Shown: one piece after another, positions 1 to 64,000 of the stretch
Layout: every line of letters begins with the position of its first letter
How positions within the stretch are numbered: the first letter of the stretch is position 1
Source of the DNA: Escherichia phage vB_EcoM_SA20RB
Sequence record: OL960581
DNA: 64,000 bases
Strand: one strand, 5' to 3'
The notes under the pieces: model-generated
Seen by the model: only the letters and a program-made list of their open reading frames with translations
What the model was told of the DNA's origin: nothing
The model's database searches: none
Made by a program: the position numbers and the translations under genes

Positions 1-11
1 AATTTTCCTTA

Positions 12-2189
12 TTAGGCCGCAAGGGCCTTCATAGTTTTAGCGATTTGGGAAACTTCATCATCACTTAAAGAGTTGCGATAACCGATGAAGTCGGAAACAA
101 TACGGAATTTCTTGGTAAACTCAGCAACCATTTTATCACTGTTTTTTGAAGCATTACGTGATAATTCATCAAAAAGATTAGTTACTGTCCAGATGTCATG
201 ACCGATGGTATCTTTTCCACCGTTGAAATATATACCCTGCAATGAACTAACCATATTACCAAGGCGAGTATATTCTTCGGAAACTTCATCTACACTGAAG
301 TACTTCATCATAAAATCTAGTTCAGGATACTTAATAATTTTATCAATATATCGTTTAGCTGAACTTGAATAACCTACATACTTATCATAATCTACAGCAT
401 CAAAAGCATCTACATATAAATCACGCAGAGTTTCAAAAATACATTGGCACTGACCAAGTTCTTTTACCTTTTTCTGCAAAAGCGGACGAATAACATAAAA
501 TTCATTAATACCAATAAGATTAGCCATACGAGTCAAAATACTCGTAGATGGATGACAAAGCGATGTAGTACCATCCATAGAGAAAATATCAGAACGATGC
601 ATATATGCTACATAACCAGTAATTTCATCTGCTTCTGATGTGAGTGTAAATAGTTCCTCTTTTTCCCAGCGTCCGTCTTTAATTTCAAACTTAAATGCAG
701 TAGCAGCTTTAGGACGAGGAGCTTTACTTTTAACTGCCTTCGGAATATAACTTTTAACTAAAGCTTCAATTTCTGACAAATAATGAATGTTAACTTCATC
801 ACTTTCAAACATTGCCATAATATCAGGAAGCAAATCAATCTGCGATTCTACTTCTGGATTAATAAACAGAAGCCGCTCATTGTGATGAATATTTAAGGTG
901 TTATTAAATTCACTATCATCTAACGCGCGTGCTAATCCACGGACAATATTAACACGATTTTTAGTATTATCAATAACAATATTAATTTTTGTCGTATTAA
1001 TACCAAACAGACGATAGCTTGACGCAACGGCTGAAGTTTCATGGCTTTGCTTAATGCGTTTCAGTCGAGGGTCAAGATTTACTTCATACACAACCCCTGC
1101 ATTGCATAACTTACTGTCAGGTTCAAACATGCTCTGCATCTTTTTATATGACAGATTTTTAGTCGTGAATTTGACTGAATTGCTAATCATATAATCTCGA
1201 GCAGAATATCCCATCTTCATCAATTCACGGTATGTATGACGAGGAGATGTAGATTCTTTAAATCGTTTTACATCTTCATTAAATGCCTGCTCACTGAGCT
1301 CTTTAACACGCTCAATAATATTTTTACGAGTACGATCATCTAATGAAAGAGCTTCGCGTGATGGAGCAATATCAAGTGAACCCATTGGAAACTTAATGTA
1401 ATTCACTTCATTGCGGATGCTTAACCAGTTACGATCTCTAATAACACCTTCGATAGGATAAACAATGCCGCCATAGATAGCATACAATCCACCGCGATCT
1501 GGCCAGTATCTTTCTGGATTTACACCGTAATAGTCATCAAAATCCGGAAAATAATCAATTTCGCGGTCAAGACCATTAATGATAGCCAAATCTTTGAATG
1601 GTCGCATGATATAAGAAACTTCATAAGCAAAGTTTCTAAAGTCTTTTTCTTCAACTGGAACTACGATTTCAATACCAGTTTTATCATCTGGACCCATTTC
1701 TTTTACGAATGTAGGTTTAATCTGCGGACCATCACCATCCATGTAAGCTACATAACCACGAATTTCACCTTTATGATATGAAGTAATACTAAATGTATCA
1801 GTATAACTAAACGGAGATTTAGAACCTAAACCAAATCCACCAATGAAATCGTTAGATTCAGCCTTAGATGAACTAAAGTATGAATTATACAACCCAGGAG
1901 AATTATCATCACCCTGAATATCAAAATCGCTCATACCTGGACCAAAATCTCGGCAAACAAATCGCGGATCTAATCGTCCTGGAACTTGAATGATAAATTT
2001 TTCAGGATTTCCATTAAGAGCATGGGCATCAATCATGTTGGTAATCAATTCACGAACCACTGCGCGAATCTTGTTTGTATACAAATCAGATGACAGAATT
2101 TTAAATACTTTAGGATTTGCTGCGATGCTAAATGCCTTTGATTTAGAACCATTACCAAGAATTGTTTCTTTTTCAGTGGTGATAATCAT
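12..2189 (-). CDS. rIIA: rIIA protein (725 aa)
   Basis: 725-aa ORF, ATG start at 2187-2189; size and position at left genome end match T-even rIIA. Confidence 0.85.
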
Positions 2190-2199
2190 AATTTCCTCA

Positions 2200-2403
2200 T
2201 TAATTCATATTGCGTTTAATAACTTCAGCAACTTCTAGTAGTTCATCTTTAGTTGCAGTATCGGATTGAATTTTATCTCTAATATCCTTAAAGCGGTTTT
2301 TAAACTCTTCGGCTTCTCCCATATCGAAAAAGCGTTGAATGATTCTATATTCTCGATGAACTGCTTTATCAAAAAGTTCTAAATTTACTCTATATGATTT
2401 CAT
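2200..2403 (-). CDS. small hypothetical protein (67 aa), T4 rIIA.1 position
   Basis: ATG start; immediately downstream of rIIA-upstream early promoter. Confidence 0.55.
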
Positions 2404-2428
2404 TTCAATATCCTCATTTGCCCAATTA

Positions 2429-2458
2429 ATTATACCACATCCTTGTGGTAAAGTAAAC
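2429..2458 (-). promoter_or_regulatory. T4-type early promoter (GTTTAC -35, TGnTATAAT -10)
   Basis: minus strand reads GTTTAC-17/18nt-TGGTATAAT; plus-strand attata 2429-2434, gtaaac 2454-2459. Confidence 0.6.
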
Positions 2459-4275
2459 TATTGGCTCATCCATTCTTTACGAAGGTCAGCATTATCTCCC
2501 ATGAGCATTTCAAAAAGCTCCTTCCAATTCTCAGGAAGTTTAACAACATCATATACTGGATTTTGAATCATCTCACGATACTCAGATTTTTCCAAAGAGC
2601 CAAGTCCCTTAATATAACGGATGCTATGTTTAGGTAGAGCATCTTTAGCACTCTCATATTCAGCGACTGTATAAAACCATTCTTGTTTTTTACCGACCTG
2701 AGCGATGATTACAGGAGTTTTGACAAAGCGAATTCTTCCTTGTTCAAACAGTTCTGGCCAATTACTGAAAAATCCGAGCAGAGAAGGATAAATGCTTCCT
2801 AGACCATCATGGTCAGCATCGGTCATAATAGCAATATTATGATAATTCAAGTTTTCAGCTTTTTCACCAAGAACTAATCCAGTGATTGCGCAAATATCAA
2901 ACAGTTCTTTATTTTTAAGCATATCAGCATATGACATACCCCAACTGTTGAGAACTTTACCACGCAATGGATAACCGCCATGAAGTTCTTTATCACGAAC
3001 ATCAATAAGATATCCGATAGCAGAATCACCCTCAGTCAAGAAAAGAGTCGTGTCAGCATCTTTACCACAAAGATTCGCTTTAATATGTTTATGAACCTTA
3101 GCTTTAGAAGCCTTTTTAGCTGCTTTAGTTTCTGCTGCTTTTTCTGCCGCCAATTTACGAGCCAAGGCAGCTTCAATAATTGGCATCAAAATAGCTTCAT
3201 TATTTAGAATAGCGCGTGAAATCTTTTTAGCATCAAGTTGAATATGACTACGGATTTCACCAAATGGAGAAGTCAAACGCTCTTTAGTTTGAGAATCAAA
3301 TCGCATGTTTTTCATATCACGAACAAACATAACGATAGTCAAACATTCTTTAACACGTGCTTTAGTTACATCAATTTTGAACTTACGTTTGATTTGTGGA
3401 ATAAGGTCTTCACAAATATCATCCATAACACAGTCAATGTGATGGCCACCATTCTTAGTGTGAATGTTATTCACATAAGTTAATTGGCGAAATCCATCCG
3501 GTGAACGACCAACCGCAATAGAACAATTTTCTTGTTCTTGAACAATAGCATGTTCATCATACTGTCGTGCATATTTCTTAAAATTACCCTGAACCTTTTT
3601 ACCATTAAAGGTAAATTGAATATCAGGATAAACAACAGCAAGTGTCTGGAGACGATCTAGTGTAATGTCAAGATAAACTTGGGACAGCTCATTAGTTTCA
3701 AATGACATAAAATCTGGAATGAAAGTAACACGAGTTCCTTTCCATTTTCCAGGAATAGTTTCCCAGGATTTATTTTCCATGCCATTTGAACAACGAACTA
3801 CAATATTATTTTGACCATCACCAGTTTCACCAACAAACATCACAGAAAAAATGTTAGTTAAACTAGAACCAACACCATTCATACCACCGGTGACACGTTC
3901 TTTATCATCACCGAAGTTACCACCTGCTTTTGGAATAGTCCAAGCAGCAACTGGACCAGGAATTTCTTCACCGGTAGGTGTTTTAACCATCGCTTGTGGA
4001 ATACCGCGACCGTTATCTTCAACTGTTACCTGATTATTTTTAATGGTAACATTAATTTTATTCGCGAATTTAAACTTAGTACGAATACCTTCATCTACTG
4101 AGTTATCGATAATTTCATCAATAAGCTTAACAAGACCAGGTACATACTGAACACTTTCCCATTTACCAAACAGAAAGCGCTCATGCATTTCATTAGCAGA
4201 AGAACCAATGTACATGCCGCTACGCTTTTTGATATGTTCAATATCGCTCAGAATTTTAATTTCATTCTTAATCAT
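2458..4275 (-). CDS. 39: DNA topoisomerase II large (ATPase) subunit, uninterrupted gp39+gp60 equivalent (605 aa)
   Basis: GyrB-like N-terminus; C-terminus matches T4 gp60 tail (..KLPENWKELFEMLMGDNADLRKEWMSQ); ATG at 4273-4275 with GAGGA SD (track start is GTG one codon upstream). Confidence 0.85.
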   Translation of the reverse strand: MIKNEIKILSDIEHIKKRSGMYIGSSANEMHERFLFGKWESVQYVPGLVKLIDEIIDNSVDEGIRTKFKFANKINVTIKNNQVTVEDNGRGIPQAMVKTPTGEEIPGPVAAWTIPKAGGNFGDDKERVTGGMNGVGSSLTNIFSVMFVGETGDGQNNIVVRCSNGMENKSWETIPGKWKGTRVTFIPDFMSFETNELSQVYLDITLDRLQTLAVVYPDIQFTFNGKKVQGNFKKYARQYDEHAIVQEQENCSIAVGRSPDGFRQLTYVNNIHTKNGGHHIDCVMDDICEDLIPQIKRKFKIDVTKARVKECLTIVMFVRDMKNMRFDSQTKERLTSPFGEIRSHIQLDAKKISRAILNNEAILMPIIEAALARKLAAEKAAETKAAKKASKAKVHKHIKANLCGKDADTTLFLTEGDSAIGYLIDVRDKELHGGYPLRGKVLNSWGMSYADMLKNKELFDICAITGLVLGEKAENLNYHNIAIMTDADHDGLGSIYPSLLGFFSNWPELFEQGRIRFVKTPVIIAQVGKKQEWFYTVAEYESAKDALPKHSIRYIKGLGSLEKSEYREMIQNPVYDVVKLPENWKELFEMLMGDNADLRKEWMSQ

Positions 4276-4327
4276 CACTTATCCTCGTTTGGTTTCGGGA
4301 ATATTATACTCCAATAATCATAAAGCT

Positions 4328-4346
4328 AAAGGCCCGAAGGCCTTTT
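4328..4346 (-). other. UUCG-tetraloop stem-loop (RNA stability/terminator-like)
   Basis: aaaggcc-cgaa-ggccttt palindrome; minus RNA loop UUCG; between 39.1-like gene and gene 39. Confidence 0.45.
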
Positions 4347-4605
4347 ATTTAAAACGAATAGTCGAATCCTTGAAGAATAGACCAGAACATACTGTTCCTT
4401 CTACTTTCTGCCCAGTAGGTCCAATAGCACGAAATCCAGTATGTTGGAAATCATTTTCAGAGCAACCGAACCAATTATATCCAGTGATTTCAATATTAGT
4501 AAAACCACTTGAAGACAAAACTTTGGTTGCATTATCAGCATCAGTACATCCTATTAAAGACACTGCTAATACTAATGCTGCAATAGAACGATTAATATAT
4601 TTCAT
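4345..4605 (-). CDS. putative lipoprotein (86 aa)
   Basis: signal peptide with LIGC lipobox; in-frame ATG at 4603-4605 (track start GTG 4614). Confidence 0.5.
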   Translation of the reverse strand: MKYINRSIAALVLAVSLIGCTDADNATKVLSSSGFTNIEITGYNWFGCSENDFQHTGFRAIGPTGQKVEGTVCSGLFFKDSTIRFK

Positions 4606-4610
4606 AATTT

Positions 4611-4982
4611 TCACTTAAATTTAATGGCTTGAAGAAGACTAATAACTCTCAAGCGGCTTCTTTCATCTTTAACTGTAAAGGAAAGAGGGTCACCAGATTT
4701 CATAGTGATAGTGCATCCAAAATCAAAATTTTCGGGAACTTCTTCGAAGAAGTCAAATTCTTCAGCATAAATTAGAACATTACTCTGCGTACTGTGAAGA
4801 ATTTTTCCGTCATTTCCAGATGCTGTACTAATCATCGTAACATTATGACCTTTCATATCTTCAACGATAAATTCGCTTGTAGATATTACAGCATTAATAG
4901 AACCATTCCTATAAATAGCAGACATTAGATATTTCTTTTCTTCGCCTTCGCGAATACGATATTTCTTACCGATTTTAAACAT
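4611..4982 (-). CDS. hypothetical protein (about 123 aa)
   Basis: ORF; in-frame ATG at 4980-4982 (track start GTG 4988). Confidence 0.45.
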   Translation of the reverse strand: MFKIGKKYRIREGEEKKYLMSAIYRNGSINAVISTSEFIVEDMKGHNVTMISTASGNDGKILHSTQSNVLIYAEEFDFFEEVPENFDFGCTITMKSGDPLSFTVKDERSRLRVISLLQAIKFK

Positions 4983-4984
4983 AA

Positions 4985-5161
4985 TCACCCTTTAAGTAAG
5001 TCGTAAAATCCACCATTCACATGCTTAGGAGCGGAAACTAACCGAATAGCAATCCGATGACAATCAGGACATACATCAGTATCCCTTTCAGAAATTTTCT
5101 TGATTTTTTCGTATTCTTTTGCGCAGTCTTTGGATTGACATTTATAATCATAAAGAGGCAT
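4985..5161 (-). CDS. small zinc-ribbon protein (58 aa), not in ORF track
   Basis: hand-translated MPLYDYKCQSKDCAKEYEKIKKISERDTDVCPDCHRIAIRLVSAPKHVNGGFYDLLKG; CxxC..CxxC; AAGGAA SD; start 3 nt after upstream stop. Confidence 0.5.
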   Translation of the reverse strand: MPLYDYKCQSKDCAKEYEKIKKISERDTDVCPDCHRIAIRLVSAPKHVNGGFYDLLKG

Positions 5162-5163
5162 AA

Positions 5164-5583
5164 TTATTCCTTAAAGTGAGCTTTCAACATCTGATACAAT
5201 GACCATGCCTGTTCATTATTTTCAATAATAACTTTCATTACCGGGAATTCTGTGAAATCTTCTATTTGTTCTTGCTCTTCCTGCTCTTGCTCTTCGGCTG
5301 CCTGATATGGATTTTCCACTTCATCAAAGAACCCAGCTTCACTTTTTGAAAGCCAAATAAAGTCTTCATCCAAAACATCTTTACCAGAAGATAGTACTAA
5401 ATTTCCAGTAGATGACAAAATTTTAATAGGACGCCCAAGAGCATCCACATCTAAAATTTTAAAAGGATACATACCTAAACGTCGCGCATAGATTCCGTTA
5501 TCAGTATGGTCTTTAATAAAATTTTCTTGAGCTTGTTTATTTTTAAATTGATACCATTTATTAACTTCAAATTTAATAGCCAT
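5164..5583 (-). CDS. hypothetical protein (139 aa), T4 goF/comC-alpha position
   Basis: ATG start; acidic [10 protein letters not shown] stretch; assignment by position and size only. Confidence 0.45.
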
Positions 5584-5798
5584 TAATAAATTTCCTTCCA
5601 GTAAGTTGTGCCGTCTTCAGTAATTTCACGAAATACACCGTAAATTGGCTGTTTATCACCGACTTTCTCATACACATAAACAGAAGTCAAGTGAGTAAAC
5701 TTGCTAGTATGTTCCTTTTGAACTACTACCAAATTTGGATCAAATAATACATCTTCAAATTCATCATTAGTGCAGTTCTGAACAATTTTACGTTTCAT
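5583..5798 (-). CDS. cef: hypothetical protein (71 aa), T4 cef position and size
   Basis: 71-aa ORF, ATG start, TAATG overlap with downstream gene; assignment by position and size. Confidence 0.45.
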
Positions 5799-5969
5799 TA
5801 CAATTTCCTCATTAATTAAACATTGGAGCGATGCGTTTCAGAAGAGTATCAGCACCTTTAGCGAATTTCCATTTTATTCTCCAAGTTGTTTTCTGTATCA
5901 GTAGTTGATATTGATATAGTACCATAATCAACTACTGATGTATATAGTTTTATGAAAAAATTTTAAACT

Positions 5970-6458
5970 TTATGCATAGAGAGCATTGCTATAGTGTTTA
6001 ATCCAACTTTCAGGAATGACTTTGTATGTTCCTAAAAATACCACATTGTACAGCTTAACACCATCTTCTACCCATTGATCGGTAATGTATCCACACATAG
6101 CACGAGTATAAACAACCCTTCCATCGTCTTTGATAAAGTTAAATTCACAAGGAGCAACGAACTTGATAGCTTGACCGAGTTTCCACTTAAAGTCTACGCC
6201 TACATGCGAAGTATCAATCGTTTCAATTCCTTTAGCAGGAACAGCTTTCAAAAACGCAGACTCAAGAAATTTCGCACGAACATAGCCAAACTGAGGTTTA
6301 GACTTTCCATCTTTAGGAATGATACGCACTTTTACTTCAGAATCTTCATCTTTAACACCGTGTTTAAGCTGAATGCTTACAATTTCAACCAATTTTCCTG
6401 CTGCTTTAGAGCGGGATTTATCAGATACACGAGCTAATTCACCAATATTAATAATCAT
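5970..6458 (-). CDS. motB: MotB-like protein (162 aa)
   Basis: 162-aa ORF with ATG start, downstream of early promoter 6503-6532; size and position match T4 motB. Confidence 0.55.
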   Translation of the reverse strand: MIINIGELARVSDKSRSKAAGKLVEIVSIQLKHGVKDEDSEVKVRIIPKDGKSKPQFGYVRAKFLESAFLKAVPAKGIETIDTSHVGVDFKWKLGQAIKFVAPCEFNFIKDDGRVVYTRAMCGYITDQWVEDGVKLYNVVFLGTYKVIPESWIKHYSNALYA

Positions 6459-6502
6459 AGTTATCTCTCACTTGTTAAAAAGATTTTATACTCCACAGGA
6501 CC

Positions 6503-6532
6503 ATTATACTCTGGTCCCAAGAGTTTGTAAAC
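6503..6532 (-). promoter_or_regulatory. T4-type early promoter
   Basis: plus attata 6503-6508 and gtaaac 6527-6532 (minus GTTTAC..TATAAT). Confidence 0.55.
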
Positions 6533-6534
6533 TA

Positions 6535-7077
6535 TTAATTCAAAATAGCTACCACTGCACTACGAGGTACTACACTAAAATCACCTGCATGAACAACGTT
6601 CAGAAGTTCAACACCATCTTCAATCCACTGGTCTGTTACCCAACCACAGACCGAAATAAATGGGGTCTTGATAACTACAGCACGAGTTAGAAGGTCAGTA
6701 GGATCGCATTCTTGGAAGAGGATAAGCTCTGCTTCAAAGACTATAGTTTTAATTACTTCATCATTATCTAAGCGTTGTGCTCGAATCACGTAAGCTTTAT
6801 TCTTATCATGCCAATTACTTTTTGAAAAACTTTTAACCACAAACTCGCCTTCACCCAAAACACTGGTCAATGCTTTATAACCCAAACTTAGTTCAGTAGT
6901 TTTAATTTCAGTTTCAACCAGTTTGTAGGTTTTGTCAATTTCGATGGTCCGAGCAGTCATAAAAGTTTCCTTAATTTCTAATGGTTTAACAAGAGTGCCG
7001 TATATGCTTGCTATATCCATATCAAATATTTTATCTATAGGATTTGGGGTGTATTCAGGATTATAATTAAATTTCAT
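6535..7077 (-). CDS. MotB paralog (180 aa)
   Basis: C-terminal CGWVTDQWIEDGVELLNVVHAG parallels CGYITDQWVEDGVKLYNVVFLG in 5970..6458. Confidence 0.5.
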   Translation of the reverse strand: MKFNYNPEYTPNPIDKIFDMDIASIYGTLVKPLEIKETFMTARTIEIDKTYKLVETEIKTTELSLGYKALTSVLGEGEFVVKSFSKSNWHDKNKAYVIRAQRLDNDEVIKTIVFEAELILFQECDPTDLLTRAVVIKTPFISVCGWVTDQWIEDGVELLNVVHAGDFSVVPRSAVVAILN

Positions 7078-7079
7078 AA

Positions 7080-7583
7080 TTATCTCATTTCAATAAAATC
7101 TACAAGTTCAGCATGGGATTTGCGGAACATTACTTGATGTCCTCCAATGATAACTTGGTCATCTGGCACTTCGTATACAGCAAGATAAAATCCTTTAGAA
7201 GATAATTCTTCACGCTCTTCTCGGGTGAACCATCTCATCATATCATATTCACTAGCGAAAGCAAAATGATAAAGAGCTATAAACCATCCTGGAATATAGT
7301 GATCTACGCCTACATATTCCTCTTTCTCAAATTTAGTATTAATTGCTATATTAGCATTTTTAACTAATAATTTGTCTTCGCGCGGAAGAGGAATTCTTTT
7401 GTTATCATTACTATGATGCATAAAATTAGGTCTATCATAACCTACGTGTAATAACCACTCTTCGCTCCATGAATCTATTATACTCCTGTATGGCGTTATT
7501 TGAACACAAAGATTTCGACGTATTGTTATAGCATCTTCACAATTAAGAATACTAAAAGATGATTCAACACGATAAATTTTCAT
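7080..7583 (-). CDS. hypothetical protein (167 aa)
   Basis: in-frame ATG at 7581-7583 with GAGGA SD; track start is TTG inside promoter. Confidence 0.5.
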   Translation of the reverse strand: MKIYRVESSFSILNCEDAITIRRNLCVQITPYRSIIDSWSEEWLLHVGYDRPNFMHHSNDNKRIPLPREDKLLVKNANIAINTKFEKEEYVGVDHYIPGWFIALYHFAFASEYDMMRWFTREEREELSSKGFYLAVYEVPDDQVIIGGHQVMFRKSHAELVDFIEMR

Positions 7584-7610
7584 TTTATTATCCTCAGTAG
7601 CTATGATGTT

Positions 7611-7640
7611 ATAATACCACAACTAACCGAGGAAGTAAAC
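7611..7640 (-). promoter_or_regulatory. T4-type early promoter
   Basis: plus ataata 7611-7616, gtaaac 7635-7640. Confidence 0.55.
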
Positions 7641-7646
7641 AACTTT

Positions 7647-8330
7647 TTATCGTTTTGTTGGAAGAGACAGAGGATCGCACTCTTCCTCTGACGGAGCATC
7701 TTCAAGACCCATAGCATATCGCAAAGCATACTTCATCATCAGGATGTCTTTCGCACAGTCATGAATAGAATCATGTGCAACGAATCCATCTAAAGTTCCC
7801 TTTGGAAGGGGGCATGTGGTCATATCACGAACAAGCAGAAGTGCTTCAATTCTGGTACGAATATCACGCTGATTCCAAAATTTACAAGGTTCTAACTTAA
7901 ATGTATCAAGCTCATTCTCGGAAACACCATTAAGACGTTGAATATCGCGAATGAGATCAACTAAAATTGGAAAATCAAACGACATTCCACGGCACCAGCC
8001 TTGAGATTTCCAAGGATCGATGTTATGTGCATTGATGTAATCATTAAATTTTGCAATACCATCGATAGTGCTTACATCTTCATCTGATGGTGCAATATTT
8101 TTTCGAGCTTCGGGAGACTGATTTTTCCACCATTCAATAGTGCTTTTAGTAAAAAGACGATGTCCTTTTTGGCTTTTTAAATCAAACTTGATTTTAATGC
8201 CACGTGAAACTAATTCATCAAATGTTTCAACTACTTCCGGATTAGGGTCAAAGGCAATAACAGCCAAATCAATAACAGCTGCCTTTTCACCGCTTCCCAT
8301 TGTTTCAAAATCTATAATAAAATCAAACAT
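7647..8330 (-). CDS. dexA: exonuclease A (DEDDh 3'-5' exonuclease, 227 aa)
   Basis: 227 aa, DFETMG exonuclease motif, ATG start; size/position match T4 dexA. Confidence 0.8.
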   Translation of the reverse strand: MFDFIIDFETMGSGEKAAVIDLAVIAFDPNPEVVETFDELVSRGIKIKFDLKSQKGHRLFTKSTIEWWKNQSPEARKNIAPSDEDVSTIDGIAKFNDYINAHNIDPWKSQGWCRGMSFDFPILVDLIRDIQRLNGVSENELDTFKLEPCKFWNQRDIRTRIEALLLVRDMTTCPLPKGTLDGFVAHDSIHDCAKDILMMKYALRYAMGLEDAPSEEECDPLSLPTKR

Positions 8331-8572
8331 TAAATTTTCCTCGCTAAATCGCGAATTTGACCTACAGTATAATCTTGGATATAAACTTTATTAATGGGCT
8401 CATCAATAAATTTTGCCATAGATTCAATATCTTTTTGTATCTCTTCAAGACTGTATACTATCTTTAAAGCTTTTTCGCGAATAGTAACATTATCAGGTCC
8501 TGAATTTTCTTGGATGACAGCTTTAATGTTTGCCATAAGAGATTTAAACTGCTGCAAACTTAATTCAATCAT
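8330..8572 (-). CDS. hypothetical protein (80 aa)
   Basis: in-frame ATG at 8570-8572 just after upstream stop (track start GTG 8605). Confidence 0.4.
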   Translation of the reverse strand: MIELSLQQFKSLMANIKAVIQENSGPDNVTIREKALKIVYSLEEIQKDIESMAKFIDEPINKVYIQDYTVGQIRDLARKI

Positions 8573-8825
8573 TAATAACCGCCTTATAAAGATGGCTAAT
8601 TTCACCTAAAATGTAATCACTGATTGTAACAGTTTTTACTTCACCACAAAAGAATTCTAACGCAATCAAATCTCGTTCAATTTCTTCCAATTGAAGCATT
8701 AACTTGCCTGATTCAGTTTTCACATTTTTGCGATTTTTGCTATAAGCTATTTCATAAATTTCGCTTACTTTATCTTGAAGAAGATAAAACTGATCTTTAG
8801 TTATTTCCACGAATAGCTTCCTCAA
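8565..8825 (-). CDS. hypothetical protein (start uncertain)
   Basis: track ORF starts at TTG 8825; GAGGAAG SD precedes GTG at 8808-8810, so true start may be 8810. Confidence 0.4.
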   Translation of the reverse strand: MRKLFVEITKDQFYLLQDKVSEIYEIAYSKNRKNVKTESGKLMLQLEEIERDLIALEFFCGEVKTVTISDYILGEISHLYKAVIND

Positions 8826-8831
8826 ATTTAA

Positions 8832-10151
8832 TCATACATAAAATACATCATAACGACCACGGGTAACACCAACATAAAGAAGCTGCTGAGCTAGTTCAGC
8901 ATCTGCATAATGAATACAAGGCGTATAGATAAAAGCACGGTCTACAGACATGCCCTGAGCTTTATGGAATGTTGATGCAGGAAGTGCTTTCACTTTACTG
9001 AACTGTGATTTAGCATCCCAAAAATCACTCCACGGAGCTTTTCCACCTTTATTCCAATTTTTATAAGTTTCTGCCGTTTTACCTAAAAATAGGTTAAACT
9101 TATATAGCTCTTCATCAGATGAAATTATTTTAATCTTTTCACGATAATATTCATCATCGCCGTAAGTTTCTACTGTTAAATCCCAATGACGAATTAGATA
9201 TTCTCCAGGAACACCACGAGCTTTAACAAATGTTGATGTATATTCTGCTTCTATAATACGAACTAATTGTCCGTTATTAAAAATAATTTCTGACACAGGC
9301 TTTCCATCAATTTTATATGTTTTAATTAATGGTTCCTGCATTACAATAATTTCACCAACGATAAAATCTTTATCAGTTTCAAAAATCTTTTTACGAATAA
9401 TGCTATTTAACTTGTCAACAGATTTATTCGTAAATGCCATTACGCGATTTTCAAACAAATCATCTAGTGATTTTACGATTGAAAAATAATTTACCATAAA
9501 ATCGCGTAAAGCGGTATCACCAGTAAATCCACGTACTCCATGCCCGTCAACAATTTTATCATAAATCCACTTACCATTACGAACATCAGTAGCTACATCA
9601 ATAATAGGAGCATTACTGCGTTTAACTTCAGTGAGTTCACACTGATAAAAATCTTTGTGTGTAAAGAATGGACTGATATAAGCAGTATTTTCTCCTGGAT
9701 CAACAGGTCTAATTTGCTTATTATCACCTATTCCAATTATAGTACACCAAGGTGGAATAGTTGAAAGCAGAATTTTAAATAGCTTTCTATCATACATTGA
9801 CACTTCGTCGCAGATTAATACCCTGCATTTAGCTAAATCTGGTACTTCCTTCTGTTCAAAAAGAACGTTTTCTTCATACGTAACTGGGTTAATTTTAAGA
9901 ATACTGTGAATAGTACTCGCTTCTTTCCCCGACAGTTTTGAAAGAATCTTTTTAGCTGCATGTGTAGGAGCTGCCAAAATGATACCAGTTTCGCCTGTTG
10001 ATATTAAAGCTTCAATGATGAACTTAGTAAGAGTAGTCTTACCGGTACCGGCAGGTCCATTAATAGTTACATGATGTTTCTTTTCTTTAATAGCCTTCAT
10101 AACAATGTTAAAGGCATTTTTCTGGCCTTCGGTCAAATCATCAAATGTCAT
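8832..10151 (-). CDS. dda: Dda SF1 DNA helicase (439 aa)
   Basis: Walker A GPAGTGKTT; 439 aa as T4 Dda; ATG start. Confidence 0.85.
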   Translation of the reverse strand: MTFDDLTEGQKNAFNIVMKAIKEKKHHVTINGPAGTGKTTLTKFIIEALISTGETGIILAAPTHAAKKILSKLSGKEASTIHSILKINPVTYEENVLFEQKEVPDLAKCRVLICDEVSMYDRKLFKILLSTIPPWCTIIGIGDNKQIRPVDPGENTAYISPFFTHKDFYQCELTEVKRSNAPIIDVATDVRNGKWIYDKIVDGHGVRGFTGDTALRDFMVNYFSIVKSLDDLFENRVMAFTNKSVDKLNSIIRKKIFETDKDFIVGEIIVMQEPLIKTYKIDGKPVSEIIFNNGQLVRIIEAEYTSTFVKARGVPGEYLIRHWDLTVETYGDDEYYREKIKIISSDEELYKFNLFLGKTAETYKNWNKGGKAPWSDFWDAKSQFSKVKALPASTFHKAQGMSVDRAFIYTPCIHYADAELAQQLLYVGVTRGRYDVFYV

Positions 10152-10459
10152 CGTAAATTCCCTGCAATTGGTATACTAACAATACGCCCAGTATCTAAAA
10201 TTCGCTGATATAATCTTTGTGTGTCTACGTCAGGCTTAACATGTTTAACTTCTATTTTATTAAACCAAAATTTACGTGGAGTCTCAACTAATCTTGGAAT
10301 TCCCTTACCTAAAGCTAGTCGATACTGCTCTTTAAGAGTGGTAAATACTTTATCAGCAATCTTCCATTCAAAAAATACAGCAGGACGATGTTCATCAAGT
10401 GGAACTGGCGCCGTAAATCCGTCTTTGTCTCGGTAAACTATCGCATATACATAAACCAT
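10148..10459 (-). CDS. hypothetical protein (103 aa)
   Basis: ATG start; ATGA-type overlap with dda start. Confidence 0.5.
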   Translation of the reverse strand: MVYVYAIVYRDKDGFTAPVPLDEHRPAVFFEWKIADKVFTTLKEQYRLALGKGIPRLVETPRKFWFNKIEVKHVKPDVDTQRLYQRILDTGRIVSIPIAGNLR

Positions 10460-10460
10460 A

Positions 10461-11216
10461 TTATCCTCGGATAAGTTTAAAAATTGAACAATTTAGCGGG
10501 TATCCTCTTTTCAGTTTAAGTTTATCAATAAAAGACAAGTTTTGATACCGCTCTACACCTTGAATAATTTTATCACACATATCATATTGCATTTCTGCTT
10601 CTGACAACTTTTTCACGGTTTTCCAATCCGAGCCTTTAAGAAGAACGTTCAATTTAACAACTTCAGCGCCTTCTGCTATACGAGAACCATCAATACGAGC
10701 TTTGAGTGCTATAATCGTTAGCTTAACGTCAGAAGTTTGTTTTGATTTAGAAAGCTGAGAAATGTGCTCAATTCGGTTTTCACGTTTTTTCTGTATAGCT
10801 TTAATTTGATTATAAGTCTTTTTGATTTTAGCCCATTTCTTTTCATCTAAATTTAGTTTATGAACTTTTTTCGCAGATGAACGACCAATTCGCAAAGCAA
10901 ATAAATCACGCTTTTCAATCAGCTCTTCTAAAGTATAATCAGAACGAAATGTATTATACTTTTTCTTTACTGCAATAACATTCCCTTTAATGTATCCAAC
11001 GTTATTATCAAAACGTTCTAATGATAATTTCTCTCCTTCAATACGATTATCAAAAGGTTCTCCCGAGTAAGCGCAAACTTTCTGATCTAAAATGTTCTTA
11101 ATGTAATTGAAGTCTAAGTTAAAATCTTTAGAACGTCTTTTTGCAGATGCCTGAGTATGCTCTAAACGACGTGTAATTTTACGAATTTGATTTTTGGACA
11201 TATTATGCAGTTTCAT
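10461..11216 (-). CDS. srd: hypothetical basic protein (251 aa), T4 srd position
   Basis: 251-aa ORF, ATG start, downstream of early promoter 11253-11282; assignment by position and size. Confidence 0.5.
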   Translation of the reverse strand: MKLHNMSKNQIRKITRRLEHTQASAKRRSKDFNLDFNYIKNILDQKVCAYSGEPFDNRIEGEKLSLERFDNNVGYIKGNVIAVKKKYNTFRSDYTLEELIEKRDLFALRIGRSSAKKVHKLNLDEKKWAKIKKTYNQIKAIQKKRENRIEHISQLSKSKQTSDVKLTIIALKARIDGSRIAEGAEVVKLNVLLKGSDWKTVKKLSEAEMQYDMCDKIIQGVERYQNLSFIDKLKLKRGYPLNCSIFKLIRG

Positions 11217-11252
11217 ATTTTTCTCACATCTTACGGACGGTTGACTAACTAT

Positions 11253-11282
11253 ACTATAACATTTTTACCTTGGCTTGTAAAC
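11253..11282 (-). promoter_or_regulatory. T4-type early promoter
   Basis: plus actata 11253-11258, gtaaac 11277-11282. Confidence 0.55.
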
Positions 11283-11339
11283 AACTTTATGTAAAAATGC
11301 TTTAAAAATTTCATGGTATAATGAATCTAAGTCCTTCCA

Positions 11340-11942
11340 TTATAGATTAAATTCTTCAAAATCGAGAGTATAGATAGTGTATGTTGAATACTTTTTATAC
11401 TCATATCTATCTGCAATTCTAAATACACTTCCAGCCGGTATCATTACTTCTTGTTCATCCGAAACTAATTCCATATTACGATAGCGATGGCTATCTGGAA
11501 ATTTAAAGCTTGGATTATATTCTTTACAGCGTAGAGCTTTTATAGCATACTCCTGGAAATTGAATACCATAGGAGCTTTGAATTCAAAAATAACCTGTGT
11601 GTTATATTCTAAACCAGAAGCAAAATGTAGAGCTATATTTTTATCATATGAAGCTGATACGACTTTATCAAATGTAATAATATCAATTCCTTGATTTAAT
11701 ACTTGCTTAGTCTCAGCTGGAACACCTCTCCAAAGAGGTTTATCGTTTGGTTCCAAACGAGATTTGATTATTTCATTTAACCAAGAGTGGTCGTCTGGCT
11801 TATTAGTAATACAATGAATTAAAAGTTCAATTTCGGATAAATTAAATCCTTCAGAAAGTAATTCTTCACGAATAGAAGCACGCACCGATGCATCCATTGA
11901 TTTGATTTTAAAATCTTTTAATTGCATTGCTGAATATTTCAT
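11340..11942 (-). CDS. modA: ADP-ribosyltransferase ModA (200 aa)
   Basis: 200 aa; tandem with paralogous modB; position after srd as in T4. Confidence 0.65.
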   Translation of the reverse strand: MKYSAMQLKDFKIKSMDASVRASIREELLSEGFNLSEIELLIHCITNKPDDHSWLNEIIKSRLEPNDKPLWRGVPAETKQVLNQGIDIITFDKVVSASYDKNIALHFASGLEYNTQVIFEFKAPMVFNFQEYAIKALRCKEYNPSFKFPDSHRYRNMELVSDEQEVMIPAGSVFRIADRYEYKKYSTYTIYTLDFEEFNL

Positions 11943-12562
11943 TCAACTACCTCAATATCATACACTTTAAATGTTCCAAATGAATCGTGTAATTTTTCTT
12001 TTGAAATAGAAGTTATTTTATACTTTCCAATTGGAATCATCCATTCTTGTTCACGCACAATCATCATTAAGTTATCAGTACGTTCTGAATCTAATCCATC
12101 AGTATCTTCATATGTATACTTAAACTCAGTATTAGGAGAAGAAAGTATAATATCGCTGATATGGTCAGAATAATTAAAAGCTTTATCAGTTTTTAAGCGA
12201 AATATTATTTCAGTGAAATATTCAGCATAAGAAAAACCGCACGCTGTGTGCAAACTAGTAGTAAATGAATCTACTCTGTTCGTTGAAAACACTTCTCCAA
12301 CTTGTAAATCTTTAATGAGTTCTTTTGTCGATTTTGATATACCACGATATAACTGATAAGGCGATTTAGTTAAATGCTTTTTAATGATTTTATTTAACTG
12401 TCTGTGAAGAGCTTCATTCTTTTTGGCTTCCATACATTGCCAAAGAATTGACTGTTCAAAGTCAGTAAATTTTTCACAGACCTTTTTATACATATCATAT
12501 TGAAAATCAACGCTTTCAGCTTTTATAGATAACTGTTCAACATCTGCAAGATTAATAATCAT
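11939..12562 (-). CDS. modB: ADP-ribosyltransferase ModB (207 aa)
   Basis: start moved to ATG 12560-12562 preceded by GGAGG SD (track ATG 12574 has no SD); 207 aa. Confidence 0.65.
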   Translation of the reverse strand: MIINLADVEQLSIKAESVDFQYDMYKKVCEKFTDFEQSILWQCMEAKKNEALHRQLNKIIKKHLTKSPYQLYRGISKSTKELIKDLQVGEVFSTNRVDSFTTSLHTACGFSYAEYFTEIIFRLKTDKAFNYSDHISDIILSSPNTEFKYTYEDTDGLDSERTDNLMMIVREQEWMIPIGKYKITSISKEKLHDSFGTFKVYDIEVVE

Positions 12563-12588
12563 GATAGCCTCCATATACTTCAGAAGCT

Positions 12589-12618
12589 ATCATATCATCG
12601 TTAGAAAGGAAAGTAAAC
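12589..12618 (-). promoter_or_regulatory. T4-type early promoter
   Basis: plus atcata 12589-12594, gtaaac 12613-12618. Confidence 0.5.
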
Positions 12619-12629
12619 AACTTTTTGAA

Positions 12630-12812
12630 TTATTTTGCCCAGGGAGCCCAGGGCGGAGGGTCAAGATGGTATGAAGCTAGTTCTTCTAGAAGAGCATCTG
12701 GGGCTTCAATTCCATAATTCTGTAATACTATACGGTACTCTTTCTTATAATCACTAGAATCATTCTGGATATTCGTAGAATGATTATTTTCTAACATCTC
12801 AAATAAATCCAT
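12630..12812 (-). CDS. hypothetical protein (60 aa)
   Basis: ATG start. Confidence 0.4.
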   Translation of the reverse strand: MDLFEMLENNHSTNIQNDSSDYKKEYRIVLQNYGIEAPDALLEELASYHLDPPPWAPWAK

Positions 12813-12820
12813 ATTAATTC

Positions 12821-13291
12821 CTAGCGATAAAAACCAAAACGACGATTAGTTTCAATAATCTTTCTTTCTTCTTCGGACATTCTCCAGCGTAGTCCAACAT
12901 CAAAATGAGCCCAGACCATCTTAACAAATGCATTTATATCTTTAATATCTTCAATAATAAATGTTTTACTTTTAGAAGGTTGACTAGCTAATTTAACTTT
13001 ATCGTCTTCAAACAAGTCAAAAAGACCATATTCATGAGCCCTTTTATAGCCTTTAATAGTTAAAGCTTCAGAAGAAGAAAACGGTGAATCAGTATTCTGC
13101 AAAATATCTTCAGTATGCTTTATAATTAGAATAACATTTTCTGGATATTTTCTTTCTTTTATATCTTTAATTAAAAGATCCGGATTTTCTGCTAAAGGAA
13201 TAATTAATGAGCACTTTTTATCAAGTGTATTTACTGATTTACCTTCTTTAGACATAAATTCTATTGAATAATGTTTTGCTACTTCAATCAT
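12821..13291 (-). CDS. hypothetical protein (156 aa)
   Basis: ATG start at 13289-13291. Confidence 0.5.
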
Positions 13292-13448
13292 GTGATTTCC
13301 TTTTGCCTACTAATGGACCGTCAGGAATTTTGTTTTCCTGAATATATTTCTCATTTTCTTCCATCATTTTACTGCCAATTTTAAGAAGCAAATCCATTGC
13401 TTCATTTGCTTTATCCTTAGCCTCTTCTAACGTCATATCTCTGTTCAT
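13284..13448 (-). CDS. small hypothetical protein (54 aa), not in ORF track
   Basis: ATGA overlap with upstream stop at 13445-13448 and 8-nt overlap with downstream start; hand-translated [54 protein letters not shown]. Confidence 0.35.
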
Positions 13449-13648
13449 GATTTATCCCCATAGATGTCTCTCATCAATTTAAGCGCTGAGCGTTCTAATT
13501 TCTTTTCTTTCTCAGCACTAATCATTGATTTCATCCATTCTTCTGATTCGTTCTGCATTTCTTTATTTGCTTGTTCAACCCAACCATCGTCAATATACAT
13601 TGAGTTTGGTCTATTGAACCATTCGAGCATTTTCTTCAGAACTTTCAT
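13445..13648 (-). CDS. hypothetical protein (67 aa)
   Basis: ATG start; overlaps upstream gene end by 38 nt, start may be later. Confidence 0.4.
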
Positions 13649-14108
13649 CTGTTTTACCTAAAACAACCGTAGGAGCATCATCAAATTCATGAATTTTTAG
13701 CAAATTTGGATGTAAACTATTCCATACAGAAGAAATAAAGTATGATAAAGCATCTTCGTCCACAATTATAAATTTATTTCCTTTATCTATTTTCCAACTA
13801 TATACTGAATCGTACGAATAAAAAGATAAAGGTTCATCATTATATTTTTCTGTGTTAACATTAATGTATTCTGATTTAGTAAATGCTTCAATTGCTCTAA
13901 ACGGAATATTTGGTACAGTTTCAATAATTCCGATCTTTTTAAGTTTTATTTCAGCATCTTCTGGAACTGGCATTGAAACGAAATTTTCTACAAGATACAT
14001 TGGGTCACAATAACCCTTATCAATCATTACTGCTACAGTAATTGGAACATCTTTAGCAAATGACATGCTATTACTGCTAATATACATTTCAAACAAAATC
14101 GCTTCCAT
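13611..14108 (-). CDS. hypothetical protein (165 aa)
   Basis: in-frame ATG 14106-14108 with GAGGAAA SD (track start TTG 14120). Confidence 0.5.
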
Positions 14109-14116
14109 AATTTTCC

Positions 14117-14458
14117 TCAATCACAAGATGTAGATGAACAACTAGAATCACAAGAACTTCCACATGAATCGCCAGTCCATACATGAACAGGAACATTAGT
14201 ATCATATGAATCAGAACTAGACTGTGTATTCTGCGTATTAGATGATGCAGTAGGTGTTGACCAACGCCAAGGATTTTTATAATATTCCTGGGCTTCTTCA
14301 TAAGTCATAGTAACTGCTTCTACTGTTCCATCTCCCATATAAACATATTCAACTACAGTTAAAGGAAGGTAGTCATTTGAAATAGGAACTACACCTTCTC
14401 CGGGAGTTGTAGAGAAAAAATCTGTAAAGAAATTTTTAAACCAATTAAAGATAAACAT
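14117..14458 (-). CDS. hypothetical protein with Ser/Cys-rich C-terminal tail (113 aa)
   Basis: ATG start; tail [15 protein letters not shown]. Confidence 0.45.
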
Positions 14459-14664
14459 TACAAAAAGCCTCTTTTGAATTCGACTTGCTTATCACCATAA
14501 TCATACCGAATCTCTGCATTAAATTCAACAGAACCATCTGCGTACATCATAAATGAATGCACAACAACTTCTGTAGACCATGGTTGCAATTCATATTTCT
14601 TCATTACATGCCGTGAAATGATAATATCTAAATCTTCATTTGGTTTAATCCAACGATTTAACAT
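14458..14664 (-). CDS. hypothetical protein (68 aa)
   Basis: ATG start 14662-14664 downstream of early promoter 14691-14720. Confidence 0.5.
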   Translation of the reverse strand: MLNRWIKPNEDLDIIISRHVMKKYELQPWSTEVVVHSFMMYADGSVEFNAEIRYDYGDKQVEFKRGFL

Positions 14665-14690
14665 AGTGCTCTCCTCTATAAGATAGTTCT

Positions 14691-14720
14691 ATTATACCAT
14701 ACTCATTTTGATATGTAAAC
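14691..14720 (-). promoter_or_regulatory. T4-type early promoter
   Basis: plus attata 14691-14696, gtaaac 14715-14720. Confidence 0.55.
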
Positions 14721-14730
14721 CATTTAAATG

Positions 14731-14754
14731 AAAAAAGGACTCCCGAGGGAGTCC
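14731..14754 (-). terminator. rho-independent terminator after soc
   Basis: ggactcc-cgag-ggagtcc hairpin followed by U6 on minus strand (plus aaaaaa 14731-14736). Confidence 0.65.
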
Positions 14755-14762
14755 TTGAATTA

Positions 14763-14999
14763 TTAACCACCTATATTTGTAGGTGTAAACATTGCAGCAT
14801 TCTTAGTTTTCCAATCAGCTGCATCAGAAACTACAGTAGAGTATGCTGCCTTTTCAGAAGGAAAGGTCTGATAATGAGAATCTGCGATACGATGCTCGTT
14901 AGAATAAATTTCAAACGGAACAGAAACTTCCATACCTTTAACTTCTTTGCCTTCACCTGCTGGATGAGTAAAGGTCTTGATGTTAACGAAACCACCCAT
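14763..14999 (-). CDS. soc: small outer capsid protein Soc-like (78 aa)
   Basis: motifs GYVNIKTF.. and HYQTFPSEKAAYSTV shared with T4 Soc (recalled); late promoter upstream; terminator downstream. Confidence 0.65.
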   Translation of the reverse strand: MGGFVNIKTFTHPAGEGKEVKGMEVSVPFEIYSNEHRIADSHYQTFPSEKAAYSTVVSDAADWKTKNAAMFTPTNIGG

Positions 15000-15030
15000 A
15001 ATAAACTCCTTTATTGTTTAATTACAAGTG

Positions 15031-15038
15031 TATTTATA
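15031..15038 (-). promoter_or_regulatory. T4 late promoter box (TATAAATA)
   Basis: plus tatttata 15031-15038, 32 nt upstream of soc ATG. Confidence 0.55.
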
Positions 15039-15212
15039 TCAATCTTCAATGAAAACTTGTGCCAGGAATTCATGTTCATCTTTAATTTGTTTATATAAAG
15101 CCATTACAGCATTTATATTAGAGCTATCTACTTTAAGTTGATAAGCATACCACTCGTGTAAATTAATTAAAGCTTTTTGACGTCTAATAAATTCTTCTTT
15201 GGATATTTTCAT
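15039..15212 (-). CDS. small hypothetical protein (57 aa), not in ORF track
   Basis: ATGA overlap with upstream gene stop at 15209-15212; hand-translated MKISKEEFIRRQKALINLHEWYAYQLKVDSSNINAVMALYKQIKDEHEFLAQVFIED. Confidence 0.4.
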   Translation of the reverse strand: MKISKEEFIRRQKALINLHEWYAYQLKVDSSNINAVMALYKQIKDEHEFLAQVFIED

Positions 15213-15403
15213 TTTGAATGCTCTATAATTAATTTTAAAGCTTCTTCACTGACAAAAATTTCGTCATGACCTTCTGTAACTTCAACCATATGAAGCTGAT
15301 TAGTTAAGAGCTCACATACGAGCTCCTTGTTATAATCTTTAAATAGCTGGTCAATACGCTTCTTGCGGGCTTTCTTAAGCTGGCGCTTATTTAAACGAGC
15401 CAT
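15209..15403 (-). CDS. hypothetical protein (64 aa)
   Basis: ATG start; abuts gp56 stop. Confidence 0.45.
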   Translation of the reverse strand: MARLNKRQLKKARKKRIDQLFKDYNKELVCELLTNQLHMVEVTEGHDEIFVSEEALKLIIEHSK

Positions 15404-15921
15404 TAATAACCTCGGTCTTGACGTGCGAAATTTTCTGCATTTTTCAAATAATAAAGTTTAAAGATTTCTTCAGCAGTAAGACCAAGACCTTGGAACATAT
15501 TCAGAACGAAATGAAGAATATCAATCATTTCAAATTTAATTTCCAACTGGTCTTGCGGTGACAAATCAGTAATCAGAGTTTCACGGCGTTCACCATGTTG
15601 CGACTTCCAAGGTTTCCATACAGCAGATGCGTCTTTTTCACCATTACTCATACCACCAAGAGAAGTCAGAAGTTCACGGAATTCATCATCAATATAGTCT
15701 TTCTGATTACGTAGCCAATCAACAACTTCACCGGCAGTAGCCAAATCATCAGGATGACGGTTATATTCAGGTTTATCTTTAGCTAAACGAACCTGCAGAG
15801 ATTTCTGCATATCAAGCATAACCTGCAGCGGGTCTTTTTCATCACCGAGAATATCCCAGTATTCATTTTGAGCTTTATCAGCGCCTTCGATCAGTTGTGA
15901 ACATTCGTTAAAGTATGCCAT
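15403..15921 (-). CDS. 56: dCTPase/dUTPase gp56 (MazG-like, about 172 aa)
   Basis: start moved to ATG 15919-15921 (MAYFNECSQL..) with AAGGA SD; matches T4 gp56 length about 171; track ORF extends 31 codons upstream. Confidence 0.8.
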   Translation of the reverse strand: MAYFNECSQLIEGADKAQNEYWDILGDEKDPLQVMLDMQKSLQVRLAKDKPEYNRHPDDLATAGEVVDWLRNQKDYIDDEFRELLTSLGGMSNGEKDASAVWKPWKSQHGERRETLITDLSPQDQLEIKFEMIDILHFVLNMFQGLGLTAEEIFKLYYLKNAENFARQDRGY

Positions 15922-15992
15922 TATTTTTCCTTTCAATTCATGGGTTAGTAGATTAATTATACAATAAATATATAAAGCAATAAGGAGGACAT

Positions 15993-16193
15993 ATGGTACA
16001 AAAATTAATGGCACTTGTTAATGCCATCAAAGGTAATAAAAAACGTATAGCTTTTACTATTTCTGCTATGGTAGGAATTTTACTCTGGAACTTTATTTTA
16101 TCACCAATTGCAATTGCGCATGGTGTTAATATTCCAGTAGTTACTCTTGATACATTCGTAGATTTAGCATTTGCTCTAGTTGGGCTAATTTAA
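15993..16193 (+). CDS. small hydrophobic (membrane) protein, plus strand (66 aa)
   Basis: ATG 15993 preceded by strong SD taAGGAGGacat; two hydrophobic segments; convergent with gene 61 (4-nt 3' overlap). Confidence 0.5.
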   Translation: MVQKLMALVNAIKGNKKRIAFTISAMVGILLWNFILSPIAIAHGVNIPVVTLDTFVDLAFALVGLI

Positions 16194-17218
16194 ATCTTGG
16201 CATATTTAGATAGCCGCATTTTAGCCATTAACCCCTGGGCAATATTATTTTTCATATATTCCATAATTTGTTCAGGGGTTGCACCTTCCTTTCTAATCAT
16301 ATCATTGACATCTTTTGATTTCCAGGGAGATTTATCCCAAAACATAACCCTTTCTCCTGCATCAACTAATTTAGTCATTCGTTTGATAGTGTCAGGGTGA
16401 CGAGGTTCATTATCTAAAACCCACACTCGTCTATCTTTAAATGGAACAACTTCTAGGTCTAATTGACCGCCAGTAATGGCTATACCATTTTCAATAAAAA
16501 GTGAATCTATAGGTCCTTCTAGAACATATACATCACCATCTTTGACTCGTTCAACTCCATAGATTTTTGTTGCCTCAGGATAAGCTTTGATGGTGATATA
16601 TTTTTGAGGAGCATCTTTCTTTAATGCACGTCCTTGAAAAGACTCAGCTTTTCCATTAGCATTATAAATTGGAATAACAAGACGAGGCTCAGGTATTTCC
16701 TTTTTATATGTTCCTGGCGCTATACTGTTAACTAATTTAGGCCATTCAGTTGTAAACCAAAGATATTTCCATTTATCCTTTGGAATACAACGAGCTTTTA
16801 CATATTTTATAATTGGATGGTCTTCCGCCAGTTTATCTAATCTAATACATGACGGAAGAGATTTAATTATTTTCTTCTCAGGTTGTTTAGGAAGTTCTTT
16901 AGGTTTTTCTACTGGACGACTTTTACCTTTTTCTTTTCTTATTTCAAAGATATACTCACGATATAAATCAGGTTCAAACTCCTTTAAATATATTCCGATT
17001 GGTGCATGATAGTTGCAGTTATAACAATGAATATTTCCTTCATTATTATCGCCATAATACCATCCACGGGCTTTATTTTGATCGGTTTTTGAATCTCCAC
17101 AAACAGGGCATCTAAACCGTAATTTAAAAGTTGAACTATTATTTACTTGTGCGAATTTAGGCAAATGAGCTAATGCACGGTATGCAAACTCATTATCAAT
17201 CCAAGGTATTGATGACAT
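16190..17218 (-). CDS. 61: DNA primase gp61 (342 aa)
   Basis: zinc-ribbon CPVCGDSK..CYNCNYH, 342 aa as T4 gp61, ATG start. Confidence 0.85.
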   Translation of the reverse strand: MSSIPWIDNEFAYRALAHLPKFAQVNNSSTFKLRFRCPVCGDSKTDQNKARGWYYGDNNEGNIHCYNCNYHAPIGIYLKEFEPDLYREYIFEIRKEKGKSRPVEKPKELPKQPEKKIIKSLPSCIRLDKLAEDHPIIKYVKARCIPKDKWKYLWFTTEWPKLVNSIAPGTYKKEIPEPRLVIPIYNANGKAESFQGRALKKDAPQKYITIKAYPEATKIYGVERVKDGDVYVLEGPIDSLFIENGIAITGGQLDLEVVPFKDRRVWVLDNEPRHPDTIKRMTKLVDAGERVMFWDKSPWKSKDVNDMIRKEGATPEQIMEYMKNNIAQGLMAKMRLSKYAKI

Positions 17219-17220
17219 TT

Positions 17221-17385
17221 TTACTCTTCTTTTTCTTTAGATTCCTCTTTTTTCTTTTTAGGAATCTGTTCAGGACCTTTATTTACTACAGCACCTGACG
17301 TTGTTCCAGTAGAGATATTTTCAGGATTACCACCTGAATCTCCAGCTACCATATCTTCTTTAATAAATTCTTTAAACGTTTTCAT
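17221..17385 (-). CDS. small lysine-rich protein (54 aa), not in ORF track
   Basis: hand-translated MKTFKEFIKEDMVAGDSGGNPENISTGTTSGAVVNKGPEQIPKKKKEESKEKEE; stop 2 nt before gene 61 ATG. Confidence 0.4.
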   Translation of the reverse strand: MKTFKEFIKEDMVAGDSGGNPENISTGTTSGAVVNKGPEQIPKKKKEESKEKEE

Positions 17386-17397
17386 ATTAGCCTCTAA

Positions 17398-17691
17398 TTA
17401 TTCACCTACCACTTCAGCGATGATATTTTTATTATTAAAGTTTTTATCGCAATACAGAACATAATTATACTGCATTACACCACCAGACTTAAGCTGTTTT
17501 TGCACTTCGGCTTTCATTTCAGGACGATCACGCTCAACGATATTCATAATATCCGCTTCAATTTGAGTTTCAACCTCAGTCTGATCTGCAGTCATAGACC
17601 ATTCACACAAATCTTTGTCATAACCCGCCATAGCAGGCTGAGCAGTACAAGAAGCCAAAGCAAAAATTGCAGCAAAAACAAATTTTTTCAT
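17398..17691 (-). CDS. sp: periplasmic protein, Spackle (Sp)-like (97 aa)
   Basis: cleavable signal peptide (..PAMA); 97 aa; located between primase and helicase genes as T4 sp. Confidence 0.5.
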   Translation of the reverse strand: MKKFVFAAIFALASCTAQPAMAGYDKDLCEWSMTADQTEVETQIEADIMNIVERDRPEMKAEVQKQLKSGGVMQYNYVLYCDKNFNNKNIIAEVVGE

Positions 17692-17794
17692 GATAATCTC
17701 CTCAGTAGTTTATGTTTACAGTATCTCAATTTTCAACAAAAGTAAACACTAGTAGAAGTAAACAGACAAATTGCAATAATTGGTGATTTCAGTT

Positions 17795-17977
17795 TCATTC
17801 TTCTCCTCCTTCGTGTTGATGAACATATTCTTTTTCAAGTCTAGAGCACAAGTTTTCATATTCAACTAATAAAAATGAATCAAGTGCGTTATTTCTATGC
17901 TGACACCGTTCTTGTAAAGAATCCATCTCTGAACGTTGTTCTTGTGTTAATAATTGATAACCTGATACTTTAGACAT
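17795..17977 (-). CDS. hypothetical acidic protein (60 aa)
   Basis: ATG with GGAGAA SD; downstream of early promoter 18007-18036. Confidence 0.45.
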   Translation of the reverse strand: MSKVSGYQLLTQEQRSEMDSLQERCQHRNNALDSFLLVEYENLCSRLEKEYVHQHEGGEE

Positions 17978-18006
17978 TTTGTTCTCCGCGATTAGCTGAT
18001 AGAATT

Positions 18007-18036
18007 ACTATAACACAACTCTATCAGCTTGTAAAC
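18007..18036 (-). promoter_or_regulatory. T4-type early promoter
   Basis: plus actata 18007-18012, gtaaac 18031-18036. Confidence 0.55.
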
Positions 18037-18038
18037 TA

Positions 18039-18281
18039 CTATTTTACTAGCATCAATAACTGTTTCTCTAACTTGACGATTTTACGAAAGTATCTTTTGC
18101 ATTGGCGAATCTGCCTCTTCGTAGGACGTACAACAAACTTAATAAATTCCACTCGACCAAATGGAGGACTTTCTTCTGCTGGAATATCTAACACCAATTC
18201 CCACGTATCTGCAATAAGTGCTTTGAATTGCGTATTTTTCCTGACTTTATACGGAGTAGGTTTAAATAAAACAATATGCAT
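18039..18281 (-). CDS. hypothetical basic protein (80 aa)
   Basis: start moved to ATG 18279-18281 (GAGGA SD, directly after dmd stop); track start TTG 18323 would overlap dmd by 38 nt. Confidence 0.45.
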   Translation of the reverse strand: MHIVLFKPTPYKVRKNTQFKALIADTWELVLDIPAEESPPFGRVEFIKFVVRPTKRQIRQCKRYFRKIVKLEKQLLMLVK

Positions 18282-18282
18282 A

Positions 18283-18465
18283 TTATCCTCGGCAATCCAC
18301 TTCGCACACTTTCTTGTCATCAATGAAAGCTTTAACTAATGCTTTATTAACTTCAGCATATTGACTAGTAGCCCATTGAACGTCATCTTTCATCATTGTG
18401 ATTTCTTTAGTAAACATGCTTTCATTCTTAAACCACCCCATAAAAACTACCTTTACCAATTCCAT
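18283..18465 (-). CDS. dmd: Dmd antitoxin-like protein (60 aa)
   Basis: 60 aa MELVKVVFMGWFKNESMFTKEITMMKDDVQWATSQYAEVNKALVKAFIDDKKVCEVDCRG matches recalled T4 Dmd; GAGGAG SD; adjacent to gene 41. Confidence 0.6.
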   Translation of the reverse strand: MELVKVVFMGWFKNESMFTKEITMMKDDVQWATSQYAEVNKALVKAFIDDKKVCEVDCRG

Positions 18466-18494
18466 AACAATCTCCTCATTTAACCAACAAGACT

Positions 18495-18524
18495 ACTATA
18501 CCATAGTCTTGTCAGCTTGTAAAC
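18495..18524 (-). promoter_or_regulatory. T4-type early promoter
   Basis: plus actata 18495-18500, gtaaac 18519-18524; near-duplicate of promoter at 18007-18036. Confidence 0.55.
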
Positions 18525-19951
18525 TAAAATTTTAATTCATTTGCCAAAGCATCTAACTGAGCTCGAGTGGATTCATTTCTTTGATAACGATTCTGCTCAG
18601 CCTGAATCTGCTGTGAACCTGCTACTTCGTTCACTTCAGTTGGAGTAGAATCTTGTTCAATTTCTACCCATTTCTGATTTCCCTTTTGAACACCCATCAA
18701 AAACTTATTCCATTTGTTCTTATCACCATATCGTGATTTGATTTGCTTAATAAGTTGTTGTTCAGCAGCTGCTAGCTCCTCGGTTTCAATGACCGCAAGC
18801 ATAAAATCGGCTGTTGCTGGAAGACCAGCAGATTCTGCAATATCGCTCATGTTAACATCAGAAGAATCCCAAGCTTGTTTACCAACCTGTGCTGCAGTCC
18901 AAAGAACAGTTTCGGTTTCAACAGCCAGAGCACGCAATTCCTCTGCAATAGCTTTAACAGTTGTGTAACTATTTTCTGAATAAACTCTAATGCGGCAAGA
19001 TTTACAAATACCTAGATAGTCGACAATAATGATTGTTGGAACAAAATTCTTTTTGAGCTTCAATTCATTCAAGAGAGACCTGAATGTGTTAGCATCTGCT
19101 CCGCCAGTAGGATACTGTTTAACGATTAAACGGCCGAGAGTAGATTTCTCACGCCATTTTTCCATTTTTCCTTTATACTCAGCGTAAGAAATATGTCCAT
19201 CATCAATGTCATCAAGAGAAACATCAAGCATATTAGCATCAATACGCTTAGCACAGACTTCTTCTGCCATTTCCATGGAAATATAAAGAACATTATGTCC
19301 GAGCTGTAAATAATCTGCCGCTAATGAACACAATCCTAATGATTTACCGACGTTAACGCCAGCCATTAAAACGTTCAGTGTTCCAGTTTCAGCTCCGCCT
19401 TTCGTAATTTTGTTTAGAATTCTGAGTTTAAATGGAACCTTACGAGCTTTATTCATATAAGATAGCCAACGTGCTTCGTAGTCATCCATCCAATCATGAC
19501 CAACGTAACTATCAAATGAAATTGATAATGCTTGGCGCATGATGTCAGGAATAGCACCAACATCCGGCATTTTCTTATTTCGTTTTTCCGGAGGAAGCTC
19601 AGCATTAGTTTGAATTTCGATTATTTTAGACGTAGCATTAAACATCGCCCTTTGCTGAACATATTTTTCTGTTTCTTTTATTAACCAACTGTGGTCTTCT
19701 GGAGAATCAGCTAGTTTTGAAATAAGTGTTTTTACACCAGAATATTCTGTTTCAGTAAATGAACTATTTTCTAATGCAACATTTAACGCATTAATAGATG
19801 GAACGCTATGGTATTCATTAACATGAGATTTAATTAATTTGAATGTATTTTTAGCTGGACCACTTTCAAAATATTCTGAATCCATATATGGCCAAACTTT
19901 TGAAAAATAAGCTTGATCAAATATGAGATGAGAAAGAATAATTTCTACCAC
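18524..19951 (-). CDS. 41: replicative DNA helicase gp41 (DnaB-like, 475 aa)
   Basis: Walker A GVNVGKS; 475 aa; GTG start with AAGGAG SD. Confidence 0.85.
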   Translation of the reverse strand: MVEIILSHLIFDQAYFSKVWPYMDSEYFESGPAKNTFKLIKSHVNEYHSVPSINALNVALENSSFTETEYSGVKTLISKLADSPEDHSWLIKETEKYVQQRAMFNATSKIIEIQTNAELPPEKRNKKMPDVGAIPDIMRQALSISFDSYVGHDWMDDYEARWLSYMNKARKVPFKLRILNKITKGGAETGTLNVLMAGVNVGKSLGLCSLAADYLQLGHNVLYISMEMAEEVCAKRIDANMLDVSLDDIDDGHISYAEYKGKMEKWREKSTLGRLIVKQYPTGGADANTFRSLLNELKLKKNFVPTIIIVDYLGICKSCRIRVYSENSYTTVKAIAEELRALAVETETVLWTAAQVGKQAWDSSDVNMSDIAESAGLPATADFMLAVIETEELAAAEQQLIKQIKSRYGDKNKWNKFLMGVQKGNQKWVEIEQDSTPTEVNEVAGSQQIQAEQNRYQRNESTRAQLDALANELKF

Positions 19952-19960
19952 ACTTACTCC

Positions 19961-20323
19961 TTAAAAGAATTTAAATTTTTTCTTTGACCTTTTATTAAAC
20001 GCATCTTGTAGTTGCATTGTAATACATTTTTCTACATGAGGAGCTAACTCAGCTTTTCTTTCTTGGTCAAGAACAGCAAAGTCCATTACGACTTTTCCAT
20101 CAACCCAATCTAATTTTGTCACATACACAATGTGTGTAGAACCATCTTCTAGTTTAATGACAATCTCCTGGATAACATTTTCCATGGCAGATTTAATTAT
20201 CTTAAGAGATTCATTAAAAAGACGTTCTTTTCTTTCTTCTTCCCCCTCCGAAGAGGGGGATTCATCGATAATTTCTAGATCTAAATCTAAATCATCTTTA
20301 TTCATTAAATTCTTCCATATCAC
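19961..20323 (-). CDS. 40: hypothetical protein, T4 gene 40 position (120 aa; start uncertain)
   Basis: track start is GTG 20323 overlapping uvsX end; alternative in-frame ATG at 20305. Confidence 0.45.
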   Translation of the reverse strand: MIWKNLMNKDDLDLDLEIIDESPSSEGEEERKERLFNESLKIIKSAMENVIQEIVIKLEDGSTHIVYVTKLDWVDGKVVMDFAVLDQERKAELAPHVEKCITMQLQDAFNKRSKKKFKFF

Positions 20324-21479
20324 TTAACTGATCTAGGTCAGTTTCTAAATCAGCTGCTGATTTACTTTTACTTTCTGGAGATTTAAATTTTTCAACCTTT
20401 GAGTTAATCAATTCATCAACTTCAGCTTCAACAATTTCATTACTATCAATAGCACCTAACTGATAAGCATGTTTAATAGCATCTCGGAATGGTTGATGCT
20501 TAAATAAAGGACCCCAGAATGTAGTGCAGTTGGTATCTTTTGCACGCCAAGATTTTTCTTCGCGAATCATCTCGCCGGTTTCTTCGTCAAGAAATTCACG
20601 AGCATACCAGCCATTTTTAGGTTTTACCACAAATCCTAATTCAAGAGCCATATCTAACAATCCAGAATAAGGATCGATACCACCGTCAAATTTAACATCA
20701 ATAAAGAATTTACTTTTTTCTTTAACGGTACGAGATTTTTCTACATTTAGAACAAATTGATACCCCTGAAGATCAGAACCATCTTTAATCTGGCGCTTAC
20801 CGATAATGAATACAGTATCAGCCGAATACATTACGCCTGTACCACCTGTCATCACGGTTTTACTAAACATTTCAATTGTTTCAATTGTATGGTTAACCGC
20901 AACGCACGGAATGTTTTTAATACTAAAATAAGGAGTAACAATACGGAATAATGACTTCAGTGATTTAGCACGAGTCATATCTGCCACAGATTTTTCATTC
21001 AAGGCATCTTCCGTTTCTTTCTTAGAAGCCATATTACCGATTGAGTCGATGAATACAATAACCTTTTCACCACGCTCAATAGCTTCAAGCTGGTTCACCA
21101 TATCAATTTTCAGTTGTTCAACTGACTGAATTGGTGTATGAATTACTCGTTCCGGGTCAACTCCCATGGATCGCAAATAAGCAGGAGTAATACCAAATTC
21201 GCTATCATAGAATAGACAAACCGCGTCAGGATATTTGTTCAAATACGCCGCAACCATAGTCAAAGACATATTTGATTTAAAGTGTTTAGAAGGACCTGCA
21301 AAAATGGTTAAACCAGACTGCATACCACCATCAATCGCACCAGAAATAGCAATATTAAGCATTGGGATTTTTGTACGGATTACATCCTTTTCATTAAAGA
21401 ATTTAGATGTAGTCAGTTCAGCAGTCATTTTAGAAGTGGAAGCTTTAATCAAACGGGATTTTAAATCTGCAATAGACAT
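20298..21479 (-). CDS. uvsX: UvsX RecA-like recombinase (393 aa)
   Basis: ATG start; N-terminus SIADLKSRLIKASTSK..; RecA fold motifs; size near T4 UvsX (391). Confidence 0.85.
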   Translation of the reverse strand: MSIADLKSRLIKASTSKMTAELTTSKFFNEKDVIRTKIPMLNIAISGAIDGGMQSGLTIFAGPSKHFKSNMSLTMVAAYLNKYPDAVCLFYDSEFGITPAYLRSMGVDPERVIHTPIQSVEQLKIDMVNQLEAIERGEKVIVFIDSIGNMASKKETEDALNEKSVADMTRAKSLKSLFRIVTPYFSIKNIPCVAVNHTIETIEMFSKTVMTGGTGVMYSADTVFIIGKRQIKDGSDLQGYQFVLNVEKSRTVKEKSKFFIDVKFDGGIDPYSGLLDMALELGFVVKPKNGWYAREFLDEETGEMIREEKSWRAKDTNCTTFWGPLFKHQPFRDAIKHAYQLGAIDSNEIVEAEVDELINSKVEKFKSPESKSKSAADLETDLDQLSDMEEFNE

Positions 21480-21532
21480 TCATTTTTTCCATAGGCATCA
21501 TTATATTTTCCTCACTGGTTAAAGATAGAGTA

Positions 21533-21556
21533 ATTATAACACAATAAATTTAGGCA
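21533..21556 (-). promoter_or_regulatory. possible middle promoter (MotA-box-like TGCCTA + TATAAT) upstream of uvsX
   Basis: minus strand aaTGCCTAaa-12nt-TATAAT; MotA box is one mismatch from TGCTTA. Confidence 0.3.
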
Positions 21557-22399
21557 TTAATCAACTGCTATCGGATGAATAGCATTAAACTTATGAAACG
21601 CTTCTGATTTTTCTTTGCGCGAAACACACATGCGAAGAACCTTTAATGGCTCGTCTTCTTCACCCAACGATTTTCTCTTTTCAATATTCGATGTTTTCCA
21701 ACGAGCTTGCTCTGGAAACTCTCTATTGATTTGCTCAAGAGCTCTATTATGTTTTGAATTACTACGAATTGAACTACATCCGCCAGGAGCTTGCGCTTTT
21801 CCGGATACAACCAGATATTTGAACAAGGCCAAATGCGGATAACCTTGATTAATTAAATTGAGAAATGCATACATATCTTCGCATAAATCAATTTTTCCAT
21901 ACCCAATTTGTTCTGTTGTAAGTTTCCCGAGGTCATACCAAGTATTCGTGAATCCATATGAATTTTCACGATAATTACCCCAAGATGAAGTAATTTTAAA
22001 AATAGGCAGACGAGCATGACCATGATAATACCCGCAATCCATGGCATCTTCAACGTATTGAATCAATTCATAGAACTGTTCACGAGTTAATTGATTAATT
22101 TTATCTACGCAGCGACGATCATCTTTCTTTCGCATTGAACTCATACGAATAGTAGTATCATCATCAATCATCCAAATTCGTTGACCTGCATACATATCAG
22201 TAATTGCTTTACGAGTACCAGCAATTCCATTAACATCATCAGGAATAGTTATAATTTTAGCTCTAGACCCGTAAGCGTCATAATAAGCTTTTTCTTCGTG
22301 TTCACGTACTACAATATGAGGTTCATAATCAGTCGGAAACATATCAAGGGCAGAAACTGCCCCGACACGCTGATAACTTGGAATTACGAATTGAATCAT
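21557..22399 (-). CDS. putative glycosyltransferase at the T4 beta-gt locus (280 aa), possibly T2/T6-type beta-glucosyl-HMC alpha-glucosyltransferase
   Basis: start at ATG 22397-22399 (ATGA overlap with gene 42 stop); DxD-like MIDDDT motif; 280 aa rather than T4 b-gt 351 aa. Confidence 0.5.
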   Translation of the reverse strand: MIQFVIPSYQRVGAVSALDMFPTDYEPHIVVREHEEKAYYDAYGSRAKIITIPDDVNGIAGTRKAITDMYAGQRIWMIDDDTTIRMSSMRKKDDRRCVDKINQLTREQFYELIQYVEDAMDCGYYHGHARLPIFKITSSWGNYRENSYGFTNTWYDLGKLTTEQIGYGKIDLCEDMYAFLNLINQGYPHLALFKYLVVSGKAQAPGGCSSIRSNSKHNRALEQINREFPEQARWKTSNIEKRKSLGEEDEPLKVLRMCVSRKEKSEAFHKFNAIHPIAVD

Positions 22400-23136
22400 T
22401 TCCACTCACCTTTATAATCTTTTTTCACAATATGAGTTTCGCCAGTATTCCACCAATGATCAACCAAGTAAAAATGACGAAAATATACATGAAGACTTCC
22501 AACATTCCATATAATAGAACCTGCTTTATACTGACGAGTTGAATCGCCTGCATTCAAGTCAGATACTAATTTATCTAGTACGTATTTTTGCCATGCATAA
22601 TCATTACGGAATCCGAAGACCACGTCATTTGAACGCATGCTTACTACTGCATTGACTTTCTTATCACGAATCAGGTACTGCACTGTATTAGTACACATGA
22701 AATCTGACATACCATCTTTATTGTAGTCAAACTGCATGGATGGACGAGTATAAATCATGATACCACGCCGAGAATCAGGATTTTGACCAAGTTCAGCTAA
22801 ACACATATCATACTGGGCATAGTTATCTTCTGACCAGATGGCCCAACCATAATTCGAGTTAATTTCGCCTTTAGAAGATGCTACCTGCTGCCAAATCTTT
22901 GGTGTTTCACCCGGAATATCTTTAACAAACAAACTTTTAGATTTATACCATTCAAGTTCACGTTGAATGTATTCATCATTAAGAGCGCCAAAAATAAACG
23001 GTTCATCTGCTACAAATGATGCACCAATAATTTCAATAGTTTTAACACCAGTTTTATCAACTACGAAATCTTTTTCTTTTAATGCAAGCCCCAAATGAAG
23101 ACGGATTTCTTCAACTGTCATAGAGTCACTAATCAT
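22396..23136 (-). CDS. 42: dCMP hydroxymethylase gp42 (246 aa)
   Basis: 246 aa, thymidylate-synthase-like; ATG start. Confidence 0.85.
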   Translation of the reverse strand: MISDSMTVEEIRLHLGLALKEKDFVVDKTGVKTIEIIGASFVADEPFIFGALNDEYIQRELEWYKSKSLFVKDIPGETPKIWQQVASSKGEINSNYGWAIWSEDNYAQYDMCLAELGQNPDSRRGIMIYTRPSMQFDYNKDGMSDFMCTNTVQYLIRDKKVNAVVSMRSNDVVFGFRNDYAWQKYVLDKLVSDLNAGDSTRQYKAGSIIWNVGSLHVYFRHFYLVDHWWNTGETHIVKKDYKGEWK

Positions 23137-23289
23137 TTAAACCTCAATTGATACATTCATATTTAACTTGTAACAGTAATAAACCCCAACCTATAATAAG
23201 TGTCGGAATCATACAAGGAACCGTTACGCTATAGTATATACTTATTATAATCATCAAGATTAAAAGCAATACTGTTAAAATTTTGCTTT

Positions 23290-23541
23290 TCATTCCTTCT
23301 CTCTGATGATAATTACTTGATTCGGTTGTGCAGATTTTTTAGTTTCACCCGCAATTGACCAAATAAATGTAATAAACCAACCAATAATTGACCAATTAAA
23401 CAGTAAAGATGTGAAAAAGATTCCTACTGTCGATTTTGACCCACGCATCAAGGCGATGAACCACGGAAGCATGTATATAATAATAGCCAACACGCCTGAA
23501 ACTAAAACCATAAAAATTGAACCTGCTACTAAAGTTTCCAT
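23290..23541 (-). CDS. imm: immunity (superinfection exclusion) membrane protein Imm (83 aa)
   Basis: 83 aa, two hydrophobic helices; position after gene 42. Confidence 0.7.
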   Translation of the reverse strand: METLVAGSIFMVLVSGVLAIIIYMLPWFIALMRGSKSTVGIFFTSLLFNWSIIGWFITFIWSIAGETKKSAQPNQVIIIREKE

Positions 23542-23548
23542 GTTTTCC

Positions 23549-23929
23549 TCACTTAGTCAAATTTTTTACACATGAATTATAAGAATTCACTACATACTCC
23601 ATCGGAGCATTTTTACCTGTACGCCATTGGTAATTATTAGCCCAATTAGCCCAAATTTCGGCGCAGTAGTTTTCAATTTTTTCTTCGCGTGTAATTACAT
23701 CCGAATTACGATATGCTTGAGCAGATTCGTCTGGACGAATAGCTTCGTCAAAATTCGCCTGCATTTGTTCTACTGTCTGTTTTGGAGCCTCTTTATAACA
23801 CTTGACGTTAGGATTATAAAATTTGCTTGAACAGTTTACAATTTTTCCTGCATCAGACTGATTTACTACCGGTCCTTGAGCTACACAGCCAGTAAGACCC
23901 AATGTAATAACCAAAATAGCAATTTTCAT
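23549..23929 (-). CDS. putative lipoprotein (126 aa)
   Basis: signal peptide with LTGC lipobox; ATG start. Confidence 0.5.
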   Translation of the reverse strand: MKIAILVITLGLTGCVAQGPVVNQSDAGKIVNCSSKFYNPNVKCYKEAPKQTVEQMQANFDEAIRPDESAQAYRNSDVITREEKIENYCAEIWANWANNYQWRTGKNAPMEYVVNSYNSCVKNLTK

Positions 23930-23939
23930 AATAATTTCC

Positions 23940-24197
23940 TCAAATACAAGTAGTAATTACTCCAGTAGTGCTTACACAGGTATTACCTAATTGAACACCA
24001 AGCGTTCCATTAGTATTCATATGAAGATTATCATCAATTTTTGTTGATACTTTACCATTCATGTGAATAACAGTATTAGATTCAATCACATTCTGAGTGT
24101 CATTTTCAATATCAATAAATGGAACAGCTGCTAATGCAACTAGAACAACTGCTAATGCAACTAAACACGCTGCTAAACAACCATAAACAATTTTCAT
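23940..24197 (-). CDS. small membrane-anchored protein (85 aa)
   Basis: start moved to ATG 24195-24197 (GGAG SD) inside conserved promoter cassette; track ORF runs upstream through promoter and terminator. Confidence 0.45.
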   Translation of the reverse strand: MKIVYGCLAACLVALAVVLVALAAVPFIDIENDTQNVIESNTVIHMNGKVSTKIDDNLHMNTNGTLGVQLGNTCVSTTGVITTCI

Positions 24198-24240
24198 TTT
24201 ATTCTCCAAATCCGTATCAGTTGATAGTTGTATAGTACCA
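24191..24240 (-). repeat. 50-bp leader block (-10 region to ATG) of repeated early-promoter cassette, copy 1
   Basis: identical to 52652-52701. Confidence 0.7.
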
Positions 24241-24261
24241 TGGAAGAACAGAGATGTAAAC
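24232..24261 (-). promoter_or_regulatory. T4-type early promoter (cassette copy)
   Basis: plus atagta 24232-24237 (TACTAT -10), gtaaac 24256-24261. Confidence 0.5.
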
Positions 24262-24344
24262 CGTTTTGTGAAAAAATTTTTAATGAATTTACAGGACCTA
24301 GAATCATCTATTTTTCCTAAGTATAGATTTATATTACTTGTATG

Positions 24345-24365
24345 AAAAAGGGACCCGGAGGTCCC
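24345..24365 (-). terminator. rho-independent terminator after gene 43
   Basis: gggacc-cgga-ggtccc hairpin followed by U5 on minus strand. Confidence 0.6.
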
Positions 24366-24378
24366 TAGATTTATTCTA

Positions 24379-27075
24379 TCAGCCAAACAGGAAGTCTAAC
24401 GAAGCTTTTTCCTCATAGTCCATACCTGCCGATTCACACATACCCGCAAGTGGTTTAACAAACGATTTTTGGAACAAAGTTGAGTAGTCAATCCAAGACA
24501 GTACGTCAGAACGAATTTCTTTTGGAAGTTCTGTGCCTGATGGCCAAGCAATGCACTTGTCACCAAATGGATTTCCTTCACGTAATGGAAGAACCATTAC
24601 CTTATTTCCATCCAAAATTGGAGCTACACCTAAACCACTAACAGCTCGACGATAAGTTAGTACGCCACGAATATGGAACGGGCATTTAAATCCTGGCCAA
24701 CCTTTATCATCATATTTCGCTATATCGTTCGCAGTTTTTACTTCAGCAATAACTTTATAGTCAAGTTGACGATATTCTTTCTCAAAGTTCTTGTAGTATT
24801 CTTGGACAGACTCTTCACCTTCCTGAAGAATACGACGAATACTTTCTTCGAGAGCTTCTTGTACTGCTTTTGGTGTTGAACTCTGTTGAGTTTCCATACC
24901 CATAATTTTTAGATGCGGTTCGGCAAATCGCTTATCTTCCATATCATAAACGTTCAGAGCATAACGTTTTTTCGCTTTCCAAAATCCACCAACACCCTTT
25001 GAACCAAGCGGAGGGCAAGAAATAGCTTCACGGTCCATATGCATCAGATGCTCGCGGTTATTCATATAGTCACATAACTCACGATATGCAACATCAATCA
25101 TAGGTTCCATCTTTTTCTTACCAAACTGATTCATGAATTCAACTAAATCATTTTGTTCTTTAAAGCGATCAAGACCTACTTTTTCAATAACTTTATCTAC
25201 ACAAACATATACCGAATCAGTATCACCTGCTGCGATGAAATCTTCACCATTAGTTCCACATACTTTATTCAGATATTCATTAATTTTGCGAGCAATCCAC
25301 TGAATACCGACTTGACCGAAAATTGTGATAGCAGTAGCATTTCGCAAATCATAGTAACGGAAATGAATATTACCAAGAGCACCATAAAGACTGTTAATAA
25401 GAATTTTACGGTTCAGCTGATTTGTGTTAGCAAGTGTAGCTGCTTTTTCACATTCTTCGATCAGACTATTAAGAACAGATTCGGTGTAATTCGATAATTC
25501 GTTTAAGAAATCATCACTGAACTTAACATATCGTTCAACTTCTGGTTTAGTTGAACAAGACCCTGCACCTTTCATAATAATCTTTTTAATAGCTTCGGCA
25601 TTCATTTCTTCAGCGAACATTTTCTTTTTCCAATCTTTACGCTGGAAAAATACTTTAGCGATTTCCTTTGGAATGATACCTTCTTGGTGCTTATCATACA
25701 TCCATCCATTCGGAGAGCAAGAATATTCATCACTTGGCTTAGGAGCTGTTCCTGCGATATATTCATGAATTGGATGAACTTTAAACTGCCCACGAATAGT
25801 CTCAGGACTAATGTTAACCTGACGAATAATGCTAGGATACAGAGACGTCAAGTCAAAACTCATAATGTATCGACGAGCAATCGGTTTAGGTTCAAACACA
25901 AATGCACCTGGAAAACTCTGTTTAACGTGTGAACCTTGTTGAGGAATAACCTTATGTTCACCTTTCAGTGAGTTAAAAATAATAGCATCCCAAGTTTTAA
26001 TAGGACTCATTACACCAGAAAAAGGCATTTTAGCGTAATAAGACATACTTAAAACTAGATCGATAAACCCACGAATTTTATCAATTGCTTGAACTGATTC
26101 TACGTCAATGATGTTATAACTAATGTATCGTTGATGATTAGTCTCACGAAGTTTATTAATAGGACCATCGTACGGTAATTTACCTTTTTTGGTTTCATGT
26201 TGAGCAACTGATTCCAAAGAGAACGATGGCAAATTAGTAAATGCGAATTTCTTGTACAAATCTAAATAATCAAGAATAGATACGCCATCAATAGAATAAA
26301 TTTCTTTGCTACCGTACATATTTTGAATTAGTTTAGATTTTACCCGACCGATTGGAGAGAAGCGTTTCATACTGCGTTCACCGAGAACCATTTTAACACG
26401 GTTCATGATATACGGAACGTCAAATCCCTCAATATTCCAACCGGTAAAAATAGCAGGTCGTTTCTGTTCCCAGAGATTAATATATTCCATGAGCATATCA
26501 CGCTCATTATCAAATGGCATATAAATTACTCGGTCAAGAATTTCTTGAGGAACTTCATCACCACCTTCACAGTCAAGCTTAGCAGCTAACTTTGCATCCC
26601 ATTTTGATACTGAACCGTACATTGAATTCAACAAATCAAAGACGTAAAAACGATCGTCAATTGAATCATAATGAGTGATAGCATCAATTTCATATTCTGC
26701 TTTCATTGGGTCAGGAAATTTATCACCAGTAACCTCAATGTCACAGTTAGCTACACGAACAAATTTTCGGTCATAAACAATTTCTGAACCATATGTATCA
26801 CTGATATAAGCGAGTTTAAAATCGTTCATACCGAGAGCTTCGAGACCGATGTCTTCCATTCGCTTCATCCAGTCTCGTGCATCTTTCATTGATGGAAATT
26901 TTTGAGGAGCACAATTTTTACCATAAATGTCTTTGTATTTTGACTCTTCCTTACAATGCCTAAACATAGTCGGAAGATATTCTACTTCACGAGTACGTTC
27001 CTTTCCGTTTTCATCAATATAACGCTCAACAATATTATTTCCGACTGTTTCGATAGAGATATAAAATTCTTTCAT
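24379..27075 (-). CDS. 43: DNA polymerase gp43 (family B, 898 aa)
   Basis: 898 aa; exonuclease and polymerase motifs (YGDTDS); ATG start. Confidence 0.9.
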   Translation of the reverse strand: MKEFYISIETVGNNIVERYIDENGKERTREVEYLPTMFRHCKEESKYKDIYGKNCAPQKFPSMKDARDWMKRMEDIGLEALGMNDFKLAYISDTYGSEIVYDRKFVRVANCDIEVTGDKFPDPMKAEYEIDAITHYDSIDDRFYVFDLLNSMYGSVSKWDAKLAAKLDCEGGDEVPQEILDRVIYMPFDNERDMLMEYINLWEQKRPAIFTGWNIEGFDVPYIMNRVKMVLGERSMKRFSPIGRVKSKLIQNMYGSKEIYSIDGVSILDYLDLYKKFAFTNLPSFSLESVAQHETKKGKLPYDGPINKLRETNHQRYISYNIIDVESVQAIDKIRGFIDLVLSMSYYAKMPFSGVMSPIKTWDAIIFNSLKGEHKVIPQQGSHVKQSFPGAFVFEPKPIARRYIMSFDLTSLYPSIIRQVNISPETIRGQFKVHPIHEYIAGTAPKPSDEYSCSPNGWMYDKHQEGIIPKEIAKVFFQRKDWKKKMFAEEMNAEAIKKIIMKGAGSCSTKPEVERYVKFSDDFLNELSNYTESVLNSLIEECEKAATLANTNQLNRKILINSLYGALGNIHFRYYDLRNATAITIFGQVGIQWIARKINEYLNKVCGTNGEDFIAAGDTDSVYVCVDKVIEKVGLDRFKEQNDLVEFMNQFGKKKMEPMIDVAYRELCDYMNNREHLMHMDREAISCPPLGSKGVGGFWKAKKRYALNVYDMEDKRFAEPHLKIMGMETQQSSTPKAVQEALEESIRRILQEGEESVQEYYKNFEKEYRQLDYKVIAEVKTANDIAKYDDKGWPGFKCPFHIRGVLTYRRAVSGLGVAPILDGNKVMVLPLREGNPFGDKCIAWPSGTELPKEIRSDVLSWIDYSTLFQKSFVKPLAGMCESAGMDYEEKASLDFLFG

Positions 27076-27130
27076 AGATATTCCTTAGTTTATAGCCCGA
27101 GTTATTAGGCTCTTGATATATTATACTCCA

Positions 27131-27149
27131 AATAAGGGGCCGAAGCCCC
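27131..27149 (-). other. UUCG-tetraloop stem-loop downstream of regA
   Basis: ggggc-cgaa-gcccc. Confidence 0.5.
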
Positions 27150-27153
27150 TTGC

Positions 27154-27522
27154 TTAATTACCAATCGTATATTTAGGAACGAGTTTCCATTCATGTTTTT
27201 GTTTAAAAGAAATAACTCGGAAGTTATTGGTTAAATCTTTCATAAAAGTTCTTTGACCAGGAACGATTTCAATCAGTCCCCAATCTTCTAACAGCCACGC
27301 AATCGAATCACGACGAACTTCATCTTCTTCTGTCATTTCAACCTGACGGCCATCCATACGAAGCATTTCTTTAAAATGAACGATATAGTATAGTCCTTTT
27401 TTCTGAAGAATATGACAGGACTGATACAGAACTTTATCTTTATTATTAGCAATTCCCATACGAGTCAAGGTTTCTTTTACTTTCAGAAAATCTTCAGGTT
27501 TTTTAAGAGTAATTTCAATCAT
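27154..27522 (-). CDS. regA: translational repressor RegA (122 aa)
   Basis: 122 aa, ATG start, position between 62 and 43. Confidence 0.8.
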   Translation of the reverse strand: MIEITLKKPEDFLKVKETLTRMGIANNKDKVLYQSCHILQKKGLYYIVHFKEMLRMDGRQVEMTEEDEVRRDSIAWLLEDWGLIEIVPGQRTFMKDLTNNFRVISFKQKHEWKLVPKYTIGN

Positions 27523-27523
27523 T

Positions 27524-28087
27524 TTACCATTCCAATGCTAGTTTTTTGAGTTGTTTCTGTTCTTTTACATTCTTAGTCACTTCTTTCAAAAAATCATCCG
27601 TGACTAAACCTTTTAGTTCTTTTAATACTAAAGGAAGTTTTCCATTTTTAGTAAGAATTGATTTATAGTTAATTGCATCATTTGTATTAACTTGATACCG
27701 CTTAGCAAGTAACTTAATAATCAATACTTCAGTAGAATCTTCGACCAGTTTTGCCCATTTACCATATCTTTTACCCCGAGGAACAGCAGCCATCAGATAA
27801 TTAAAATGGGCTTCATCGCTTAAACCTGATCCAATTAAATTCATAGCATATACAGCTGGCATGCATTCAGGAAATTGTGATAATGCATTCTCAACCATGT
27901 ATTTTGAATAATCTTTTTGAGCAATAGAGCATTTAGTTTTATTATTAATAGCTCCAATTATTTCAAAAAATTCATTTTCAGCTTTTTCCTTAAAAGAATC
28001 AGCAGCAGATTGGACAGCTGTCCAATCTTTTGAATACCAAGCAACTTGATGCTCGTTTAATTGAATATCATCTTCAAATAAGCTCAT
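27524..28087 (-). CDS. 62: clamp loader small subunit gp62 (187 aa)
   Basis: 187 aa, ATG start, upstream of regA. Confidence 0.8.
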
Positions 28088-28088
28088 A

Positions 28089-29048
28089 TCACTTCCACTG
28101 CATTTCGCATGCTAATTGAATGAAAAGATATGCTAAATGTAATTCCGTATTAGCCGCAATTCCATGATACTGGTTATTTTCACCAACAATTTCATACATA
28201 CGAATAATACTTTGCGGAGTTACGCGTGTATAGATTTCTTCGGCAAGTTTACCTACGAACCACGAATAATCAGCTGCATATTTTGGTGCTAAAGCTCTGA
28301 GCTGTTTAACATCTTTATTTTTGAGAGATTCAAGAACATCATCAATAGCACCACGATCGTTAGTAACCAGTGATAAAATACCAGCATCCAAAACACCTTT
28401 AGATGAATAACTATCGAGCTCACCAATAGTTTTACGAAAATCCGGAAAATTCTTTTTAACCAAAGCTGCTACAACTTTCATATCAGCTATAGCAATTCCT
28501 TCATGCTTGCAGATTTCAGTCAATCGACGAATCATCTGCTTCATCATTTCAATTTTATCTTCATCAGTCGGTTGACCGAATGTAATAACTCGGCAACGTG
28601 ACTGAAGCGGTTTAATAATACCATCAATATTGTTAGCAGTAATAATAATACTACAGTTTGAACTATAAGCTTCCATAAAGGAACGAAGATGTCGCTGAGA
28701 CTCTGCTAACCCTGAGCGGTCAAATTCATCAATAACGATTACTTTTTGACGACCATCAAATGAAGCTGCACTAGCAAAATTAGTCAAAGGACCACGAACG
28801 AAATCAATTTTACAGTCTGATCCATTCACAAACATCATATCAGCATTTACATCATGACACAATGCTTTTGCTACAGTTGTTTTACCTGTTCCTGGAGAAG
28901 GAGAATGAAGAATAATATGTGGAATTTTACCTTTACTTGTAATAGATTTAAAGGTTTCTTTATCAAAGGCGGGAAGAATACATTCATCGATAGTAGATGG
29001 ACGATATTTCTGTTCAAGAATGTGTTCTTTTTCATTTACAGTAATCAT
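28089..29048 (-). CDS. 44: clamp loader ATPase gp44 (319 aa)
   Basis: start moved to ATG 29046-29048 (MITVNEK.., GAGGAAA SD); Walker A GTGKTT; track start TTG 29063. Confidence 0.85.
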
Positions 29049-29080
29049 AATTTCCTCATTCAAGTTTTAGTGTAAATTAT

Positions 29081-29098
29081 AAAGGGCCGAAGCCCTTT
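29081..29098 (-). other. UUCG-tetraloop stem-loop between genes 45 and 44
   Basis: aaagggc-cgaa-gcccttt. Confidence 0.5.
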
Positions 29099-29099
29099 A

Positions 29100-29786
29100 T
29101 TAAAAGTCGTGGGTAGAATCAGCTTCAAGAGCTACTACATAATTCGCATGTTCACCTTCAAATTTAGCAGCGCCTTGTTTACCTTTTGCCCAGAGCAGAA
29201 GTTTATAATTTCCTGGTTGCATTTTCATATTTGCCATATTGATAATGAAATTAAATGTATTTTCACCATCATAATCACCAAGAGTCAAAGAATATTTAAC
29301 ACGGGTCAAAGCAGAATCTTCTACTTTATTAAAACCGTTAATTACGATTTTACCTTCTTTTACTGTGATAGCAATTGTATCAATCTGCAGACCGCGAGAT
29401 ACACGCAACAGCTGTTGAAGGTCTTCAGCTTTAATTTCGGTAACAACAGATGCTACCGGGAATGGAATTGGTTTATTAGGAGCAACTACTGTACTCGGAT
29501 CGGCTGCTGGCCAAAAAATTGTTGAACGGGCATCAGCAATTTTAATATTTCCATCTTCTGACTGGGAAATTTCTGCATCATCATTAACTAGAGACAGAAT
29601 ACCGAGAAAACCGTTCAAATCGTAAATCGCTACATCAAAATCAATAGTGTCAGAAATATTTGCTTCCGCATAAGTTGTACCATTAACTGCGCGAGTCATA
29701 ATAAATTGACCAGATTTAAGCATAATACCAGAGTTAATAGTAGCGAAATTTTTGAGCAGAGCAGTAGTATCTTTAGACAGTTTCAT
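29100..29786 (-). CDS. 45: sliding clamp gp45 (228 aa)
   Basis: 228 aa, ATG start. Confidence 0.85.
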   Translation of the reverse strand: MKLSKDTTALLKNFATINSGIMLKSGQFIMTRAVNGTTYAEANISDTIDFDVAIYDLNGFLGILSLVNDDAEISQSEDGNIKIADARSTIFWPAADPSTVVAPNKPIPFPVASVVTEIKAEDLQQLLRVSRGLQIDTIAITVKEGKIVINGFNKVEDSALTRVKYSLTLGDYDGENTFNFIINMANMKMQPGNYKLLLWAKGKQGAAKFEGEHANYVVALEADSTHDF

Positions 29787-29841
29787 GTAATTTCCTTCAA
29801 TTCAAATGAGATTTAATTTTATAACTAATTTAATAAAGCAA

Positions 29842-30231
29842 TTAACGATTAAAATCGGCAGCAATTGTTTCCGCAACAATTTGAGCAGCAACAATTAGAC
29901 GTTCATCTGCATTACCACAATAATCATCTTCAAGGCGTTCACCACATGAAGTCATAATAAATTTAGCACCAGCATTTAAAGATTCTGTCGTATGTTTGCG
30001 CATTAGTTCAATCCATTTATTACTTACTTCACGATCGATAGCTTCATAATACGCATGACGAGCAGGTGCAGATTTAATTTTGCTCTGAATAACTTCCATC
30101 GCGTTATCAGAAAGAGACAAAACCCATGCTCGACGAATTTTATTTTGGTTTTGTGGATTTGATTCAGAACGCACGTGTTTTGGCTGAATATCTTTTACAT
30201 CAACAGTATAATTCACAGTAATTTTAGTCAT
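29842..30231 (-). CDS. rpbA: RNA polymerase binding protein RpbA-like (129 aa)
   Basis: 129 aa; position after gene 45 as in T4. Confidence 0.55.
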
Positions 30232-30240
30232 AATACACCT

Positions 30241-30429
30241 TTAGTCATAATAATCAGTAACAGTCCAAGCTTCATTTCTGTTGGACATTATTTTCGTATA
30301 TTCTGCTTTAAATGCATTCTTAAGCATAGATTCAGTAACTATATGCTCTTCATTAGAAAAATTATTTCTCAGAATATATCGTTTTATTTCAGGAATAGTT
30401 AATAGATGCTGTCCAGTTGAATATTCCAT
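30241..30429 (-). CDS. hypothetical protein (62 aa)
   Basis: ATG start. Confidence 0.45.
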   Translation of the reverse strand: MEYSTGQHLLTIPEIKRYILRNNFSNEEHIVTESMLKNAFKAEYTKIMSNRNEAWTVTDYYD

Positions 30430-30484
30430 GTTTTTCCTCCATAGAGATTATACTCTAATAAATTAAAGCATAATCTCTTATAAA

Positions 30485-32167
30485 TTAAACCATTACAGTA
30501 AATCGACCAACTTTCTTCATTTGAAGATGCTGACCATATTCTTGCGGGTCATGGTCTTTATGCGAAATTATAAAAACATTAGTATTTTTCATTGAATTTA
30601 TAATATTAGCTACGCCTTTAATACCTTCGGCATCAAATGACCCATCAAACACTTCATCAAGAATTAATGTACTAATACTAACACCAGATACGATAGAAGC
30701 AATATCACGCCAAGTAAATAAAAGAGCAATATCGATTCGTGCTTTTTCACCTTCACTAAATGAAGCATAACTAAAATCTTCGCGACCACGAGATTTAATT
30801 GTCTCATTAAATTCTTCATCTAATGTAAACACATAATCCGCTTCCATTATTTTAAGATAATGGTTAATCTGCTTATTAAATAATGGAATGTACTTTTTAA
30901 TAATAGCACCTTTAATACCAGAATCTTTGAGCATATCAGTCAAAATTCCTCTGTGGTATTTTTCCATTACTAAATTAGTTTTTGTCTTAACAATTTTATC
31001 AAGTTCTTCTTGAAGCAGTGCTATTTCATCAGCATGGTCAATAAACTCGGATGATGCTTTTTCTATAGCTGCTTTAACTTTTTTAGCTTTATCTACCGTC
31101 GTGATTAGAGATTGCTTTTTATTGCGAATATCATTCGCCAGCGTCTGTTGGGTTTTAATATTATCTCGGTATTCATCAACGAGAACTTTTAAATTATCAC
31201 GATGTGTTGAAAGCTGTTCAAACGAATGCGTGCATTCAGAAACTTTATCTTTAATTTTAGAAACAACTTTATCACCGGAACTTAATTGTGACAAACAGGT
31301 TGGACATAATCCACCTTCGTGATACATATTAATGACTTTATTATACGAGTCAATTTTTGATTTAATTAAAAATGCTTCTTGACCGATTTTATTAAATGCA
31401 TCAGTCGGGTCTTCATCCAAAACAATATTAACTAATCTTTCATTAGCTTCTTCTATTTCCGATTTTAACGTTCTAGCTTCTTTTGCCAAATCATCATACA
31501 TATTCTGTAGACGAGTAAGGTTATCACCAGTTAATTTTTTCTGGCGTTCAACGTTATCATTATATATTTTAATTTGTTGGATAATACTATCTTTTTTAAC
31601 ATCAAGCACTTGGTTTTGTGAATTTAATTCACGTATTAGTGCTTTATTAAGCTTATCCATTTCAGCTAATGTTCCTACCTCGAGCAGGTCTTCCACAAGC
31701 TTTCTTCGTGCAGGGGTCGACAAACCCATGAAAGGGGTATACCCTGCTGTACCAAGGACAACAATCTGCTTGAAACTGGCATATGACATTCCGATAAGCT
31801 GTTCAAATTCTGCTTGGAAATCTTTACTGCTGGCAGATTCATTAAGACGTGTACCGTTAACGGTGATTTCGAAAACGTTTGGTTTTTGTCCTCTTTTGAT
31901 ATAGTACTTTTTCTCATCATATTCCATCCACAGTTCAACTAAAAGTTCTTTCTTATTTGTGCTGTTTATTAATTGACCTTTCTTTACATCACGGAATGGC
32001 TTGCCAAAAAGCCCAAATGTGATGGCTTCTAACATAGTAGACTTACCACCGCCATTTCGTCCAGTAATAAGAGTTTTTTGAACCTTATCTAGTTGAATGT
32101 CAATAGGATTTCCACCTACTGACATTATATTTTGATACCTAACTCGGTTTAGTTTAAAATTCTTCAC
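30485..32167 (-). CDS. 46: recombination nuclease ATPase subunit gp46 (Rad50/SbcC-like, 560 aa)
   Basis: Walker A GRNGGGKST; central coiled coil with CPTC hook; GTG start with AAAGGAA SD. Confidence 0.85.
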   Translation of the reverse strand: MKNFKLNRVRYQNIMSVGGNPIDIQLDKVQKTLITGRNGGGKSTMLEAITFGLFGKPFRDVKKGQLINSTNKKELLVELWMEYDEKKYYIKRGQKPNVFEITVNGTRLNESASSKDFQAEFEQLIGMSYASFKQIVVLGTAGYTPFMGLSTPARRKLVEDLLEVGTLAEMDKLNKALIRELNSQNQVLDVKKDSIIQQIKIYNDNVERQKKLTGDNLTRLQNMYDDLAKEARTLKSEIEEANERLVNIVLDEDPTDAFNKIGQEAFLIKSKIDSYNKVINMYHEGGLCPTCLSQLSSGDKVVSKIKDKVSECTHSFEQLSTHRDNLKVLVDEYRDNIKTQQTLANDIRNKKQSLITTVDKAKKVKAAIEKASSEFIDHADEIALLQEELDKIVKTKTNLVMEKYHRGILTDMLKDSGIKGAIIKKYIPLFNKQINHYLKIMEADYVFTLDEEFNETIKSRGREDFSYASFSEGEKARIDIALLFTWRDIASIVSGVSISTLILDEVFDGSFDAEGIKGVANIINSMKNTNVFIISHKDHDPQEYGQHLQMKKVGRFTVMV

Positions 32168-32427
32168 AAAAGATTCCTTTTAATGTATCTTTTAGACCAT
32201 TCTATCATATCATCATAATCTAAAAAGTATTCATCAAATTCAGCCATGCAAACAACACCTTGTGCTGCTTTTGATGTGATATAAATTATTCCAACATATC
32301 TAGAATCTTCTTCGGTGTAATCAATATTTGCTATGAATTCATCATTAATGTCAAATGTCGAAAACTTCACAGTATGCATCCTTAATACAAGATACAGCCA
32401 TATCTTGTAATGATTTAGGTGTATCAT
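32164..32427 (-). CDS. hypothetical protein (87 aa; start uncertain)
   Basis: ATG; overlaps next ORF by 77 nt in another frame. Confidence 0.4.
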   Translation of the reverse strand: MIHLNHYKIWLYLVLRMHTVKFSTFDINDEFIANIDYTEEDSRYVGIIYITSKAAQGVVCMAEFDEYFLDYDDMIEWSKRYIKRNLL

Positions 32428-32614
32428 TATCTAAAATGTTGAAGTTAAAAGATACAGCCCAGTCAGTGCAGACCGTAACCTTTTTAATACAATTATCTTC
32501 AACCTCTAGCGGTTCAAACCAATATTCAATAATTTCTTTATGCCCAATATCATCTTTTACTTCGCATTCAAAATGCTGACTCATCATAACATTTTTAAAT
32601 TCATCAAAAGTCAT
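32351..32614 (-). CDS. hypothetical protein (87 aa)
   Basis: ATG start abutting gene 47 stop. Confidence 0.45.
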   Translation of the reverse strand: MTFDEFKNVMMSQHFECEVKDDIGHKEIIEYWFEPLEVEDNCIKKVTVCTDWAVSFNFNILDNDTPKSLQDMAVSCIKDAYCEVFDI

Positions 32615-33630
32615 TGTGTTGCCTCTACATATAACTGATTTGCATATTGAATAAGTGCTTCGCGATCAGAATCAGTGATGTCTGGAATTGCATTAATGTA
32701 TTCTTCCATCAACGTCTGAAGAGATTGAACTTCAACTTCTTCACTATCATCTGACTCGACAGAGTTATCAATCTTTGACACAACTCGTAATGAATGCACA
32801 ACTTTTTCTAGTTCAGATTCGAACTTCGTCAGATTTTTGTCTACTTCAGTTACTATAACACGCACTGACAGATTTGTAAAATCTTTATAGTCAATTTTTC
32901 CCTTAAATGGATATTGAATTCGACGATGCCAAGTAGTGTTGTTTGGAATAAATTCCATTCGTTCTGTTTCTGTATCAAACATCCAGAACCCACGAGGGTC
33001 ATTCTCGTCACCCGCAGTTAGTGTCCATGGTGTCCCAATATATCTGACGTTAGCAGCCTCAGAGATAGTATGGAAGTGACCAGACCACACTTCTTTGTAA
33101 GTCTTAAGGAAATCAGGTTCAAGACCGTGAGATTTCATTCCTTTATAAAAATAAAATCCATTCAGTTCCCAGTGACCAACACAAAAAGAAGCAGATGAAG
33201 TTTTGATGTGTTCAAGAATTTCACCAGTGTTTTCTTCACACATCCAAGGAATTAAATCAATCAAACATCCGTCAAAATCTACTGTAGTAGGCTTATCATA
33301 TACTTTAACATTAGGATATTTAGCCAAAAGCTCAGTAGAAGCATTTGGATGCATTACATTTTTATAGTGGAGATCGTGATTTCCTACAATAGTATGTAAT
33401 GTGATTCCAGCGGCATCAAGCATTTGAACTATTTCACGGGCAAACTCCATAGTTTTATGCGTGATCGCTTTTCGTACATCAAAAATATCACCGTATTGAA
33501 TCCATACAGTAATTCCATTTTTCTTAGAATATTCTATCGCTTGCTTAATTCCATCAATTTGAATACCGCGAATCCATTCATCATCAGCTTTAACGCCTAA
33601 ATGCCAATCACCCAAGTTTAGTATTTTCAT
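32611..33630 (-). CDS. 47: recombination nuclease gp47 (Mre11/SbcD-like phosphoesterase, 339 aa)
   Basis: phosphoesterase motifs LGDWHLG and GNHD; 339 aa. Confidence 0.85.
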   Translation of the reverse strand: MKILNLGDWHLGVKADDEWIRGIQIDGIKQAIEYSKKNGITVWIQYGDIFDVRKAITHKTMEFAREIVQMLDAAGITLHTIVGNHDLHYKNVMHPNASTELLAKYPNVKVYDKPTTVDFDGCLIDLIPWMCEENTGEILEHIKTSSASFCVGHWELNGFYFYKGMKSHGLEPDFLKTYKEVWSGHFHTISEAANVRYIGTPWTLTAGDENDPRGFWMFDTETERMEFIPNNTTWHRRIQYPFKGKIDYKDFTNLSVRVIVTEVDKNLTKFESELEKVVHSLRVVSKIDNSVESDDSEEVEVQSLQTLMEEYINAIPDITDSDREALIQYANQLYVEATQ

Positions 33631-34231
33631 GGTGTCTTTTCCATCCTAATTTAGCTGCTTTTGAAACTAGTTCTTTAATTTTTCCTTTTGTCCATTCAGG
33701 ACCAGGAGGTTCATGACATAACATTTGCTTAACTCCGTTATTATACCATTTTTTACCTTTATTATGTGATGAAGCTTTAAATTTATTTGACCTTCCTTTT
33801 ACATAACCTTCTGGAATATACGGTAAAAAGGCAGATTTTCCTGTTAATGGGTCATGTGAATGTATGTTTCCTTTACAATTATGAGAACCATATAATGGAT
33901 GATTTTGTCCTTTAATATCTCTTCCAAATGAACCTTTTGGAGCAGCATATGACATATTAAAGAATAATGGATTTTTAACCGCATCATGCAAACGTTGATA
34001 ATATAGCTCGCATTTAATAGCTTCTTCGCGTGTATCAAATTCATCTAAAATGCATGAATCAAATAAATGTGGGTTATTTGAAAGTTCTTCATTATAAATT
34101 TTCTTATACTTTTTAGATAAAACTGATCCATGATATCCGGCTAAATGCCTGTCTAAAGATGTAGATCCAATATAAAAAGGAGGAAGTTTATCTCCACTAT
34201 ATATTGTTAAATAAGTTATATATTTTTTCAT
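33608..34231 (-). CDS. GIY-YIG homing endonuclease-like protein (seg-like, 207 aa)
   Basis: YITYLTIYSGDKLPPFYIGSTS (GIY-YIG), conserved Arg/Glu downstream, NUMOD3-like GKKWYNNG; overlaps gene 47 start by 23 nt. Confidence 0.6.
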   Translation of the reverse strand: MKKYITYLTIYSGDKLPPFYIGSTSLDRHLAGYHGSVLSKKYKKIYNEELSNNPHLFDSCILDEFDTREEAIKCELYYQRLHDAVKNPLFFNMSYAAPKGSFGRDIKGQNHPLYGSHNCKGNIHSHDPLTGKSAFLPYIPEGYVKGRSNKFKASSHNKGKKWYNNGVKQMLCHEPPGPEWTKGKIKELVSKAAKLGWKRHHENTKLG

Positions 34232-34392
34232 ATATCAAGAACCGTCATTGAAATGCAAAATAAAATTATTGAAATAAATCCATCTGGAGTGCTAAAGAAC
34301 CCAATCCAACACGCTCTAGTGAATAGATAAAATGCGAGAAAAAGTATCACATATCCAAGAAATATCATTATATCAAACTCCGTATAAAGCTA

Positions 34393-34410
34393 AAGGGCCG
34401 AAGCCCTTTA
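34393..34410 (-). other. UUCG-tetraloop stem-loop at a-gt 3' end
   Basis: aaagggc-cgaa-gcccttt, near-identical to 29081-29098. Confidence 0.5.
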
Positions 34411-35610
34411 TTTTGTAATAATGTCAAACTGTTCTTTAAAGCAGAAGCTTGAATCTTGATGCTGATACAAAAATTCATAAGCTTTTTCGCGTTCACGGTC
34501 ATAAAGAGCTCGGTCAGATGACAGTTCTTTAATACGTTCAAATGTTGATTCCATGTCATTTTCATCAAACCAAACGATACCGCTATCATGAGAAATTAAC
34601 GGAGTATTATCAACACGGAATTTTAAATTTTCGCCAGTAGATTTCCAAAATACTGGAATTGTTCCACATGCACCAAGCTCGAGATGAGTATATTCTAAAG
34701 AACGTTGTAGATATTTTTTGTCCAACTTACTCAGCTGATAACCAAATCCGGATTTACTCATGCGCTCAAGCATTTCGCTATTTACATAACGGTCAAGAAT
34801 TTGCGTTGGCAAATTAGGAGCAATTTTAATTTGGTCTACTTGATGAAGACGATAATACTCGTATGGAATTCCTTTTTCTTTAATAGGAATGAACGCAGGA
34901 GAACGTTCCAGACCTTCCATAATAGTACTTAGCCCAGCAGGTTTAAGATGTTTTTCGTGAAAATCAAACATCTGATAAAAACCTTTCCATGTAGTCGTAC
35001 GACCAATCCAACGGTTGACATTCATGTTAATTTCAGAAACATCTTTCCAGTAGGTTGATCGAACCTTCGCAATATCCATAGGAGGCTGAAAGTTGTATAC
35101 AGTCGGTGCTTCTTCAATATCATCAAACAGAGAAACTGTTTCTGGATACCATTCTTTCATCAAAACTTTATTAAAATCACCATTATCAGAATGACTAAAA
35201 ATAACATCAGCTCGACGAACAGTTTCTTCTAATCCCAAATTTCGGCGCAAAGAAAGAGAAGAATGGTCATGTTGATAAACTACAACACGAACTGAAGGTT
35301 TAATGTTATCAATAATTTTTTTATAGTTATTAATAGTGTCTTCTTCGACTGAAGTAGCAGGAACTGAATTGATAATTAGAATATCACAATCATTTACCAG
35401 CTTAAGTGTTTTATCGTATTCTTTTGCCAATAAAACCGGAATTGAAAATGATTTATAATCATGCGCGCAATTACGAGTAAATGATTTATCTTTAGCATAA
35501 ACCAAAGTTACTTCATGACCATTTTTAATAAACCAATCACGCTGCTCGAGAGAAAATTTAGTTACGCCGCAACCTTCAAGACCTCGAGCCATAAAAATAC
35601 ATACTTTCAT
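34408..35610 (-). CDS. a-gt: alpha-glucosyltransferase (400 aa)
   Basis: 400 aa as T4 a-gt; position between 47 and 55. Confidence 0.75.
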   Translation of the reverse strand: MKVCIFMARGLEGCGVTKFSLEQRDWFIKNGHEVTLVYAKDKSFTRNCAHDYKSFSIPVLLAKEYDKTLKLVNDCDILIINSVPATSVEEDTINNYKKIIDNIKPSVRVVVYQHDHSSLSLRRNLGLEETVRRADVIFSHSDNGDFNKVLMKEWYPETVSLFDDIEEAPTVYNFQPPMDIAKVRSTYWKDVSEINMNVNRWIGRTTTWKGFYQMFDFHEKHLKPAGLSTIMEGLERSPAFIPIKEKGIPYEYYRLHQVDQIKIAPNLPTQILDRYVNSEMLERMSKSGFGYQLSKLDKKYLQRSLEYTHLELGACGTIPVFWKSTGENLKFRVDNTPLISHDSGIVWFDENDMESTFERIKELSSDRALYDREREKAYEFLYQHQDSSFCFKEQFDIITK

Positions 35611-35660
35611 TTAATATCCTCATTGTTTTGGTTTATTTTACCAAAAATTTATAAAGCAAT

Positions 35661-35680
35661 ATAGGAGCCGAAGCTCCTAT
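35661..35680 (-). other. UUCG-tetraloop stem-loop
   Basis: taggagc-cgaa-gctccta. Confidence 0.45.
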
Positions 35681-35850
35681 CCGCATAATACACCATACAG
35701 AGGCTCATTAGAGCTTCTAAATTTTATACGTTTATGTGTTATAGTTCCTTCTGCTTTAGCTTTATCATGAGACTCTTTAAAGCGCCTCATCATTTCTACT
35801 TTAGAGGAACGAATTTTATTATAATCTATTTCACAAGTCTGGGCGTTCAT
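35677..35850 (-). CDS. small basic protein (57 aa), not in ORF track
   Basis: hand-translated MNAQTCEIDYNKIRSSKVEMMRRFKESHDKAKAEGTITHKRIKFRSSNEPLYGVLCG; weak SD. Confidence 0.3.
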   Translation of the reverse strand: MNAQTCEIDYNKIRSSKVEMMRRFKESHDKAKAEGTITHKRIKFRSSNEPLYGVLCG

Positions 35851-35853
35851 CTT

Positions 35854-36057
35854 TCACAGTTGCCACCATTTTTTGACTTGATAGGAATCAACCCACACTT
35901 TCATATTAGGGTCTGCTCTTACAATAGGAGGATTAACTTCTTTAATTGAACTATCATGGTATTCTTTTTCAGAAATTTTCACGCAAAGATGACCATTCAA
36001 AGATTCAGTAAATCCTGCATTAATTTTAAGACGCTTGAATTTTACGCGTGTAAGCAT
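35854..36057 (-). CDS. hypothetical protein (67 aa)
   Basis: ATG 36055-36057 (track start TTG 36060). Confidence 0.4.
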   Translation of the reverse strand: MLTRVKFKRLKINAGFTESLNGHLCVKISEKEYHDSSIKEVNPPIVRADPNMKVWVDSYQVKKWWQL

Positions 36058-36343
36058 CAATCATATCCTCAATCTGCGATCTAGTAGTCTTCCAAAGAAT
36101 ACTAATGAGTTCATCGTTATATGGCTGTTTTAGAATATCCCGACTTTTCTTGATAGCATATTCGTATTGAGCAAAATTATTGTTTTCAGCTGCAATCTGA
36201 GCGTGTTTATAAAGACGGTTCAGTTCGCGTTTGTTTTTAGACAATAACTTATTTGCTTTTCTTTCTGCTTCAAGACGGTTCTTTTCTTCAATAGAAGAAA
36301 TAAGCTTTTCCACTTCATCATTAATTTCGGGTTTATCAGTCAT
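36026..36343 (-). CDS. hypothetical protein (105 aa)
   Basis: ATG start. Confidence 0.45.
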   Translation of the reverse strand: MTDKPEINDEVEKLISSIEEKNRLEAERKANKLLSKNKRELNRLYKHAQIAAENNNFAQYEYAIKKSRDILKQPYNDELISILWKTTRSQIEDMIDAYTRKIQAS

Positions 36344-36344
36344 A

Positions 36345-36563
36345 TTATTTCTCTAATATAAAATAAAAATCATCATCTGTTAAATGATACCGATAGTTTA
36401 ATTCTACACCATTAGATTTAAAAGCGGTATCATACGGATTTTCTGGATCAATATCAATGTCAAGAGCTAAAACTTCCCTGAGATACATTTTAAGTAAATA
36501 GGGAATAGCTTCAACTTCAGGTATTTCTTCCAAGAATCCGGAGAGGTTAATCGTTAGCCTCAT
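36345..36563 (-). CDS. hypothetical protein (72 aa)
   Basis: ATG start. Confidence 0.45.
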
Positions 36564-37104
36564 ATAAAAAATCCAAACTAGGAGAATCGTCTACAACACT
36601 TTTCTTTTCAGCCCCCGGTGTTCTATAGGTTGATTCTTCGTAATGCGTCATTTTATCGTAGATGTCTTGAATAAAAGTTTCATCTACTAACGCAACCATA
36701 TCGTCGTCACGACTGTCATAGACATTGTGAACGAAGTAACTATATTTCTTTGCAACTTCCTTACGTTCTTTTTTAATACGTTGGACGAATGCATTAAAAC
36801 AAGCTTGAGTTATATATGCATGTGGGTTTTTATATTTCGTTTCATCAAAATTATGAAGCCCCTTAATAGAAGCTTCTATACCATCTGCAATCATTTCTTG
36901 TTTCCAAGATTGGGTGTATCCTGAAAAGTTGAAACGTTTAGATAAGCCTTCTGCAATAAGCATAATGGCTAATCCGATAGTATCATTCTGACGAACTACT
37001 TTATTTGGGTCTTTATTATTTGCTAATTCTGTTTTCCAATCAATAATAGCTTGTAAAAGCTCTTTATTGTTTACGTAATTATATTTAGGCTTAGTTTCTG
37101 ACAT
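36547..37104 (-). CDS. 55: late-transcription sigma factor gp55 (185 aa)
   Basis: start moved to ATG 37102-37104 ([10 protein letters not shown].., AAGAGGTGA SD); 185 aa as T4 gp55. Confidence 0.8.
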
Positions 37105-37182
37105 TTTCACCTCTTAGCTCAATTCATAGATCTATTATATCATAATATTTGAAGATCTATCTTAAAGCATAGAGGATATCAG

Positions 37183-37452
37183 TTATCTAAGTAAACAGTA
37201 TGCTTGGAACACTTTCTCCATCATCTTTTTAAATTCATGAATATCTATGTAATGACTAGTTAAATCAGCATGATATAAAAAGTCTAAAAACTTTTCATGT
37301 GTGCTAGCATATTCACTTTCATTTAATTCAGAAACATGGCTTTCCCAATATCCAACACCAGTCTTATTTGGGAAAAATGAAATTTTCATGTATTGGTCAA
37401 CATAGAAAATGCCATAATTTTCAATAGTAATAGAAATATTAATAAATTTCAT
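37183..37452 (-). CDS. hypothetical protein (89 aa)
   Basis: ATG start. Confidence 0.45.
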   Translation of the reverse strand: MKFINISITIENYGIFYVDQYMKISFFPNKTGVGYWESHVSELNESEYASTHEKFLDFLYHADLTSHYIDIHEFKKMMEKVFQAYCLLR

Positions 37453-37670
37453 ACATTCATCAACTTAGCCGCTTCGAGAGCTGCATCTAGTGAATCAAAT
37501 TGGTCAACGTATTCAATCAATTCGCCATAATTAGCGTATAACCACCATTGGCTAAATTCATACTCAAGGATGAATCCATTTCCTTCAATTTGAGTTAAAC
37601 CAATGCCATTTGTATTTACTTCATATCCGGCAAGACGTAAATCGTTAATAAGAGCTTCGTTCATATTCAT
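37449..37670 (-). CDS. hypothetical protein (73 aa)
   Basis: ATG start. Confidence 0.45.
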   Translation of the reverse strand: MNMNEALINDLRLAGYEVNTNGIGLTQIEGNGFILEYEFSQWWLYANYGELIEYVDQFDSLDAALEAAKLMNV

Positions 37671-37993
37671 ACCTTAGCAATTTTCAGGTCAGCAAATTTT
37701 TTCTTGCGTTGATTTTTCATACGACGAATAGTTTTATCGGAAATTTCATGCTTTTGATAAGCTTTAGATTCTACACCAAAAGCTTTAACATCAAATTCTG
37801 ACAAGATATATTGAACCAACAATTCACGGACAGTATTGCGTCCAATTTTCTGATCATTCTGTTTCATCGTCTGATGAAGTTCTTTTTCCCATTTATCCAA
37901 AATTTGAGGAGTTACAATATCGCCTTTTTCTAGCAGAGAAACTACTTTATCATATGCATAAGAATTGATGGCGTTTTTAATTTGAATAGTCAT
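37667..37993 (-). CDS. hypothetical protein (108 aa)
   Basis: ATG start. Confidence 0.45.
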   Translation of the reverse strand: MTIQIKNAINSYAYDKVVSLLEKGDIVTPQILDKWEKELHQTMKQNDQKIGRNTVRELLVQYILSEFDVKAFGVESKAYQKHEISDKTIRRMKNQRKKKFADLKIAKV

Positions 37994-38028
37994 ACATTAT
38001 CCTCAATTGCGTTAAAATTTTATTATCC

Positions 38029-38047
38029 AAAAAGGGCCGAAGCCCTT
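38029..38047 (-). terminator. rho-independent terminator (UUCG hairpin + U-run)
   Basis: aagggc-cgaa-gccctt with plus aaaaa 38029-38033 (U5 downstream on minus). Confidence 0.6.
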
Positions 38048-38246
38048 AGCTAAACTGTTTGGCACCCTTCCAGCCTTCGTACATCATTGCAGCTGATATT
38101 AATATTGCTCCTGCGCATTTTGAATATTTGTGATTCCAAAACCAGTTCAGAAAAACTTCGTCATCAATACCTTGGGCTATCATATTTTCAAAGAACTGAC
38201 GACGAGCTTCGGCAATTCGTTGTGATAATTTAGATTCAGGATTCAT
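38046..38246 (-). CDS. hypothetical protein (66 aa)
   Basis: ATG start. Confidence 0.45.
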   Translation of the reverse strand: MNPESKLSQRIAEARRQFFENMIAQGIDDEVFLNWFWNHKYSKCAGAILISAAMMYEGWKGAKQFS

Positions 38247-38378
38247 TTAAATTTTCCAGTTACCGTTTTCATCAATGAATTTAATCCAGTCATTTACTGA
38301 CCACTTAGTCGTATCGCCTTTTGGAGCGACATTTAAAGTGTATAATCCTTGTTTAAAAAGCATGCGTTTGATATTCAT
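38247..38378 (-). CDS. small hypothetical protein (43 aa)
   Basis: ATG 38376-38378 with GAGGAAA SD just after upstream stop; track ORF (to 38462) would overlap neighbour by 71 nt. Confidence 0.35.
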   Translation of the reverse strand: MNIKRMLFKQGLYTLNVAPKGDTTKWSVNDWIKFIDENGNWKI

Positions 38379-38385
38379 ATTTTCC

Positions 38386-38679
38386 TCAGCTGTAACGATA
38401 GCACTCGTTTGATTTACGCTTAGCAACTCGTTGAGAAGTATTGTAATCAAAATCATCGTCAATGTAAACTGATTTTTTCAACTTTCTTACTTCACCACGC
38501 AATTGACGATTTAACTCATCTTTAACTTCTGAATCAATGCCTTTCATTCTACGCCATTTATCTGAGCGAAAAATGTTTTCAACCATATCTTTATGACTTA
38601 CACCATCAGGAGCTTTACGCTTTCCGAAATAGTCATAATCACGAACTTTCAAGTCTTTACGACGATACGTTTTACCCAT
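38386..38679 (-). CDS. hypothetical basic protein (97 aa)
   Basis: ATG 38677-38679 with AAGGAAA SD (track start 38724 lies in upstream gene). Confidence 0.4.
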   Translation of the reverse strand: MGKTYRRKDLKVRDYDYFGKRKAPDGVSHKDMVENIFRSDKWRRMKGIDSEVKDELNRQLRGEVRKLKKSVYIDDDFDYNTSQRVAKRKSNECYRYS

Positions 38680-38854
38680 GGAGTTTAATTTCCTTAGCAA
38701 CTGAACTAAATACAGCACGATCACAAATCATCTGTTTATGTAACTTGAGTATAAGATAATAAACTTCAAAACCGTTTACATAAGTAACACGAACAACATT
38801 ACCATTAATAAAATAATATTGTCCCTTTTTAATTTCTTTATCAACCACAACCAT
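38672..38854 (-). CDS. hypothetical protein (60 aa)
   Basis: ATG start downstream of early promoter 38885-38914. Confidence 0.45.
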   Translation of the reverse strand: MVVVDKEIKKGQYYFINGNVVRVTYVNGFEVYYLILKLHKQMICDRAVFSSVAKEIKLHG

Positions 38855-38884
38855 ATCAAATCCTCAAAGGCAATTCATATGTTA

Positions 38885-38914
38885 ATAATACCATAGTTTG
38901 AACTTCTTGTAAAC
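38885..38914 (-). promoter_or_regulatory. T4-type early promoter
   Basis: plus ataata 38885-38890, gtaaac 38909-38914. Confidence 0.5.
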
Positions 38915-38989
38915 AACTTTGTGAAATTATTTTAGGGAACGATAAGAAGGGAACGATAGCTTAGAATGGTAATATACAGAATGCGAGAA

Positions 38990-39007
38990 AGAAAGGCCCA
39001 GAGGGCC
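38990..39007 (-). terminator. stem-loop/terminator after nrdH
   Basis: ggccc-aga-gggcc followed by U-rich tract on minus strand. Confidence 0.5.
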
Positions 39008-39011
39008 CGTC

Positions 39012-39320
39012 TTAGTCTTCTATGATATCTCTATCATATCCAAGTGAAATGAGAGTTTCTTTGAAGTGTTTAATGTTCTTTTGTCTAGAATCATTGATGA
39101 AAATGACTGGATAACGAATGTTAAGAGATGTGAATCCAGCGCGTTTAGCAAGAGATACAATCAGTGGACGATCATACTCAATCTTACCATTATTTGTAAG
39201 AACTTTATAGAAAGTAAAAGGAGCATTGAGCTCCTTTAGAAGTTTTGTAACTGATTGACATCCAGGACAACGACCTACTTCATCTGGAATTCCATAGACT
39301 TCAATCTTATTTTGTTTCAC
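39012..39320 (-). CDS. nrdH: glutaredoxin-like protein NrdH (102 aa)
   Basis: CPGC redox motif; GTG start with AAGGAA SD. Confidence 0.7.
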   Translation of the reverse strand: MKQNKIEVYGIPDEVGRCPGCQSVTKLLKELNAPFTFYKVLTNNGKIEYDRPLIVSLAKRAGFTSLNIRYPVIFINDSRQKNIKHFKETLISLGYDRDIIED

Positions 39321-39322
39321 AA

Positions 39323-39535
39323 CTATTCCTTACTAAGAGCAGCATTCAGCTTATTAGTAATTTTATCCAGACGCTCATTGAACTCGCTAGAAGACAGTCC
39401 TTTTTCTGGAGAAATCAAACTAATCACGAAAAATATAACAATAAAAGGAATAAGGAAAATAGCTCCAACTGCCATAAACAAAAAGAATGTTACGGTTGTA
39501 AGAAAATCAGCTAAACCTTTACGAAATTTATACAT
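39323..39535 (-). CDS. small membrane protein (70 aa)
   Basis: ATG start; long hydrophobic segment. Confidence 0.45.
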   Translation of the reverse strand: MYKFRKGLADFLTTVTFFLFMAVGAIFLIPFIVIFFVISLISPEKGLSSSEFNERLDKITNKLNAALSKE

Positions 39536-39650
39536 ATTTTACCCTTAATTGATTAACCAAGCATTGATAAGCACTAAACTATATTGCGAATAAAATTCTG
39601 GACCAAAATGAAAAATCATATCATTTATAGTGTCCATAATATAATTCAAT

Positions 39651-40121
39651 TTAATCATGTTTCCACACCCCATCGGTATTTGACCAAAGTCGCTGATTAT
39701 CTGATCCTCGCCACAGCTTTTTGGTAGGAAGATTTTTCTCATACTTCCCATCAATAATAACATCAACATATTTAAGCATTTCTAGTTGTTTAATATCTTC
39801 AAATTTATATCCTGTCCACAACCAAATGCTTTTATTGGAATAAAGATTTTTTACTGTTTGAACCACAGAGTGAATAACATCTCGGTTATCAGGATAGAGA
39901 GGGTCTCCTCCAGTTATAGTTAATCCTTCTATATAATCATTATTCAAACATTCAATTAATTGTTCTAGTGTTTCACCAGTGAATGGAACACCATTTCTAG
40001 CATTCCATGTTGATTTATTATAACACCCTTCGCATTTATGCAAACAACCTGTAACGAAAAGAACTGTCCTGCATCCAGGACCATTAACAAAGCAGCATGG
40101 GTATATTCTGTCATAATTCAT
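39651..40121 (-). CDS. nrdG: anaerobic ribonucleotide reductase activating protein NrdG (radical SAM, 156 aa)
   Basis: Cys cluster CLHKCEGC; 156 aa; ATG start. Confidence 0.8.
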   Translation of the reverse strand: MNYDRIYPCCFVNGPGCRTVLFVTGCLHKCEGCYNKSTWNARNGVPFTGETLEQLIECLNNDYIEGLTITGGDPLYPDNRDVIHSVVQTVKNLYSNKSIWLWTGYKFEDIKQLEMLKYVDVIIDGKYEKNLPTKKLWRGSDNQRLWSNTDGVWKHD

Positions 40122-40950
40122 TTATATATTTCCAATTATAGCCTTCAACACTTTTACGTTCGCCATTTAAACATTTTAAAATATTTCCTTTGCTAGAAAT
40201 ATTAAAATATTTTGCTGCGTCTGGTATATAATTAAATGTTTTTAAAAGAACACCATCTTTATATGCGCCAAATAAATTAAGAGTATATTTTTCTCGAAGA
40301 CGCTGATGTTTCCTTTTCATAACCTCAGGATTTGCATACGCCAACCTCAATGAATTTCTATGTTTTTCTTTTACTTCAGGTTTTTGCATTGCTAACTTAG
40401 TTAGCCTGGAAATTTTATTTCTAACTTCGTCAGTTTTCATTGCATTTGACAAATTTAATAAAGTTTTATTTCTAACTTCAGGTTTTTGCATTGCTAACTT
40501 AGTTAGTTCTCTATGTCTTTTTCTAAAATCGTCATCCTTCCATATATTTTTCGATAATTTTGACATAGAGCGGTGAAATAATTCCTTTTCACTGGAATAC
40601 AATTTAAAAATTTCATCCAATTCATCCGCATTAAATCTATCGGTATTCGAGTTTATCATTCTATGAAAGGCATAACACATTTTACTATTGCTTGTTTTAG
40701 CTAAATAGTAATGAGCTAACGCATGGTCATAATATGACAAATTAACAATATTCCATTTATCTGTTTTATATTCAGGAAATATAGATTTGGGAAGCACGTG
40801 ATGTGCTTCCGTTTTTCCTTTTATTTTAGGATTATTATAATTTTTTGTTATCAAATCAACATATGACAATAGTAAATCATTATTTTCTTCAAATATTAAA
40901 GCTAATTTATCATTCACAAAATCGCAAGGATAAAATCTATCGTAATTCAT
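40111..40950 (-). CDS. HNH homing endonuclease-like protein (mob-type, 279 aa)
   Basis: HNH motif AHHVLPKS..YYDHALAHYY; repeated KLAMQKPEV modules; ATGA overlap with nrdD stop. Confidence 0.6.
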   Translation of the reverse strand: MNYDRFYPCDFVNDKLALIFEENNDLLLSYVDLITKNYNNPKIKGKTEAHHVLPKSIFPEYKTDKWNIVNLSYYDHALAHYYLAKTSNSKMCYAFHRMINSNTDRFNADELDEIFKLYSSEKELFHRSMSKLSKNIWKDDDFRKRHRELTKLAMQKPEVRNKTLLNLSNAMKTDEVRNKISRLTKLAMQKPEVKEKHRNSLRLAYANPEVMKRKHQRLREKYTLNLFGAYKDGVLLKTFNYIPDAAKYFNISSKGNILKCLNGERKSVEGYNWKYINEL

Positions 40951-42238
40951 TGGTGTTTAACCCTATGCATGATTTCTTTATTTTTTCCGAGATTAAATCC
41001 GCGTTCATTCGGATTTCCCAAATAACCACAAGTTCTTCTTATTGTGTTCATCTTTTTAGGATCAGTTTCTCCACAAATAGAACAAACAAATCCGTTTTCA
41101 GTAGGAGTCATTTCATGTGTACTTCCACATGTAAAACATTTATCTACTGGCATGTTAACACCAAAATAATCTAAATGTTGTGCAGCATAATCCCATACAG
41201 CCTCAAGACCTTTTAAGTTATTTTTCATATCAGGAAGTTCAACATAAGAAATGTGACCACCTGTCGCAATGAAATGATATGGGGCTTCGCGAGAAATCTT
41301 TTCAAATGGAGTGATATTTTCTTCTACTGAAACATGGAAACTATTAGTGTACCAGCCTTTATCAGTAACATCTTTTACACTTCCATATTTTTCAGTATCA
41401 AGTTTACAGAAGCGATAACAAAGGTTTTCAGCAGGTGTAGAATACAAGCTAAAAGCAAAACCAGTTCTTTCAGTCCACTGCTTAAGACGAGCATTCATTT
41501 TAGTTAAAATTTCCTGTCCAATATCACGACCGACAAGAATATTCAATTCGTGAATACCAATGTATCCTAGGGACACTGAACTTCTACCGTTTTTAAATAA
41601 CTCAATTATGTCGTCATCAGGTTTAAGACGAACCCCGAATGCACCTTCTTGGTAAAGAATAGGAGCAACAGTAGCTTTAACTCCTTTTAAGGAACTAATT
41701 CTACACATCAATGCTTCAAAACATAAATCCATTCTCTCATTGAACAATTCGGCAAATTTCTGTTCATTGAACTGTGTTCCAATATAAGAATCTAATGCGA
41801 TACGAGGAAGATTCAGTGTTACAACACCAAGATTATTACGTCCATCAAGAATTTCATTACCAGTCGAATCTTTCCATACGCTCAAGAAACTACGGCAACC
41901 CATTGGAGAAACAGGAACAGATGAACCAGTGATAGCTCTATTGTTCTTAGCTGAAATAATATCAGGATACATCCTTTTGCTTGCACACTCTAGAGCAAGC
42001 TGCTTAATATCATAGTTCGGATCGTCTTTGTAAAGATTAACACCTTCTTCAACGAACATGACAAGTTTAGGGAAAATAGGAGTTATCCCATCACGACCAA
42101 GACCTTTGATACGATTTTTCAGAATTGCTTTCTGAATCATTCGTTCAGTCCAGTCAGTTCCCGTACCAAATGTAATTGTTACAAAAGGCGTTTGACCATT
42201 AGAGCTGAAAAGTGTATTTACTTCATCATTATATTCAG
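40947..42238 (-). CDS. nrdD: anaerobic ribonucleoside-triphosphate reductase NrdD, exon 2
   Basis: C-terminal glycyl-radical motif RTCGYLG; in-frame with exon 1 after removing 1033-nt intron. Confidence 0.7.
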
Positions 42239-43271
42239 CATGAGTCGCAAATTCATGCCCGTTTATATGAAACAACAAAATTTGGATAGTCCATAGATAT
42301 GCAACGTTCTTTTATAGTGCTAGGATGAAAATTTAGCGCTTTAGCTGCTTCTATATAAGACGTATACTTAATACCGTCAACAACCACATATTCAGGAACT
42401 TTATGAATAGTAGTCTTAATACTCAAAACAAGAGGATGAGTTTCGACTTCACTTTCAGTGCAATTTAAATATTCCGCTGCTTTTTTAAAACTTCTAAAAG
42501 TTTTATTTTTAAGCTTTATCGATACTTGTTTTTTACTTTTTCGACTATTGATATTATTTTGCACATGTTCCTTAGATCTTCCGTTTTTAGCATAATATTC
42601 AGCTACAGAAGATTTTATATTGTTTTTATGAGATTCGGATAACACTTTACCCTTATGAGCATCTCTTAATTTTTGAATATGTTCTTCAGTATCCGGATGC
42701 TTATAAAACTTTTTACCGCCTATGGATTTATTTAAACATTTTTTGCTATAAAAATATTTACGTATGACCTCTTCTTCATGTTTTAATGCATCTTTATAAC
42801 TATCAAATGTTTTTAAAATTATCCATTTAGTAGGTGTATCAGTTTTTAAGCGTTCATTTATATACTTAGATGACGTTGTGTAAGTTTTCCAGTTTGTGGG
42901 CTTGTTTTTAATTGTTCTAAATTTTTTATAACCGATATAAATGTCGCCATTAGAAAACTTAACTAAGTATGTAAATGCGTCTTTATCTTTTATTTTAGTA
43001 CAACGTCTTTTTATCCATTTCATTGTTTCACCTCGTATTCATAAGATAATCTTATTTATACAAGATGACTGCTGCATGTCGCCATGCAGATTAGACTATA
43101 TCTTCATCTTTCGATGCCGGCCGTTTCGAATAGCATTAGCTTCTATTCTACACCGTTACATTCATCACGGTTAGTCGTTAGGCATTTAGTTCAAAAGAAC
43201 ATTTAGCACGGGATTGTCTACTAGAGAGGTTCCCCGTTTAGACCGGTTTTACATGAGCCTGAATTAAATTA
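42239..43271 (-). mobile_element. group I self-splicing intron in nrdD (1033 nt) carrying a GIY-YIG endonuclease ORF
   Basis: conserved core ..CTAAACGGGGAACCTCTCTAGTAGACAATCCCGTGCTAAAT.. on minus strand; junction GAGU|..G|CUGAA restores frame; length equals recalled T4 nrdD intron (1033). Confidence 0.6.
42253..43023 (-). CDS. intron-encoded GIY-YIG homing endonuclease (I-TevII-like, 256 aa)
   Basis: FTYLVKFSNGDIYIGYKKF GIY-YIG motif; lies wholly within nrdD intron. Confidence 0.7.
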   Translation of the reverse strand: MKWIKRRCTKIKDKDAFTYLVKFSNGDIYIGYKKFRTIKNKPTNWKTYTTSSKYINERLKTDTPTKWIILKTFDSYKDALKHEEEVIRKYFYSKKCLNKSIGGKKFYKHPDTEEHIQKLRDAHKGKVLSESHKNNIKSSVAEYYAKNGRSKEHVQNNINSRKSKKQVSIKLKNKTFRSFKKAAEYLNCTESEVETHPLVLSIKTTIHKVPEYVVVDGIKYTSYIEAAKALNFHPSTIKERCISMDYPNFVVSYKRA

Positions 43272-43809
43272 ACTCATACGCCTGGAATGCATCGTATACG
43301 TCTTTTTCTGTTTTAGACTGGGCATAATTCAACGCATCAGCGATTTGCCATTTTTCTGCATCCTCAATATGTTTTGCATAGGTGCGTTTAACATAAGGAG
43401 AAAGTACTTTATCTACATTAGCAAAAGTCGTTCCGCCGTACTGATGTGAAGCAACCTGTGCAGTAATTTGTGCCATAATTGCAGTAGCAACGCCAATTGA
43501 TTTAGGAGTTTCAATCTGTGCATTGCCGAGCTTAAATCCGTTCTCAAGCATTCCTTTTAAATCTACTAAACAGCAATTAGTAAATGGAAGAGCAGGGGAA
43601 TAATCAATATCGTGGAAATGGATAATTCCGCTTTCATGCGCTTTCATAATAAAAGACGGGACCATATTTTTGGCAATGTGTTTAGACACAATACCAGCCA
43701 TAAGGTCCCGTTGAGTTGGAAAAACACGAGAATCTTTATTAGCATTCTCGTTCAAAAGGTCTTTATTAGTTTTATGAATCAATCCTTCAATTTCTTTTTC
43801 AATTGTCAT
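43272..43809 (-). CDS. nrdD: anaerobic ribonucleoside-triphosphate reductase NrdD, exon 1
   Basis: ATG 43807-43809 (ATGA overlap with gene 49 stop); reading frame hits TAA immediately inside intron. Confidence 0.7.
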
Positions 43810-44279
43810 TTTAAACTCTTTCTAAGCTGCTTCTTAAATGAAGCTATTAATTGTGTTTTAGTGTCAGATTCATTATATTCAAATCCTCTTTGAAGCATCT
43901 CAGCCATCATTTCCTCTTTTCCTAAACGAGAAAATTCCTTTGATTTATCTCCAACGAAGTTAGGGTGAATATTATTTTGGGTGTAATCGGATTTTAAATA
44001 AGTAAGTAAATTTTCTAACCATTCAAGATAATCAACGCCTTGTCCCTTTAAGCCAGAACGATTAAATTTGTGCTTCATTTGACCTTCCGCTGCATTGCAA
44101 AGATTACAGAGCAATCCACGTACCTTTCCTGCTTTTGGTCCATTTAATTCATGGTCATGGTCAAGGTGATTAGCTTGAACATCAGGATTTAGTTCTCGTT
44201 GGCAAATTAAGCATTTACCGTTTTGTGCATTATAAAATTTCTGTTTTTCTTCTTTATATAATTTGCCAGTCAATAACAT
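43806..44279 (-). CDS. 49: endonuclease VII (Holliday junction resolvase, 157 aa)
   Basis: 157 aa; zinc-binding CLICQ..HLDHDH..CNLCN; ATG start. Confidence 0.8.
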   Translation of the reverse strand: MLLTGKLYKEEKQKFYNAQNGKCLICQRELNPDVQANHLDHDHELNGPKAGKVRGLLCNLCNAAEGQMKHKFNRSGLKGQGVDYLEWLENLLTYLKSDYTQNNIHPNFVGDKSKEFSRLGKEEMMAEMLQRGFEYNESDTKTQLIASFKKQLRKSLK

Positions 44280-44282
44280 AAT

Positions 44283-44320
44283 AAAACCCTTACCTTAAAT
44301 AGATAAGGGTATTTATTATT
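44283..44320 (-). terminator. stem-loop with flanking U-runs (possible bidirectional terminator)
   Basis: ccctta-12nt-taaggg hairpin; T-rich tracts on both sides. Confidence 0.45.
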
Positions 44321-44497
44321 TCAAGTATTGTAAAACATTCGATGCAATCGTTTATATTGCCGAATCATCTTTTTAGTAGGACGAGAATAAGTTCCTACAC
44401 AAGTGGTCATATTAGGGTCTGTAGAATTTCCTTTAATAAAAAGTTTCCAAACCTTACCACCATTTAACTTTTCAGTATAAATCAATTCAGTTTTCAT
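44321..44497 (-). CDS. small hypothetical protein (58 aa), not in ORF track
   Basis: TAATG overlap with upstream stop; hand-translated MKTELIYTEKLNGGKVWKLFIKGNSTDPNMTTCVGTYSRPTKKMIRQYKRLHRMFYNT; followed by hairpin. Confidence 0.45.
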   Translation of the reverse strand: MKTELIYTEKLNGGKVWKLFIKGNSTDPNMTTCVGTYSRPTKKMIRQYKRLHRMFYNT

Positions 44498-44943
44498 TAA
44501 AACGCTCGGTCAGAAAAAGAAATTTGAGTTTCAAGCCATTCAATATATTCTGCTGCAGCTTGCATCAAATTTCCTTCATAACCATCATTATTTTCTTGTG
44601 CAGCTAATTTAGCTAATGCATATGAAATACGTTCACCTTGAAAAGCGGCTTTAGGTTTATGAATAGCTTGATCAACTCGTTCTACAACTTCTTCAATTTC
44701 GCCATTTTCCGCTGATTCAGTATTCCACAAGCACCAATACGTAATTGGCTTATCGTAAATGTTAATAATCTTTCCATCAGAAAGTTCAATTTCAATAATT
44801 CCAGTATCAGGTTCTATGTCGTCTTCGCATTCTTTTGCAAGTTCACGAACTTTAAAGACAGTACCTGCACTAAGTTCTGGCCAGTAATTACACAGCCCTT
44901 TATCAGCACGATTAATTCTAAACCACTTATCTACTATAATCAT
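44497..44943 (-). CDS. hypothetical protein (148 aa), T4 pin/49.x region
   Basis: ATG 44941-44943 with GGAG SD (track start TTG 44961). Confidence 0.45.
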   Translation of the reverse strand: MIIVDKWFRINRADKGLCNYWPELSAGTVFKVRELAKECEDDIEPDTGIIEIELSDGKIINIYDKPITYWCLWNTESAENGEIEEVVERVDQAIHKPKAAFQGERISYALAKLAAQENNDGYEGNLMQAAAEYIEWLETQISFSDRAF

Positions 44944-44984
44944 GTCCCATCTCCATATCAATTAAGTCATTTATCGTAGGTTCA

Positions 44985-45013
44985 TTATATACTGTTTCTT
45001 CATCAGTGTAAAC
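44985..45013 (-). promoter_or_regulatory. T4-type early promoter
   Basis: plus attata 44985-44990, gtaaac 45008-45013. Confidence 0.5.
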
Positions 45014-45065
45014 CGGTTCTTCCGGCTCTGGCTCTACAGTTTCCCATCTAGCCGCCCACCAAGGT

Positions 45066-45275
45066 TTAACCCCGAAGCTTATTAAGTTCTTCATAATCAA
45101 TCCAGGATTCTAATCCTGATGGCAAATCAGATTCAATTTCCCAAAGAAGTTCTTCAATTTTATGAAGACGATCTAGTTCTTCAGCAGGAATAGTAACCAT
45201 TGACGGAGCTCTTGCTACACTAATATCGTAAATCATATTTACCCCAGTTTGACCATGCAATCGCCGTATTTCCAT
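45066..45275 (-). CDS. hypothetical protein (69 aa)
   Basis: ATG start. Confidence 0.4.
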   Translation of the reverse strand: MEIRRLHGQTGVNMIYDISVARAPSMVTIPAEELDRLHKIEELLWEIESDLPSGLESWIDYEELNKLRG

Positions 45276-45454
45276 TTAGAAATAGACTTTTCACCGTTAG
45301 AATAATAAACTTCGAGTTTAGCACGATTATTTTTAATTTGAATAACCTTTGCTGTCATCAAAGTTCCATACCCGTAATAAACTGCAACCTCATCACCTAC
45401 ATATACCGCGCTTCCGCGGTAGTCATGGATATAATCAGTTCCTTCGAGCATCAT
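45239..45454 (-). CDS. hypothetical protein (71 aa)
   Basis: ATG start overlapping nrdC stop. Confidence 0.4.
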   Translation of the reverse strand: MMLEGTDYIHDYRGSAVYVGDEVAVYYGYGTLMTAKVIQIKNNRAKLEVYYSNGEKSISKWKYGDCMVKLG

Positions 45455-45714
45455 TTAAAGTATTCCCGCAATTGGTCAAATCCACCAATATGACTTCCAT
45501 CAGGAGCAAATACTTGCGGCATTGTCAAACCAATTTGAGTATCACGACCTAGTTTCGTCAGAAGCTCAGCGATTTTCTCATCATCAAAAACACCTTTTTC
45601 CGGCATAATGTTGATAAATTCAAACGGCTGTTTCTTCACAGTCAAAAGACGTTTTGCATTATCGCAATACACACATTTGTGGATGTTGCTATCATAACCA
45701 TATACTTTAAACAT
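45451..45714 (-). CDS. nrdC: thioredoxin NrdC (87 aa)
   Basis: CVYC active site; 87 aa. Confidence 0.75.
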   Translation of the reverse strand: MFKVYGYDSNIHKCVYCDNAKRLLTVKKQPFEFINIMPEKGVFDDEKIAELLTKLGRDTQIGLTMPQVFAPDGSHIGGFDQLREYFK

Positions 45715-45715
45715 A

Positions 45716-45958
45716 TTATTCCTTAATTCCTAGTACTTGTTTAAAAGTCTCGTCGTAATCAAGACTTTGACCCGTTTGTTCTTTATGTTTGTATATAATA
45801 TCACTTACTTCTGATAGCATATTTTTATATGAACGAGTTAAAGCAGATTTAAGCACGCTGTATCTATCAGGAAATTTACCGTGTTCATTATAATACGCTA
45901 TTGCTAATTCACGGACTGCCTTTTCAGCAATCTCCATATATTCTTTACGCTTGGTCAT
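45716..45958 (-). CDS. hypothetical protein (80 aa)
   Basis: ATG start. Confidence 0.45.
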
Positions 45959-46262
45959 TTTCTTCTCGGTTAAATCGGTGTTTACAATGACGACATTTAT
46001 AACGAAGATTACTAGTCTGCCAATGAATTAATTGAACCTGTTCAGTACCACATTTTGGACAGTTCGGAACATTCTTAGAAACCCTTTCGCGGCGTTCAAC
46101 CATAACCATAATGGCATCCCAGGCTGGAGGTTTAAAATCTAAATCATCACAACCATGAATCTTTCCACGCATTTCCAGATCGTCTTCTTCACCAGCCATA
46201 ATAATTTTAATTAGACTGGAATTACTTGAAGCTGCAATATCTTCTAATAGACGCTTTTTCAT
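45945..46262 (-). CDS. zinc-ribbon protein (105 aa)
   Basis: CPKC..CRHC motifs. Confidence 0.5.
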
Positions 46263-47188
46263 TTCAATACCTCAATAGCATTACGTAAACCATTTGCTTT
46301 TGCATTAAGAGCTTTTAACAATTTAGTGTGTTCGGCAATTTGGGCTTCAACTTCAATCAAACGAGCATTGAGATATTCGCGTTCTTCGCTCAAGCTATCA
46401 ACCTTTTCTACTTTAGGTTCTTTTACAACTGGCTTATATGTATTAGGGTTCTTCAGTTTAATTAGAATACGTGAACTGTATAACATTGAACCATTATTTT
46501 CGATTTCGTCATACATTTCTACTACGTCCATGATTTTTAACATCATGCGGAGTTTATAAGATAACGAACGAATAGTTTTGTTGTGCTTATTAATTTCTCT
46601 AGCTGTCATGGTGCCGAGATTACGTGAGTAATAATAAGGAACCTGGATATTAATTAACACTGATGAACCACCTGGCTTGTGTGTTACTTCATCAGCAATA
46701 ACCCAGTCCTTAACATGAACTGTATTTGTACGGTCATCACCAGCGGTAAATAGTTTGCGAGCATGCTTAAAAAGCATATTCACTTGGTCATTGAACTGAC
46801 AAGCAAATTTATCAGCAAATTTAGTTTCAGGAATGGTAGATAACCAATCAGCCAAATGAGTCTTTTTAACATCGTTAACAATAGTAAATTCAACCAAATC
46901 GGTTATAGATGTCGCAGATTTAATGAAGCTTGGCTTCATAAAGTTTTTAATGTTATCGCGAGCTACAGTAGAAGATAACATACGAGAACGTTTAAACCAT
47001 TCAAGCAAATTGCCTAACGAATGAGAATAAGCGTTTTGAGTATCTTTACAGATATGATTTTCCTGACCAACATATTGAAGGAAATCACGAAGAATATTAT
47101 TGATTACTGCTCTGTGTCCAATCTGATAACTACGGTGTTTAGTAATAAGACTGTCAAAATAATCAATATAATGTTTACGAGTTTTCAT
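46259..47188 (-). CDS. hypothetical protein with C-terminal coiled coil (309 aa), paralog family member 1
   Basis: ATG start; A-[SR]-[RK]-L-x-G-like motif; heptad-like tail. Confidence 0.55.
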   Translation of the reverse strand: MKTRKHYIDYFDSLITKHRSYQIGHRAVINNILRDFLQYVGQENHICKDTQNAYSHSLGNLLEWFKRSRMLSSTVARDNIKNFMKPSFIKSATSITDLVEFTIVNDVKKTHLADWLSTIPETKFADKFACQFNDQVNMLFKHARKLFTAGDDRTNTVHVKDWVIADEVTHKPGGSSVLINIQVPYYYSRNLGTMTAREINKHNKTIRSLSYKLRMMLKIMDVVEMYDEIENNGSMLYSSRILIKLKNPNTYKPVVKEPKVEKVDSLSEEREYLNARLIEVEAQIAEHTKLLKALNAKANGLRNAIEVLK

Positions 47189-47240
47189 GTTCTTCTCACT
47201 TGGTTAATGATTTATACTCCGAGCCATCCTTGGCTTTAAA

Positions 47241-48242
47241 TTACTTAATTAACTGTAAAGCTTGTTCAAGACGATCCAGGCGATTAACAGATTCTTCCCA
47301 AATCCTTTTAGCCTGCTCATATTCTTTCTGCGCTTTATTAGAAATTTCTAGAGCTTCTTTATAAGCTTTTTCTAGTGCAATAACTTCTGGACGAATTTCT
47401 ACAGGTTCAGGCGAATCATCAAGATTATCCATTAGTTCCTCAAGTGTAATTTCTTCTTTAGGAGTATTCACAATTTCATCACATTTTTGTTGGTAAATTT
47501 CTTTATCAGTCGGTGAGTACGCACATTTCACTTCACGAAGACTAACTACAATTTTATATCCTTCCCAACCACACATATTTTTGAAAGGATATGTATGAAT
47601 ATTTTCTACTGTTTCCATACAAAGTAATGCGGTTTCTAATTGACGAGTTATAGTGCTAGCAATTGAGAAAAATTTATTAATGTTCTTTTGGTTAGTTTCT
47701 GGTGTAAAAAATCCATAATTCACAAAAATAGATACTTTATTTTTATCAAGTTCATATTCTTTTATGATAATCATATCAGAAGCCAAAGGATGAATTTGAC
47801 GATAATCGCCATAACATAATTTAGAAGCTGATTTTAGAAGTTGCTTCTTGAAAAGTCTGAAATTACTAATCCAACGACGAGTAAAAATATTCTCAGGGTC
47901 TTCTTTATTATTAAGATGATAAGAATTAACATCACCGAACCAATTATATCCTACTACATCTTTGGTTCGTTTAATTTCTTTCCCAAAATTACCAAGAATA
48001 TCCCGATTAACCAAATATGAAAGAAGACGAGACTCTTTAAAGGTTTTCTTGATAACATCTTTATCTACACGGCTAGAAATTTTACGAATTTCATGAATAA
48101 ATTTAACAGAAGAAACAATACTTGCGTCAACACTATTGAGCCATTGATTGATAATAGAAATAACGCTATTTTGACCAAACATCGGTATAGCTTTATCATC
48201 AATAACACTATTGAATGATTTGATATATTCGTTACGAGTCAT
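47241..48242 (-). CDS. hypothetical protein with C-terminal coiled coil (333 aa), paralog family member 2
   Basis: ATG 48240-48242 with GAGGAG SD (track start TTG 48293 lies in promoter). Confidence 0.55.
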   Translation of the reverse strand: MTRNEYIKSFNSVIDDKAIPMFGQNSVISIINQWLNSVDASIVSSVKFIHEIRKISSRVDKDVIKKTFKESRLLSYLVNRDILGNFGKEIKRTKDVVGYNWFGDVNSYHLNNKEDPENIFTRRWISNFRLFKKQLLKSASKLCYGDYRQIHPLASDMIIIKEYELDKNKVSIFVNYGFFTPETNQKNINKFFSIASTITRQLETALLCMETVENIHTYPFKNMCGWEGYKIVVSLREVKCAYSPTDKEIYQQKCDEIVNTPKEEITLEELMDNLDDSPEPVEIRPEVIALEKAYKEALEISNKAQKEYEQAKRIWEESVNRLDRLEQALQLIK

Positions 48243-48270
48243 ATTAATCTCCTCAGTAGAAAGTAAGAAC

Positions 48271-48300
48271 ATTATACCACATCCTTGTGGCAAAGTAAAC
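48271..48300 (-). promoter_or_regulatory. T4-type early promoter
   Basis: plus attata 48271-48276, gtaaac 48295-48300; near-identical to promoter at 2429-2458. Confidence 0.55.
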
Positions 48301-49328
48301 TAGTTCAGTGCATTTAGTGCATTGTTCAGTTTAGAACGTTGCTTCGTGAGATTTTTGACTTTTTCTTGAGCTTTTTCTAGCATCTTTTCAGCTTCTAACA
48401 CTTCATTAGTTGCTTTAACGAGTTCATCATCTACTGCCTTGATAGACTTCTCAATCGCATCCGCGTGCCATTTTTCAACAGGTTTAAGACTCGGATTTTC
48501 AACAGGAAGAAAATTCGCTTTATTGAATTTCCATGCATCCTTATTACCTGAACTATACATCCAAAATTTAGGATCGTTTGATGAGTAATTGGATAAATTT
48601 AAATTTAAGTTATCTTGCACTTCTTGCTTTTTCTCTTGCGTGACTTCGTCCTTTCTCAAAAAATCGTATTTAAATGAAATGATCATATCAAGTTCATATG
48701 TTGTTGTGTCTAATTTAAATCGTTCGAAATGCTGTGAAATCTTAGACTGAACAGCAGCAACAACGTCCATATACTTAAATGCTTCTGTCAACTGTGATTT
48801 AAGGCATTCGCAAATTGAAAGAGAATTTTTTGTATTAGGTTTAAAGCTAATTCGTGCAGTTCTGTTATTTTCTTTTAATGGTCTTACTTCCATCTGAAGA
48901 GTATAACCATCAAATTTCAGATTCTTTAAGTTAATATCAGAACCTTTTAATCGACTCGCAGTTGATAAAATTTGCTTTAATTGTCTACGGAACAGAGCAA
49001 TAAATCTCCATTCAATACGATAATGATTTGGATTGAAAAATCCAGATGATAAATCGACCTTACTTTGACCAACGCCTTGAACAAATAGAGGATTTTTATA
49101 ATCGATAGTTTTACAGAAATCGGTGAGCTGCTCACGAGCCGTCATTTGTGTAATATAACCCGCTTTACTAAAATTACGCACCCATTCACTGCTATTCGTA
49201 TACTTAAAGTGATGAATAACACGATTAACTTTATCAGGGTCTAAATTATTTTCACACAAAAATGTCATAACATCACGAGTATAACTGGCATTACGAACCA
49301 TATCTTCAATTTGAGAACGAGTTTTCAT
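48300..49328 (-). CDS. hypothetical protein with C-terminal coiled coil (342 aa), paralog family member 3
   Basis: ATG start; motif ..STASRLKG.. Confidence 0.55.
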   Translation of the reverse strand: MKTRSQIEDMVRNASYTRDVMTFLCENNLDPDKVNRVIHHFKYTNSSEWVRNFSKAGYITQMTAREQLTDFCKTIDYKNPLFVQGVGQSKVDLSSGFFNPNHYRIEWRFIALFRRQLKQILSTASRLKGSDINLKNLKFDGYTLQMEVRPLKENNRTARISFKPNTKNSLSICECLKSQLTEAFKYMDVVAAVQSKISQHFERFKLDTTTYELDMIISFKYDFLRKDEVTQEKKQEVQDNLNLNLSNYSSNDPKFWMYSSGNKDAWKFNKANFLPVENPSLKPVEKWHADAIEKSIKAVDDELVKATNEVLEAEKMLEKAQEKVKNLTKQRSKLNNALNALN

Positions 49329-49336
49329 GGTATTCC

Positions 49337-50227
49337 TTAAGATTTAAGTAAATCAACAATTTTAATTAACTTTTCACGCTCAGATTTAGCTTTACTACTC
49401 AATCCAGATAGTCTGAAAATTTCATCGTCATATTGTTGAATAGAAATATTCAGCTCTTCAATCTGCTTATTAAAATAATCAATTTGTTCAGAATGTTTTT
49501 CGTTACTACGAACTGGTACAGGTTTTGTAGGCAATTTAGTTGAACTGGATTCATCCGGACGATAAATTAAAATACAACTTGAACCAATAGGGCATTTTGC
49601 ACCAGATGAATATTCTAATGTTCCAGCTTCTTTTAAAACTTCAAAAGCTAAACAGAGATGATGCCCCATATTAACATAATCTGTAGAGTGAGCTCTGATA
49701 TAATAATCATCTCCACGAATACTAAATTTAAAGCATTTAAGGTCTTCTGTATTATTGGTCTTAAAAATCATTTGTTTATCTAGACCTTTAGCTAATCGAG
49801 CGCCTAATGCTAATAATCGTCGTTGATTTTCCCACAAATCTGCAATCATTTGGTCAAATGATAACTTCGGCATTAGTCGACCATAAAGGTCATATCCTTT
49901 ATTGTAATTACGAAGGATTTCACTCGCATTAATACGAGACAACGCTCCAATTTTATTAAGGGCTTTCATAATGCGATTAGATAAACTCATTCCAGACCCG
50001 TTTGTTCGCTGTAAATGTTTTTCTAATCCAAATCCAATATCAACTTTAAACTTATCTAAAATTTCAGCATGAACATCTCTGTCGATAACATTCAAATCCA
50101 AAGTTGGGTTAAATCTATGAAAAAATTTATCTGGCTCTCCACGGCGAAGTACAGTCCATTCATTCATCATTTTTTTATTAACTAAAGATTTAATTACTGC
50201 ATTGACATTATTAATTACTACTGACAT
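49337..50227 (-). CDS. hypothetical protein with C-terminal coiled coil (296 aa), paralog family member 4
   Basis: ATG 50225-50227 with GAGGAAA SD (track start GTG 50263). Confidence 0.5.
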   Translation of the reverse strand: MSVVINNVNAVIKSLVNKKMMNEWTVLRRGEPDKFFHRFNPTLDLNVIDRDVHAEILDKFKVDIGFGLEKHLQRTNGSGMSLSNRIMKALNKIGALSRINASEILRNYNKGYDLYGRLMPKLSFDQMIADLWENQRRLLALGARLAKGLDKQMIFKTNNTEDLKCFKFSIRGDDYYIRAHSTDYVNMGHHLCLAFEVLKEAGTLEYSSGAKCPIGSSCILIYRPDESSSTKLPTKPVPVRSNEKHSEQIDYFNKQIEELNISIQQYDDEIFRLSGLSSKAKSEREKLIKIVDLLKS

Positions 50228-50234
50228 ATTTTCC

Positions 50235-50642
50235 TCACTCAATTTCAATTTTACTAAATACACAGAATATGATTGAACAGACTACATAAGCACCACACAC
50301 AGATTGAACTAATACCATCCCAAAGAACCAAACAATATTATCAAACAGTGTCTGTTTTACGTCGAAAGGACGTAAACTTACAGTAATATTATCACCTTTT
50401 TCTATTGAAGAATACATCTCTGGGGAAATATATTCACTAAATCTATAACCGTCTTTGAGTTCATATACGGCAATAAACGATAAACTAGACCCTTTTCCTT
50501 GTGTTCCTGTAATGGTATTAACTACAGTAACATCATAATCTTTATAATGCATATAATCATTAATTGCGTAATAACCATATGCAACTACTACACATAAACA
50601 ACATATCAATAAATTCAATCTTTTAATTATCAACTGTTTCAT
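50235..50642 (-). CDS. membrane protein (135 aa)
   Basis: N- and C-terminal hydrophobic helices. Confidence 0.5.
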   Translation of the reverse strand: MKQLIIKRLNLLICCLCVVVAYGYYAINDYMHYKDYDVTVVNTITGTQGKGSSLSFIAVYELKDGYRFSEYISPEMYSSIEKGDNITVSLRPFDVKQTLFDNIVWFFGMVLVQSVCGAYVVCSIIFCVFSKIEIE

Positions 50643-50697
50643 AATAATCTCAATTAAAAGGGCTTAGAACCATTATACCATCCTTGGTATAAAGCGG

Positions 50698-51225
50698 TTA
50701 TGCGAGTACCGTCTTTAACCGTTCTTCAAACTTCCGAAGAGTATTTTGGCGTTCAGCTCTTTGCTTTTTGTAAGTTTCAATACGCTCTGAAATGAGAGTG
50801 TATCGTTCATTTACTGATTCTTTCATAAAATCAGGAATTTCACGAGAAGCTTTAATCTCGTCAAATTTATCAATAACAGCTTGCTCTTCAGCAATTAAGT
50901 TATCATACATTAAAATATCTTTCTTGATGAACTCAATATCTTCTTGAGTTACACGAGATAATTTAGATGCTTTATCCTTTTTGTACTGTTCGTTAGTATC
51001 ACGAGACCAGTGCAATGTACGATTTTTATTCGTATTTTTGTAAATTTCTACAATACCGATCTCATCAATAATAACGATCCAATTCCAACGGGATTTGTAA
51101 ATTTGTCCTCCATCAACAGTGATTTCACCTCCGATTGAGATGTCGTTAAAGAACTTGCTTTGTGCTTCAGATTTAAATTTACCATCGTTGTAATTTACCA
51201 AGTTGAAAATATCTTTAGCGTTCAT
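50698..51225 (-). CDS. hypothetical protein (175 aa)
   Basis: ATG start downstream of promoter 51255-51283. Confidence 0.5.
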   Translation of the reverse strand: MNAKDIFNLVNYNDGKFKSEAQSKFFNDISIGGEITVDGGQIYKSRWNWIVIIDEIGIVEIYKNTNKNRTLHWSRDTNEQYKKDKASKLSRVTQEDIEFIKKDILMYDNLIAEEQAVIDKFDEIKASREIPDFMKESVNERYTLISERIETYKKQRAERQNTLRKFEERLKTVLA

Positions 51226-51254
51226 TTTGTGTTCCTCCGTAGTTGATAGTTGTA

Positions 51255-51283
51255 TAGTACCACAGAGGAACAGTCTTGTAAAC
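51255..51283 (-). promoter_or_regulatory. T4-type early promoter (cassette family)
   Basis: plus atagta 51255-51260, gtaaac 51278-51283. Confidence 0.5.
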
Positions 51284-51285
51284 CA

Positions 51286-51600
51286 CTAAAAGAAACTTCT
51301 TTCACAATTTTTTCCACTGAACCAGGCGCTCACTGCTTTCTTAGTCTCAGGAGCAGTGTTATCCATAAACCATTCAAAGGCAGCCTTTTTATGATTCTGG
51401 AGGGCTTCTCGGGCTTTAATCTGCTCACGGTCTATTAACACTAACATATGAGCCTTTCTTGTCACCATGGGCTTCTTATGATTTTTTGAATACTCCCAGT
51501 CATTTGTCCATCGCATTGTCGTTGCGAACTGAAATACTGCTTCTTTAATTTTAGTTTCGTAAATTTCACGAGCCTTTGAGTATAACATCATTACCTCCAT
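51286..51600 (-). CDS. hypothetical protein (104 aa)
   Basis: ATG start. Confidence 0.45.
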   Translation of the reverse strand: MEVMMLYSKAREIYETKIKEAVFQFATTMRWTNDWEYSKNHKKPMVTRKAHMLVLIDREQIKAREALQNHKKAAFEWFMDNTAPETKKAVSAWFSGKNCERSFF

Positions 51601-51689
51601 TCACCAGTTTAATTCTAGTCATCTTTTTAATGGCAGTCCATATAATCTATTTCTGAACTGCCTTTTTGTCATAGAAGTCCTCTTATGAA

Positions 51690-52658
51690 TTATTTCAGAA
51701 GAGTAACCTCAGCAATTTCTTCCCAACCGTTTTTGTCGGTCATAATAAAGTCAGCAAGATAAAGAGCAGTACGCAGTGAAACATTGCGTAAACGGTTAAC
51801 ATTAACTTTCATCCATGATAATGCTTTATAAGTTTCTTCATCAGAAAGACCGCGCTTTTGCATCATGTCAGTTGAAAGAATAACATCTTCAACCCTGACC
51901 ATAATTTCTTCATTAGTATGAACACCCAAATCCAAATAAACCGAGCGGGACACTAATGCTTGTAAATGTGGAGCAAGTTTAGTACCACGGTCTAATTCGC
52001 GGTCAATGTCAACGTTTGTGATAAAAACAATCGTTCCTTTAAATTCAAACTCACGCTCAATGCCTTTTTCTTCTAAGTAAGAAGACGCAGTGCTCCAGCA
52101 GACTTTACGGGTCTCTCCGGTGTCCAGAGCGGCTTTTAGAAGATTAAGAATGTCCATATCAGAGAAAACATCCACATCATCAATCAAAAGGACAGAATTC
52201 TCTTCACGATTATTCCAAAGCTGCTCATAAAGACCAATACCAGAGATTTTACCATTAATGCTTTTATATTCAATGTATCCAATATCATTTGCTTTATTTA
52301 AAGCTTTATCTAAAGAATACGTTTTACCAATACCTGCTGCACCAGAGATAATCAATGAACGAATATTTCCATTAATAATACCATTCGTCATCATTCCCAT
52401 AACATTAAATCTTTTATTAATGCGGGTTTTCATATCTTCATACGATTCTTTAACTTCTTCAACCTTTACACCATCATATGAAATATCTGATTTGTAAACC
52501 CAAACACCGCGACGTTTACCGTCAATTTCAACAAAAACTTTACCATCTCCTTGTGCATCTACCGGAGCATTATCTGGGAACCATTCGCCTAAGAGCTCAA
52601 AAGTTCCAGAGATTTCTTTACCGAAGTAGATACCCTTATTGATAGTTACAGTTTTCAT
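51690..52658 (-). CDS. P-loop ATPase (AAA+-like, 322 aa)
   Basis: Walker A SGAAGIGKT, Walker B VLLIDDVD; ATG 52656-52658 inside conserved promoter-leader cassette. Confidence 0.6.
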   Translation of the reverse strand: MKTVTINKGIYFGKEISGTFELLGEWFPDNAPVDAQGDGKVFVEIDGKRRGVWVYKSDISYDGVKVEEVKESYEDMKTRINKRFNVMGMMTNGIINGNIRSLIISGAAGIGKTYSLDKALNKANDIGYIEYKSINGKISGIGLYEQLWNNREENSVLLIDDVDVFSDMDILNLLKAALDTGETRKVCWSTASSYLEEKGIEREFEFKGTIVFITNVDIDRELDRGTKLAPHLQALVSRSVYLDLGVHTNEEIMVRVEDVILSTDMMQKRGLSDEETYKALSWMKVNVNRLRNVSLRTALYLADFIMTDKNGWEEIAEVTLLK

Positions 52659-52701
52659 TTTATTCTCCAAATCCGTATCAGTTGATAGTTGTATAGTACC
52701 A
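52652..52701 (-). repeat. 50-bp leader block of repeated early-promoter cassette, copy 2
   Basis: identical to 24191-24240. Confidence 0.7.
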
Positions 52702-52722
52702 TAAAGCTTTATGCTTGTAAAC
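52694..52722 (-). promoter_or_regulatory. T4-type early promoter (cassette copy)
   Basis: plus atagta 52694-52699, gtaaac 52717-52722. Confidence 0.5.
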
Positions 52723-52745
52723 CGTTTTGTGAAAAAATTTTGAAA

Positions 52746-52770
52746 TAAAAAAGGGAGCCCGAAGGCTCCC
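52746..52770 (-). terminator. rho-independent terminator (UUCG hairpin + U6)
   Basis: gggagcc-cgaa-ggctccc with plus aaaaaa 52746-52751. Confidence 0.65.
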
Positions 52771-52772
52771 TA

Positions 52773-53783
52773 TCATTTATAATAACTTCGGTGGTTTTCA
52801 AGATAAACCCTCTCAAGGAAGTCATCCCAGAAACCCATGTCTACTTTTTGTTGCATACCGTTCTTAGAAGCTTCAATAGATGCTGCTTCTACTTGATCGA
52901 CCACATCTTCCAAAAACTCTTGAACAGTTTTAAATGGATGTTTACCAAGCTTCACGTCGAGAATAAATGGAGCGTCTTGGAGTGGATAGACTAAGTCACC
53001 AGTTTTGTAAATTTCCAATAGTTGGAGTCCACCACGACAAGCATGACTCAGAGCTTTCCAGTCAATACCCTCATTCGCTTCAGCCTTACGAGCACGTTCA
53101 CCATATTCAGCATCAAGTTTATTCAAAGACTGCTTAAGCTCAATAAGAGAAAGAGTTGTCTGATATTTACGACCCAACACAGTGTAGAACGTTTGTGGGC
53201 CTGTTTTCTCATGATTATGGAATACCCATTCACAGAATTCGTTCTCTGGAAGACGATGCTTAATATCTTCAACTTTAGTTCGACGCTGCTTAATGGAACC
53301 GTCTTCTTGGTAATCAACCCATTGCTCAGGGATTTGATTAACTACTTTCAATACATCACGCAATGCGGCCAAACGAGAACCCTTGACACCATATTTAGAA
53401 GCTTGCTTGCGGACATATCCTAAATAAGATTTCATGTTAGTTGTATAAAAACGAGAACGATTGTCTTGAATAAACTTCCACACATCAGGTAAATCAGATT
53501 TAACCACTAGTTCAGGTGGAGTGTGAAGCATATCTAATGCTACGGTTTCACCATCTGCTGCTAATTTAAAGAAATATTTAAGACTGTATAGTTCATGGTC
53601 AATATCATCTTTAGTGTTTTTAGATGATGTGTTGTTGGTATTTTTACTCATATGCTCTTTAACATTTCCGATAAGAATATCACGAGCAGGAGGAACAAAG
53701 ATTTCTTTAAAATCTACATCAGATTCTGGGGTAGAAGTTCCATAAAGATGACTACCAAAATAACTTTTCATTACTGTTTTCAT
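52773..53783 (-). CDS. putative nucleotidyltransferase (Pol-beta superfamily fold, 336 aa)
   Basis: N-terminal GSHLYGTSTPESDVDF matches minimal NTase motif GS-x(9-13)-D-h-D/E-h. Confidence 0.5.
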   Translation of the reverse strand: MKTVMKSYFGSHLYGTSTPESDVDFKEIFVPPARDILIGNVKEHMSKNTNNTSSKNTKDDIDHELYSLKYFFKLAADGETVALDMLHTPPELVVKSDLPDVWKFIQDNRSRFYTTNMKSYLGYVRKQASKYGVKGSRLAALRDVLKVVNQIPEQWVDYQEDGSIKQRRTKVEDIKHRLPENEFCEWVFHNHEKTGPQTFYTVLGRKYQTTLSLIELKQSLNKLDAEYGERARKAEANEGIDWKALSHACRGGLQLLEIYKTGDLVYPLQDAPFILDVKLGKHPFKTVQEFLEDVVDQVEAASIEASKNGMQQKVDMGFWDDFLERVYLENHRSYYK

Positions 53784-54226
53784 TTAACATCCTTAAATTC
53801 TATCATAGGGCAGATTTTAGATTTACTAGCTTTAAGGTATTCAACGATTACACTATTAGGATGTTCAATACCGTTTTCTTCGTCTTGTTGACGCTTCCAC
53901 GCTCTATCATACCTGACTCCTTCCCATAAACCTGAAATCTTAGCTACAATATATGCTATACCTACTGCAATAACGACAATCGTAGCAAATATCAGTACAC
54001 CAAATACGGTTCCGCCTGCGTGTAGAAGCCAGAATCCTGTAACACCAAATTGACTTAAAATAGCTTGTCCTACCACCCAACTACCTAATAGCCCCGATGT
54101 GCAAATAACACCGATAACTAAGAACGTCCACGCCATTTTCCAGAAATATTTACACAAAGAATTCGGACGCTGCCAGTAAAAGAAATCATGCATACGAACG
54201 TGCCAAGAGTTTTCATTAATAATCAT
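53780..54226 (-). CDS. integral membrane protein (148 aa)
   Basis: three or more hydrophobic helices. Confidence 0.5.
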   Translation of the reverse strand: MIINENSWHVRMHDFFYWQRPNSLCKYFWKMAWTFLVIGVICTSGLLGSWVVGQAILSQFGVTGFWLLHAGGTVFGVLIFATIVVIAVGIAYIVAKISGLWEGVRYDRAWKRQQDEENGIEHPNSVIVEYLKASKSKICPMIEFKDVK

Positions 54227-54228
54227 AA

Positions 54229-54750
54229 TTATCCTTTCATTGAAGGTGTAACAGTTGTTAAATACTTAATCATAGCTTCAGCTTCTGATTTTGATAATGA
54301 AATTTCTCCATTGTTTTGACGAATAGAAATAAAATCCGGATGACGGTCACCACCAGCTTTTAAAATACACATATAAGTATCAGTTTCATCTTCAATATCT
54401 GAAATGATTGAAGCAGTTCCGCATGAATGCGGTTTTTGATAAATCAATGCAGCTTTTCTTCCACCGTTTGACTGTTCATAAACTTTTAACACATCAAACA
54501 AATCACTTCTTTTATCAATAGCTAAGATGTTGTTTTCATCTTCAATGTTAAATCCTTCGGATACTTCATAAAGTGTCACCCATAAATCACCTATATCGAT
54601 AGTAGCATTTCCTTTTCCACGACTTTCAAGAGTATGACAAATTTTCTTGATTTCGTCATAACTCATTTTAATAATATCATCTCCTTGAATAAGGAAGATG
54701 TCATTTTTAAATTCAACACGAATTAAACCGCTTTCACTTGAAATAAACAT
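54229..54750 (-). CDS. hypothetical protein (173 aa), paralog of 54757..55314
   Basis: C-terminus SKSEAEAMIKYLTTVTPSMKG parallels TKDEAIALKTYLDSVIPTMISK. Confidence 0.5.
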   Translation of the reverse strand: MFISSESGLIRVEFKNDIFLIQGDDIIKMSYDEIKKICHTLESRGKGNATIDIGDLWVTLYEVSEGFNIEDENNILAIDKRSDLFDVLKVYEQSNGGRKAALIYQKPHSCGTASIISDIEDETDTYMCILKAGGDRHPDFISIRQNNGEISLSKSEAEAMIKYLTTVTPSMKG

Positions 54751-54756
54751 ATTTCC

Positions 54757-55314
54757 TCACTTTGAAATCATAGTTGGAATGACAGAATCAAGATAAGTCT
54801 TTAGCGCAATGGCTTCGTCTTTGGTAAATGTGACAATATGTGATCGAAAATCATCAATTTGACGAATAGTTAAGACATCTCCCTCTTCATAACATTTTGA
54901 TACATTTAAAAGAGTTTCATCATTCTGATTGCAATCGTTAGTAATAATAGCATTGCAATTTTTGAGCCATTTTAAACTATGTTTTCTTTCATTAGAATAA
55001 TAAAAATATTTAATCTTAGCTATAAAACTATCCCAATGAATAACTGATAAACACATTGACTCACTTTTAATATTAAATCCTGGGCATGAAGAATAAAAAT
55101 GAATTTTGTGCTCATCATTGATGCTTACTATTTTATCAGTATAAGGATATTCAATTTGGGTTAAATGAATGATTTCACTAGGCGTAAAATACAGCATATC
55201 GTCTTCTTGCGTCAAACGATACATGTTATTTACTTTTTCTATAGCCAATTCACCAAAAAGCGGACTAACTTCTAATACTAATCGTTTCATATTGATTCTC
55301 TTCGACTCATTCAC
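54757..55314 (-). CDS. hypothetical protein (185 aa; GTG start or ATG at 55290)
   Basis: GTG 55314 preceded by AGGAG SD. Confidence 0.45.
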   Translation of the reverse strand: MNESKRINMKRLVLEVSPLFGELAIEKVNNMYRLTQEDDMLYFTPSEIIHLTQIEYPYTDKIVSINDEHKIHFYSSCPGFNIKSESMCLSVIHWDSFIAKIKYFYYSNERKHSLKWLKNCNAIITNDCNQNDETLLNVSKCYEEGDVLTIRQIDDFRSHIVTFTKDEAIALKTYLDSVIPTMISK

Positions 55315-55316
55315 AA

Positions 55317-55421
55317 TTACATACTCCTTTGAATAATATCAATAATGTTGTTCACCAGATTATAAGTAAACATCGGGTGATAATATTGAATCATCACATA
55401 CACAACAAACAAAACTTTCAT
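55317..55421 (-). CDS. possible hydrophobic micropeptide (34 aa)
   Basis: ATG 55419-55421 preceded by AAGGAG SD; hand-translated MKVLFVVYVMIQYYHPMFTYNLVNNIIDIIQRSM. Confidence 0.3.
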   Translation of the reverse strand: MKVLFVVYVMIQYYHPMFTYNLVNNIIDIIQRSM

Positions 55422-55449
55422 TCTCTTCTCCTTGGCAGTTGACAAGATT

Positions 55450-55479
55450 ACTATACCATAACCTTGCCAACTTGTAAAC
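55450..55479 (-). promoter_or_regulatory. T4-type early promoter
   Basis: plus actata 55450-55455, gtaaac 55474-55479. Confidence 0.5.
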
Positions 55480-55481
55480 CA

Positions 55482-55637
55482 TTAAATGACGTTTTCAATA
55501 AAATTCTGAAGCTTTGTGTGAGCATCAACCATGATTTTCATTTCTTCCTTTGCGAAAGCTGTACCTCTTTCACGAGAAGAATACTCATAGTCAGAAACTG
55601 CATTAGCATATTCTTCAATTAGCTTCATTAAAAACAT
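55482..55637 (-). CDS. possible small protein (51 aa), not in ORF track
   Basis: hand-translated MFLMKLIEEYANAVSDYEYSSRERGTAFAKEEMKIMVDAHTKLQNFIENVI; no clear SD. Confidence 0.3.
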   Translation of the reverse strand: MFLMKLIEEYANAVSDYEYSSRERGTAFAKEEMKIMVDAHTKLQNFIENVI

Positions 55638-55644
55638 CTGCTTT

Positions 55645-55839
55645 TCAGTTTTCATTATTCCACCTAATCATTTCAAGATATTGAACTAACTTAGCTTTAG
55701 ATTTATCCAAATCCTTTTTAGCTGCTTCTATACCATCGTATGAATATCCTTCACAATGCTCAACTGCCAATTGGTATGAATCTATTTCAATATCACGTGC
55801 TAATTTAATGATTTTTTCAAACTGTTCACGTGTTAGCAT
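55645..55839 (-). CDS. hypothetical protein (64 aa)
   Basis: ATG start. Confidence 0.4.
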   Translation of the reverse strand: MLTREQFEKIIKLARDIEIDSYQLAVEHCEGYSYDGIEAAKKDLDKSKAKLVQYLEMIRWNNEN

Positions 55840-55841
55840 AC

Positions 55842-56045
55842 TTAAACTCTCGTATTATGATCGATAATTTCATCAAGAAACATATCTAAAGCTTCTACAG
55901 CATTATCAACTTTAGCTTCAAGTTCTTCAGCGCCTTTATTTGCAATGCCTGACGAAAACCAAGCAAAGTCACTAAGTTCCTCATCTGCTTTGCGAATTAA
56001 AGCTACCAATTCTTTAATTTTATCTGCTTGTTCGATACTAATCAT
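55842..56045 (-). CDS. hypothetical protein (67 aa)
   Basis: ATG 56043-56045, TAATG overlap with upstream stop (track start GTG 56081). Confidence 0.45.
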   Translation of the reverse strand: MISIEQADKIKELVALIRKADEELSDFAWFSSGIANKGAEELEAKVDNAVEALDMFLDEIIDHNTRV

Positions 56046-56233
56046 TATTCCACCACATATGAAAGAGAGAATATTGCACACGCCATATGAGTTGCAGCTT
56101 CATCACACATATCATAACGTTTCTTAAGAAGTTTTTCAAGTTCTTCACTGGTAACTTCATCCATGTTGACGAAAAAATCACCATTAATGATGACGTAGAT
56201 ATTTCCTTCTTGATTAAGTGCTTCAATTTTCAT
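56045..56233 (-). CDS. hypothetical protein (62 aa)
   Basis: ATG 56231-56233 with AGAGGAG SD inside promoter-leader cassette (track start TTG 56278). Confidence 0.45.
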
Positions 56234-56261
56234 GATGTTCTCCTCTTTATCTGATGGTTGT

Positions 56262-56291
56262 ATAGTATCACAGCTCAAATGGAAAGTAAAC
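56262..56291 (-). promoter_or_regulatory. T4-type early promoter (cassette family)
   Basis: plus atagta 56262-56267, gtaaac 56286-56291. Confidence 0.5.
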
Positions 56292-56301
56292 CGGTAAAAT
56301 G

Positions 56302-56324
56302 AAAAAAGTCTCCCGAAGGAGACT
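56302..56324 (-). terminator. rho-independent terminator (UUCG hairpin + U-run)
   Basis: agtctcc-cgaa-ggagact with plus aaaaa 56302-56306. Confidence 0.6.
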
Positions 56325-56328
56325 AATG

Positions 56329-56715
56329 TTATTCGAGGGAAAGAAGATATTTACTTTGATAAAACATTCCAGTAATATCATCTATCGTGCTTTGAATGGC
56401 TGGAGGCATTTCTTTATAAATGCTGTTAGATTGGTCTAGTATGCGATCAATCATTTTAATTGTGTCGGTAGGAAGTTTACTAGCATCTGGAATTGAAGGT
56501 GTGTATTTTCTACCAGAATACCCCAAATATTGCTCACCAAATTTATCAATCAAATCTGGTAACTCAGAGAAAATAAAATCGTATGCTTTATGTCTAGCAT
56601 AACTTTTAGTTTCAAAATGCGCAGAATGAAAATAAGCTTGTGCAGCCATTAATAAACCTAAGTATTCATCTGCCTTTGAAGGTTTTCCACTTTGTGAAAA
56701 GTCGCTGAATTTCAT
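56329..56715 (-). CDS. hypothetical protein (128 aa)
   Basis: ATG start overlapping rI stop. Confidence 0.5.
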
Positions 56716-57005
56716 TCAGTCTCCAATTTAATGTTCATAATTCTAGCGTATGATTGTGCCATCTCCGCGCCTCGCTCTATACATTCAAAATCGGAAGAGC
56801 ACGGGTCATTTTTATAGGTCGTTCGCATAAAACTATAGAACTGTTCAGATGATTCTACGCTTTTATTTTCAAAAAGCATATAAACATGTCTAATGCCAGA
56901 TTCCATAAATTTATCAAAATGAGGATCGACATTTGCTTCAATCGGTGGAGATAAAGCAAACGCTAATCCTAGCATGGCAAATAGTGCCGTTGCTTTTAAG
57001 GCCAT
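56712..57005 (-). CDS. rI: lysis-inhibition regulator RI (antiholin, 97 aa)
   Basis: 97 aa, N-terminal signal-anchor; AGGAGG SD; position upstream of tk region. Confidence 0.6.
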   Translation of the reverse strand: MALKATALFAMLGLAFALSPPIEANVDPHFDKFMESGIRHVYMLFENKSVESSEQFYSFMRTTYKNDPCSSDFECIERGAEMAQSYARIMNIKLETE

Positions 57006-57017
57006 AAAGGCCTCCTA

Positions 57018-57230
57018 TCATTTTTGTCCTGTATTTACTTTATGCCGATGCACGGCCTTAACTTTATCAAGGTATTTTTCAAAATTTCGCAATCTAGTAT
57101 AGTCTGCCGGAGATTGGTTGAGTGATACTTCTCGACGCAAAGCTGAAATGATATTTCCAACTTCCCTACGAATTTCATCTAATTGAAGAACAGTAAGATT
57201 GCGAAGTTGCTTTTCAGTTAATTGTAGCAT
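57018..57230 (-). CDS. hypothetical protein (70 aa)
   Basis: ATG start; late promoter box upstream. Confidence 0.45.
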
Positions 57231-57255
57231 ATATACCCCTTTAGTTAGATAAACC

Positions 57256-57263
57256 TATTTATA
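57256..57263 (-). promoter_or_regulatory. T4 late promoter box (TATAAATA)
   Basis: plus tatttata 57256-57263, about 26 nt upstream of ATG 57230. Confidence 0.45.
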
Positions 57264-57272
57264 ACTTTTGCA

Positions 57273-57854
57273 CTAACCGAGCTTTTTAGTTAATTCATTC
57301 CAATGTTTTCTGCACAAAGAAACATAAATTTCATCACCAATACAGATTTGATTACCTTCTTTAACTGGTGTTCCATCTTCCATTAATCGAGCTGTCATAA
57401 TAGCTTTTTTACCACAATGACAAACTGCTTTTAGTTCAATAAGTTTATCTGCAATCGCCAAAAGTTCTTTAGAACCTTCAAATAATTTTCCAGCGAAATC
57501 AGTCCTTAGTCCATAAGCCATAACAGGAACATTATATGTATCAACAATTCGGCTTAATTGATGCACCTGTTCAGTTTTTAAAAACTGAGCTTCATCTACA
57601 AATACGCAATGAATATCTTTTTGTGCTTCAGCCCATTTATAGAACTCAAAAATATCCATATCATCCGTAATAATATTCGCTTCCTGTTTAATTCCAATGC
57701 GAGAAACGACTTCACAAACAGAATCGCGAGTATCAATAGCAGGTTTAAGAACTAATACACCCATTCCGCGTTCTTTATAATTATGCGCAGCAGTTAAAAG
57801 AGAAGCAGATTTTCCAGCATTCATTGCTGCATAAGTAAAAATTAAACTCGCCAT
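57273..57854 (-). CDS. tk: thymidine kinase (193 aa)
   Basis: P-loop AAMNAGKSASLL; 193 aa as T4 Tk. Confidence 0.85.
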   Translation of the reverse strand: MASLIFTYAAMNAGKSASLLTAAHNYKERGMGVLVLKPAIDTRDSVCEVVSRIGIKQEANIITDDMDIFEFYKWAEAQKDIHCVFVDEAQFLKTEQVHQLSRIVDTYNVPVMAYGLRTDFAGKLFEGSKELLAIADKLIELKAVCHCGKKAIMTARLMEDGTPVKEGNQICIGDEIYVSLCRKHWNELTKKLG

Positions 57855-57863
57855 ATCACCTTC

Positions 57864-58049
57864 TTAAAGCGTATTCACATAAGCTATTAATTCGTTTTCT
57901 TTCTTATCAAACCGGTCAGCAAATTCTTCTTGCTGTTCGGGAGATAGCGGGCCGTATTCATCATAAAAGGTGTTTGCTTCTGTATGCTCATCTAGAAGTT
58001 CATGGATAAGCTCAAACAATTTATCTTTTTGTTCTTTACTCAGACTCAT
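57864..58049 (-). CDS. hypothetical acidic protein (61 aa)
   Basis: ATG start. Confidence 0.45.
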   Translation of the reverse strand: MSLSKEQKDKLFELIHELLDEHTEANTFYDEYGPLSPEQQEEFADRFDKKENELIAYVNTL

Positions 58050-58219
58050 ATATTAATTTCCAGGAGTTTTAAAATAATTCGCTTTTGCTTAAATATTTCC
58101 ATAGTTAAATGGTCAGTATCTTTTTGACCGATTCCAATAGCAAAACCTTTATTAACAGCGAGTTCAATTAAATTATCAAGCTCACGTAACACTTCATATT
58201 GTAACTCAAAACTATTCAT
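58046..58219 (-). CDS. small hypothetical protein (57 aa), not in ORF track
   Basis: ATGA overlaps at both ends; hand-translated MNSFELQYEVLRELDNLIELAVNKGFAIGIGQKDTDHLTMEIFKQKRIILKLLEINI. Confidence 0.45.
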   Translation of the reverse strand: MNSFELQYEVLRELDNLIELAVNKGFAIGIGQKDTDHLTMEIFKQKRIILKLLEINI

Positions 58220-58422
58220 TTTGGTTTACCTTCTTTAACGAAATCGGGATAAGGATAAAATCCTGAATAAAATCCTTCACCTTTATGATTGATGCATCCT
58301 TTATTAGAACAATAGCACCAATAGTCGAAATCACAAGCCATTTCATCATTACATAAAGCAAAAACAACCGGCCATTTACACTTTTCACAATGGGCATTTT
58401 TAAGAATACTAGTTTGGCTCAT
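58216..58422 (-). CDS. cysteine-rich small protein (68 aa)
   Basis: ATG 58420-58422 in ATGA overlap with upstream stop (track start TTG 58443); CEKCK..C..C..CYC..C. Confidence 0.45.
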   Translation of the reverse strand: MSQTSILKNAHCEKCKWPVVFALCNDEMACDFDYWCYCSNKGCINHKGEGFYSGFYPYPDFVKEGKPK

Positions 58423-58631
58423 AACCATGTAACCTTTAAGCAATATTCTTCTACATGTTGTTTACGACCTTTCCTATCAATAAAGGTATATTCAACAAAT
58501 GTTCCAATATAGTCTTTATCTACATCATGAGGACTATTAATTGGGCATTTAGTACGGCAAATGCGTTCCCATTGACGAATAATTTCTGCTTTGTTTTTAG
58601 GATCAAACGGATGCGGGTAATGTACTTTCAT
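58419..58631 (-). CDS. hypothetical protein (70 aa)
   Basis: ATG start. Confidence 0.45.
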   Translation of the reverse strand: MKVHYPHPFDPKNKAEIIRQWERICRTKCPINSPHDVDKDYIGTFVEYTFIDRKGRKQHVEEYCLKVTWL

Positions 58632-59082
58632 AATCCACCACTATTAAATCAATATCAGGAGTAAACATGTCGATTAATTTAGAAACCTTATCCCAATCAC
58701 CGCCAGCAATACCACAACCTATGCGTGGAATGTAAATTACTGGTTTAAACAAAAGGGTCTCTGCCTGTAGATTTAATTCTATCATGCAGTTTACTAAAGC
58801 ACCATAATCAAGATTAGGACCCGGTTCGTATTGCGTATACAGGTTATAGCATATACCAAATCCCGTAGGACTATGTTTAAAAACAATAGACATATCGCCT
58901 AATTTATCGCGAGAACCGTACTCGGTAGTAGTTTTATCTATTTCTAAAATTTTAGGATAGGCCCTCGCTAATTGACCCGCTACACCTGAACCCATAGTAT
59001 GAAAGCAGTTGCACCCGTGCGCAATAATATTACCTTGAAGAAATAGGGCGACAATATCGCCCTTGATATATTTTACAATCAT
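58603..59082 (-). CDS. macrodomain protein, TARG1/OARD1/DarG-like (putative ADP-ribose hydrolase, 159 aa)
   Basis: motifs GDIV..AHGCNCFHTMGSGVAGQ and PRIGCGIAGGDW resemble TARG1 HCISEDCRMGAGIA and PRIGCGLD; GAGGA SD. Confidence 0.55.
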   Translation of the reverse strand: MIVKYIKGDIVALFLQGNIIAHGCNCFHTMGSGVAGQLARAYPKILEIDKTTTEYGSRDKLGDMSIVFKHSPTGFGICYNLYTQYEPGPNLDYGALVNCMIELNLQAETLLFKPVIYIPRIGCGIAGGDWDKVSKLIDMFTPDIDLIVVDYESTLPASV

Positions 59083-59426
59083 CTAGTACTCAATCCTCGA
59101 TTATAAGAATCTACCAAACGGTCAACCATTGAATGACAAGCGGCTTTATCTTTCTCCTCCGCAACTGAACATTCTAAGGTATTCCACTTTTTAGCATATC
59201 GTTTTAACAATGTATCATTTTTATATCTACTTGATTTATCTCTTTCTCCGTCTTTATATGCATATATTAATTTCTGCGCAAATTCAGCTTGGCATGCTTT
59301 ATTTTTCCCACAATAATCTGCCGCAGTGCGATTTACATATTCTCTAATTTCAGTATATGATGTATCTGCTGACGCAGAAGCAGAAAATGAAATTAATCCT
59401 ATACATAAAACCAAAATTTTAGTCAT
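59079..59426 (-). CDS. secreted/periplasmic protein (115 aa)
   Basis: signal peptide MTKILVLCIGLISFSASASA; four Cys. Confidence 0.5.
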   Translation of the reverse strand: MTKILVLCIGLISFSASASADTSYTEIREYVNRTAADYCGKNKACQAEFAQKLIYAYKDGERDKSSRYKNDTLLKRYAKKWNTLECSVAEEKDKAACHSMVDRLVDSYNRGLSTR

Positions 59427-59964
59427 TTACTATTTCCAAAAGTTTATTATTTTTAAGGTAATTAGCCTTTTCTAGGACTTCAGAAGCATATTTAGAACCT
59501 GCTTTAACATTCCATCCCGAATTATAAGAGGATATTGCTTTTCTTATATCACCCTTATGTATATTTAACCAATAAGAAAGTTCAATGTACGCCCAGGAAG
59601 CTGAATTGGATCGTTTATTCAACATTCTTTTTATTTCGGCATCGGTCATATTATAACCAAGTTCCTTAACTCTTGCTCGCATAGTAGGCAAATAATTTTG
59701 GAACATTCCGTAGGCGTGATGCTTTGGTTTAGATTTTAAATTAACTCCGGCAGAGCTTTCTTGCCATAAAATAGCAGCCATTATATGACCCAATCCGCTC
59801 TTGTGGATGTTTTTGTGTGTTTTATATTTTCCATCCTTAGAAAATTGTTCCCCGAATTGATATGCGTAGCGCATGTTATCGAGTTGGACATTACTGAAAG
59901 TATGCTCGGAGCTATGTGCCATCATTGAAATGGCCAATAGACCAGCGAGTAGTGCTTTTCTCAT
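59419..59964 (-). CDS. periplasmic lytic transglycosylase-like protein (SLT domain, 181 aa)
   Basis: signal peptide; SLT-like motifs LWQESS, GMFQ, SSYNSGWN. Confidence 0.5.
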   Translation of the reverse strand: MRKALLAGLLAISMMAHSSEHTFSNVQLDNMRYAYQFGEQFSKDGKYKTHKNIHKSGLGHIMAAILWQESSAGVNLKSKPKHHAYGMFQNYLPTMRARVKELGYNMTDAEIKRMLNKRSNSASWAYIELSYWLNIHKGDIRKAISSYNSGWNVKAGSKYASEVLEKANYLKNNKLLEIVND

Positions 59965-59971
59965 GCTTACC

Positions 59972-60433
59972 TCATTGAGTTTTAATTACGGCTTTAGAAG
60001 CCTTTCCTGGTAAACGACGACTGTTGATAATTGCCATCCTACATTGAAGTGACGGGTCTTTGAACTTCGCGTTAGGTTTACAAACTGTAAATCCAAGCCA
60101 AAGATTTCCATCTGTGATTTCTAAACGTCCAGGACGATATTCAACCCCATCAATAAAATCCTCGTCAATGTCAGGACGCGGAGGCATACTCAGGAATTCA
60201 TTAACTTCTAAAACATGGTCTTTTATTTTGTGGAATAATTCAAAAACATATGTCTCATCAATCTCCCGTTGAATTGCACGATCAAGAAGATGTTGAGAAT
60301 ATTTTAGATGAAACGATGAGACCCCTGCTGCTTTTGATGCCTCACGAATCTCATTGTTAATTTGACGAAACTCCGACTCAAAGTGACGACGAAGTTTATT
60401 TCGACGGATAAAAACTTCTGTATTGATAGTCAT
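59972..60433 (-). CDS. regB: endoribonuclease RegB (153 aa)
   Basis: 153 aa; N-terminus MTINTEVFIRRNK; early promoter upstream. Confidence 0.75.
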   Translation of the reverse strand: MTINTEVFIRRNKLRRHFESEFRQINNEIREASKAAGVSSFHLKYSQHLLDRAIQREIDETYVFELFHKIKDHVLEVNEFLSMPPRPDIDEDFIDGVEYRPGRLEITDGNLWLGFTVCKPNAKFKDPSLQCRMAIINSRRLPGKASKAVIKTQ

Positions 60434-60460
60434 GTTATTCTCCTCTTAACTGATAGAAAA

Positions 60461-60490
60461 ATTATACCACAGTCAAGAGGAAAAGTAAAC
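60461..60490 (-). promoter_or_regulatory. T4-type early promoter
   Basis: plus attata 60461-60466, gtaaac 60485-60490. Confidence 0.55.
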
Positions 60491-60492
60491 AA

Positions 60493-60771
60493 TTATTCTT
60501 TAAATCTAATCAATTTATTCATAGACTTTGTAACTTCTGCACGAACCTCATGTAGGTTTTTAAGCTGTTCAAGACGCTGCTCATAGTAAGCAATTTCATC
60601 TTCTTCGAGACAGTCCTGTGAATCTTCTTTAAGATAACGTGCATAGTCCTGGAAAGCTTTACGGACTACTTCCTGGAAGTCATCAAGACTTTGAATTTTC
60701 TTAGGAGCAACAGATACACGACGAGGGGCAGTATAATACTCATAACCAAACCCTGCGCTTAATTGGGCCAT
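60493..60771 (-). CDS. hypothetical protein (92 aa)
   Basis: ATG 60769-60771 in TAATG overlap with upstream stop (track start GTG 60813). Confidence 0.4.
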
Positions 60772-61037
60772 TAATATTTTTCCTCTGGTTGGAACACAGC
60801 ACGACAAGCCCACATACTGGCTTCTTTGAGTTTCGTTTTAGCAATAGTTAACTGATCGAGACTTTCAGCATAATTCTTCGCGAATTCACAGTCTTCACAA
60901 TTATTTAGTGCTTCCCAGAATTCATCATACAAAGCATCAAAGATAAGTCCTAAACGAACTTCAGCGTCTTTGATAGCATTCACTTTACCGATTTTCTCTT
61001 CAGTATGTGGTTTATAACCTTTAATGTCTTCAATCAT
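60771..61037 (-). CDS. hypothetical protein (88 aa)
   Basis: ATG start. Confidence 0.45.
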
Positions 61038-61251
61038 ATTTTACTTCCTCACCAGTACCTAAATCATATTCAACTAAACGAATAGGCTCATGAATGCCAT
61101 AACCCTGAACAGAAATTTCTGTCGTAGGATAAATTCCATCAATATCACCCATATTCCATGCTTCATTAAATTGCTGTTCGCCTGAATTACTAAACCACTC
61201 GGCGAAAGCATTTAGCACATCTTTAGAACCTTCAATAATTATCTTTGCCAT
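61030..61251 (-). CDS. hypothetical protein (73 aa)
   Basis: ATG start abutting upstream stop. Confidence 0.45.
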   Translation of the reverse strand: MAKIIIEGSKDVLNAFAEWFSNSGEQQFNEAWNMGDIDGIYPTTEISVQGYGIHEPIRLVEYDLGTGEEVKYD

Positions 61252-61613
61252 TACAAACTCTCAGTAAAGGTACGAGCGATAACGTCGCGCTGCTGTTCCG
61301 GAGTTAGAGAGTTAAAGCGAACTGCATAACCGGATACACGGATGGTCAGCTGCGGATATTTTTCCGGATGCTTAACTGCATCTTCCAGAGTTTCACGACG
61401 CAGAACGTTAACGTTCAGGTGTTGACCACCTTCAATTTTAACTGTAGGCTGTTGCTCAATTTCAATTTCACGGGCATGCAAACCATAGAAAATTTCTGGG
61501 TCTACAAAAGAGTCCTCTTTAAAGGTTTTAGAGACAATAATTCGTGCTTGAATACCATCTTCAAAATAAATAGTACCTTTATGTGTGCCTTCAAGAATTT
61601 GATATGCTTTCAT
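61251..61613 (-). CDS. autonomous glycyl-radical cofactor (GrcA/YfiD-like, 120 aa)
   Basis: C-terminal about 60 aa ..[60 protein letters not shown] with RVSGY glycyl-radical motif, as recalled for E. coli GrcA and T4 Y06I. Confidence 0.75.
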
Positions 61614-61620
61614 ATAAACC

Positions 61621-61848
61621 TCAATTAGAAAATAAATTTATCCAAGATTGTTCTTTAATTAAAAATGGCTCAGAATCATATGCCATTAAACTCTGTGTGA
61701 TTAGTCCTTTAAAAGGCCCATCAATAAATTCCATGGTAAAATATGGAATTTTATTCATTAGCCGTGCATTAGGAGCCGTGCACAAAACTCTGCATCCTTT
61801 GAATACGCCTTTTTGTAATTTGTATTGCTTAGGATAAAATTCGCTCAA
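61621..61848 (-). CDS. doubtful ORF (75 aa from TTG; 45 aa from first ATG)
   Basis: no ATG start or SD at the 5' end. Confidence 0.25.
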
Positions 61849-61948
61849 AATGTTATTTTTTTTGCCAAAATTTCAAAATGATTCACCAATTTATTTTTAA
61901 TAGTTTTTGGTGAAAAATAAAGATATTCGAAAAGCTGAGTGTCTGTCA

Positions 61949-62491
61949 TCATTGCATTCCGATTACGAAAAACTGCGGACGAGTAATACCACCAATGCAG
62001 CATTTACTATTGCAGCAGTGTTGCACAGTTTCAATATGAATATCGTAAATTTTATCCATATCAGGAGATTTAACAGGCTCATCGATTATATACAAAATTC
62101 GAGAAAGCGATAAACCTCTGAACTTGCTACCTCTATTACCAACAAAACTACGGACAGAATCAGTAAATAAACGGAATCGAATATCATCGCTAGAATAACG
62201 AGAAAATTCTTTTTTAATGCGGCCCGCAGAAATTTTAGCGTAAGCTGAAGTATTAGAAAGAACAATAACTGTTCCACCATCATACAACCAATTAGCGGCA
62301 AAATTAGTTACTGCAGTTGATTTACCAGATTGTCTGCCACCATCTAAACGAAGTGTACAATATTCTTTAAATAAATGCGACGAATCAGGTACATAAAATC
62401 CACTATTACAAATTTCTTCTACTCTAGCATCAGAATGGTGTGTAAAAGCATTCATCAGGGATAGATAAGGACCAGTTAAAAATGTTCTCAT
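61949..62491 (-). CDS. small P-loop NTPase (180 aa)
   Basis: Walker A GGRQSGKST, Walker B ILYIIDEP; ATG start. Confidence 0.5.
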   Translation of the reverse strand: MRTFLTGPYLSLMNAFTHHSDARVEEICNSGFYVPDSSHLFKEYCTLRLDGGRQSGKSTAVTNFAANWLYDGGTVIVLSNTSAYAKISAGRIKKEFSRYSSDDIRFRLFTDSVRSFVGNRGSKFRGLSLSRILYIIDEPVKSPDMDKIYDIHIETVQHCCNSKCCIGGITRPQFFVIGMQ

Positions 62492-62631
62492 TTCTTCTCT
62501 CTAAGTTTGGGCCATTCCATGGCGCATGAATTGTCCATTTCTGTATTTACCCATTACCGCACTTGGGCTCGACCTTATTACAGGTTGGCGGGAATCCCTC
62601 ACAGAATCATGAGGTCCAGGTTGTTCCCATA

Positions 62632-63105
62632 TTATTTGAACGATTTAACGTACTGAATAGAACCTTTACTATTCACGAAAGCGATTTTACCATTTTTATT
62701 ATACATGGTAGCAGTACGCTGATAGCCATAAGTTTGCTTACCAGATTGATAACCAACTAATGCAAAATTATCTTCACCCATTTTATTCTGTTTAGCACGA
62801 ATGCGTTCATGACCATGTGCCATAAGAACCTTAGCATCACCAGTTGCAATGGATCTACGAGTTTTTTCATCTTCAACTGTATTAACAAAGTCGTCAAATG
62901 AATCAAATTTAGCATGAGATTTATTATACAGTTTTCCATCTACTGCATAATTATATCCCTGTACATCCATCTCAACTTCTGTACCATCATCCAATACAGC
63001 AGTGATTTTCTGTCCTTTTTTAAATTTCAAAAGATCAGTAAAAGATTCAGCAATAATTTGAGAATTAATAGCTGCTTCAGTAATAAATTCTTGATATGTT
63101 TTCAT
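62632..63105 (-). CDS. capsid internal protein with N-terminal capsid-targeting sequence (157 aa)
   Basis: N-terminus MKTYQEFITEA matches T-even IP capsid-targeting sequence (MKTYQEFIAE); AAAGGAAA SD. Confidence 0.6.
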   Translation of the reverse strand: MKTYQEFITEAAINSQIIAESFTDLLKFKKGQKITAVLDDGTEVEMDVQGYNYAVDGKLYNKSHAKFDSFDDFVNTVEDEKTRRSIATGDAKVLMAHGHERIRAKQNKMGEDNFALVGYQSGKQTYGYQRTATMYNKNGKIAFVNSKGSIQYVKSFK

Positions 63106-63159
63106 GTGTTTCCTTTAAATATTTTAATTAGTAATCTATTTATTTAAGTAACTGTGAAT

Positions 63160-63189
63160 ATACTATCACAGTTTTAGGAGAAAGTAAAC
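63160..63189 (-). promoter_or_regulatory. T4-type early promoter
   Basis: plus atacta 63160-63165, gtaaac 63184-63189. Confidence 0.5.
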
Positions 63190-63193
63190 AACT

Positions 63194-64000
<807 letters not shown>

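Follow-up and report, generated by a model that had tools for sequence, protein, structure and literature searches.

A T2/T6-like glycosyltransferase gene between uvsX and gene 42 of Escherichia phage vB_EcoM_SA20RB

In a 64,000-nucleotide stretch of Escherichia phage vB_EcoM_SA20RB (sequence record OL960581; hereafter the window), the open reading frame (ORF) between uvsX and gene 42 is, with high confidence, the orthologue of the ba-gt gene (also ggt or TAGT) of phages T2 and T6. The encoded protein would be a ~32-kDa, DxD-dependent, inverting GT-A glucosyltransferase that makes gentiobiosyl-hmC. The gene is already known: it is named, has been studied genetically and lies at a known position with known partners. 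It was reportedly sequenced in both T2 and T6 in the 1990s, in a paper of 1993, and has been the subject of genetic study since 2024, so nothing described here is new biology. Identity, locus, fold class, motif and partner genes were established in the present analysis, while the chemistry and the defence phenotypes come from the literature on T6.

Identity and locus of the 280-residue protein

The protein is identical to that of phage T2 at 276 of 280 residues (99%) and to the annotated T6 ggt product at 256 of 261 (98%). Its identity to the corresponding products in Shigella phage pSs-1, phiC600P9 and ZCEC15 is 100%. It was assigned to PHROG 842 ('beta-glucosyl-HMC-alpha-glucosyltransferase') at 5.6e-89 and to the Pfam family PF20691 TAGT (TET-associated glycosyltransferase) with 38.8 bits against a gathering threshold of 27.5, with residues 3–207 aligned to positions 2–205 of the 205-position profile, that is, to the whole domain. 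No similarity to T4 beta-gt was detected by BLASTP (best E = 3.4), T4 beta-gt used as a tblastn query found no match anywhere in the 64-kb window, and Pfam PF09198, the T4 beta-glucosyltransferase family with the GT-B fold, did not match the protein. The first-pass annotation had proposed that a glycosyltransferase different from that of T4 occupies this locus, had given 280 residues as the size of the T2/T6 enzyme and had named BLASTP against both enzyme types as the check. The searches above place the protein with the T2/T6 type and not with T4 beta-gt, and the size of 280 residues is correct for T2. No NCBIfam model matched ba-gt or a-gt, and a sequence search of the PDB with the window protein returned chance matches only (E > 0.7) and no TAGT structure. 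A Pfam RNA_binding match, below the cut-off at E = 0.15, was rejected as chance.

The map position given at first reading, from uvsX to gene 42, was confirmed by identification of both neighbours through identity to T4 and Pfam, and the coordinates and the length of 280 residues are exact when counted from the ATG at 22399 (Table 1). On the minus strand the ORF extends over 21557..22405, which gives 282 residues from a GTG. The ATG of ba-gt (22399–22397) overlaps the TGA stop codon of gene 42 (22398–22396) by 4 nt as ATGA, and a GGTGAG lies a few bases 5' of the ATG. This overlap points to co-transcription of ba-gt with gene 42, and the two genes may also be translationally coupled. Promoter and terminator scans of 21300–23600 stayed at chance level: promoter-like sites numbered 12 where 10.0 were expected, and the single terminator-like site equalled the expectation of 1.0. 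Because synonymous codon differences far outnumber non-synonymous ones in comparison with both the T2 copy (39 versus 4) and the T6 copy (33 versus 6), the ORF is considered a real, intact gene under purifying selection. Its base composition is ordinary for the region.

Table 1. Coordinates of ba-gt, its sequence motifs, its flanks and its partner genes in the window
Feature	Coordinates	Strand	Evidence
ba-gt / ggt / TAGT, probable beta-glucosyl-HMC-alpha-glucosyltransferase, 280 aa	21557..22399	-	ORF, T2/T6 identity, PF20691, PHROG 842, GT-A/GT2-like predicted fold
Codons D79-D80-D81, DxD metal and nucleotide-sugar binding motif	22157..22165	-	Sequence, family conservation
MIDDDT, residues 77-82 of the ba-gt protein	22154-22171	-	Sequence
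Arg11 codon CGT, last residue of the IPSYQR motif that follows strand beta-1	22367..22369	-	Family-invariant; His only in T2
Segment without T4 nucleotide match, 946 bp	21468..22413	.	blastn against T4 1-72000
uvsX recombinase, downstream flank	20298..21479	-	90% to T4 UvsX; Pfam T4_UVSX_C, RecA
Gene 42, dCMP hydroxymethylase (makes the hmC precursor), upstream flank	22396..23136	-	96.7% to T4 gp42; Pfam Thymidylat_synt
a-gt, DNA alpha-glucosyltransferase	34411..35610	-	98.75% to T2 a-gt, 90.75% to T4 a-gt; Pfam AGT PF11440, 782.7 bits
Gene 56 dCTPase/dUTPase homologue, excludes dCTP	15406..15921	-	73% to T4 gp56 over 172 aa

Over its first ~67 kb, counted from the rIIA end, T4 is colinear with the window. 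The 946-bp segment occupies the place of T4 23556–25496 (1,941 bp, comprising segA and b-gt), and its flanks are colinear with T4 at 93.8% and 94.9% identity (blastn); T4 SegA had no match in the 64-kb window. The difference from T4 between uvsX and gene 42 is a clean cassette swap. The arrangement uvsX–ba-gt–gene 42 is common to the window, T2 and T6.

Several other parts of the window also differ from T4. The window (15039–18057, compared with T4 15606–17625) has neither dam, the DNA adenine methyltransferase gene, nor segF, and tblastn with T4 Dam and SegF found nothing; of the Durham phages, those without a Dam-like gene had the higher gentiobiosyl level, which is a correlation only (PMC13390438). 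At 2458–4278 (minus strand) a single 606-residue ORF covers T4 genes 39 and 60, and T4 2794–3910 (the part of gene 60 with the translational bypass element, 60.1 and mobA) has no counterpart in the window; the large topoisomerase subunit therefore appears to be unsplit. A 207-residue ORF that is absent from T4 (33608–34231, minus strand) lies between genes 47 and 47.1, immediately upstream of a-gt. Its match to GIY-YIG is weak (E = 9e-4) and does not reach the Pfam cut-off, and it probably encodes a Seg-like homing endonuclease. At the mobC position, a 279-residue ORF for a Mob-like endonuclease (40111–40950, minus strand) is 27–38% identical to T4 MobB, MobC and MobD, with a further, weak match of the I-HmuI NUMOD-like type, and T4 mobB and mobD are absent from their T4 positions. 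The place of mobD is taken by ORFs of 148 residues (probably a membrane protein) and 173 residues (53780–54750, minus strand) with no T4 nucleotide match. The nrdD gene (40947–43809, minus strand) appears to be split as in T4, into ORFs of 443 and 181 residues; with its 56% identity to T4 I-TevII, a 256-residue ORF between these parts (42253–43023) points to an intron whose homing endonuclease has diverged. At the place of T4 ipII/ipIII, a 157-residue ORF (62632–63105, minus strand) is 33% identical to IPII over 79 residues. Internal proteins can act against restriction, so this ORF may bear on the arms race in which DNA glucosylation also takes part.

Predicted fold and family conservation

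An AlphaFold2 model of the window protein was obtained with moderate confidence (mean pLDDT 70.7, pTM 0.75), four loops falling below pLDDT 50. Structure matches of the model in the PDB were GT-A/GT2-type enzymes only (AvpGT, WrtF, RmlT, TarS, SpsA and K4CP), with E values of 1e-5 to 1e-4 and TM scores of 0.41–0.51, and the fold is accordingly predicted to be GT-A, GT2-like and Rossmann-like. GT2-type enzymes invert the anomeric carbon, and an inverting GT2-like fold would fit the formation of a beta-linked product from UDP-alpha-glucose. Published modelling of the T6 TAGT likewise gave a GT-A enzyme, as sister group to GT2 (PMC13216743).

Conservation was assessed across the wide TAGT family. 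Searching 1.84 billion representative proteins with a profile returned 2,146 family clusters at E <= 1e-3, and the window protein was aligned with 151 of the best representatives (152 sequences in total, with a median identity to the window protein of 22%). D80, D175 and G207 are conserved in 152/152 sequences, G206 in 151 and R212 in 149. The first-pass annotation had read MIDDDT as a DxD-like motif, and this reading is supported by the alignment and the model alike: D79 and D81 are conserved in 150 and 145 of the 152 sequences, and the DDD of residues 79–81, invariant among close homologues, stands at the end of a beta strand, directly after model strand 74–79, as does the DxD of GT-A enzymes. 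R11 is conserved in all 150 sequences without a gap at that position and belongs to the seven best-conserved residues of the TAGT family. In GT2 enzymes, the loop after strand beta-1 takes part in nucleotide-sugar binding.

DNA glucosylation pathway and the level of gentiobiosyl-hmC

The genes for hmC and the first sugar (gp56, gp42 and alpha-gt) are all present in the window. In the proposed pathway, gp56 and gp42 would supply hmdCTP and the polymerase would put hmC into DNA. The alpha-gt would add an alpha-glucose to hmC to give the acceptor for ba-gt, which would move a second glucose from UDP-glucose to the 6-OH of the alpha-glucose in beta linkage, yielding gentiobiosyl-hmC. The gentiobiose is joined to hmC through the alpha link, which alpha-gt makes first. 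Sites of hmC out of reach of alpha-gt, ~25% in T2 and T6, would stay bare, and bare hmC is expected in the window phage because the 64 kb of its genome covered by the window contain no T4-type beta-gt. The second sugar would hide alpha-glucosyl-hmC from defences that recognise it, among them the Brig1 glycosylase and BapA.

These steps follow what has been reported for T6 and its relatives. The T2/T6 enzyme attaches a beta-1,6-linked second glucose to alpha-glucosylated hmC to form gentiobiosyl-hmC (PMC13216743, PMC6024577), and a T6 delta-ba-gt mutant contains alpha-glucosyl-hmC only, with gentiobiosyl-hmC lost (PMC11078745). The same mutant is more sensitive to Brig1, whereas wild-type T6 DNA is not degraded by it (PMC11078745). 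DNA of T6 delta-g-gt is a substrate of the glucose-removing BapA, and wild-type T6 DNA is not (bioRxiv 10.64898/2026.02.25.707755). In Tequatroviruses with alpha-GT and TAGT and without beta-GT, LC–MS detected hmC, alpha-glucosyl-hmC and gentiobiosyl-hmC, and no beta-glucosyl-hmC (PMC13390438). For the window phage, we predict alpha-glucosyl- and gentiobiosyl-hmC, no beta-glucosyl-hmC and about one-quarter of hmC unglucosylated. This supports the first-pass annotation, which had proposed gentiobiosyl in place of simple beta-glucosyl modification if the enzyme is of the T2/T6 type. The gene sets the sugar pattern on phage cytosines and therefore affects which host defences see the DNA; those concerned are Brig1-type glycosylases, the BapA glucosidase, the GmrSD/BrxU type IV enzymes and, on bare hmC, McrBC.

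The share of gentiobiosyl-hmC varies widely, from ~5% in T2 to ~72% in T6 (PMC13390438, PMC6024577, PMC11078745), and is ~40% or ~67% in phages of the Durham set (PMC13390438). The amount cannot be read from the gene being present, since the T2 enzyme is 99% identical to that of the window and yet T2 reaches only 5%. Across T2, T6 and the window, the private residues are R11H and P251S in T2, Y40N, D55G and R106H in T6, and R92K and V101I in the window. Across the wide TAGT family, positions 40, 55, 92, 101, 106 and 251 vary. P251S was rejected as the cause of the T2 phenotype: Pro251 is near-invariant in 10 close homologues, yet this conservation does not extend to the wide family. By short-peptide tblastn, which a His11 accompanied by a second nearby change would escape, the exact N-terminal 40-mer and C-terminal 43-mer of T2 occur in only 8 of ~686 phage records with the gene (7 of T2, and SV76).

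We infer that DNA of the window phage is highly gentiobiosylated, like that of T6 and not like that of T2, because none of the family-invariant positions, Arg11 among them, departs from the consensus in its enzyme. Tentatively, R11H may make T2 a natural hypomorph and so cause the gap between 5% and 72%, in which case phages with Arg11 would be highly gentiobiosylated. No statement that R11H causes the T2/T6 difference was found in the literature searched, and the Arg11/His11 observation is possibly useful for understanding why the two phages differ.

An enzyme that is present in the window phage and weak as in T2, leaving mostly alpha-monoglucosylated DNA with a few percent of gentiobiosyl-hmC, appears unlikely. 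The window protein is slightly nearer to that of T2 (276/280) than to that of T6, the window a-gt shares its closeness to T2 (98.75%), and T2 itself shows that such a phage can stop at 5% (PMC6024577, PMC11078745). However, the window keeps the arginine found in 150/150 family sequences, the R11H change is private to T2, and exact T2 termini are limited to the 7 T2 records and SV76. The residues K92 and I101 that set the window apart lie at variable positions, and every non-T2 phage with alpha-GT and TAGT that has been measured contains 40–72% gentiobiosyl-hmC (PMC13390438).

We consider it very improbable that the gene encodes a TAGT-family enzyme with another donor or acceptor, such as another sugar or bare hmC directly. 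The size and diversity of the family (the 2,146 clusters above) would allow for this, and the many phages that carry TAGT alone or together with beta-GT suggest more than one specificity within it (PMC13216743). Against such a change of specificity stand the 98–99% identity to the T2/T6 enzymes, whose function is known from T6 deletion mutants, and a locus and partner genes that are the same as in T2 and T6. A divergent or truncated T4-type beta-glucosyltransferase making beta-glucosyl-hmC, which would share with T4 b-gt the map position only and could draw on the swapped names of the two genes in some database records, is refuted for practical purposes by BLASTP, by tblastn and by a predicted GT-A fold as opposed to the GT-B fold of T4 beta-gt (PMC13216743).

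Distribution and comparison with known systems

By tblastn, the window protein was found in 689 phage records and reached >= 95% identity in 471, whereas T4 beta-gt was found in 126, only 29 of them at >= 90% identity. With ~470 near-identical ba-gt records against ~29 T4-type beta-gt records, T4 is the exception, and ba-gt at this slot is the majority state of Tequatrovirus and no peculiarity of the window phage. A scan of IMG/VR yielded no more than 5 near-identical loci, a number that does not support statistics, and the short-peptide tblastn counts and the search of 1.84 billion representative proteins were used in its place. In a published survey, T4 was nearly unique in having alpha-GT and beta-GT, most such phages carried one of them plus TAGT, and all three glycosyltransferases were present in only 1 of 753 phages (PMC13216743).

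Two observations on database records were made alongside. In the Escherichia phages of the G3F6–G3G7 group, G2540 and KMB26, a beta-gt-like gene apparently lies directly beside a TAGT copy (MZ234039/MZ234040), an adjacency inferred from similar coordinates in two sister records; in this type, the beta-gt-like gene is at ~29295–30362 (55% to T4 b-gt) and TAGT at ~28447–29283 (96.8% to the window). In GenBank, T4-type b-gt is mislabelled 'beta-glucosyl-HMC-alpha-glucosyl-transferase' in several records, for example, those of RB55 and RB59.

The ggt/ba-gt gene of T2 (AP018813 22282–23124; MH751506 ggt) likewise encodes 280 residues in the same slot and, as in the window, overlaps gene 42 by 4 nt. 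Its product has His11 and Ser251, found in T2 alone, where the window has Arg11 and Pro251, and R92 and V101, in common with T6, where the window has K92 and I101. The gene of T6 (ba-gt, g-gt or TAGT; MH550421 ggt), at the same locus as in the window, is the genetically characterised member; its product shares Arg11 and Pro251 with the window protein and differs by N40, G55 and H106, all at variable positions. The T6 record MH550421 (~22923–22979) has TAG at ggt codon 10, compared with CAG in the window and CAA in T2, and its ggt coding sequence is annotated from Met20 (261 residues), a start that would leave the product without strand beta-1 and without the invariant Arg11. Either a nonsense mutation in the sequenced stock or an error in the record accounts for this TAG.

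T4 b-gt (351 residues, GT-B) sits beside gene 42 at the corresponding map position and also uses UDP-glucose to form a beta linkage on DNA, but it is unrelated in sequence and fold, acts on bare hmC instead of alpha-glucosyl-hmC, and is accompanied by the segA homing endonuclease gene, which is absent from the window. Cellular GT-A enzymes of the GT2 family (SpsA, TarS, TarP, RmlT, K4CP and WrtF) have in common with the window protein the predicted fold, an N-terminal IP(S/T)Y..R loop and the DxD, and inverting chemistry is expected of the window protein as of these enzymes. Identity is 10–15% and the TM score 0.4–0.5, and, unlike in the cellular enzymes, the acceptor of the window protein would be a sugar on DNA.

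Follow-up and report, generated by a model that had tools for sequence, protein, structure and literature searches.

Repeated promoter and leader cassettes of T4-type phages have been described most fully as PeSLs. In RB49 and phi1, Arbiol et al. (2010) defined a PeSL as an AT-rich region with -35 and -10 boxes, a stem-loop that may occupy any of five positions, and a Shine-Dalgarno sequence with its start codon, and hairpins overlapping the -10 box were among the forms described (PMC2839356). These PeSLs had both promoter and terminator activity and were associated with mini-circles, detected by PCR or Southern blot, and recombination between cassettes was proposed as the cause of ORF insertions and deletions (PMC2839356). 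In the T-even pair PST/T4, Comeau et al. (2014) recognized PeSLs as well and gave their consensus as TTTACW N17 TAYWAT (PMC4122927). The early promoters of T4 follow an 'UP/-35/TGn/-10' design with extra consensus regions and outcompete host promoters right after infection (PMC2988021). Two modes of control of T4 messages also bear on the present locus, namely translational control by a promoter lying inside a hairpin, known for genes e, soc, 49 and I-TevI, and cleavage at strong RegB/S1 sites with the consensus GG*AGRAYARAA (PMC3014915).

Here we examined a 64,000-nt stretch of Escherichia phage vB_EcoM_SA20RB (the window), of which the 5 kb around one cassette (cassette A) and the 7.5 kb around another (cassette B) share 97-98.6% identity with many Tequatrovirus (T4-like) genomes. 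Comparison with annotated relatives and with T4 assigned the early genes to the minus strand. Gene 43 and a small ORF (ORF85) flank cassette A, and ORF85 is followed in order by imm.1, imm and gene 42; T4 lacks ORF85, its cassette A leader being joined to imm.1 instead. Cassettes B, C and D lie 5' of nrdC.10, nrdC.8 and mobD.5 in the variable nrdC-mobD-rI-tk region, within the nrdC.11-mobD.5 hyperplastic region. The first-pass annotation had described these blocks as recurring upstream of unrelated genes, and the ORF85, NrdC.10, NrdC.8 and MobD.5 proteins indeed have no significant mutual similarity. A 37-aa ORF (24194-24307, minus strand) runs across cassette A and is annotated as a hypothetical protein in the close relative ESh26; it is almost certainly a spurious call over regulatory DNA, and short ORFs called across early cassettes are probably spurious more generally. 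Feature coordinates are collected in Table 1.

Table 1. Positions of cassette parts, hairpins and neighbouring genes in the window
Feature	Position	Strand	Detail
Gene 43 (DNA polymerase)	24379-27075	minus	comparison with relatives
Cassette A, terminator-like hairpin 3' of gene 43	24349..24366	minus	GGGACC-UCCG-GGUCCC plus U run; -13.9 kcal/mol, z = -3.2
Cassette A, A/T-rich UP element and -35	24255..24283	minus	GTTTAC 24256-24261; sequence identity to B
Cassette A, locus-specific part of -35/-10 spacer	24242..24254	minus	2/13 positions shared with B spacer
Cassette A, TGG-extended -10, start region and unstructured leader	24195..24241	minus	TACTAT 24232-24237; inside 51-nt block
Cassette A, Shine-Dalgarno and start codon	24197-24207; 24195-24197	minus	GGAGAATAAAA; ATG
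ORF85	23940..24197	minus	small protein with hydrophobic N-terminus, behind cassette A
Cassette B, 5' of nrdC.10	52656..52744	minus	UP element; -35 GTTTAC 52717-52722; locus-specific spacer
Cassette B, -10 to start codon	52693-52698; 52658-52668; 52656-52658	minus	TGG and -10 TACTAT; leader; GGAGAATAAAA; ATG
Cassette B, UUCG-loop terminator hairpin 3' of nrdC.11	52752..52771	minus	-16.5 kcal/mol, z = -3.9
Cassette C, 5' of nrdC.8	51223..51283	minus	-35 51278-51283; -10 51254-51259; ATG 51223-51225
Cassette C (nrdC.8) hairpin	51259-51272 pairs with 51230-51243	minus	14 bp; -20.2 kcal/mol, z = -5.1
Cassette D, 5' of mobD.5	56231..56324	minus	-35 56286-56291; TGA and -10 TACTAT 56262-56267; ATG 56231-56233
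Cassette D, UUCG hairpin	56307-56324	minus	terminator scan
Degenerate fifth cassette	5871..5967	minus	UP intact; -35 mutated to TATATAC; TGG TACTAT and long leader with GGAGAATAAAA kept
RegB consensus matches	24197-24207, 52658-52668, 5872-5882, 17977-17987	minus	GGAGRAYARAA
regB promoter hairpin	60431-60490	minus	-22.4 kcal/mol, z = -5.8; Shine-Dalgarno in 3' arm
Promoter hairpin	7581-7640	minus	Shine-Dalgarno in 3' arm
Other promoters with -10 in hairpin loop	55419-55479, 18463-18524, 17975-18036, 6456-6532, 63103-63189	minus	RNA fold

Evaluating the cassettes against the early promoters around them, we found 18 minus-strand sites before genes in the window that fit GTTTAC-N18-TAnnnT, all 18 of them with exactly 18 nt between GTTTAC and the -10 box. 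A consensus for T4 early promoters and ribosome-binding sites was reportedly compiled by Liebig and Rueger in 1989, and the four cassettes resemble canonical T4 early promoters in their GTTTAC -35, TGn-extended -10, UP element, extra conserved positions and early-gene location. They differ in carrying TACTAT-ACAAC(T/C)ATC where TATAAT or TATAGT is commoner, and in that two of them share an entire leader. The distance from GTTTAC to the ATG is mostly 58-62 nt, is 67 nt for A and B, and reaches 87 nt elsewhere. Compared pairwise over a fixed 96-nt frame, the 18 promoters have a mean identity of 43%. The expectation that the repeated blocks would be closer to one another than to other promoters held clearly for A and B (82/96 positions) but only marginally for the remaining pairs within the family, which matched at 50-57 positions, other pairs among the 18 promoters averaging 40.6 +/- 5.1 and reaching 55 at most. 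C and D exceed the background similarity of early promoters by only about 2-3 SD, and part of what unites the 'family' is therefore no more than the strong consensus of T4 early promoters.

Exact repeats of at least 20 nt in the window are nearly all promoters or terminators, so that regulatory sequences are the main dispersed homology open to phage recombination. A second promoter sub-family is formed by two early promoters 45.8 kb apart (2401-2460 and 48240-48302, minus strand), which are identical at 31 of 32 positions across the -35, spacer and -10 (GTTTACTTTRCCACAAGGATGTGGTATAAT) and whose spacer holds a CCACA/TGTGG mini-hairpin. A repeat of another kind occurs in a 279-aa ORF (40111-40950, minus strand) with His-rich motifs that resemble those of an HNH-type homing endonuclease; its internal repeat of about 34 aa (...LTKLAMQKPEV...) corresponds to a 32-nt exact DNA repeat 102 nt apart (40363-40404 and 40465-40506).

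Read along the minus strand, cassette A consists of A/T-rich AAAATTTTTTCACAAAACG, GTTTAC, 18 nt ending in TGG, TACTAT, ACAACTATCAACTGATACGGATTT, GGAGAATAAA and ATG. The identity with cassette B that had been given as 50 bp extends in fact over 51 nt (24191-24241 = 52652-52702, exact), a block that comprises TGG, the -10 TACTAT, the leader, GGAG and ATGAAAA on the minus strand. A second exact match of 26 bp lies upstream as claimed (24255-24280 = 52716-52741) and holds the UP element and GTTTAC, and the 13 nt between the two identical blocks agree at only 2 positions, which bears out the description of a variable spacer. This 51-mer is the longest exact direct repeat of the 64-kb window, compared with a mean longest repeat of 16.7 nt and a maximum of 20 in 30 first-order Markov simulations. 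T4 has the orthologous imm.1/nrdC.10 cassette pair, with leaders that differ by a 3-nt indel and one substitution, so the repeat is old and shared beyond this phage. The presence of the pair in T4 and all examined relatives rules out a recent duplication confined to the present genome, and the occurrence of the same cassettes in hundreds of independent genomes rules out an assembly artefact. Our cassette search returned 547 phage records, typically with 8 places per record among the records listed. As A and B are direct repeats around roughly 28 kb with essential replication genes, a crossover between them within one genome would be lethal, and their identity must come from conversion or from exchange between genomes.

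These comparisons bear on the reading that the similarity is purely functional, each promoter and leader having converged on, or been held at, an optimum with no recombination between copies. In favour of this reading, all 18 early promoters share GTTTAC, the 18-nt spacing, TGn, TAnnnT and a GGAG-type Shine-Dalgarno, T4 early promoters have extra consensus regions (PMC2988021), and C and D rise barely above background. However, the 51 identical bases cover leader positions that vary freely in other early promoters, and an unrelated spacer between two identical blocks fits patchwork exchange rather than uniform constraint. Together with the variants of leader and spacer in relatives that are described below, this makes functional constraint by itself a highly improbable account.

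Turning to the leader that A and B share, we found no stable structure when it was folded (-0.7 kcal/mol, z = +0.3 against shuffled controls), nor did the whole A, B and D cassettes show structure beyond shuffled controls. Its 3' part (GGAGAAUAAAA / GGAGAATAAAA) fits GGAGRAYARAA perfectly and is unpaired within the translation initiation region. This pattern has four sites in the window against 0.43 expected, each of them a Shine-Dalgarno directly before a start codon, while cassettes C and D fit only the GGAG part. In having the unpaired consensus GGAGAAUAAAA at an early-gene initiation region the leader resembles in sequence the RegB/S1 target sites of T4 early mRNAs (PMC3014915). We infer that these are strong early promoters whose mRNAs RegB would rapidly inactivate. 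A different role for the leader, as a structured cis-regulatory RNA or sRNA such as a riboswitch or repressor operator, is suggested by its 35 nt being conserved base for base before unrelated genes, which is unusual for a simple ribosome-binding site, and ACAACUAUCAACUGAUACGGAUUU would then be the candidate partner-bound sequence. That role strikes us as scarcely credible, given the lack of a stable fold in the leader and of any Rfam match to it at E <= 1, and given that the RegB/S1 consensus already accounts for the conserved 3' part. The Rfam search itself covered 50500-57000 and returned only three sub-threshold chance matches, with no family on the leader.

Stem-loops accompany all four cassettes (z <= -3.2 in 4/4), lying upstream in A, B and D and at the -10 box in C. 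Most copies had been placed immediately after a UUCG-hairpin terminator of the preceding gene, a description that suits B and D, where the UUCG hairpins lie 15-29 nt upstream of the -35, but not A, where the loop is UCCG and the hairpin sits 82 nt upstream of the -35, nor C, where the terminator scan found no upstream terminator hairpin and the UP element lies inside the nrdC.9 coding sequence. Elsewhere in the window, near-identical hairpins resembling terminators form a family (plus-strand sequence AAAGGGCCGAAGCCCTTT, giving a UUCG loop on the minus strand) with members at 29080-29101 and 34391-34412 and also at 4327, 27133 and 38030; two of its copies are identical over 22 nt, which adds another dispersed regulatory homology.

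Cassettes C and D share the core TGGTACTATACAAC(T/C)ATC with A and B, and the upstream half of D resembles the promoter at 14720. Allowing at most 2 mismatches, the 18-mer TGGTACTATACAACYATC has four sites in the window, against 0.00 expected, and none elsewhere in it (24223, 51245 and 52684 exact; 56253 with one mismatch). The diverged copies that the first-pass annotation had placed at 51225-51283 and 56231-56291 do span start codon to -35 correctly, but their similarity is marginal outside the -10/start block. That annotation also overlooked a fifth, degenerate member of the family at 5871-5967, which is followed only by ATGGAAATTCGCTAA, a 4-codon ORF remnant, and this suggests that the gene once driven by the fifth cassette has since been deleted. 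T4 itself has orthologous promoters 5' of imm.1, nrdC.10, nrdC.8 and mobD.5. A scan of metagenomes with the 14-mer TGGTACTATACAAC gave 120 unrelated chance matches, the pattern being too short for that collection.

To see what the cassettes border in relatives, we compared the gene 43/imm.1 locus (locus A) across a panel of about 17 genomes and contigs out of about 550 Tequatrovirus genomes. The proposed check of flanking gene content was positive, with three gene contents at this locus and a 722-nt insertion at the nrdC.10 cassette (locus B). T4 and RB10 have no extra ORF, the leader running directly onto imm.1; the window, wV7, Sf21, UTI-E4 and PhiZZ23 have an ORF of 85 or 78 aa (ORF85/78) between leader and imm.1; and T2 and RB27 have an unrelated ORF of 83 aa (ORF83). 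Overall, ORF85/78 was present in 325 records (tblastn) and ORF83 in 31. The ORF83 state goes with the nrdC.8-type leader (ACAACTATCAACTACGGAGGAACACAAAATG) and not with the nrdC.10-type one, and the ORF85/ORF83 replacement is bounded by the -10 block and by the imm.1 Shine-Dalgarno/ATG. Where ORF85 is missing as in T4, the junction is a 9-10-nt direct repeat, ATGAAAAT(T/C)G, present at both start codons and outside the promoter, so short-homology deletion contributes independently of the cassette.

Alleles of the cassette parts are also re-sorted at this locus. Spacers there are of two types (...TTCTTCCATGG and ...TTCCTCTGTGG), as are leaders (L1 and L2), and all four combinations occur: A-spacer with L1 in T4, A-spacer with L2 in RB27, C-spacer with L2 in T2 and C-spacer with L1 in UTI-E4. 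This four-gamete pattern points to crossovers inside the shared 22-nt -10/start block TGGTACTATACAACTATCAACT. The leader allele caactactgatacagatttggagaataaaatg, with an ACT insertion and ACAG, occurs in wV7 at locus A and in RB27 at locus B; at locus A of the window the leader is the allele usual at locus B, and the spacer there is identical to that of an e.8-type cassette (gene start MDNYGEL) in another genome. Such sharing of spacers and leaders across loci makes cassette A a mosaic at a scale of 20-30 nt. That leader indel and point variants are common to different loci, and that one locus holds four spacer/leader combinations, argues further against purely functional similarity.

At locus B, one genome (IMG/VR 3300045988_128797, L026 1560-2400) carries the 722-nt module, which lies between CTATCAA (just past the -10) and the Shine-Dalgarno of nrdC.10 and brings with it a new leader, three small ORFs and a second promoter of the hairpin type. 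A second genome (IMG/VR 2974787500, L033) has the same insertion in degraded form, with the UP element and -35 lost. The full module was found in 9 phage records and its halves apart in others, so the sub-modules shuffle independently. A DUF4031 domain-containing protein is annotated in the region of this module in the related record IME537.

The insertion is circularly permuted (leader, ORFs, promoter) with CTATCAA at both ends, as might be expected if the cassettes were true mobile elements, a structure- or sequence-specific system excising mini-circles of cassette plus ORF and integrating them at other cassettes in an integron-like manner. Mini-circles have been seen experimentally for the RB49/phi1 PeSLs (PMC2839356), and many promoters of the clade have hairpins centred on the -10. 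Yet no recombinase is implicated, the junctions lie at the -10 block, the Shine-Dalgarno/ATG and the UP region, as fits homology-driven exchange and not a fixed site, and the most similar pair, A and B, has no promoter hairpin; the PeSL authors themselves leave the question open (PMC2839356). We regard a dedicated mobile system as improbable here. Since junctions occur at several places, no recombinase is implicated and the A/B repeats flank essential genes, we favour the view that exchange at the cassettes is incidental, a consequence of general homologous and short-homology recombination working on regulatory sequence that is reused.

Folding the region from -35 to ATG as RNA revealed that 8 of the 18 early promoters lie within a strong hairpin with the -10 hexamer in its loop (-13 to -22 kcal/mol, z -2.1 to -5.8). 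In cassette C the 5' arm of the helix is the spacer, the loop is the -10, and the 3' arm holds the GGAGG Shine-Dalgarno; a GGAG Shine-Dalgarno lies in the 3' arm of three of the eight hairpins, those of the regB, 7640 and nrdC.8 promoters. In relatives, paralogous promoters retain the pairing despite quite different arm sequences. RNA started at the internal promoter does not include the 5' arm, so the helix can exist only in read-through RNA. The cassette C, regB and 7640 promoters resemble T4 genes e, soc, 49 and I-TevI in that the Shine-Dalgarno pairs with sequence upstream of the -10. They differ in that the internal promoter is early here, whereas late or middle promoters there delay expression; cassettes A, B and D, also in contrast to those genes, have no such helix. 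We found no description of a Shine-Dalgarno-sequestering hairpin at early promoters in the literature examined.

Should such helices form in RNA reading through from upstream, they would block its translation and probably also its cleavage by RegB. Taken further, the -35/-10 spacer would be a hairpin arm by which early genes are translated and exposed to RegB only from transcripts of their own promoter ('transcript-origin' insulation), an idea that we offer tentatively and think rather unlikely as a whole. Were it true, recombination in the shared loop would re-sort the arms and so break or create control, as at locus A. There the helix is intact in T2, has wobble pairs in RB27 (-13.9 kcal/mol) and is broken in the window and UTI-E4, and the window's spacer resembles the 5' arm of the nrdC.8-type hairpin. 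To judge by its bases, that spacer is what is left of the 5' arm of a -10 helix, an nrdC.10-type leader having entered by recombination in the window as in UTI-E4. In a stronger version, hairpins extruded in the DNA may be cut preferentially, for example by endonuclease VII, and thereby seed exchanges.

Set beside the published PeSLs, the composite anatomy of the cassettes fits the PST/T4 description, and the defining features that concern sequence are all present. The promoters read TTTACA-N17-TACTAT, with TG at -15/-14 in A, B and C and, at the same spacing, TGA in place of TGG in D. An A/T-rich tract precedes GTTTAC (AAAATTTTTTCACAAAACG in A and B, comparable tracts in C and D); a hairpin lies upstream in A, B and D and straddles the -10 in C; and GGAG or GGAGG stands 6-8 nt before the ATG of ORF85, nrdC.10, nrdC.8 and mobD.5. 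The cassettes are repeated in the hyperplastic region, and related genomes hold as many as 8 exact copies of the 18-mer; one IMG/VR genome has 8 such copies before different genes. Junctions between gene contents fall at them, as seen in the locus A replacements with their four-gamete pattern and in the locus B insertion with its degraded copy. As with PeSLs, then, the cassettes recur through early and hyperplastic regions, beside small variable ORFs and at indel or replacement junctions between close relatives. The PeSL-type reading with gene shuffling is supported by this comparative evidence, and it is already published and ordinary for the phage group.

Three points are added to the PeSL description here. 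The crossovers lie inside the -10/start block, whereas the 2010 paper suggested the AT-rich region (PMC2839356); leader alleles move between loci 28 kb apart; and hairpins straddling the -10 are common in a T-even genome, whereas the 2014 paper puts the PST stem-loops upstream of the promoter (PMC4122927).

Taken together, we consider it very probable that the blocks are one paralogous sub-family of T4-type early promoter and leader cassettes that also act as points of crossover and gene conversion. Each cassette would be a very strong host sigma-70 promoter (UP element, GTTTAC, exactly 18 nt, TGn-extended TACTAT and a conserved start region) that runs into a short leader with a RegB-type GGAG Shine-Dalgarno and the start codon directly after it. 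An upstream terminator hairpin would insulate the cassette from the preceding gene in three of the four copies. The cassettes would fire at once after infection, and the consensus predicts that RegB/S1 cleavage in GGAGAAUAAAA would afterwards inactivate their mRNAs. As 50-100-nt patches of dispersed near-identity in a phage that recombines heavily, they would also serve as crossover and gene-conversion points, and the relatives show exchanges in the -10/start block and at the Shine-Dalgarno/ATG edge by which downstream ORFs were replaced, inserted or deleted and leader alleles were moved between loci.

This arrangement recalls Botstein linkers, integron cassettes and morons, in all of which short conserved regulatory sequences flank exchangeable modules with their own expression signals. 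It differs from integron cassettes in having no integrase or attC-type site, exchange apparently being homology-driven, and from morons in that recombination acts on the flanking regulatory sequence itself. The gene 43/imm.1 locus provides a clean worked example in which the crossover interval is narrowed to the 22-nt -10/start block. For the T4-like phages, reused promoter and leader cassettes offer a simple account, along lines already published, of how small accessory genes can enter, leave or replace one another while expression of the neighbouring genes is left undisturbed.

Follow-up and report, generated by a model that had tools for sequence, protein, structure and literature searches.

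The closest described systems are the free-standing Seg endonucleases of bacteriophage T4, among them SegA, whose gene lies between beta-gt and uvsX, SegG, encoded between genes 59 and 32, and SegB, from the tRNA cluster, together with I-TevI, the endonuclease encoded by the td intron. Characterized Seg enzymes often cut hundreds of base pairs from their insertion sites, and I-TevI has a zinc finger and a DNA-binding domain of the helix-turn-helix type. A review table of T4 mobile elements (Edgell 2010; PMC2988022) gives the adjacent gene uvsX as the target of SegA and includes no endonuclease gene for the gene 47 locus. The gene described here, which lies directly upstream of gene 47, is an uncharacterized new member of this well-known class of elements and is very probably a Seg-type homing endonuclease gene. 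A literature search for cleavage, homing, or any study of this gene found none.

The window, by which is meant the whole 64-kb stretch of DNA that was analyzed, makes up the left portion of a T4-like (Tequatrovirus) genome. Its minus strand carries, in order, genes 46, 46.1, 46.2, and 47, a 207-aa open reading frame (ORF), 47.1, and a-gt (Table 1). The ORF begins with an ATG that is joined to the stop codon of gene 47.1 by an ATGA overlap, and at its other end 23 nt are shared with the beginning of gene 47, whose ATG is at position 33630. In T4 (NC_000866), genes 47.1 and 47 are direct neighbors, joined by an identical ATGA overlap, with no gene between them. Pairwise alignment with that genome showed an insertion with clean edges and flanks nearly identical to those of T4, and the gene 47.1 product is 100% identical to T4 gp47.1. 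The earlier note on this DNA had the extent of the ORF and its overlap with gene 47 right, and its statement that T4 has no seg gene at this position was correct. It placed the gene between 47 and a-gt, but 47.1 intervenes, and the true position is between 47.1 and 47. Because ATGAAAA is present at both ends of the insertion, the exact insertion point is ambiguous within 7 bp. The start junction is the same as that of T4 gene 47; the endonuclease gene thus occupies the translation start context that in T4 belongs to gene 47. The GC content at third codon positions is 0.135 in the endonuclease gene versus 0.23 to 0.27 in genes 46, 47, and a-gt, which fits either a separate origin or weak expression. 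No paralog of the nuclease domain was found elsewhere in the 64-kb window.

Table 1. Positions of the endonuclease gene, its parts, and neighboring features in the window.
Feature	Positions	Strand	Basis
Gene 47, SbcD/Mre11-like recombination nuclease subunit, presumed target gene	32611..33630	-	Orthologous endonuclease genes upstream in other T4-like groups
Gene 47 codons 7-12 (G-D-W-H-L-G), N-terminal phosphoesterase motif (Asp-x-His) of Mre11/SbcD-type nucleases; may belong to the recognition site	33595..33612	-	Conservation; recognition role inferred
Cluster of four silent substitutions in consecutive codons (3-6) of gene 47, candidate self-immunity changes	33613..33622	-	Alignment with T4, junction probes
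Free-standing Seg-like GIY-YIG-class homing endonuclease gene (very probable), 207 aa	33608..34231	-	ORF, PHROG 10820, homologs, pN/pS
N-terminal GIY-YIG catalytic domain (predicted), about residues 1-100; Y7, Y20-I21-G22, R28, E75, N92	33932..34231	-	Predicted fold, profile, conservation
C-terminal half (residues 101-207), presumed to bind DNA	33608..33931	-	AlphaFold model, motifs
601-bp insertion relative to T4	33631..34231	-	Pairwise alignment with T4 NC_000866; GC3
Downstream copy of 7-bp direct repeat ATGAAAA, at gene 47 start	33624..33630	-	Read directly from the sequence
Upstream copy of 7-bp direct repeat ATGAAAA, at endonuclease gene start	34225..34231	-	Read directly from the sequence
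Gene 47.1, 46 aa; stop overlaps endonuclease ATG (in T4, gene 47 ATG)	34228..34368	-	Comparison with T4
Tentative T4 middle-promoter-like element (TTTAGCTTTA, 12 nt, TATAAT)	34367..34394	-	By eye against the published MotA-box consensus; present in T4 too

A total of 173 homologs of the protein were found, and an identical protein has already been deposited publicly, for instance from Escherichia phage vB_EcoM_SA20RB. The names attached to it vary among "hypothetical protein," "HNH endonuclease," "GIY-YIG domain-containing protein," as well as "putative homing endonuclease," the last of these being already in use in some genome records. The N-terminal ~100 residues are predicted to belong to the GIY-YIG superfamily by both fold and profile. 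In an AlphaFold model built with 46 homologs, the pLDDT exceeds 90 through the first ~95 residues, and the predicted order of secondary structure elements, strand-strand-helix-helix-strand-helix, is that of the GIY-YIG core, a three-stranded sheet with flanking helices. The solved structure closest to the predicted domain is the I-TevI catalytic domain (PDB 1ln0), and Foldseek comparison with viral models gave matches exclusively to GIY-YIG, Seg-like, or homing endonucleases. The Pfam GIY-YIG family (PF01541) matches residues 4 to 84 with 19.9 bits (E value of 9e-4), below the cutoff of 22.6 bits; this score is not disqualifying, because the experimentally validated T4 SegG has no Pfam match at all. 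Among the PHROGs, the protein matches phrog_10820 (labeled HNH; E value of 2e-93) and phrog_314, "homing endonuclease" (E value of 3e-18), whereas a search of PDB sequences returned only chance matches to ribosomal proteins (E values of 0.3 to 2.7).

Across the 46 homologs, Y33, S39, E75, and N92 are invariant, and Y7, Y20, I21, and G22 are each present in 45 of the 46. E75 aligns with the catalytic E75 of I-TevI, and N92 is the counterpart of its downstream Asn (N90). The column of R28, at the position of the catalytic R27 of I-TevI, contains K in 27 homologs, R in 12, N in 5, and Q and E in 1 each, and the stretch of SegA aligned with it lacks any basic residue. Where the earlier note described a canonical GIY-YIG N terminus with conserved Arg and Glu, the superfamily assignment stands on the predicted fold and the profile and the Glu is indeed universal, but "canonical" was an overstatement for a domain whose first motif reads I-T-Y (Y7) rather than G-I-Y and whose Pfam score is below the cutoff, and the Arg position is K or R in only 39 of the homologs.

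Profile comparison placed the family close to the Seg proteins. With hhalign, the family profile matched T4 SegA with 97.5% probability (E value of 5.5e-12 over 181 columns), SegG with an E value of 9e-8, and SegB with an E value of 9e-6, and these links to characterized enzymes support the earlier note's reading of the gene as a Seg-like endonuclease. No similarity to SegF was detectable; the comparison covered SegA, SegB, SegF, and SegG. Like the Seg genes, this gene is a stand-alone ORF between conserved genes, is outside any intron or intein, is polymorphic at one site, and is homologous to Seg proteins.

The C-terminal half, presumed to bind DNA, consists in the model of two beta-hairpins, each followed by a P-E-(G)-Y/W-x-K-G-R/K motif, and then a helix. 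Residues 103 to 207 match no Pfam family even at an E value of ≤10, NUMOD3 (PF07460) included, whereas SegA scores 28.7 bits in the same search; the suggestion that GKKWYNNG is a NUMOD3-like motif is thus not borne out, and NUMOD3 occurs instead in paralogs with a different C terminus. No fold match to a solved structure was found for this half, and the two hairpin motifs do not form a significant internal repeat in sequence (score of 19 versus a shuffle mean of 19.3). The overlapping tail (residues 196 to 207) is poorly modeled, with a pLDDT of <50, and varies among orthologs.

The distribution of the insertion among phages was determined with 70-nt junction probes against 50,697 phage records (the GenBank phage set), with a match defined as coverage of at least 80% of the probe. 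The filled junction was present in 69 records and the empty junction in ~496, 420 of which are identical to T4; T2, T4, and T6 all have the empty site, and about 88% of related records lack the endonuclease gene. Filled and empty sites occur in similarly named isolates (G4507 versus G4500, fPS-90 versus fPS-2 and fPS-65, and AndreasVesalius versus teqdroes). Since the filled junction is not universal, the element is strain variable, as the earlier note had expected. Only 28 gene 47 loci were found in IMG/VR, six of them close to T4 and all six empty, and the population counts therefore rest on the GenBank probes. Nearly all of the ~67 close copies give one uninterrupted 207-aa match, but a few records have frameshifted or shorter versions: the copies in ESh16 and ERS-1 match in several pieces, and 194-aa forms exist. 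Apparent short inserts in KNP1 and KNP5 proved to be assembly gaps (runs of N). In Moon-like phages (L008 and L013), the sequence upstream of gene 47 contains no endonuclease-like ORF by eye and no family match; the difference there simply reflects another set of upstream genes.

Gene 47 itself differs between carriers and T4 immediately next to the insertion. Codons 3 to 6 read ATT TTA AAT TTA in T4 and ATA CTA AAC TTG here, four consecutive silent changes that lie 8 to 18 nt from the insertion, and the sequence otherwise agrees with T4 over the final ~140 nt upstream of the insertion and over the following 35 nt of gene 47. The four changes are present in 68 of the 69 filled records and absent from at least 420 empty ones. 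A probe combining the end of the insert with a T4-type gene 47 start matched perfectly in ERS-1 only; because the next best full-length matches have exactly four mismatches, the other 68 filled records are taken to carry the four changes. ERS-1, the sole record with both the insertion and a T4-type start, comes from an assembly flagged "unverified" that contains numerous indels, some of them in neighboring genes, and for that reason is not treated as decisive. The converse combination, an empty site with the variant start, is found in about 9 records (UGKSEcP1, UGKSEcP2 with one probe mismatch, SHFML-26 under two accessions, PBM-1, Ec_YwIITB1, EPIMAM01, BCPEco_001, and BCPSen_003), and RB14 is intermediate. 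Deletion between the ATGAAAA copies would give exactly the sequence of these empty-variant alleles, which may therefore be precise losses; it is equally possible that they represent an ancestral resistant allele. In the overlapping endonuclease frame, the protein ends in HENTKLG here and would end in HENFKFR with the T4 bases. Constraint from the overlap is unlikely to have caused the changes, because the stop codon is unchanged and the tail is poorly modeled and variable among orthologs. The substitution cluster adjoins codons 7 to 12, and GDWHLG or GDLH is retained in all of the gene 47 homologs examined; conserved sequence of this kind is a typical recognition target of homing enzymes. Taken from these comparisons, the most likely target would be the 5' end of gene 47, and the evidence leans slightly toward a target that includes codons 3 to 6.

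Full-length relatives, 50 to 71% identical, are located directly upstream of gene 47 in several T4-like groups. They are carried by Mosigvirus QL01 and AV118, vB_EcoM_005, Klebsiella phage SmallBear_ER8, Serratia Winklervirus LC53, and Aeromonas Biquartavirus L9-6, and all of them abut or overlap the start of gene 47 except that of LC53, which is 121 nt upstream. Many of their C termini consist of E-N and then a few residues, the overlapping-frame translation of ATGAAAAT in gene 47. Codons 3 to 6 of gene 47 read ATT CTT AAT ACG in the filled QL01, and its nearest empty relatives (~91% identical overall) have ATA TTA AAC ACA/ACT (L021, L022, and L030) or ATA CTA AAC ACA (L023). This difference is a second instance of the filled/empty pattern, though a weaker one because of the higher background divergence in Mosigvirus.

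The endonuclease ORF is under strong purifying selection. The alleles of the window, Killian, and AndreasVesalius differ at up to 15% of synonymous but at only 1% of non-synonymous sites, for a pN/pS ratio of 0.063 to 0.068 (~0.065) across the three. Such synonymous divergence argues against a very recent arrival, and the earlier description of the insertion as recent was too strong, given also the diverged orthologs at the same site in other genera. As had been noted, the gene has a weak Shine-Dalgarno sequence at best: no strong one is visible by eye upstream of its ATG, and the same sequence precedes gene 47 in T4. No late promoter (TATAAATA) was found near the gene, and sigma-70-like matches near the locus are no commoner than expected by chance.

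We consider it likely that the gene encodes a functional, free-standing Seg-type homing endonuclease that cuts gene 47 of genomes lacking it and that carriers are protected by the silent changes. Cleavage, the position of the target, homing with biased inheritance, and self-immunity are what we infer from the comparisons above, and the steps might be as follows. The gene would be transcribed together with a-gt, 47.1, and 47 by read-through from upstream early or middle promoters, and its translation would be coupled to that of 47.1 through the ATGA overlap. During mixed infection, the C-terminal domain would bind genomes without the endonuclease gene at the 5' end of their gene 47, and the GIY-YIG domain would cut nearby, producing a double-strand break. 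Recombination-dependent repair would then use the carrier genome as the source from which the endonuclease gene is copied together with flanking markers, resulting in biased inheritance (localized marker exclusion), whereas the four silent changes in codons 3 to 6 would protect the carrier. The linked substitution cluster is compatible with over-transmission, though not proof of it.

Because the cluster is only 8 to 18 nt from the insertion, linkage or donor-derived sequence would give the same association without any role in immunity. SegF and SegG cut some hundreds of base pairs from their insertion sites, and since Seg enzymes often do so, the actual cut might be made at another place. It is accordingly conceivable, but rather unlikely, that this is a real homing endonuclease whose site is deeper in gene 47 or in 47.1 or a-gt, the silent changes being co-converted donor sequence or a product of linkage. 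That the two filled alleles compared have a common gene 47 haplotype, distinct from that of T4, up to about nt 930, that in ERS-1 the insertion stands beside a T4-type start, and that the empty Mosigvirus allele L023 naturally starts ATGAAAATACTAAAC, so that the variant could be donor derived, would all be consistent with such a site. It would not readily explain why four changes fall in four consecutive codons with nearby flanks otherwise identical to T4, why QL01 departs from its closest empty relatives at those codons too, or why the orthologs, LC53 excepted, abut or overlap the start of gene 47. The purifying selection, the old association with gene 47 in several genera, and the takeover of the gene 47 translation start context would also suit a domesticated, non-homing GIY-YIG nuclease kept for its benefit to the phage, through exclusion of competitors, recombination or amplification, or regulation of gene 47. 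A 2026 paper (PMC13096335) reports that SegB amplifies anti-defense loci and in this way helps escape from host immunity. Domestication nevertheless appears improbable for this gene, which is missing from about 88% of related records and which shows, in its patchy presence within a species-level group and its precise empty site, the pattern of a selfish element.

An inactive relic, decaying after fixation in its lineage, would be expected to leave fragmented copies, such as those of ESh16 and ERS-1 and the 194-aa forms, and, late in a homing cycle, empty alleles with a variant site. The low pN/pS ratio at such synonymous divergence, the intact length of nearly all close copies, with catalytic Glu and Asn retained, and the reduction of the KNP1 and KNP5 inserts to runs of N make this very improbable. 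Least credible of all, to the point of being negligible, is an HNH endonuclease, the identity given by RefSeq/PHROG-based annotation: the label is attached to phrog_10820 and to many GenBank and RefSeq records, but no HNH family in Pfam matches the protein at an E value of ≤1, and fold and profile both match GIY-YIG. That identity was rejected, and the label on many database records is wrong.

With a functional Seg-type homing endonuclease as the preferred reading, gene 47 joins the essential T-even genes that have an associated free-standing endonuclease gene. Of interest are the new presumed target gene, the unclassified C-terminal domain, which could interest engineers of GIY-YIG nucleases, and a convenient natural test system, comprising carriers such as BASEL phage AndreasVesalius, the empty T4-type sites of T4, T2, and T6, and the approximately nine empty-variant isolates. 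Genes of this kind bias the inheritance of neighboring markers, which is relevant to recombination in phage cocktails and to the interpretation of mosaicism around a-gt, 47, and 46.

Among the described enzymes, SegA resembles the protein most in a shared YxG-S/T...GY-x-GS stretch, in length (both ~210 to 220 aa), and in the location of its gene directly upstream of a same-strand recombination gene. However, pairwise BLASTP similarity to SegA is weak (E value of 0.09, 28% identity over 76 aa), the two differ in locus and presumed target, and the NUMOD3 repeats and C-terminal helical module of SegA have no counterpart here. In SegG, the motif surrounding the catalytic Glu and NPxxFN recur, and this enzyme likewise escapes the Pfam GIY-YIG model, which leaves SegG unmatched and the present protein below threshold, and SegB ends in IPEGWFKGR, a motif also seen in the C-terminal half of the protein; both nonetheless have their own loci, targets, and C-terminal regions. 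I-TevI is intron encoded, and its sequence similarity to the family is not significant (hhalign E value of 0.28).

The nuclease domain has a sister group, ~45 to 66% identical, in which the C terminus contains NUMOD3 repeats. Its genes in Yersinia phage TG1 (gp009) and Escherichia phage Bp7 (gp108) resemble the present one in overlapping the start of a downstream essential gene, but that gene is 39, encoding the topoisomerase large subunit, rather than 47. Only tentatively might the family be regarded as an undescribed Seg lineage with a new DNA-binding module, two beta-hairpins each followed by P-x-G-W/Y-x-K-G-R/K, that has tracked the coding sequence of the gene 47 active-site motif across several genera, a NUMOD3 swap having retargeted the nuclease domain to gene 39. 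The T4 mobile element review lists gp47 as a possible contributor to the repair of homing breaks (PMC2988022), and were this reading true, gp47 for break repair could come in trans from the carrier genome. In the two groups, each type of C-terminal domain goes with its own locus, the pattern expected for modular homing endonucleases.

The T4-type start of gene 47, that is, codons 3 to 6 without the four silent changes typical of insertion-carrying phages, was compared in other phages. In the VR26-like phages (loci L014, L015, and L017), gp47 is only ~72 to 73% identical to the window protein, yet nucleotides 1 to 29 of gene 47 match T4 without a difference (ATGAAAATTTTAAATTTAGGTGATTGGCA). This stretch is unusually conserved, out of line with the overall divergence, and constraint or gene conversion at the gene 47 start may lie behind the identity to T4. 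The insertion and a T4-type gene 47 start occur together in a single record, that of Escherichia phage ERS-1 (L031, PP337211.1), in which the endonuclease open reading frame (ORF) is frameshifted. Since this record carries the status "unverified" and its neighboring genes also contain indels, the combination may be a sequencing artifact or the product of a mixed assembly.

Related genes occupy another site. The paralogues of Yersinia phage TG1 and Escherichia phage Bp7, which belong to a sister lineage sharing the nuclease domain of the endonuclease, each overlap, by 8 nt, the start of the gene for the large topoisomerase subunit (gene 39 / 60 in T4). The T4 site adjoining gene 39 is occupied by the HNH gene mobA (PMC2988022). 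The window itself contains a MobB-like ORF, which on the basis of its similarity to MobB is probably a further free-standing HNH-type endonuclease gene.

Features within the window and at the gene 39 site of other phages
Feature	Location	Strand	Remarks
TG1 paralogue, nuclease domain plus NUMOD3	L043 (Yersinia phage TG1), 1498-2181		Directly upstream of topoisomerase large-subunit gene
Bp7 paralogue, nuclease domain plus NUMOD3	L044 (Escherichia phage Bp7), 1504-2184		Directly upstream of topoisomerase large-subunit gene
GGGC-UUCG-GCCC hairpin, perfect	Window 34391-34410		Immediately past a-gt stop codon
MobB-like ORF	Window 40126-40812	-	27% identity to T4 MobB; tblastn E value, 2e-11

In the window-T4 comparison, 47.1 and a-gt (34225-35598) reach only ~90% identity, against ~98% from a-gt.2 to gene 55. 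Gene 47.1 and the last ~250 nt of a-gt are nearly identical to those of T4, and the divergence thus sits in the upstream part of a-gt, toward the mobB site. The hairpin following a-gt, a predicted terminator-like or RNA-stability element, is also kept in T4. Between genes 55 and 55.1, ~260 bp (37178-37437) found no match in the T4 segment compared.

In T4, the HNH homing endonuclease gene mobB (~0.8 kb) sits between a-gt and a-gt.2, whereas comparison with the T4 segment showed mobB to be missing from this junction in the window (35598-35626), which spans 28 bp versus ~865 bp in T4. Because T4 in turn lacks the gene on the gene 47 side, each phage has one endonuclease gene that is missing in the other, and these two reciprocal genes flank a-gt on opposite sides.

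Follow-up and report, generated by a model that had tools for sequence, protein, structure and literature searches.

The usual view of homing endonuclease genes is that they persist either between genes or within self-splicing introns and inteins. In T4-like phages the junction between nrdD and nrdG is a known hot spot for them, and the gene class found there has long been known. Phage T4 carries mobC, encoding an HNH protein, at this locus, and SegH is said, in work by Sandegren, Nord and Sjoberg from 2005 (NAR 33:6203), to replace mobC there. Mobile DNA of another kind, namely prophages and islands in tRNA genes, and phage 21 and e14 in icd, carries a replacement end of the target gene. Ribonucleotide-reductase operons are invaded at other points as well: T4 MobE, between nrdA and nrdB, is a Mob-type HNH enzyme translationally coupled to the upstream gene (PMC2988022), and in Aeromonas phage Aeh1, as cited in PMC3653736, MobE splits nrdA, an endonuclease gene lying inside a coding region that stays functional.

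The locus considered here lies in Escherichia phage vB_EcoM_SA20RB (record OL960581), of which 64,000 nt, hereafter the window, were analysed. An earlier note made from these letters had placed an HNH homing-endonuclease gene between nrdD and nrdG, and the gene is indeed there. Comparison with insert-free phages reveals that an element of 829 bp has entered nrdG in frame, around nt 40/41. The element has no start of its own: the ATG, the ATGA coupling and the first 13 codons of the endonuclease are the 5' end of the recipient's nrdG, and the 3' end of the element carries a second, re-coded version of nrdG nt 1-40, which keeps nrdG whole. The three genes, all on the minus strand, are arranged as follows.

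39651-40121, minus strand: nrdG (anaerobic ribonucleotide reductase activase), intact, 156 aa, starting MNYDRIYPCCFVN; Pfam Fer4_12, E 2.4e-48
40061-40086, minus strand: GC-rich conserved hairpin followed by a T-run, within nrdG codons 12-21
40082-40121, minus strand: element-borne re-coded nrdG nt 1-40 (the 'CC allele', MNYDRIYPCCFVN), now the functional nrdG start
40082-40910, minus strand: inserted mobile segment of 829 bp, from HNH codon 14 to the stop plus re-coded nrdG nt 1-40
40111-40121, minus strand: HNH 3' end (..NEL, TGA) and nrdG start (ATGAATTATGA), overlapping by 11 nt
40111-40950, minus strand: HNH homing-endonuclease ORF, complete, 279 aa, starting MNYDRFYPCDFVN
40373-40404 and 40475-40506, minus strand: two exact 32-nt direct repeats in the HNH ORF, 102 nt apart, encoding LTKLAMQKPEV helices
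about 40711-40803, minus strand: HNH motif region, EAHHVLPKS...WNIVNLSYYDHALAH
40911-40950, minus strand: captured resident nrdG 5' end, HNH ORF nt 1-40 (MNYDRFYPCDFVN), being codons 1-13 and the first base of codon 14
40947-40950, minus strand: ATGA overlap, the native nrdD/nrdG junction (HNH ATG 40950-40948, nrdD TGA 40949-40947)
40947-42278, minus strand: nrdD second exon (anaerobic ribonucleotide reductase C-terminal part), the upstream neighbour, coordinates as for the listed ORF; Pfam NRDD, E 1.3e-122, and Gly_radical

The boundaries of the insertion emerge from relatives that lack it. Insert-free phages share the ATGA junction between nrdD and nrdG (in IME339 the 4-nt overlap is identical), and their nrdG begins with what is now the head of the HNH ORF (39-40/40 nt); against IME339 nrdG nt 1-40, HNH nt 1-40 match at 39/40 in the window and at 40/40 in phage PST. 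The overlap that the earlier note had pointed out is thus present, but it is the native junction taken over rather than a coupling evolved by the endonuclease. An absence of any MNYDR-type segment from this junction in insert-free relatives would have told against that note; they do carry the segment, because it is the nrdG start. On the left, the 3' tail of nrdD encodes a protein identical to that of insert-free phages, and the flank differs from IME339 by background mismatches only. On the right, the window nrdG has 13 differences from IME339, all within nt 12-57, after which the two are near-identical for more than 1 kb. The same boundaries recur in all 8 carriers compared, drawn from two phage lineages; with nt 37-40 (AATG) common to both copies, they can be placed no more finely than nrdG nt ~36-41.

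The two ends of the element behave differently between lineages. In carriers among E. coli, Yersinia and Shigella phages the HNH ORF starts MNYDRFYPCDFVN, just as nrdG does in insert-free Tequatrovirus. In the Klebsiella phage carriers, whose HNH is 86% identical, it starts MNFDRIYPSDFVN, and in Mexia, SmallBear and Roth77 this start matches the nrdG start of insert-free L025 and L033 at 40/40 nt. By contrast, nrdG itself starts MNYDRIYPCCFVN in 7/7 carriers with an extracted start, in both lineages (the frameshift in the eighth, BF15, led our script to mislocate its nrdG start). As the right-hand copy is the same version where the resident alleles differ, it is part of the element. The rule that the N-terminus follows the recipient is drawn from two lineages, as a protein scan of IMG/VR and the JGI metagenomes yielded no further carriers, only insert-free nrdG starts matching residues 1-13; a search of 5.8 billion proteins returned just three close clusters to the HNH protein.

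The distribution of the insert is that of a free-standing homing endonuclease, namely a presence/absence polymorphism at one precise site among near-identical phages. Annotations of the HNH gene already exist for some 30 phage genomes. Its carriers are about 21 Tequatrovirus and 10 Klebsiella-phage records, and most of the about 840 records with the locus are insert-free; the full insert is found in 21 records at 96-98% identity, and the uninterrupted junction in hundreds at 95-98%. Between E. coli-type and Klebsiella-type phages the cassette is 84% identical in nt and 86% in aa, while nrdG is 68% identical overall, and in each lineage the cassette occupies the local flanks. The cassette has therefore spread between lineages independently of the flanking genes.

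Within the window, the first 39 nt of the HNH ORF match the nrdG start at 29/39 nt and 11/13 aa. The likeness that the earlier note saw between the two N-termini does come from duplication of the nrdG 5' end. When the HNH 39-mer was compared with all of the 64-kb window, on both strands, the mean was 11.1 matches (sd 2.8), with the best match, 29/39, falling exactly on the nrdG start codon and the next site reaching 24/39; with tblastn, the HNH protein matched in the window only itself and the 13-aa nrdG start. The starts lie 829 nt apart (one less than the 830 noted before). The four synonymous differences listed at the outset (TAC/TAT, GAT/GAC, CCT/CCA, GTG/GTT) are all correct; a fifth, TAT/TAC, had been left out, as had two replacements, F6I (TTT/ATA) and D10C (GAT/TGC). 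The copies do differ mostly at synonymous positions, but the changes are not purely silent, D10C being a three-base replacement of an invariant residue. Against the insert-free allele, the CC allele differs at nt 12, 16, 18, 21, 24, 28-30 and 36, and the longest exact run common to both copies is 8 nt.

Its sequence assigns the ORF at the nrdD/nrdG junction to the free-standing HNH homing-endonuclease genes of Mob type. It matches PHROG 655 'homing endonuclease' (E 5.7e-37) and PHROG 12434 'HNH endonuclease' (E 4.7e-15); Pfam gave no HNH model above threshold and only sub-threshold NUMOD hits, comparison with solved structures gave no sequence match, and fold searches with an AlphaFold model returned nothing informative. 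The His-His...Asn...His motif is present in its conserved spacing, residues H50, H51, N67, H76 and H80 are invariant in a family alignment with distant homologues, and EAHHVLPKS...WNIVNLSYYDHALAH aligns with the T4 MobC motif ELHHIIPRS...NLVFLTYKAHYTAH. Downstream of the motif come NUMOD-like helical repeats and then a C-terminal NUMOD1-like module ending GYNWKY. Its closest relatives are HNH genes of the T6 gp055 and VR7 ORF086 types. A T6 paralogue aligning from query residue 4 was considered and set aside, its similarity being weak and its start not nrdG-like. One natural variant, P0002, lacks exactly one 34-aa unit, corresponding to the 102 nt between the 32-nt repeats; direct repeats therefore recombine in these phages.

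Set beside its neighbours at the same junction, the element is similar in position and distinct in construction. T4 MobC (210 aa) shares the locus, the orientation, the 4-nt ATGA overlap with nrdD and the 11-nt overlap with nrdG; both proteins belong to PHROG 655 and end GYxWKYxxEL, and 19/25 nt just upstream of nrdG are identical. However, the BLASTP alignment is limited to residues 42-101 (60 aa, 38% identity), and the HNH ORF, at 279 aa, has an extra helical repeat region. The PST genome labels the 279-aa gene 'mobC', but orthology with mobC was rejected: the two are not similar over their full length, and 32 records at >95% identity make up a T4-type MobC set of their own. T4 mobC is moreover adjoined by a foreign nrdG tract of ~260 nt, whereas the foreign part of the HNH cassette ends by nt ~40. 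SegH (GIY-YIG, 276 aa) of RB3/T6 (GenBank AY262138) occupies the same junction and has as its right flank the same re-coded MNYDRIYPCCFVN nrdG start, yet it belongs to a different nuclease family and makes no use of the nrdG start, its ATG overlapping a re-coded nrdD tail and its stop overlapping the nrdG ATG by ATGA. Experimental cleavage and homing data exist for SegH; a literature search found none for the 279-aa protein. T4 MobE is intergenic, unlike the HNH ORF, which lies inside nrdG, and in Aeh1 the two parts of nrdA are reunited at the protein level, while here nrdG is repaired as DNA by the 5' end that the element carries. The integrating elements offer a parallel, in that they too insert in a gene and bring a diverged version of the displaced end, with the original fragment staying on the other side; they do so at 3' ends by means of site-specific integrases, in contrast to the homing endonuclease and recombinational repair proposed here at a 5' end, where the displaced fragment has become the start of the element itself.

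The DNA around the insertion point is itself unusual. Across six diverged insert-free lineages, nrdG nt 37-66 show 95-97% identity and hardly vary even at third codon positions, against 46-91% for the remainder of the gene. The insertion point falls in the left arm of the nrdG hairpin, of which the window keeps only a 6-bp stem (40081-40066). Promoter scans detected no middle promoter with a MotA box, and sigma-70-like sites were no more frequent than after shuffling of the sequence; the best late-promoter consensus matches were 7/8, one of which (TATAAATG) overlaps the nrdG ATG. Rfam returned no match over 39500-43900.

We consider it highly probable that an HNH homing element has captured the nrdG start and carries a re-coded spare. 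Both the cut site and the activity of the enzyme we infer from the sequence. The enzyme would cut endonuclease-free nrdG near nt 40, in the stretch so conserved as DNA, and double-strand-break repair from a carrier genome would copy the 829 bp into the recipient, with nrdD plus nrdG nt 1-40 as the left homology arm and nrdG from nt 41 as the right. In the carrier, splitting of the site by the insert and re-coding of the nrdG copy over nt 12-30 would prevent re-cutting, and the re-coding would also mean that deletion of the element could draw on no exact repeat longer than 8 nt. Once the element is in place, translation of NrdG would be coupled to the endonuclease ORF, whose stop codon occupies nrdG nt 9-11, instead of to nrdD.

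The NrdG-like head of the endonuclease can be read in other ways. The earlier note took it for a mimic, a diverged target-site duplicate with silent changes protecting the endonuclease copy, and two similar 39-nt segments at both ORF starts, with many synonymous differences, do invite this reading. We regard it as very improbable, since it is the endonuclease copy that is the unchanged resident sequence in both lineages (39-40/40 nt) and the changed copy that heads nrdG, where E. coli and Klebsiella phages, whose resident alleles differ, share one version, MNYDRIYPCCFVN; duplication at a staggered cut would leave two recipient-type copies. A transposon-type target-site duplication was likewise rejected, the copies differing at 10/39 and the right one not being recipient-derived. 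Harder still to credit is that the MNYDR start is the family's own N-terminus and resembles NrdG by coincidence. Homologues of T4 MobC that lie elsewhere, at unrelated loci of Vibrio phage ICP1, a Pseudomonas phage and a Slopekvirus, do all start MNY[EDK][KR][IL]Y, and the alignment of T4 MobC with PHROG 10088 begins at the first position of both, so the MNYDRIY of T4 MobC is probably family-intrinsic; its capture from nrdG was rejected on account of those same homologues. While MNYDRIY is probably native to the MobC family, the HNH ORF has its first 13 codons from the recipient: the match runs through all 13, including YPCDFVN, the DNA is 40/40 that of the local insert-free allele and the allele switches with the host lineage, and HNH paralogues at other loci (T6, VR7, P0004, P0005, P0008) have no MNYDR start, the N-termini of the closest (T6 gp055-type, VR7 ORF086, P0004, P0008) being unrelated. 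That the ORF is a decaying, inactive remnant, persisting only since nrdG expression runs through it, would accord with the frameshift at codon 38 in BF15, with the missing Pfam HNH hit and with the listing of cleavage activity for T4 MobC, at the same locus, as not determined (PMC2988022). It is nonetheless improbable, as dN/dS between the window copy and a Klebsiella-phage copy is 0.083 over 278 codons at dS 0.9 and the catalytic-motif residues are all kept, a pattern of purifying selection that points to a working protein being maintained; the identity of the 5' copy with local insert-free alleles also implies ongoing exchange with insert-free genomes.

A separate question is why the element-borne copy of nrdG should be diverged, and here the sequences put immunity, protection from repeat deletion and neutral donor inheritance equally on the same footing. 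Immunity to self-cleavage through re-coding is plausible, though it need not apply, because Sandegren et al. 2005 reportedly found that SegH, at this locus, cuts the genome that encodes it as well, a self-cutting that also speaks for a neutral origin. Distant cutting has the same bearing on immunity, free-standing T4 endonucleases being able to cut hundreds of bp from their own gene (Edgell et al. 2010, PMC2988022). On the neutral account, the re-coded copy is simply the 5' end of the first host lineage, co-converted and with no role in immunity or stability: I6 and T19 are ordinary polymorphisms that occur also in insert-free phages, and long foreign co-conversion tracts are found at the locus, nrdG nt 43-300 of T4 and BEU50 being of Klebsiella-phage type. 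Against it, D10C (GAT to TGC, three bases) occurs in 0/27 insert-free loci, D10 being invariant in all 27, which come from at least five lineages and are in some cases only 54-59% identical. The CC allele, furthermore, accompanies three unrelated endonuclease genes, HNH (7 carriers), SegH (RB3) and MobC (BEU50), and is kept across 16-20% nt divergence of the cassette, and further re-coding in EcMI02 and TB004 (AGG to CGA, ACT) is confined to the carrier side. We hold the neutral account to be rather unlikely. Somewhat less doubtful, though still short of probable, is that the divergence was selected mainly against precise loss of the element, which identical 40-nt direct repeats would allow with an intact nrdG regenerated. 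The 8-nt limit on exact runs and the loss in the same gene of exactly 102 nt between exact repeats favour this, as does the fact that none of the insert-free loci examined has a hybrid allele bearing the ATA/CCR/TGC signature of the cassette; why an invariant residue should have been replaced, by a change of three bases, is left unexplained, as synonymous changes would suffice. Protection from loss and immunity are compatible explanations. The occurrence of the re-coded patch beside three different endonucleases suggests that hot-spot cassettes swap the nuclease and keep the flanks.

The captured start explains the NrdG-like N-terminus that annotation pipelines give to this protein. In the mobC and segH literature covered, which includes the review PMC2988022, we found no description of the start-capture layout or of the duplicated nrdG start. 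The practical stakes are modest. The arrangement nevertheless represents a different solution for a homing endonuclease gene, an in-frame 5' insertion delimited to a few bases in two phage lineages, in which the element borrows the start codon and translational coupling of its recipient and therefore needs no expression signals of its own. It also gives a sharply defined predicted homing site, nrdG nt ~12-66, and two naturally occurring alleles, one presumably sensitive to the enzyme and the other presumably resistant.

Taken together, these observations can be joined, tentatively and with considerable doubt, in a reading in which the first ~60 nt of nrdG are a battleground for HNH, MobC and SegH. 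The three endonucleases would exploit DNA kept from drifting by the conserved terminator-like hairpin that it encodes, which may be an attenuator setting the NrdD:NrdG ratio, and the MNYDRIYPCCFVN start would act as an 'immunity and repair patch', portable from one endonuclease cassette to another. If this is correct, in-frame start capture would join introns and inteins as a third general route by which a homing endonuclease gene can live inside coding sequence.

The window belongs to a T4-like Tequatrovirus, and its genes lie on the minus strand in the order endonuclease VII (gp49), split nrdD, HNH ORF, nrdG and, further on, gp55; the closest public matches to positions 39600-41300 (phages OMNI12, PST and others) are 98.2% identical. 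The features at the junction are as follows.

40111-40950, minus strand: HNH ORF, 279 aa, start MNYDRFYPCDFVN
39651-40121, minus strand: nrdG, start MNYDRIYPCCFVN
40947-40950, minus strand: ATGA overlap of the HNH ORF ATG with the nrdD TGA
40061-40086, minus strand: hairpin and T-run in nrdG (nt 36-61, codons 12-21), found also in compared loci L002 (1886-1911) and L004 (3364-3389)

The similarity of the two starts pointed out in the earlier note is real: they share 29/39 nt, and the match falls exactly on the nrdG ATG and is the best in the window, on both strands of which the next-best site for the HNH ORF 39-mer reaches at most 24/39 (mean 11.1, sd 2.8). The ATGA overlap proposed to couple the HNH ORF start to the nrdD stop is likewise present, and at its other end the HNH ORF overlaps nrdG by 11 nt, its stop codon being nrdG nt 9-11. 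The nrdD gene is split by a group-I-intron-type insert with a 256-aa I-TevII-like GIY-YIG ORF (window 42253-43023, 43264-43809), in which Pfam recognises SegE_GIY-YIG and NUMOD1; an Rfam scan of window 39500-43900 returned no group I intron even at E<=1.

Most relatives lack the HNH ORF. In insert-free IME339 the stop of nrdD and the start of nrdG share an ATGA like that of the window, and the nrdG start of insert-free relatives, ATGAATTATGATAGATTTTATCCTTGCGATTTTGTGAATG (MNYDRFYPCDFVNGPGC), is the head of the HNH ORF (39/40 nt in the window, 40/40 in phage PST). The MNYDR-type segment is thus present at uninterrupted junctions as the start of nrdG, and the mimicry of NrdG claimed for the endonuclease N-terminus must be turned round: likeness and duplication hold, but the HNH ORF begins with the resident nrdG start. 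When the window is aligned to the insert-free allele, the 3' end of nrdD departs from it at background level only, and nrdG has 13 differing positions (nt 12-57) followed by more than 1 kb of virtual identity; of these positions, nt 42 and 55-57 carry ordinary polymorphisms, found too in insert-free loci L009, L010 and L027. Since the HNH head matches the insert-free nrdG start and the nrdG differences are confined near its 5' end, the inserted DNA is 829 bp (window 40082-40910), comprising HNH codon 14 to stop plus nrdG nt 1-40 in a second, diverged version. Both copies contain AATG, which limits the resolution of the insertion point to nrdG nt ~36-41.

Klebsiella phages Mexia, SmallBear and Roth77 carry an 86%-identical protein in the same place, where the HNH ORF starts MNFDRIYPSDFVN and nrdG starts MNYDRIYPCCFVN. 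In insert-free Klebsiella-type relatives (L025 and L033, from IMG/VR) nrdG starts MNFDRIYPSDFVNGPGC, which matches the Klebsiella HNH start at 40/40 nt. In both lineages the first 13 endonuclease codons are thus always the local nrdG start, despite different resident alleles. The MNYDRIYPCCFVN nrdG start accompanies the element in 7/7 carriers from which it was extracted, in both lineages; an eighth carrier, BF15, was left out because a frameshift led the script to mislocate its nrdG start. With codons 1-13 local and the MNYDRIYPCCFVN start element-borne, the element has no start codon of its own. Inserted in frame within nrdG, it uses the nrdG ATG and the coupling of that ATG to nrdD, or in the case of the Klebsiella phages a GAGG ribosome-binding site, while nrdG is restored by a spare 5' end carried on the element. 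Paralogues at other loci have no MNYDR start (T6 gp055-type, 36% identity; VR7 ORF086; mobD-type; homologues P0004-P0008).

Several local irregularities were also seen. The HNH ORF of BF15 (L061, 451-1291) is frameshifted at codon 38, through decay of the copy or an error of sequencing, and only a truncated 'homing endonuclease' is annotated there. In Klebsiella-type phages a further ORF of 72-77 aa lies between nrdD and nrdG or HNH (L004, 2313-2531; L025, 2796-3029); its 3' end runs, in a different frame, into the nrdG/HNH start. The nrdG of L033 (contig 2974754850) is frameshifted after about codon 85.

The HNH gene is already annotated, as 'mobC' in PST and elsewhere as 'homing endonuclease'. 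Its product falls in PHROG 655 (homing endonuclease, the family of T4 MobC) and PHROG 12434 (HNH endonuclease), and keeps an HH...N...H...H motif invariant in alignment with distant homologues; Pfam gives NUMOD-like C-terminal matches only, all sub-threshold. In an AlphaFold model (pLDDT 74) residues 1-8 are coil and the motif forms strand-strand-helix; beyond it come a long stretch of helical repeats and a small module at the C-terminus. Comparison of the E. coli-type with the Klebsiella-type copy gives dS 0.90 and dN 0.075 (dN/dS 0.083), so selection acts on the protein, which is no relic. Two exact 32-nt direct repeats 102 nt apart in the HNH ORF (window 40373-40404, 40475-40506) encode repeated LTKLAMQKPEV helices. 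Precisely one 34-aa unit is missing from P0002, a homologue encoded in a public sequencing-run assembly; recombination between the repeats would be expected to remove such a unit.

The junction of nrdD and nrdG is known from the literature as a hot spot, occupied in T4 by mobC, of activity not determined, which SegH replaces in other phages (PMC2988022; bioRxiv 10.1101/2022.08.31.505936; GenBank AY262138). Among about 840 records with the locus in the phage collection, SegH (>=90% identity) occurs in 71, T4-type MobC in 32 and an HNH ORF of the window type in 31. The HNH ORF was rejected as a T4 mobC orthologue, aligning to MobC only over the motif region (38%, 60 aa). At its junctions T4 mobC is arranged as the HNH ORF is, but its MNYDRIY start is native to its family, unlike the captured start of the HNH ORF, because it is present in homologues at unrelated loci (ICP1, a Pseudomonas phage, a Slopekvirus); capture from nrdG was rejected for MobC on the same ground. 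MobC probably resembles NrdG intrinsically, and the resemblance may have supplied microhomology when the gene integrated. T4 (L003, nrdG 4447-4917) and BEU50 (L038), both mobC carriers, have an nrdG in which nt 43-300 belong to the Klebsiella-phage type (91-96% identity to Mexia, SmallBear and L025, ~62% to other Tequatroviruses) and nt 301-468 to the Tequatrovirus type (99%); this ~260-nt foreign tract adjoining mobC was presumably co-converted.

In SegH carriers (RB3, L037 880-1000) and BEU50 (L038 880-970) the last ~75 nt of nrdD are re-coded, ending in TPSVVPWNLGKMKEMVKRVKHA before the stop where the native gene ends in NPNERGFNLGKNKEIMHRVKHQ. The SegH start ATGCATAGG is a 9-mer identical to native nrdD codons Met-His-Arg, and in BEU50 12 nt of the native tail survive as a fossil, placed after the re-coded stop and before the mobC ATG. 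These tails suggest a mirror-image 'patch' on the nrdD side.

Why should the element-borne nrdG start differ from the resident one? Its signature, ATA (Ile6), CCR (Pro8) and TGC (Cys10) at nt 18-30, always occurs with the cassette; all 27 insert-free loci have Asp10, even those of a group with no more than 54-59% identity, and Cys10 was never seen apart from an endonuclease gene. The further re-coding in EcMI02 and TB004 (AGG to CGA, ACT) is again on the carrier side. Such a pattern fits a re-coded, putatively uncuttable target, although in reading the changes as protection from self-cleavage the earlier note claims more than these data show. The copies may also have diverged under selection against recombination between flanking repeats, which would delete the element: the longest exact run common to both is 8 nt, and the natural variant of the HNH gene lost exactly the unit between its 32-nt repeats. 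Alternatively, the re-coded copy may be a neutral inheritance from a donor lineage, long foreign tracts being known at this locus. The MNYDRIYPCCFVN start (nrdG nt 1-42 of L037, L038, L001, L004, L005 and L058-L060) accompanies not only the HNH ORF but also SegH in RB3 (L037) and MobC in BEU50 (L038); T4 itself, a mobC carrier, keeps Asp10. One right flank with three endonuclease genes suggests that nucleases are swapped between cassettes retaining it.

Directly right of the insertion point, identity among six diverged insert-free lineages is 95-97% over nrdG nt 37-66, where third codon positions scarcely vary, against 46-91% for the remainder of nrdG. The hairpin here has an 11-bp GC-rich stem, a 4-nt loop and then TTTTC/TTTTT (-15 to -20 kcal/mol), a structure resembling an intrinsic terminator or attenuator. 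All four nucleotides occur at the second loop base; one stem pair is compensatory (C-G to U-A, linked to a V19T polymorphism), a thin covariation from a single pair in related sequences, and several other changes keep wobble pairing. The insertion point lies within the left arm, and the hairpin is cut to 6 bp in the window nrdG, destroyed in EcMI02/TB004 and absent from the distant L028-L036 group. Homing endonucleases favour sites constrained at the DNA or RNA level, so nt 37-66 are the likely target, and this constraint would explain three different endonuclease genes at one junction.

By these comparisons the HNH ORF, at a junction already known as a hot spot, appears to be a separate member of the free-standing, Mob-type HNH endonuclease genes. 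We found no description of start-codon capture with a carried 5' patch in the mobC/segH papers examined, which include the review PMC2988022; an earlier description may exist. In-frame capture of a host start, together with a re-coded replacement 5' end, is a noteworthy and precisely delimited variant layout for such genes.
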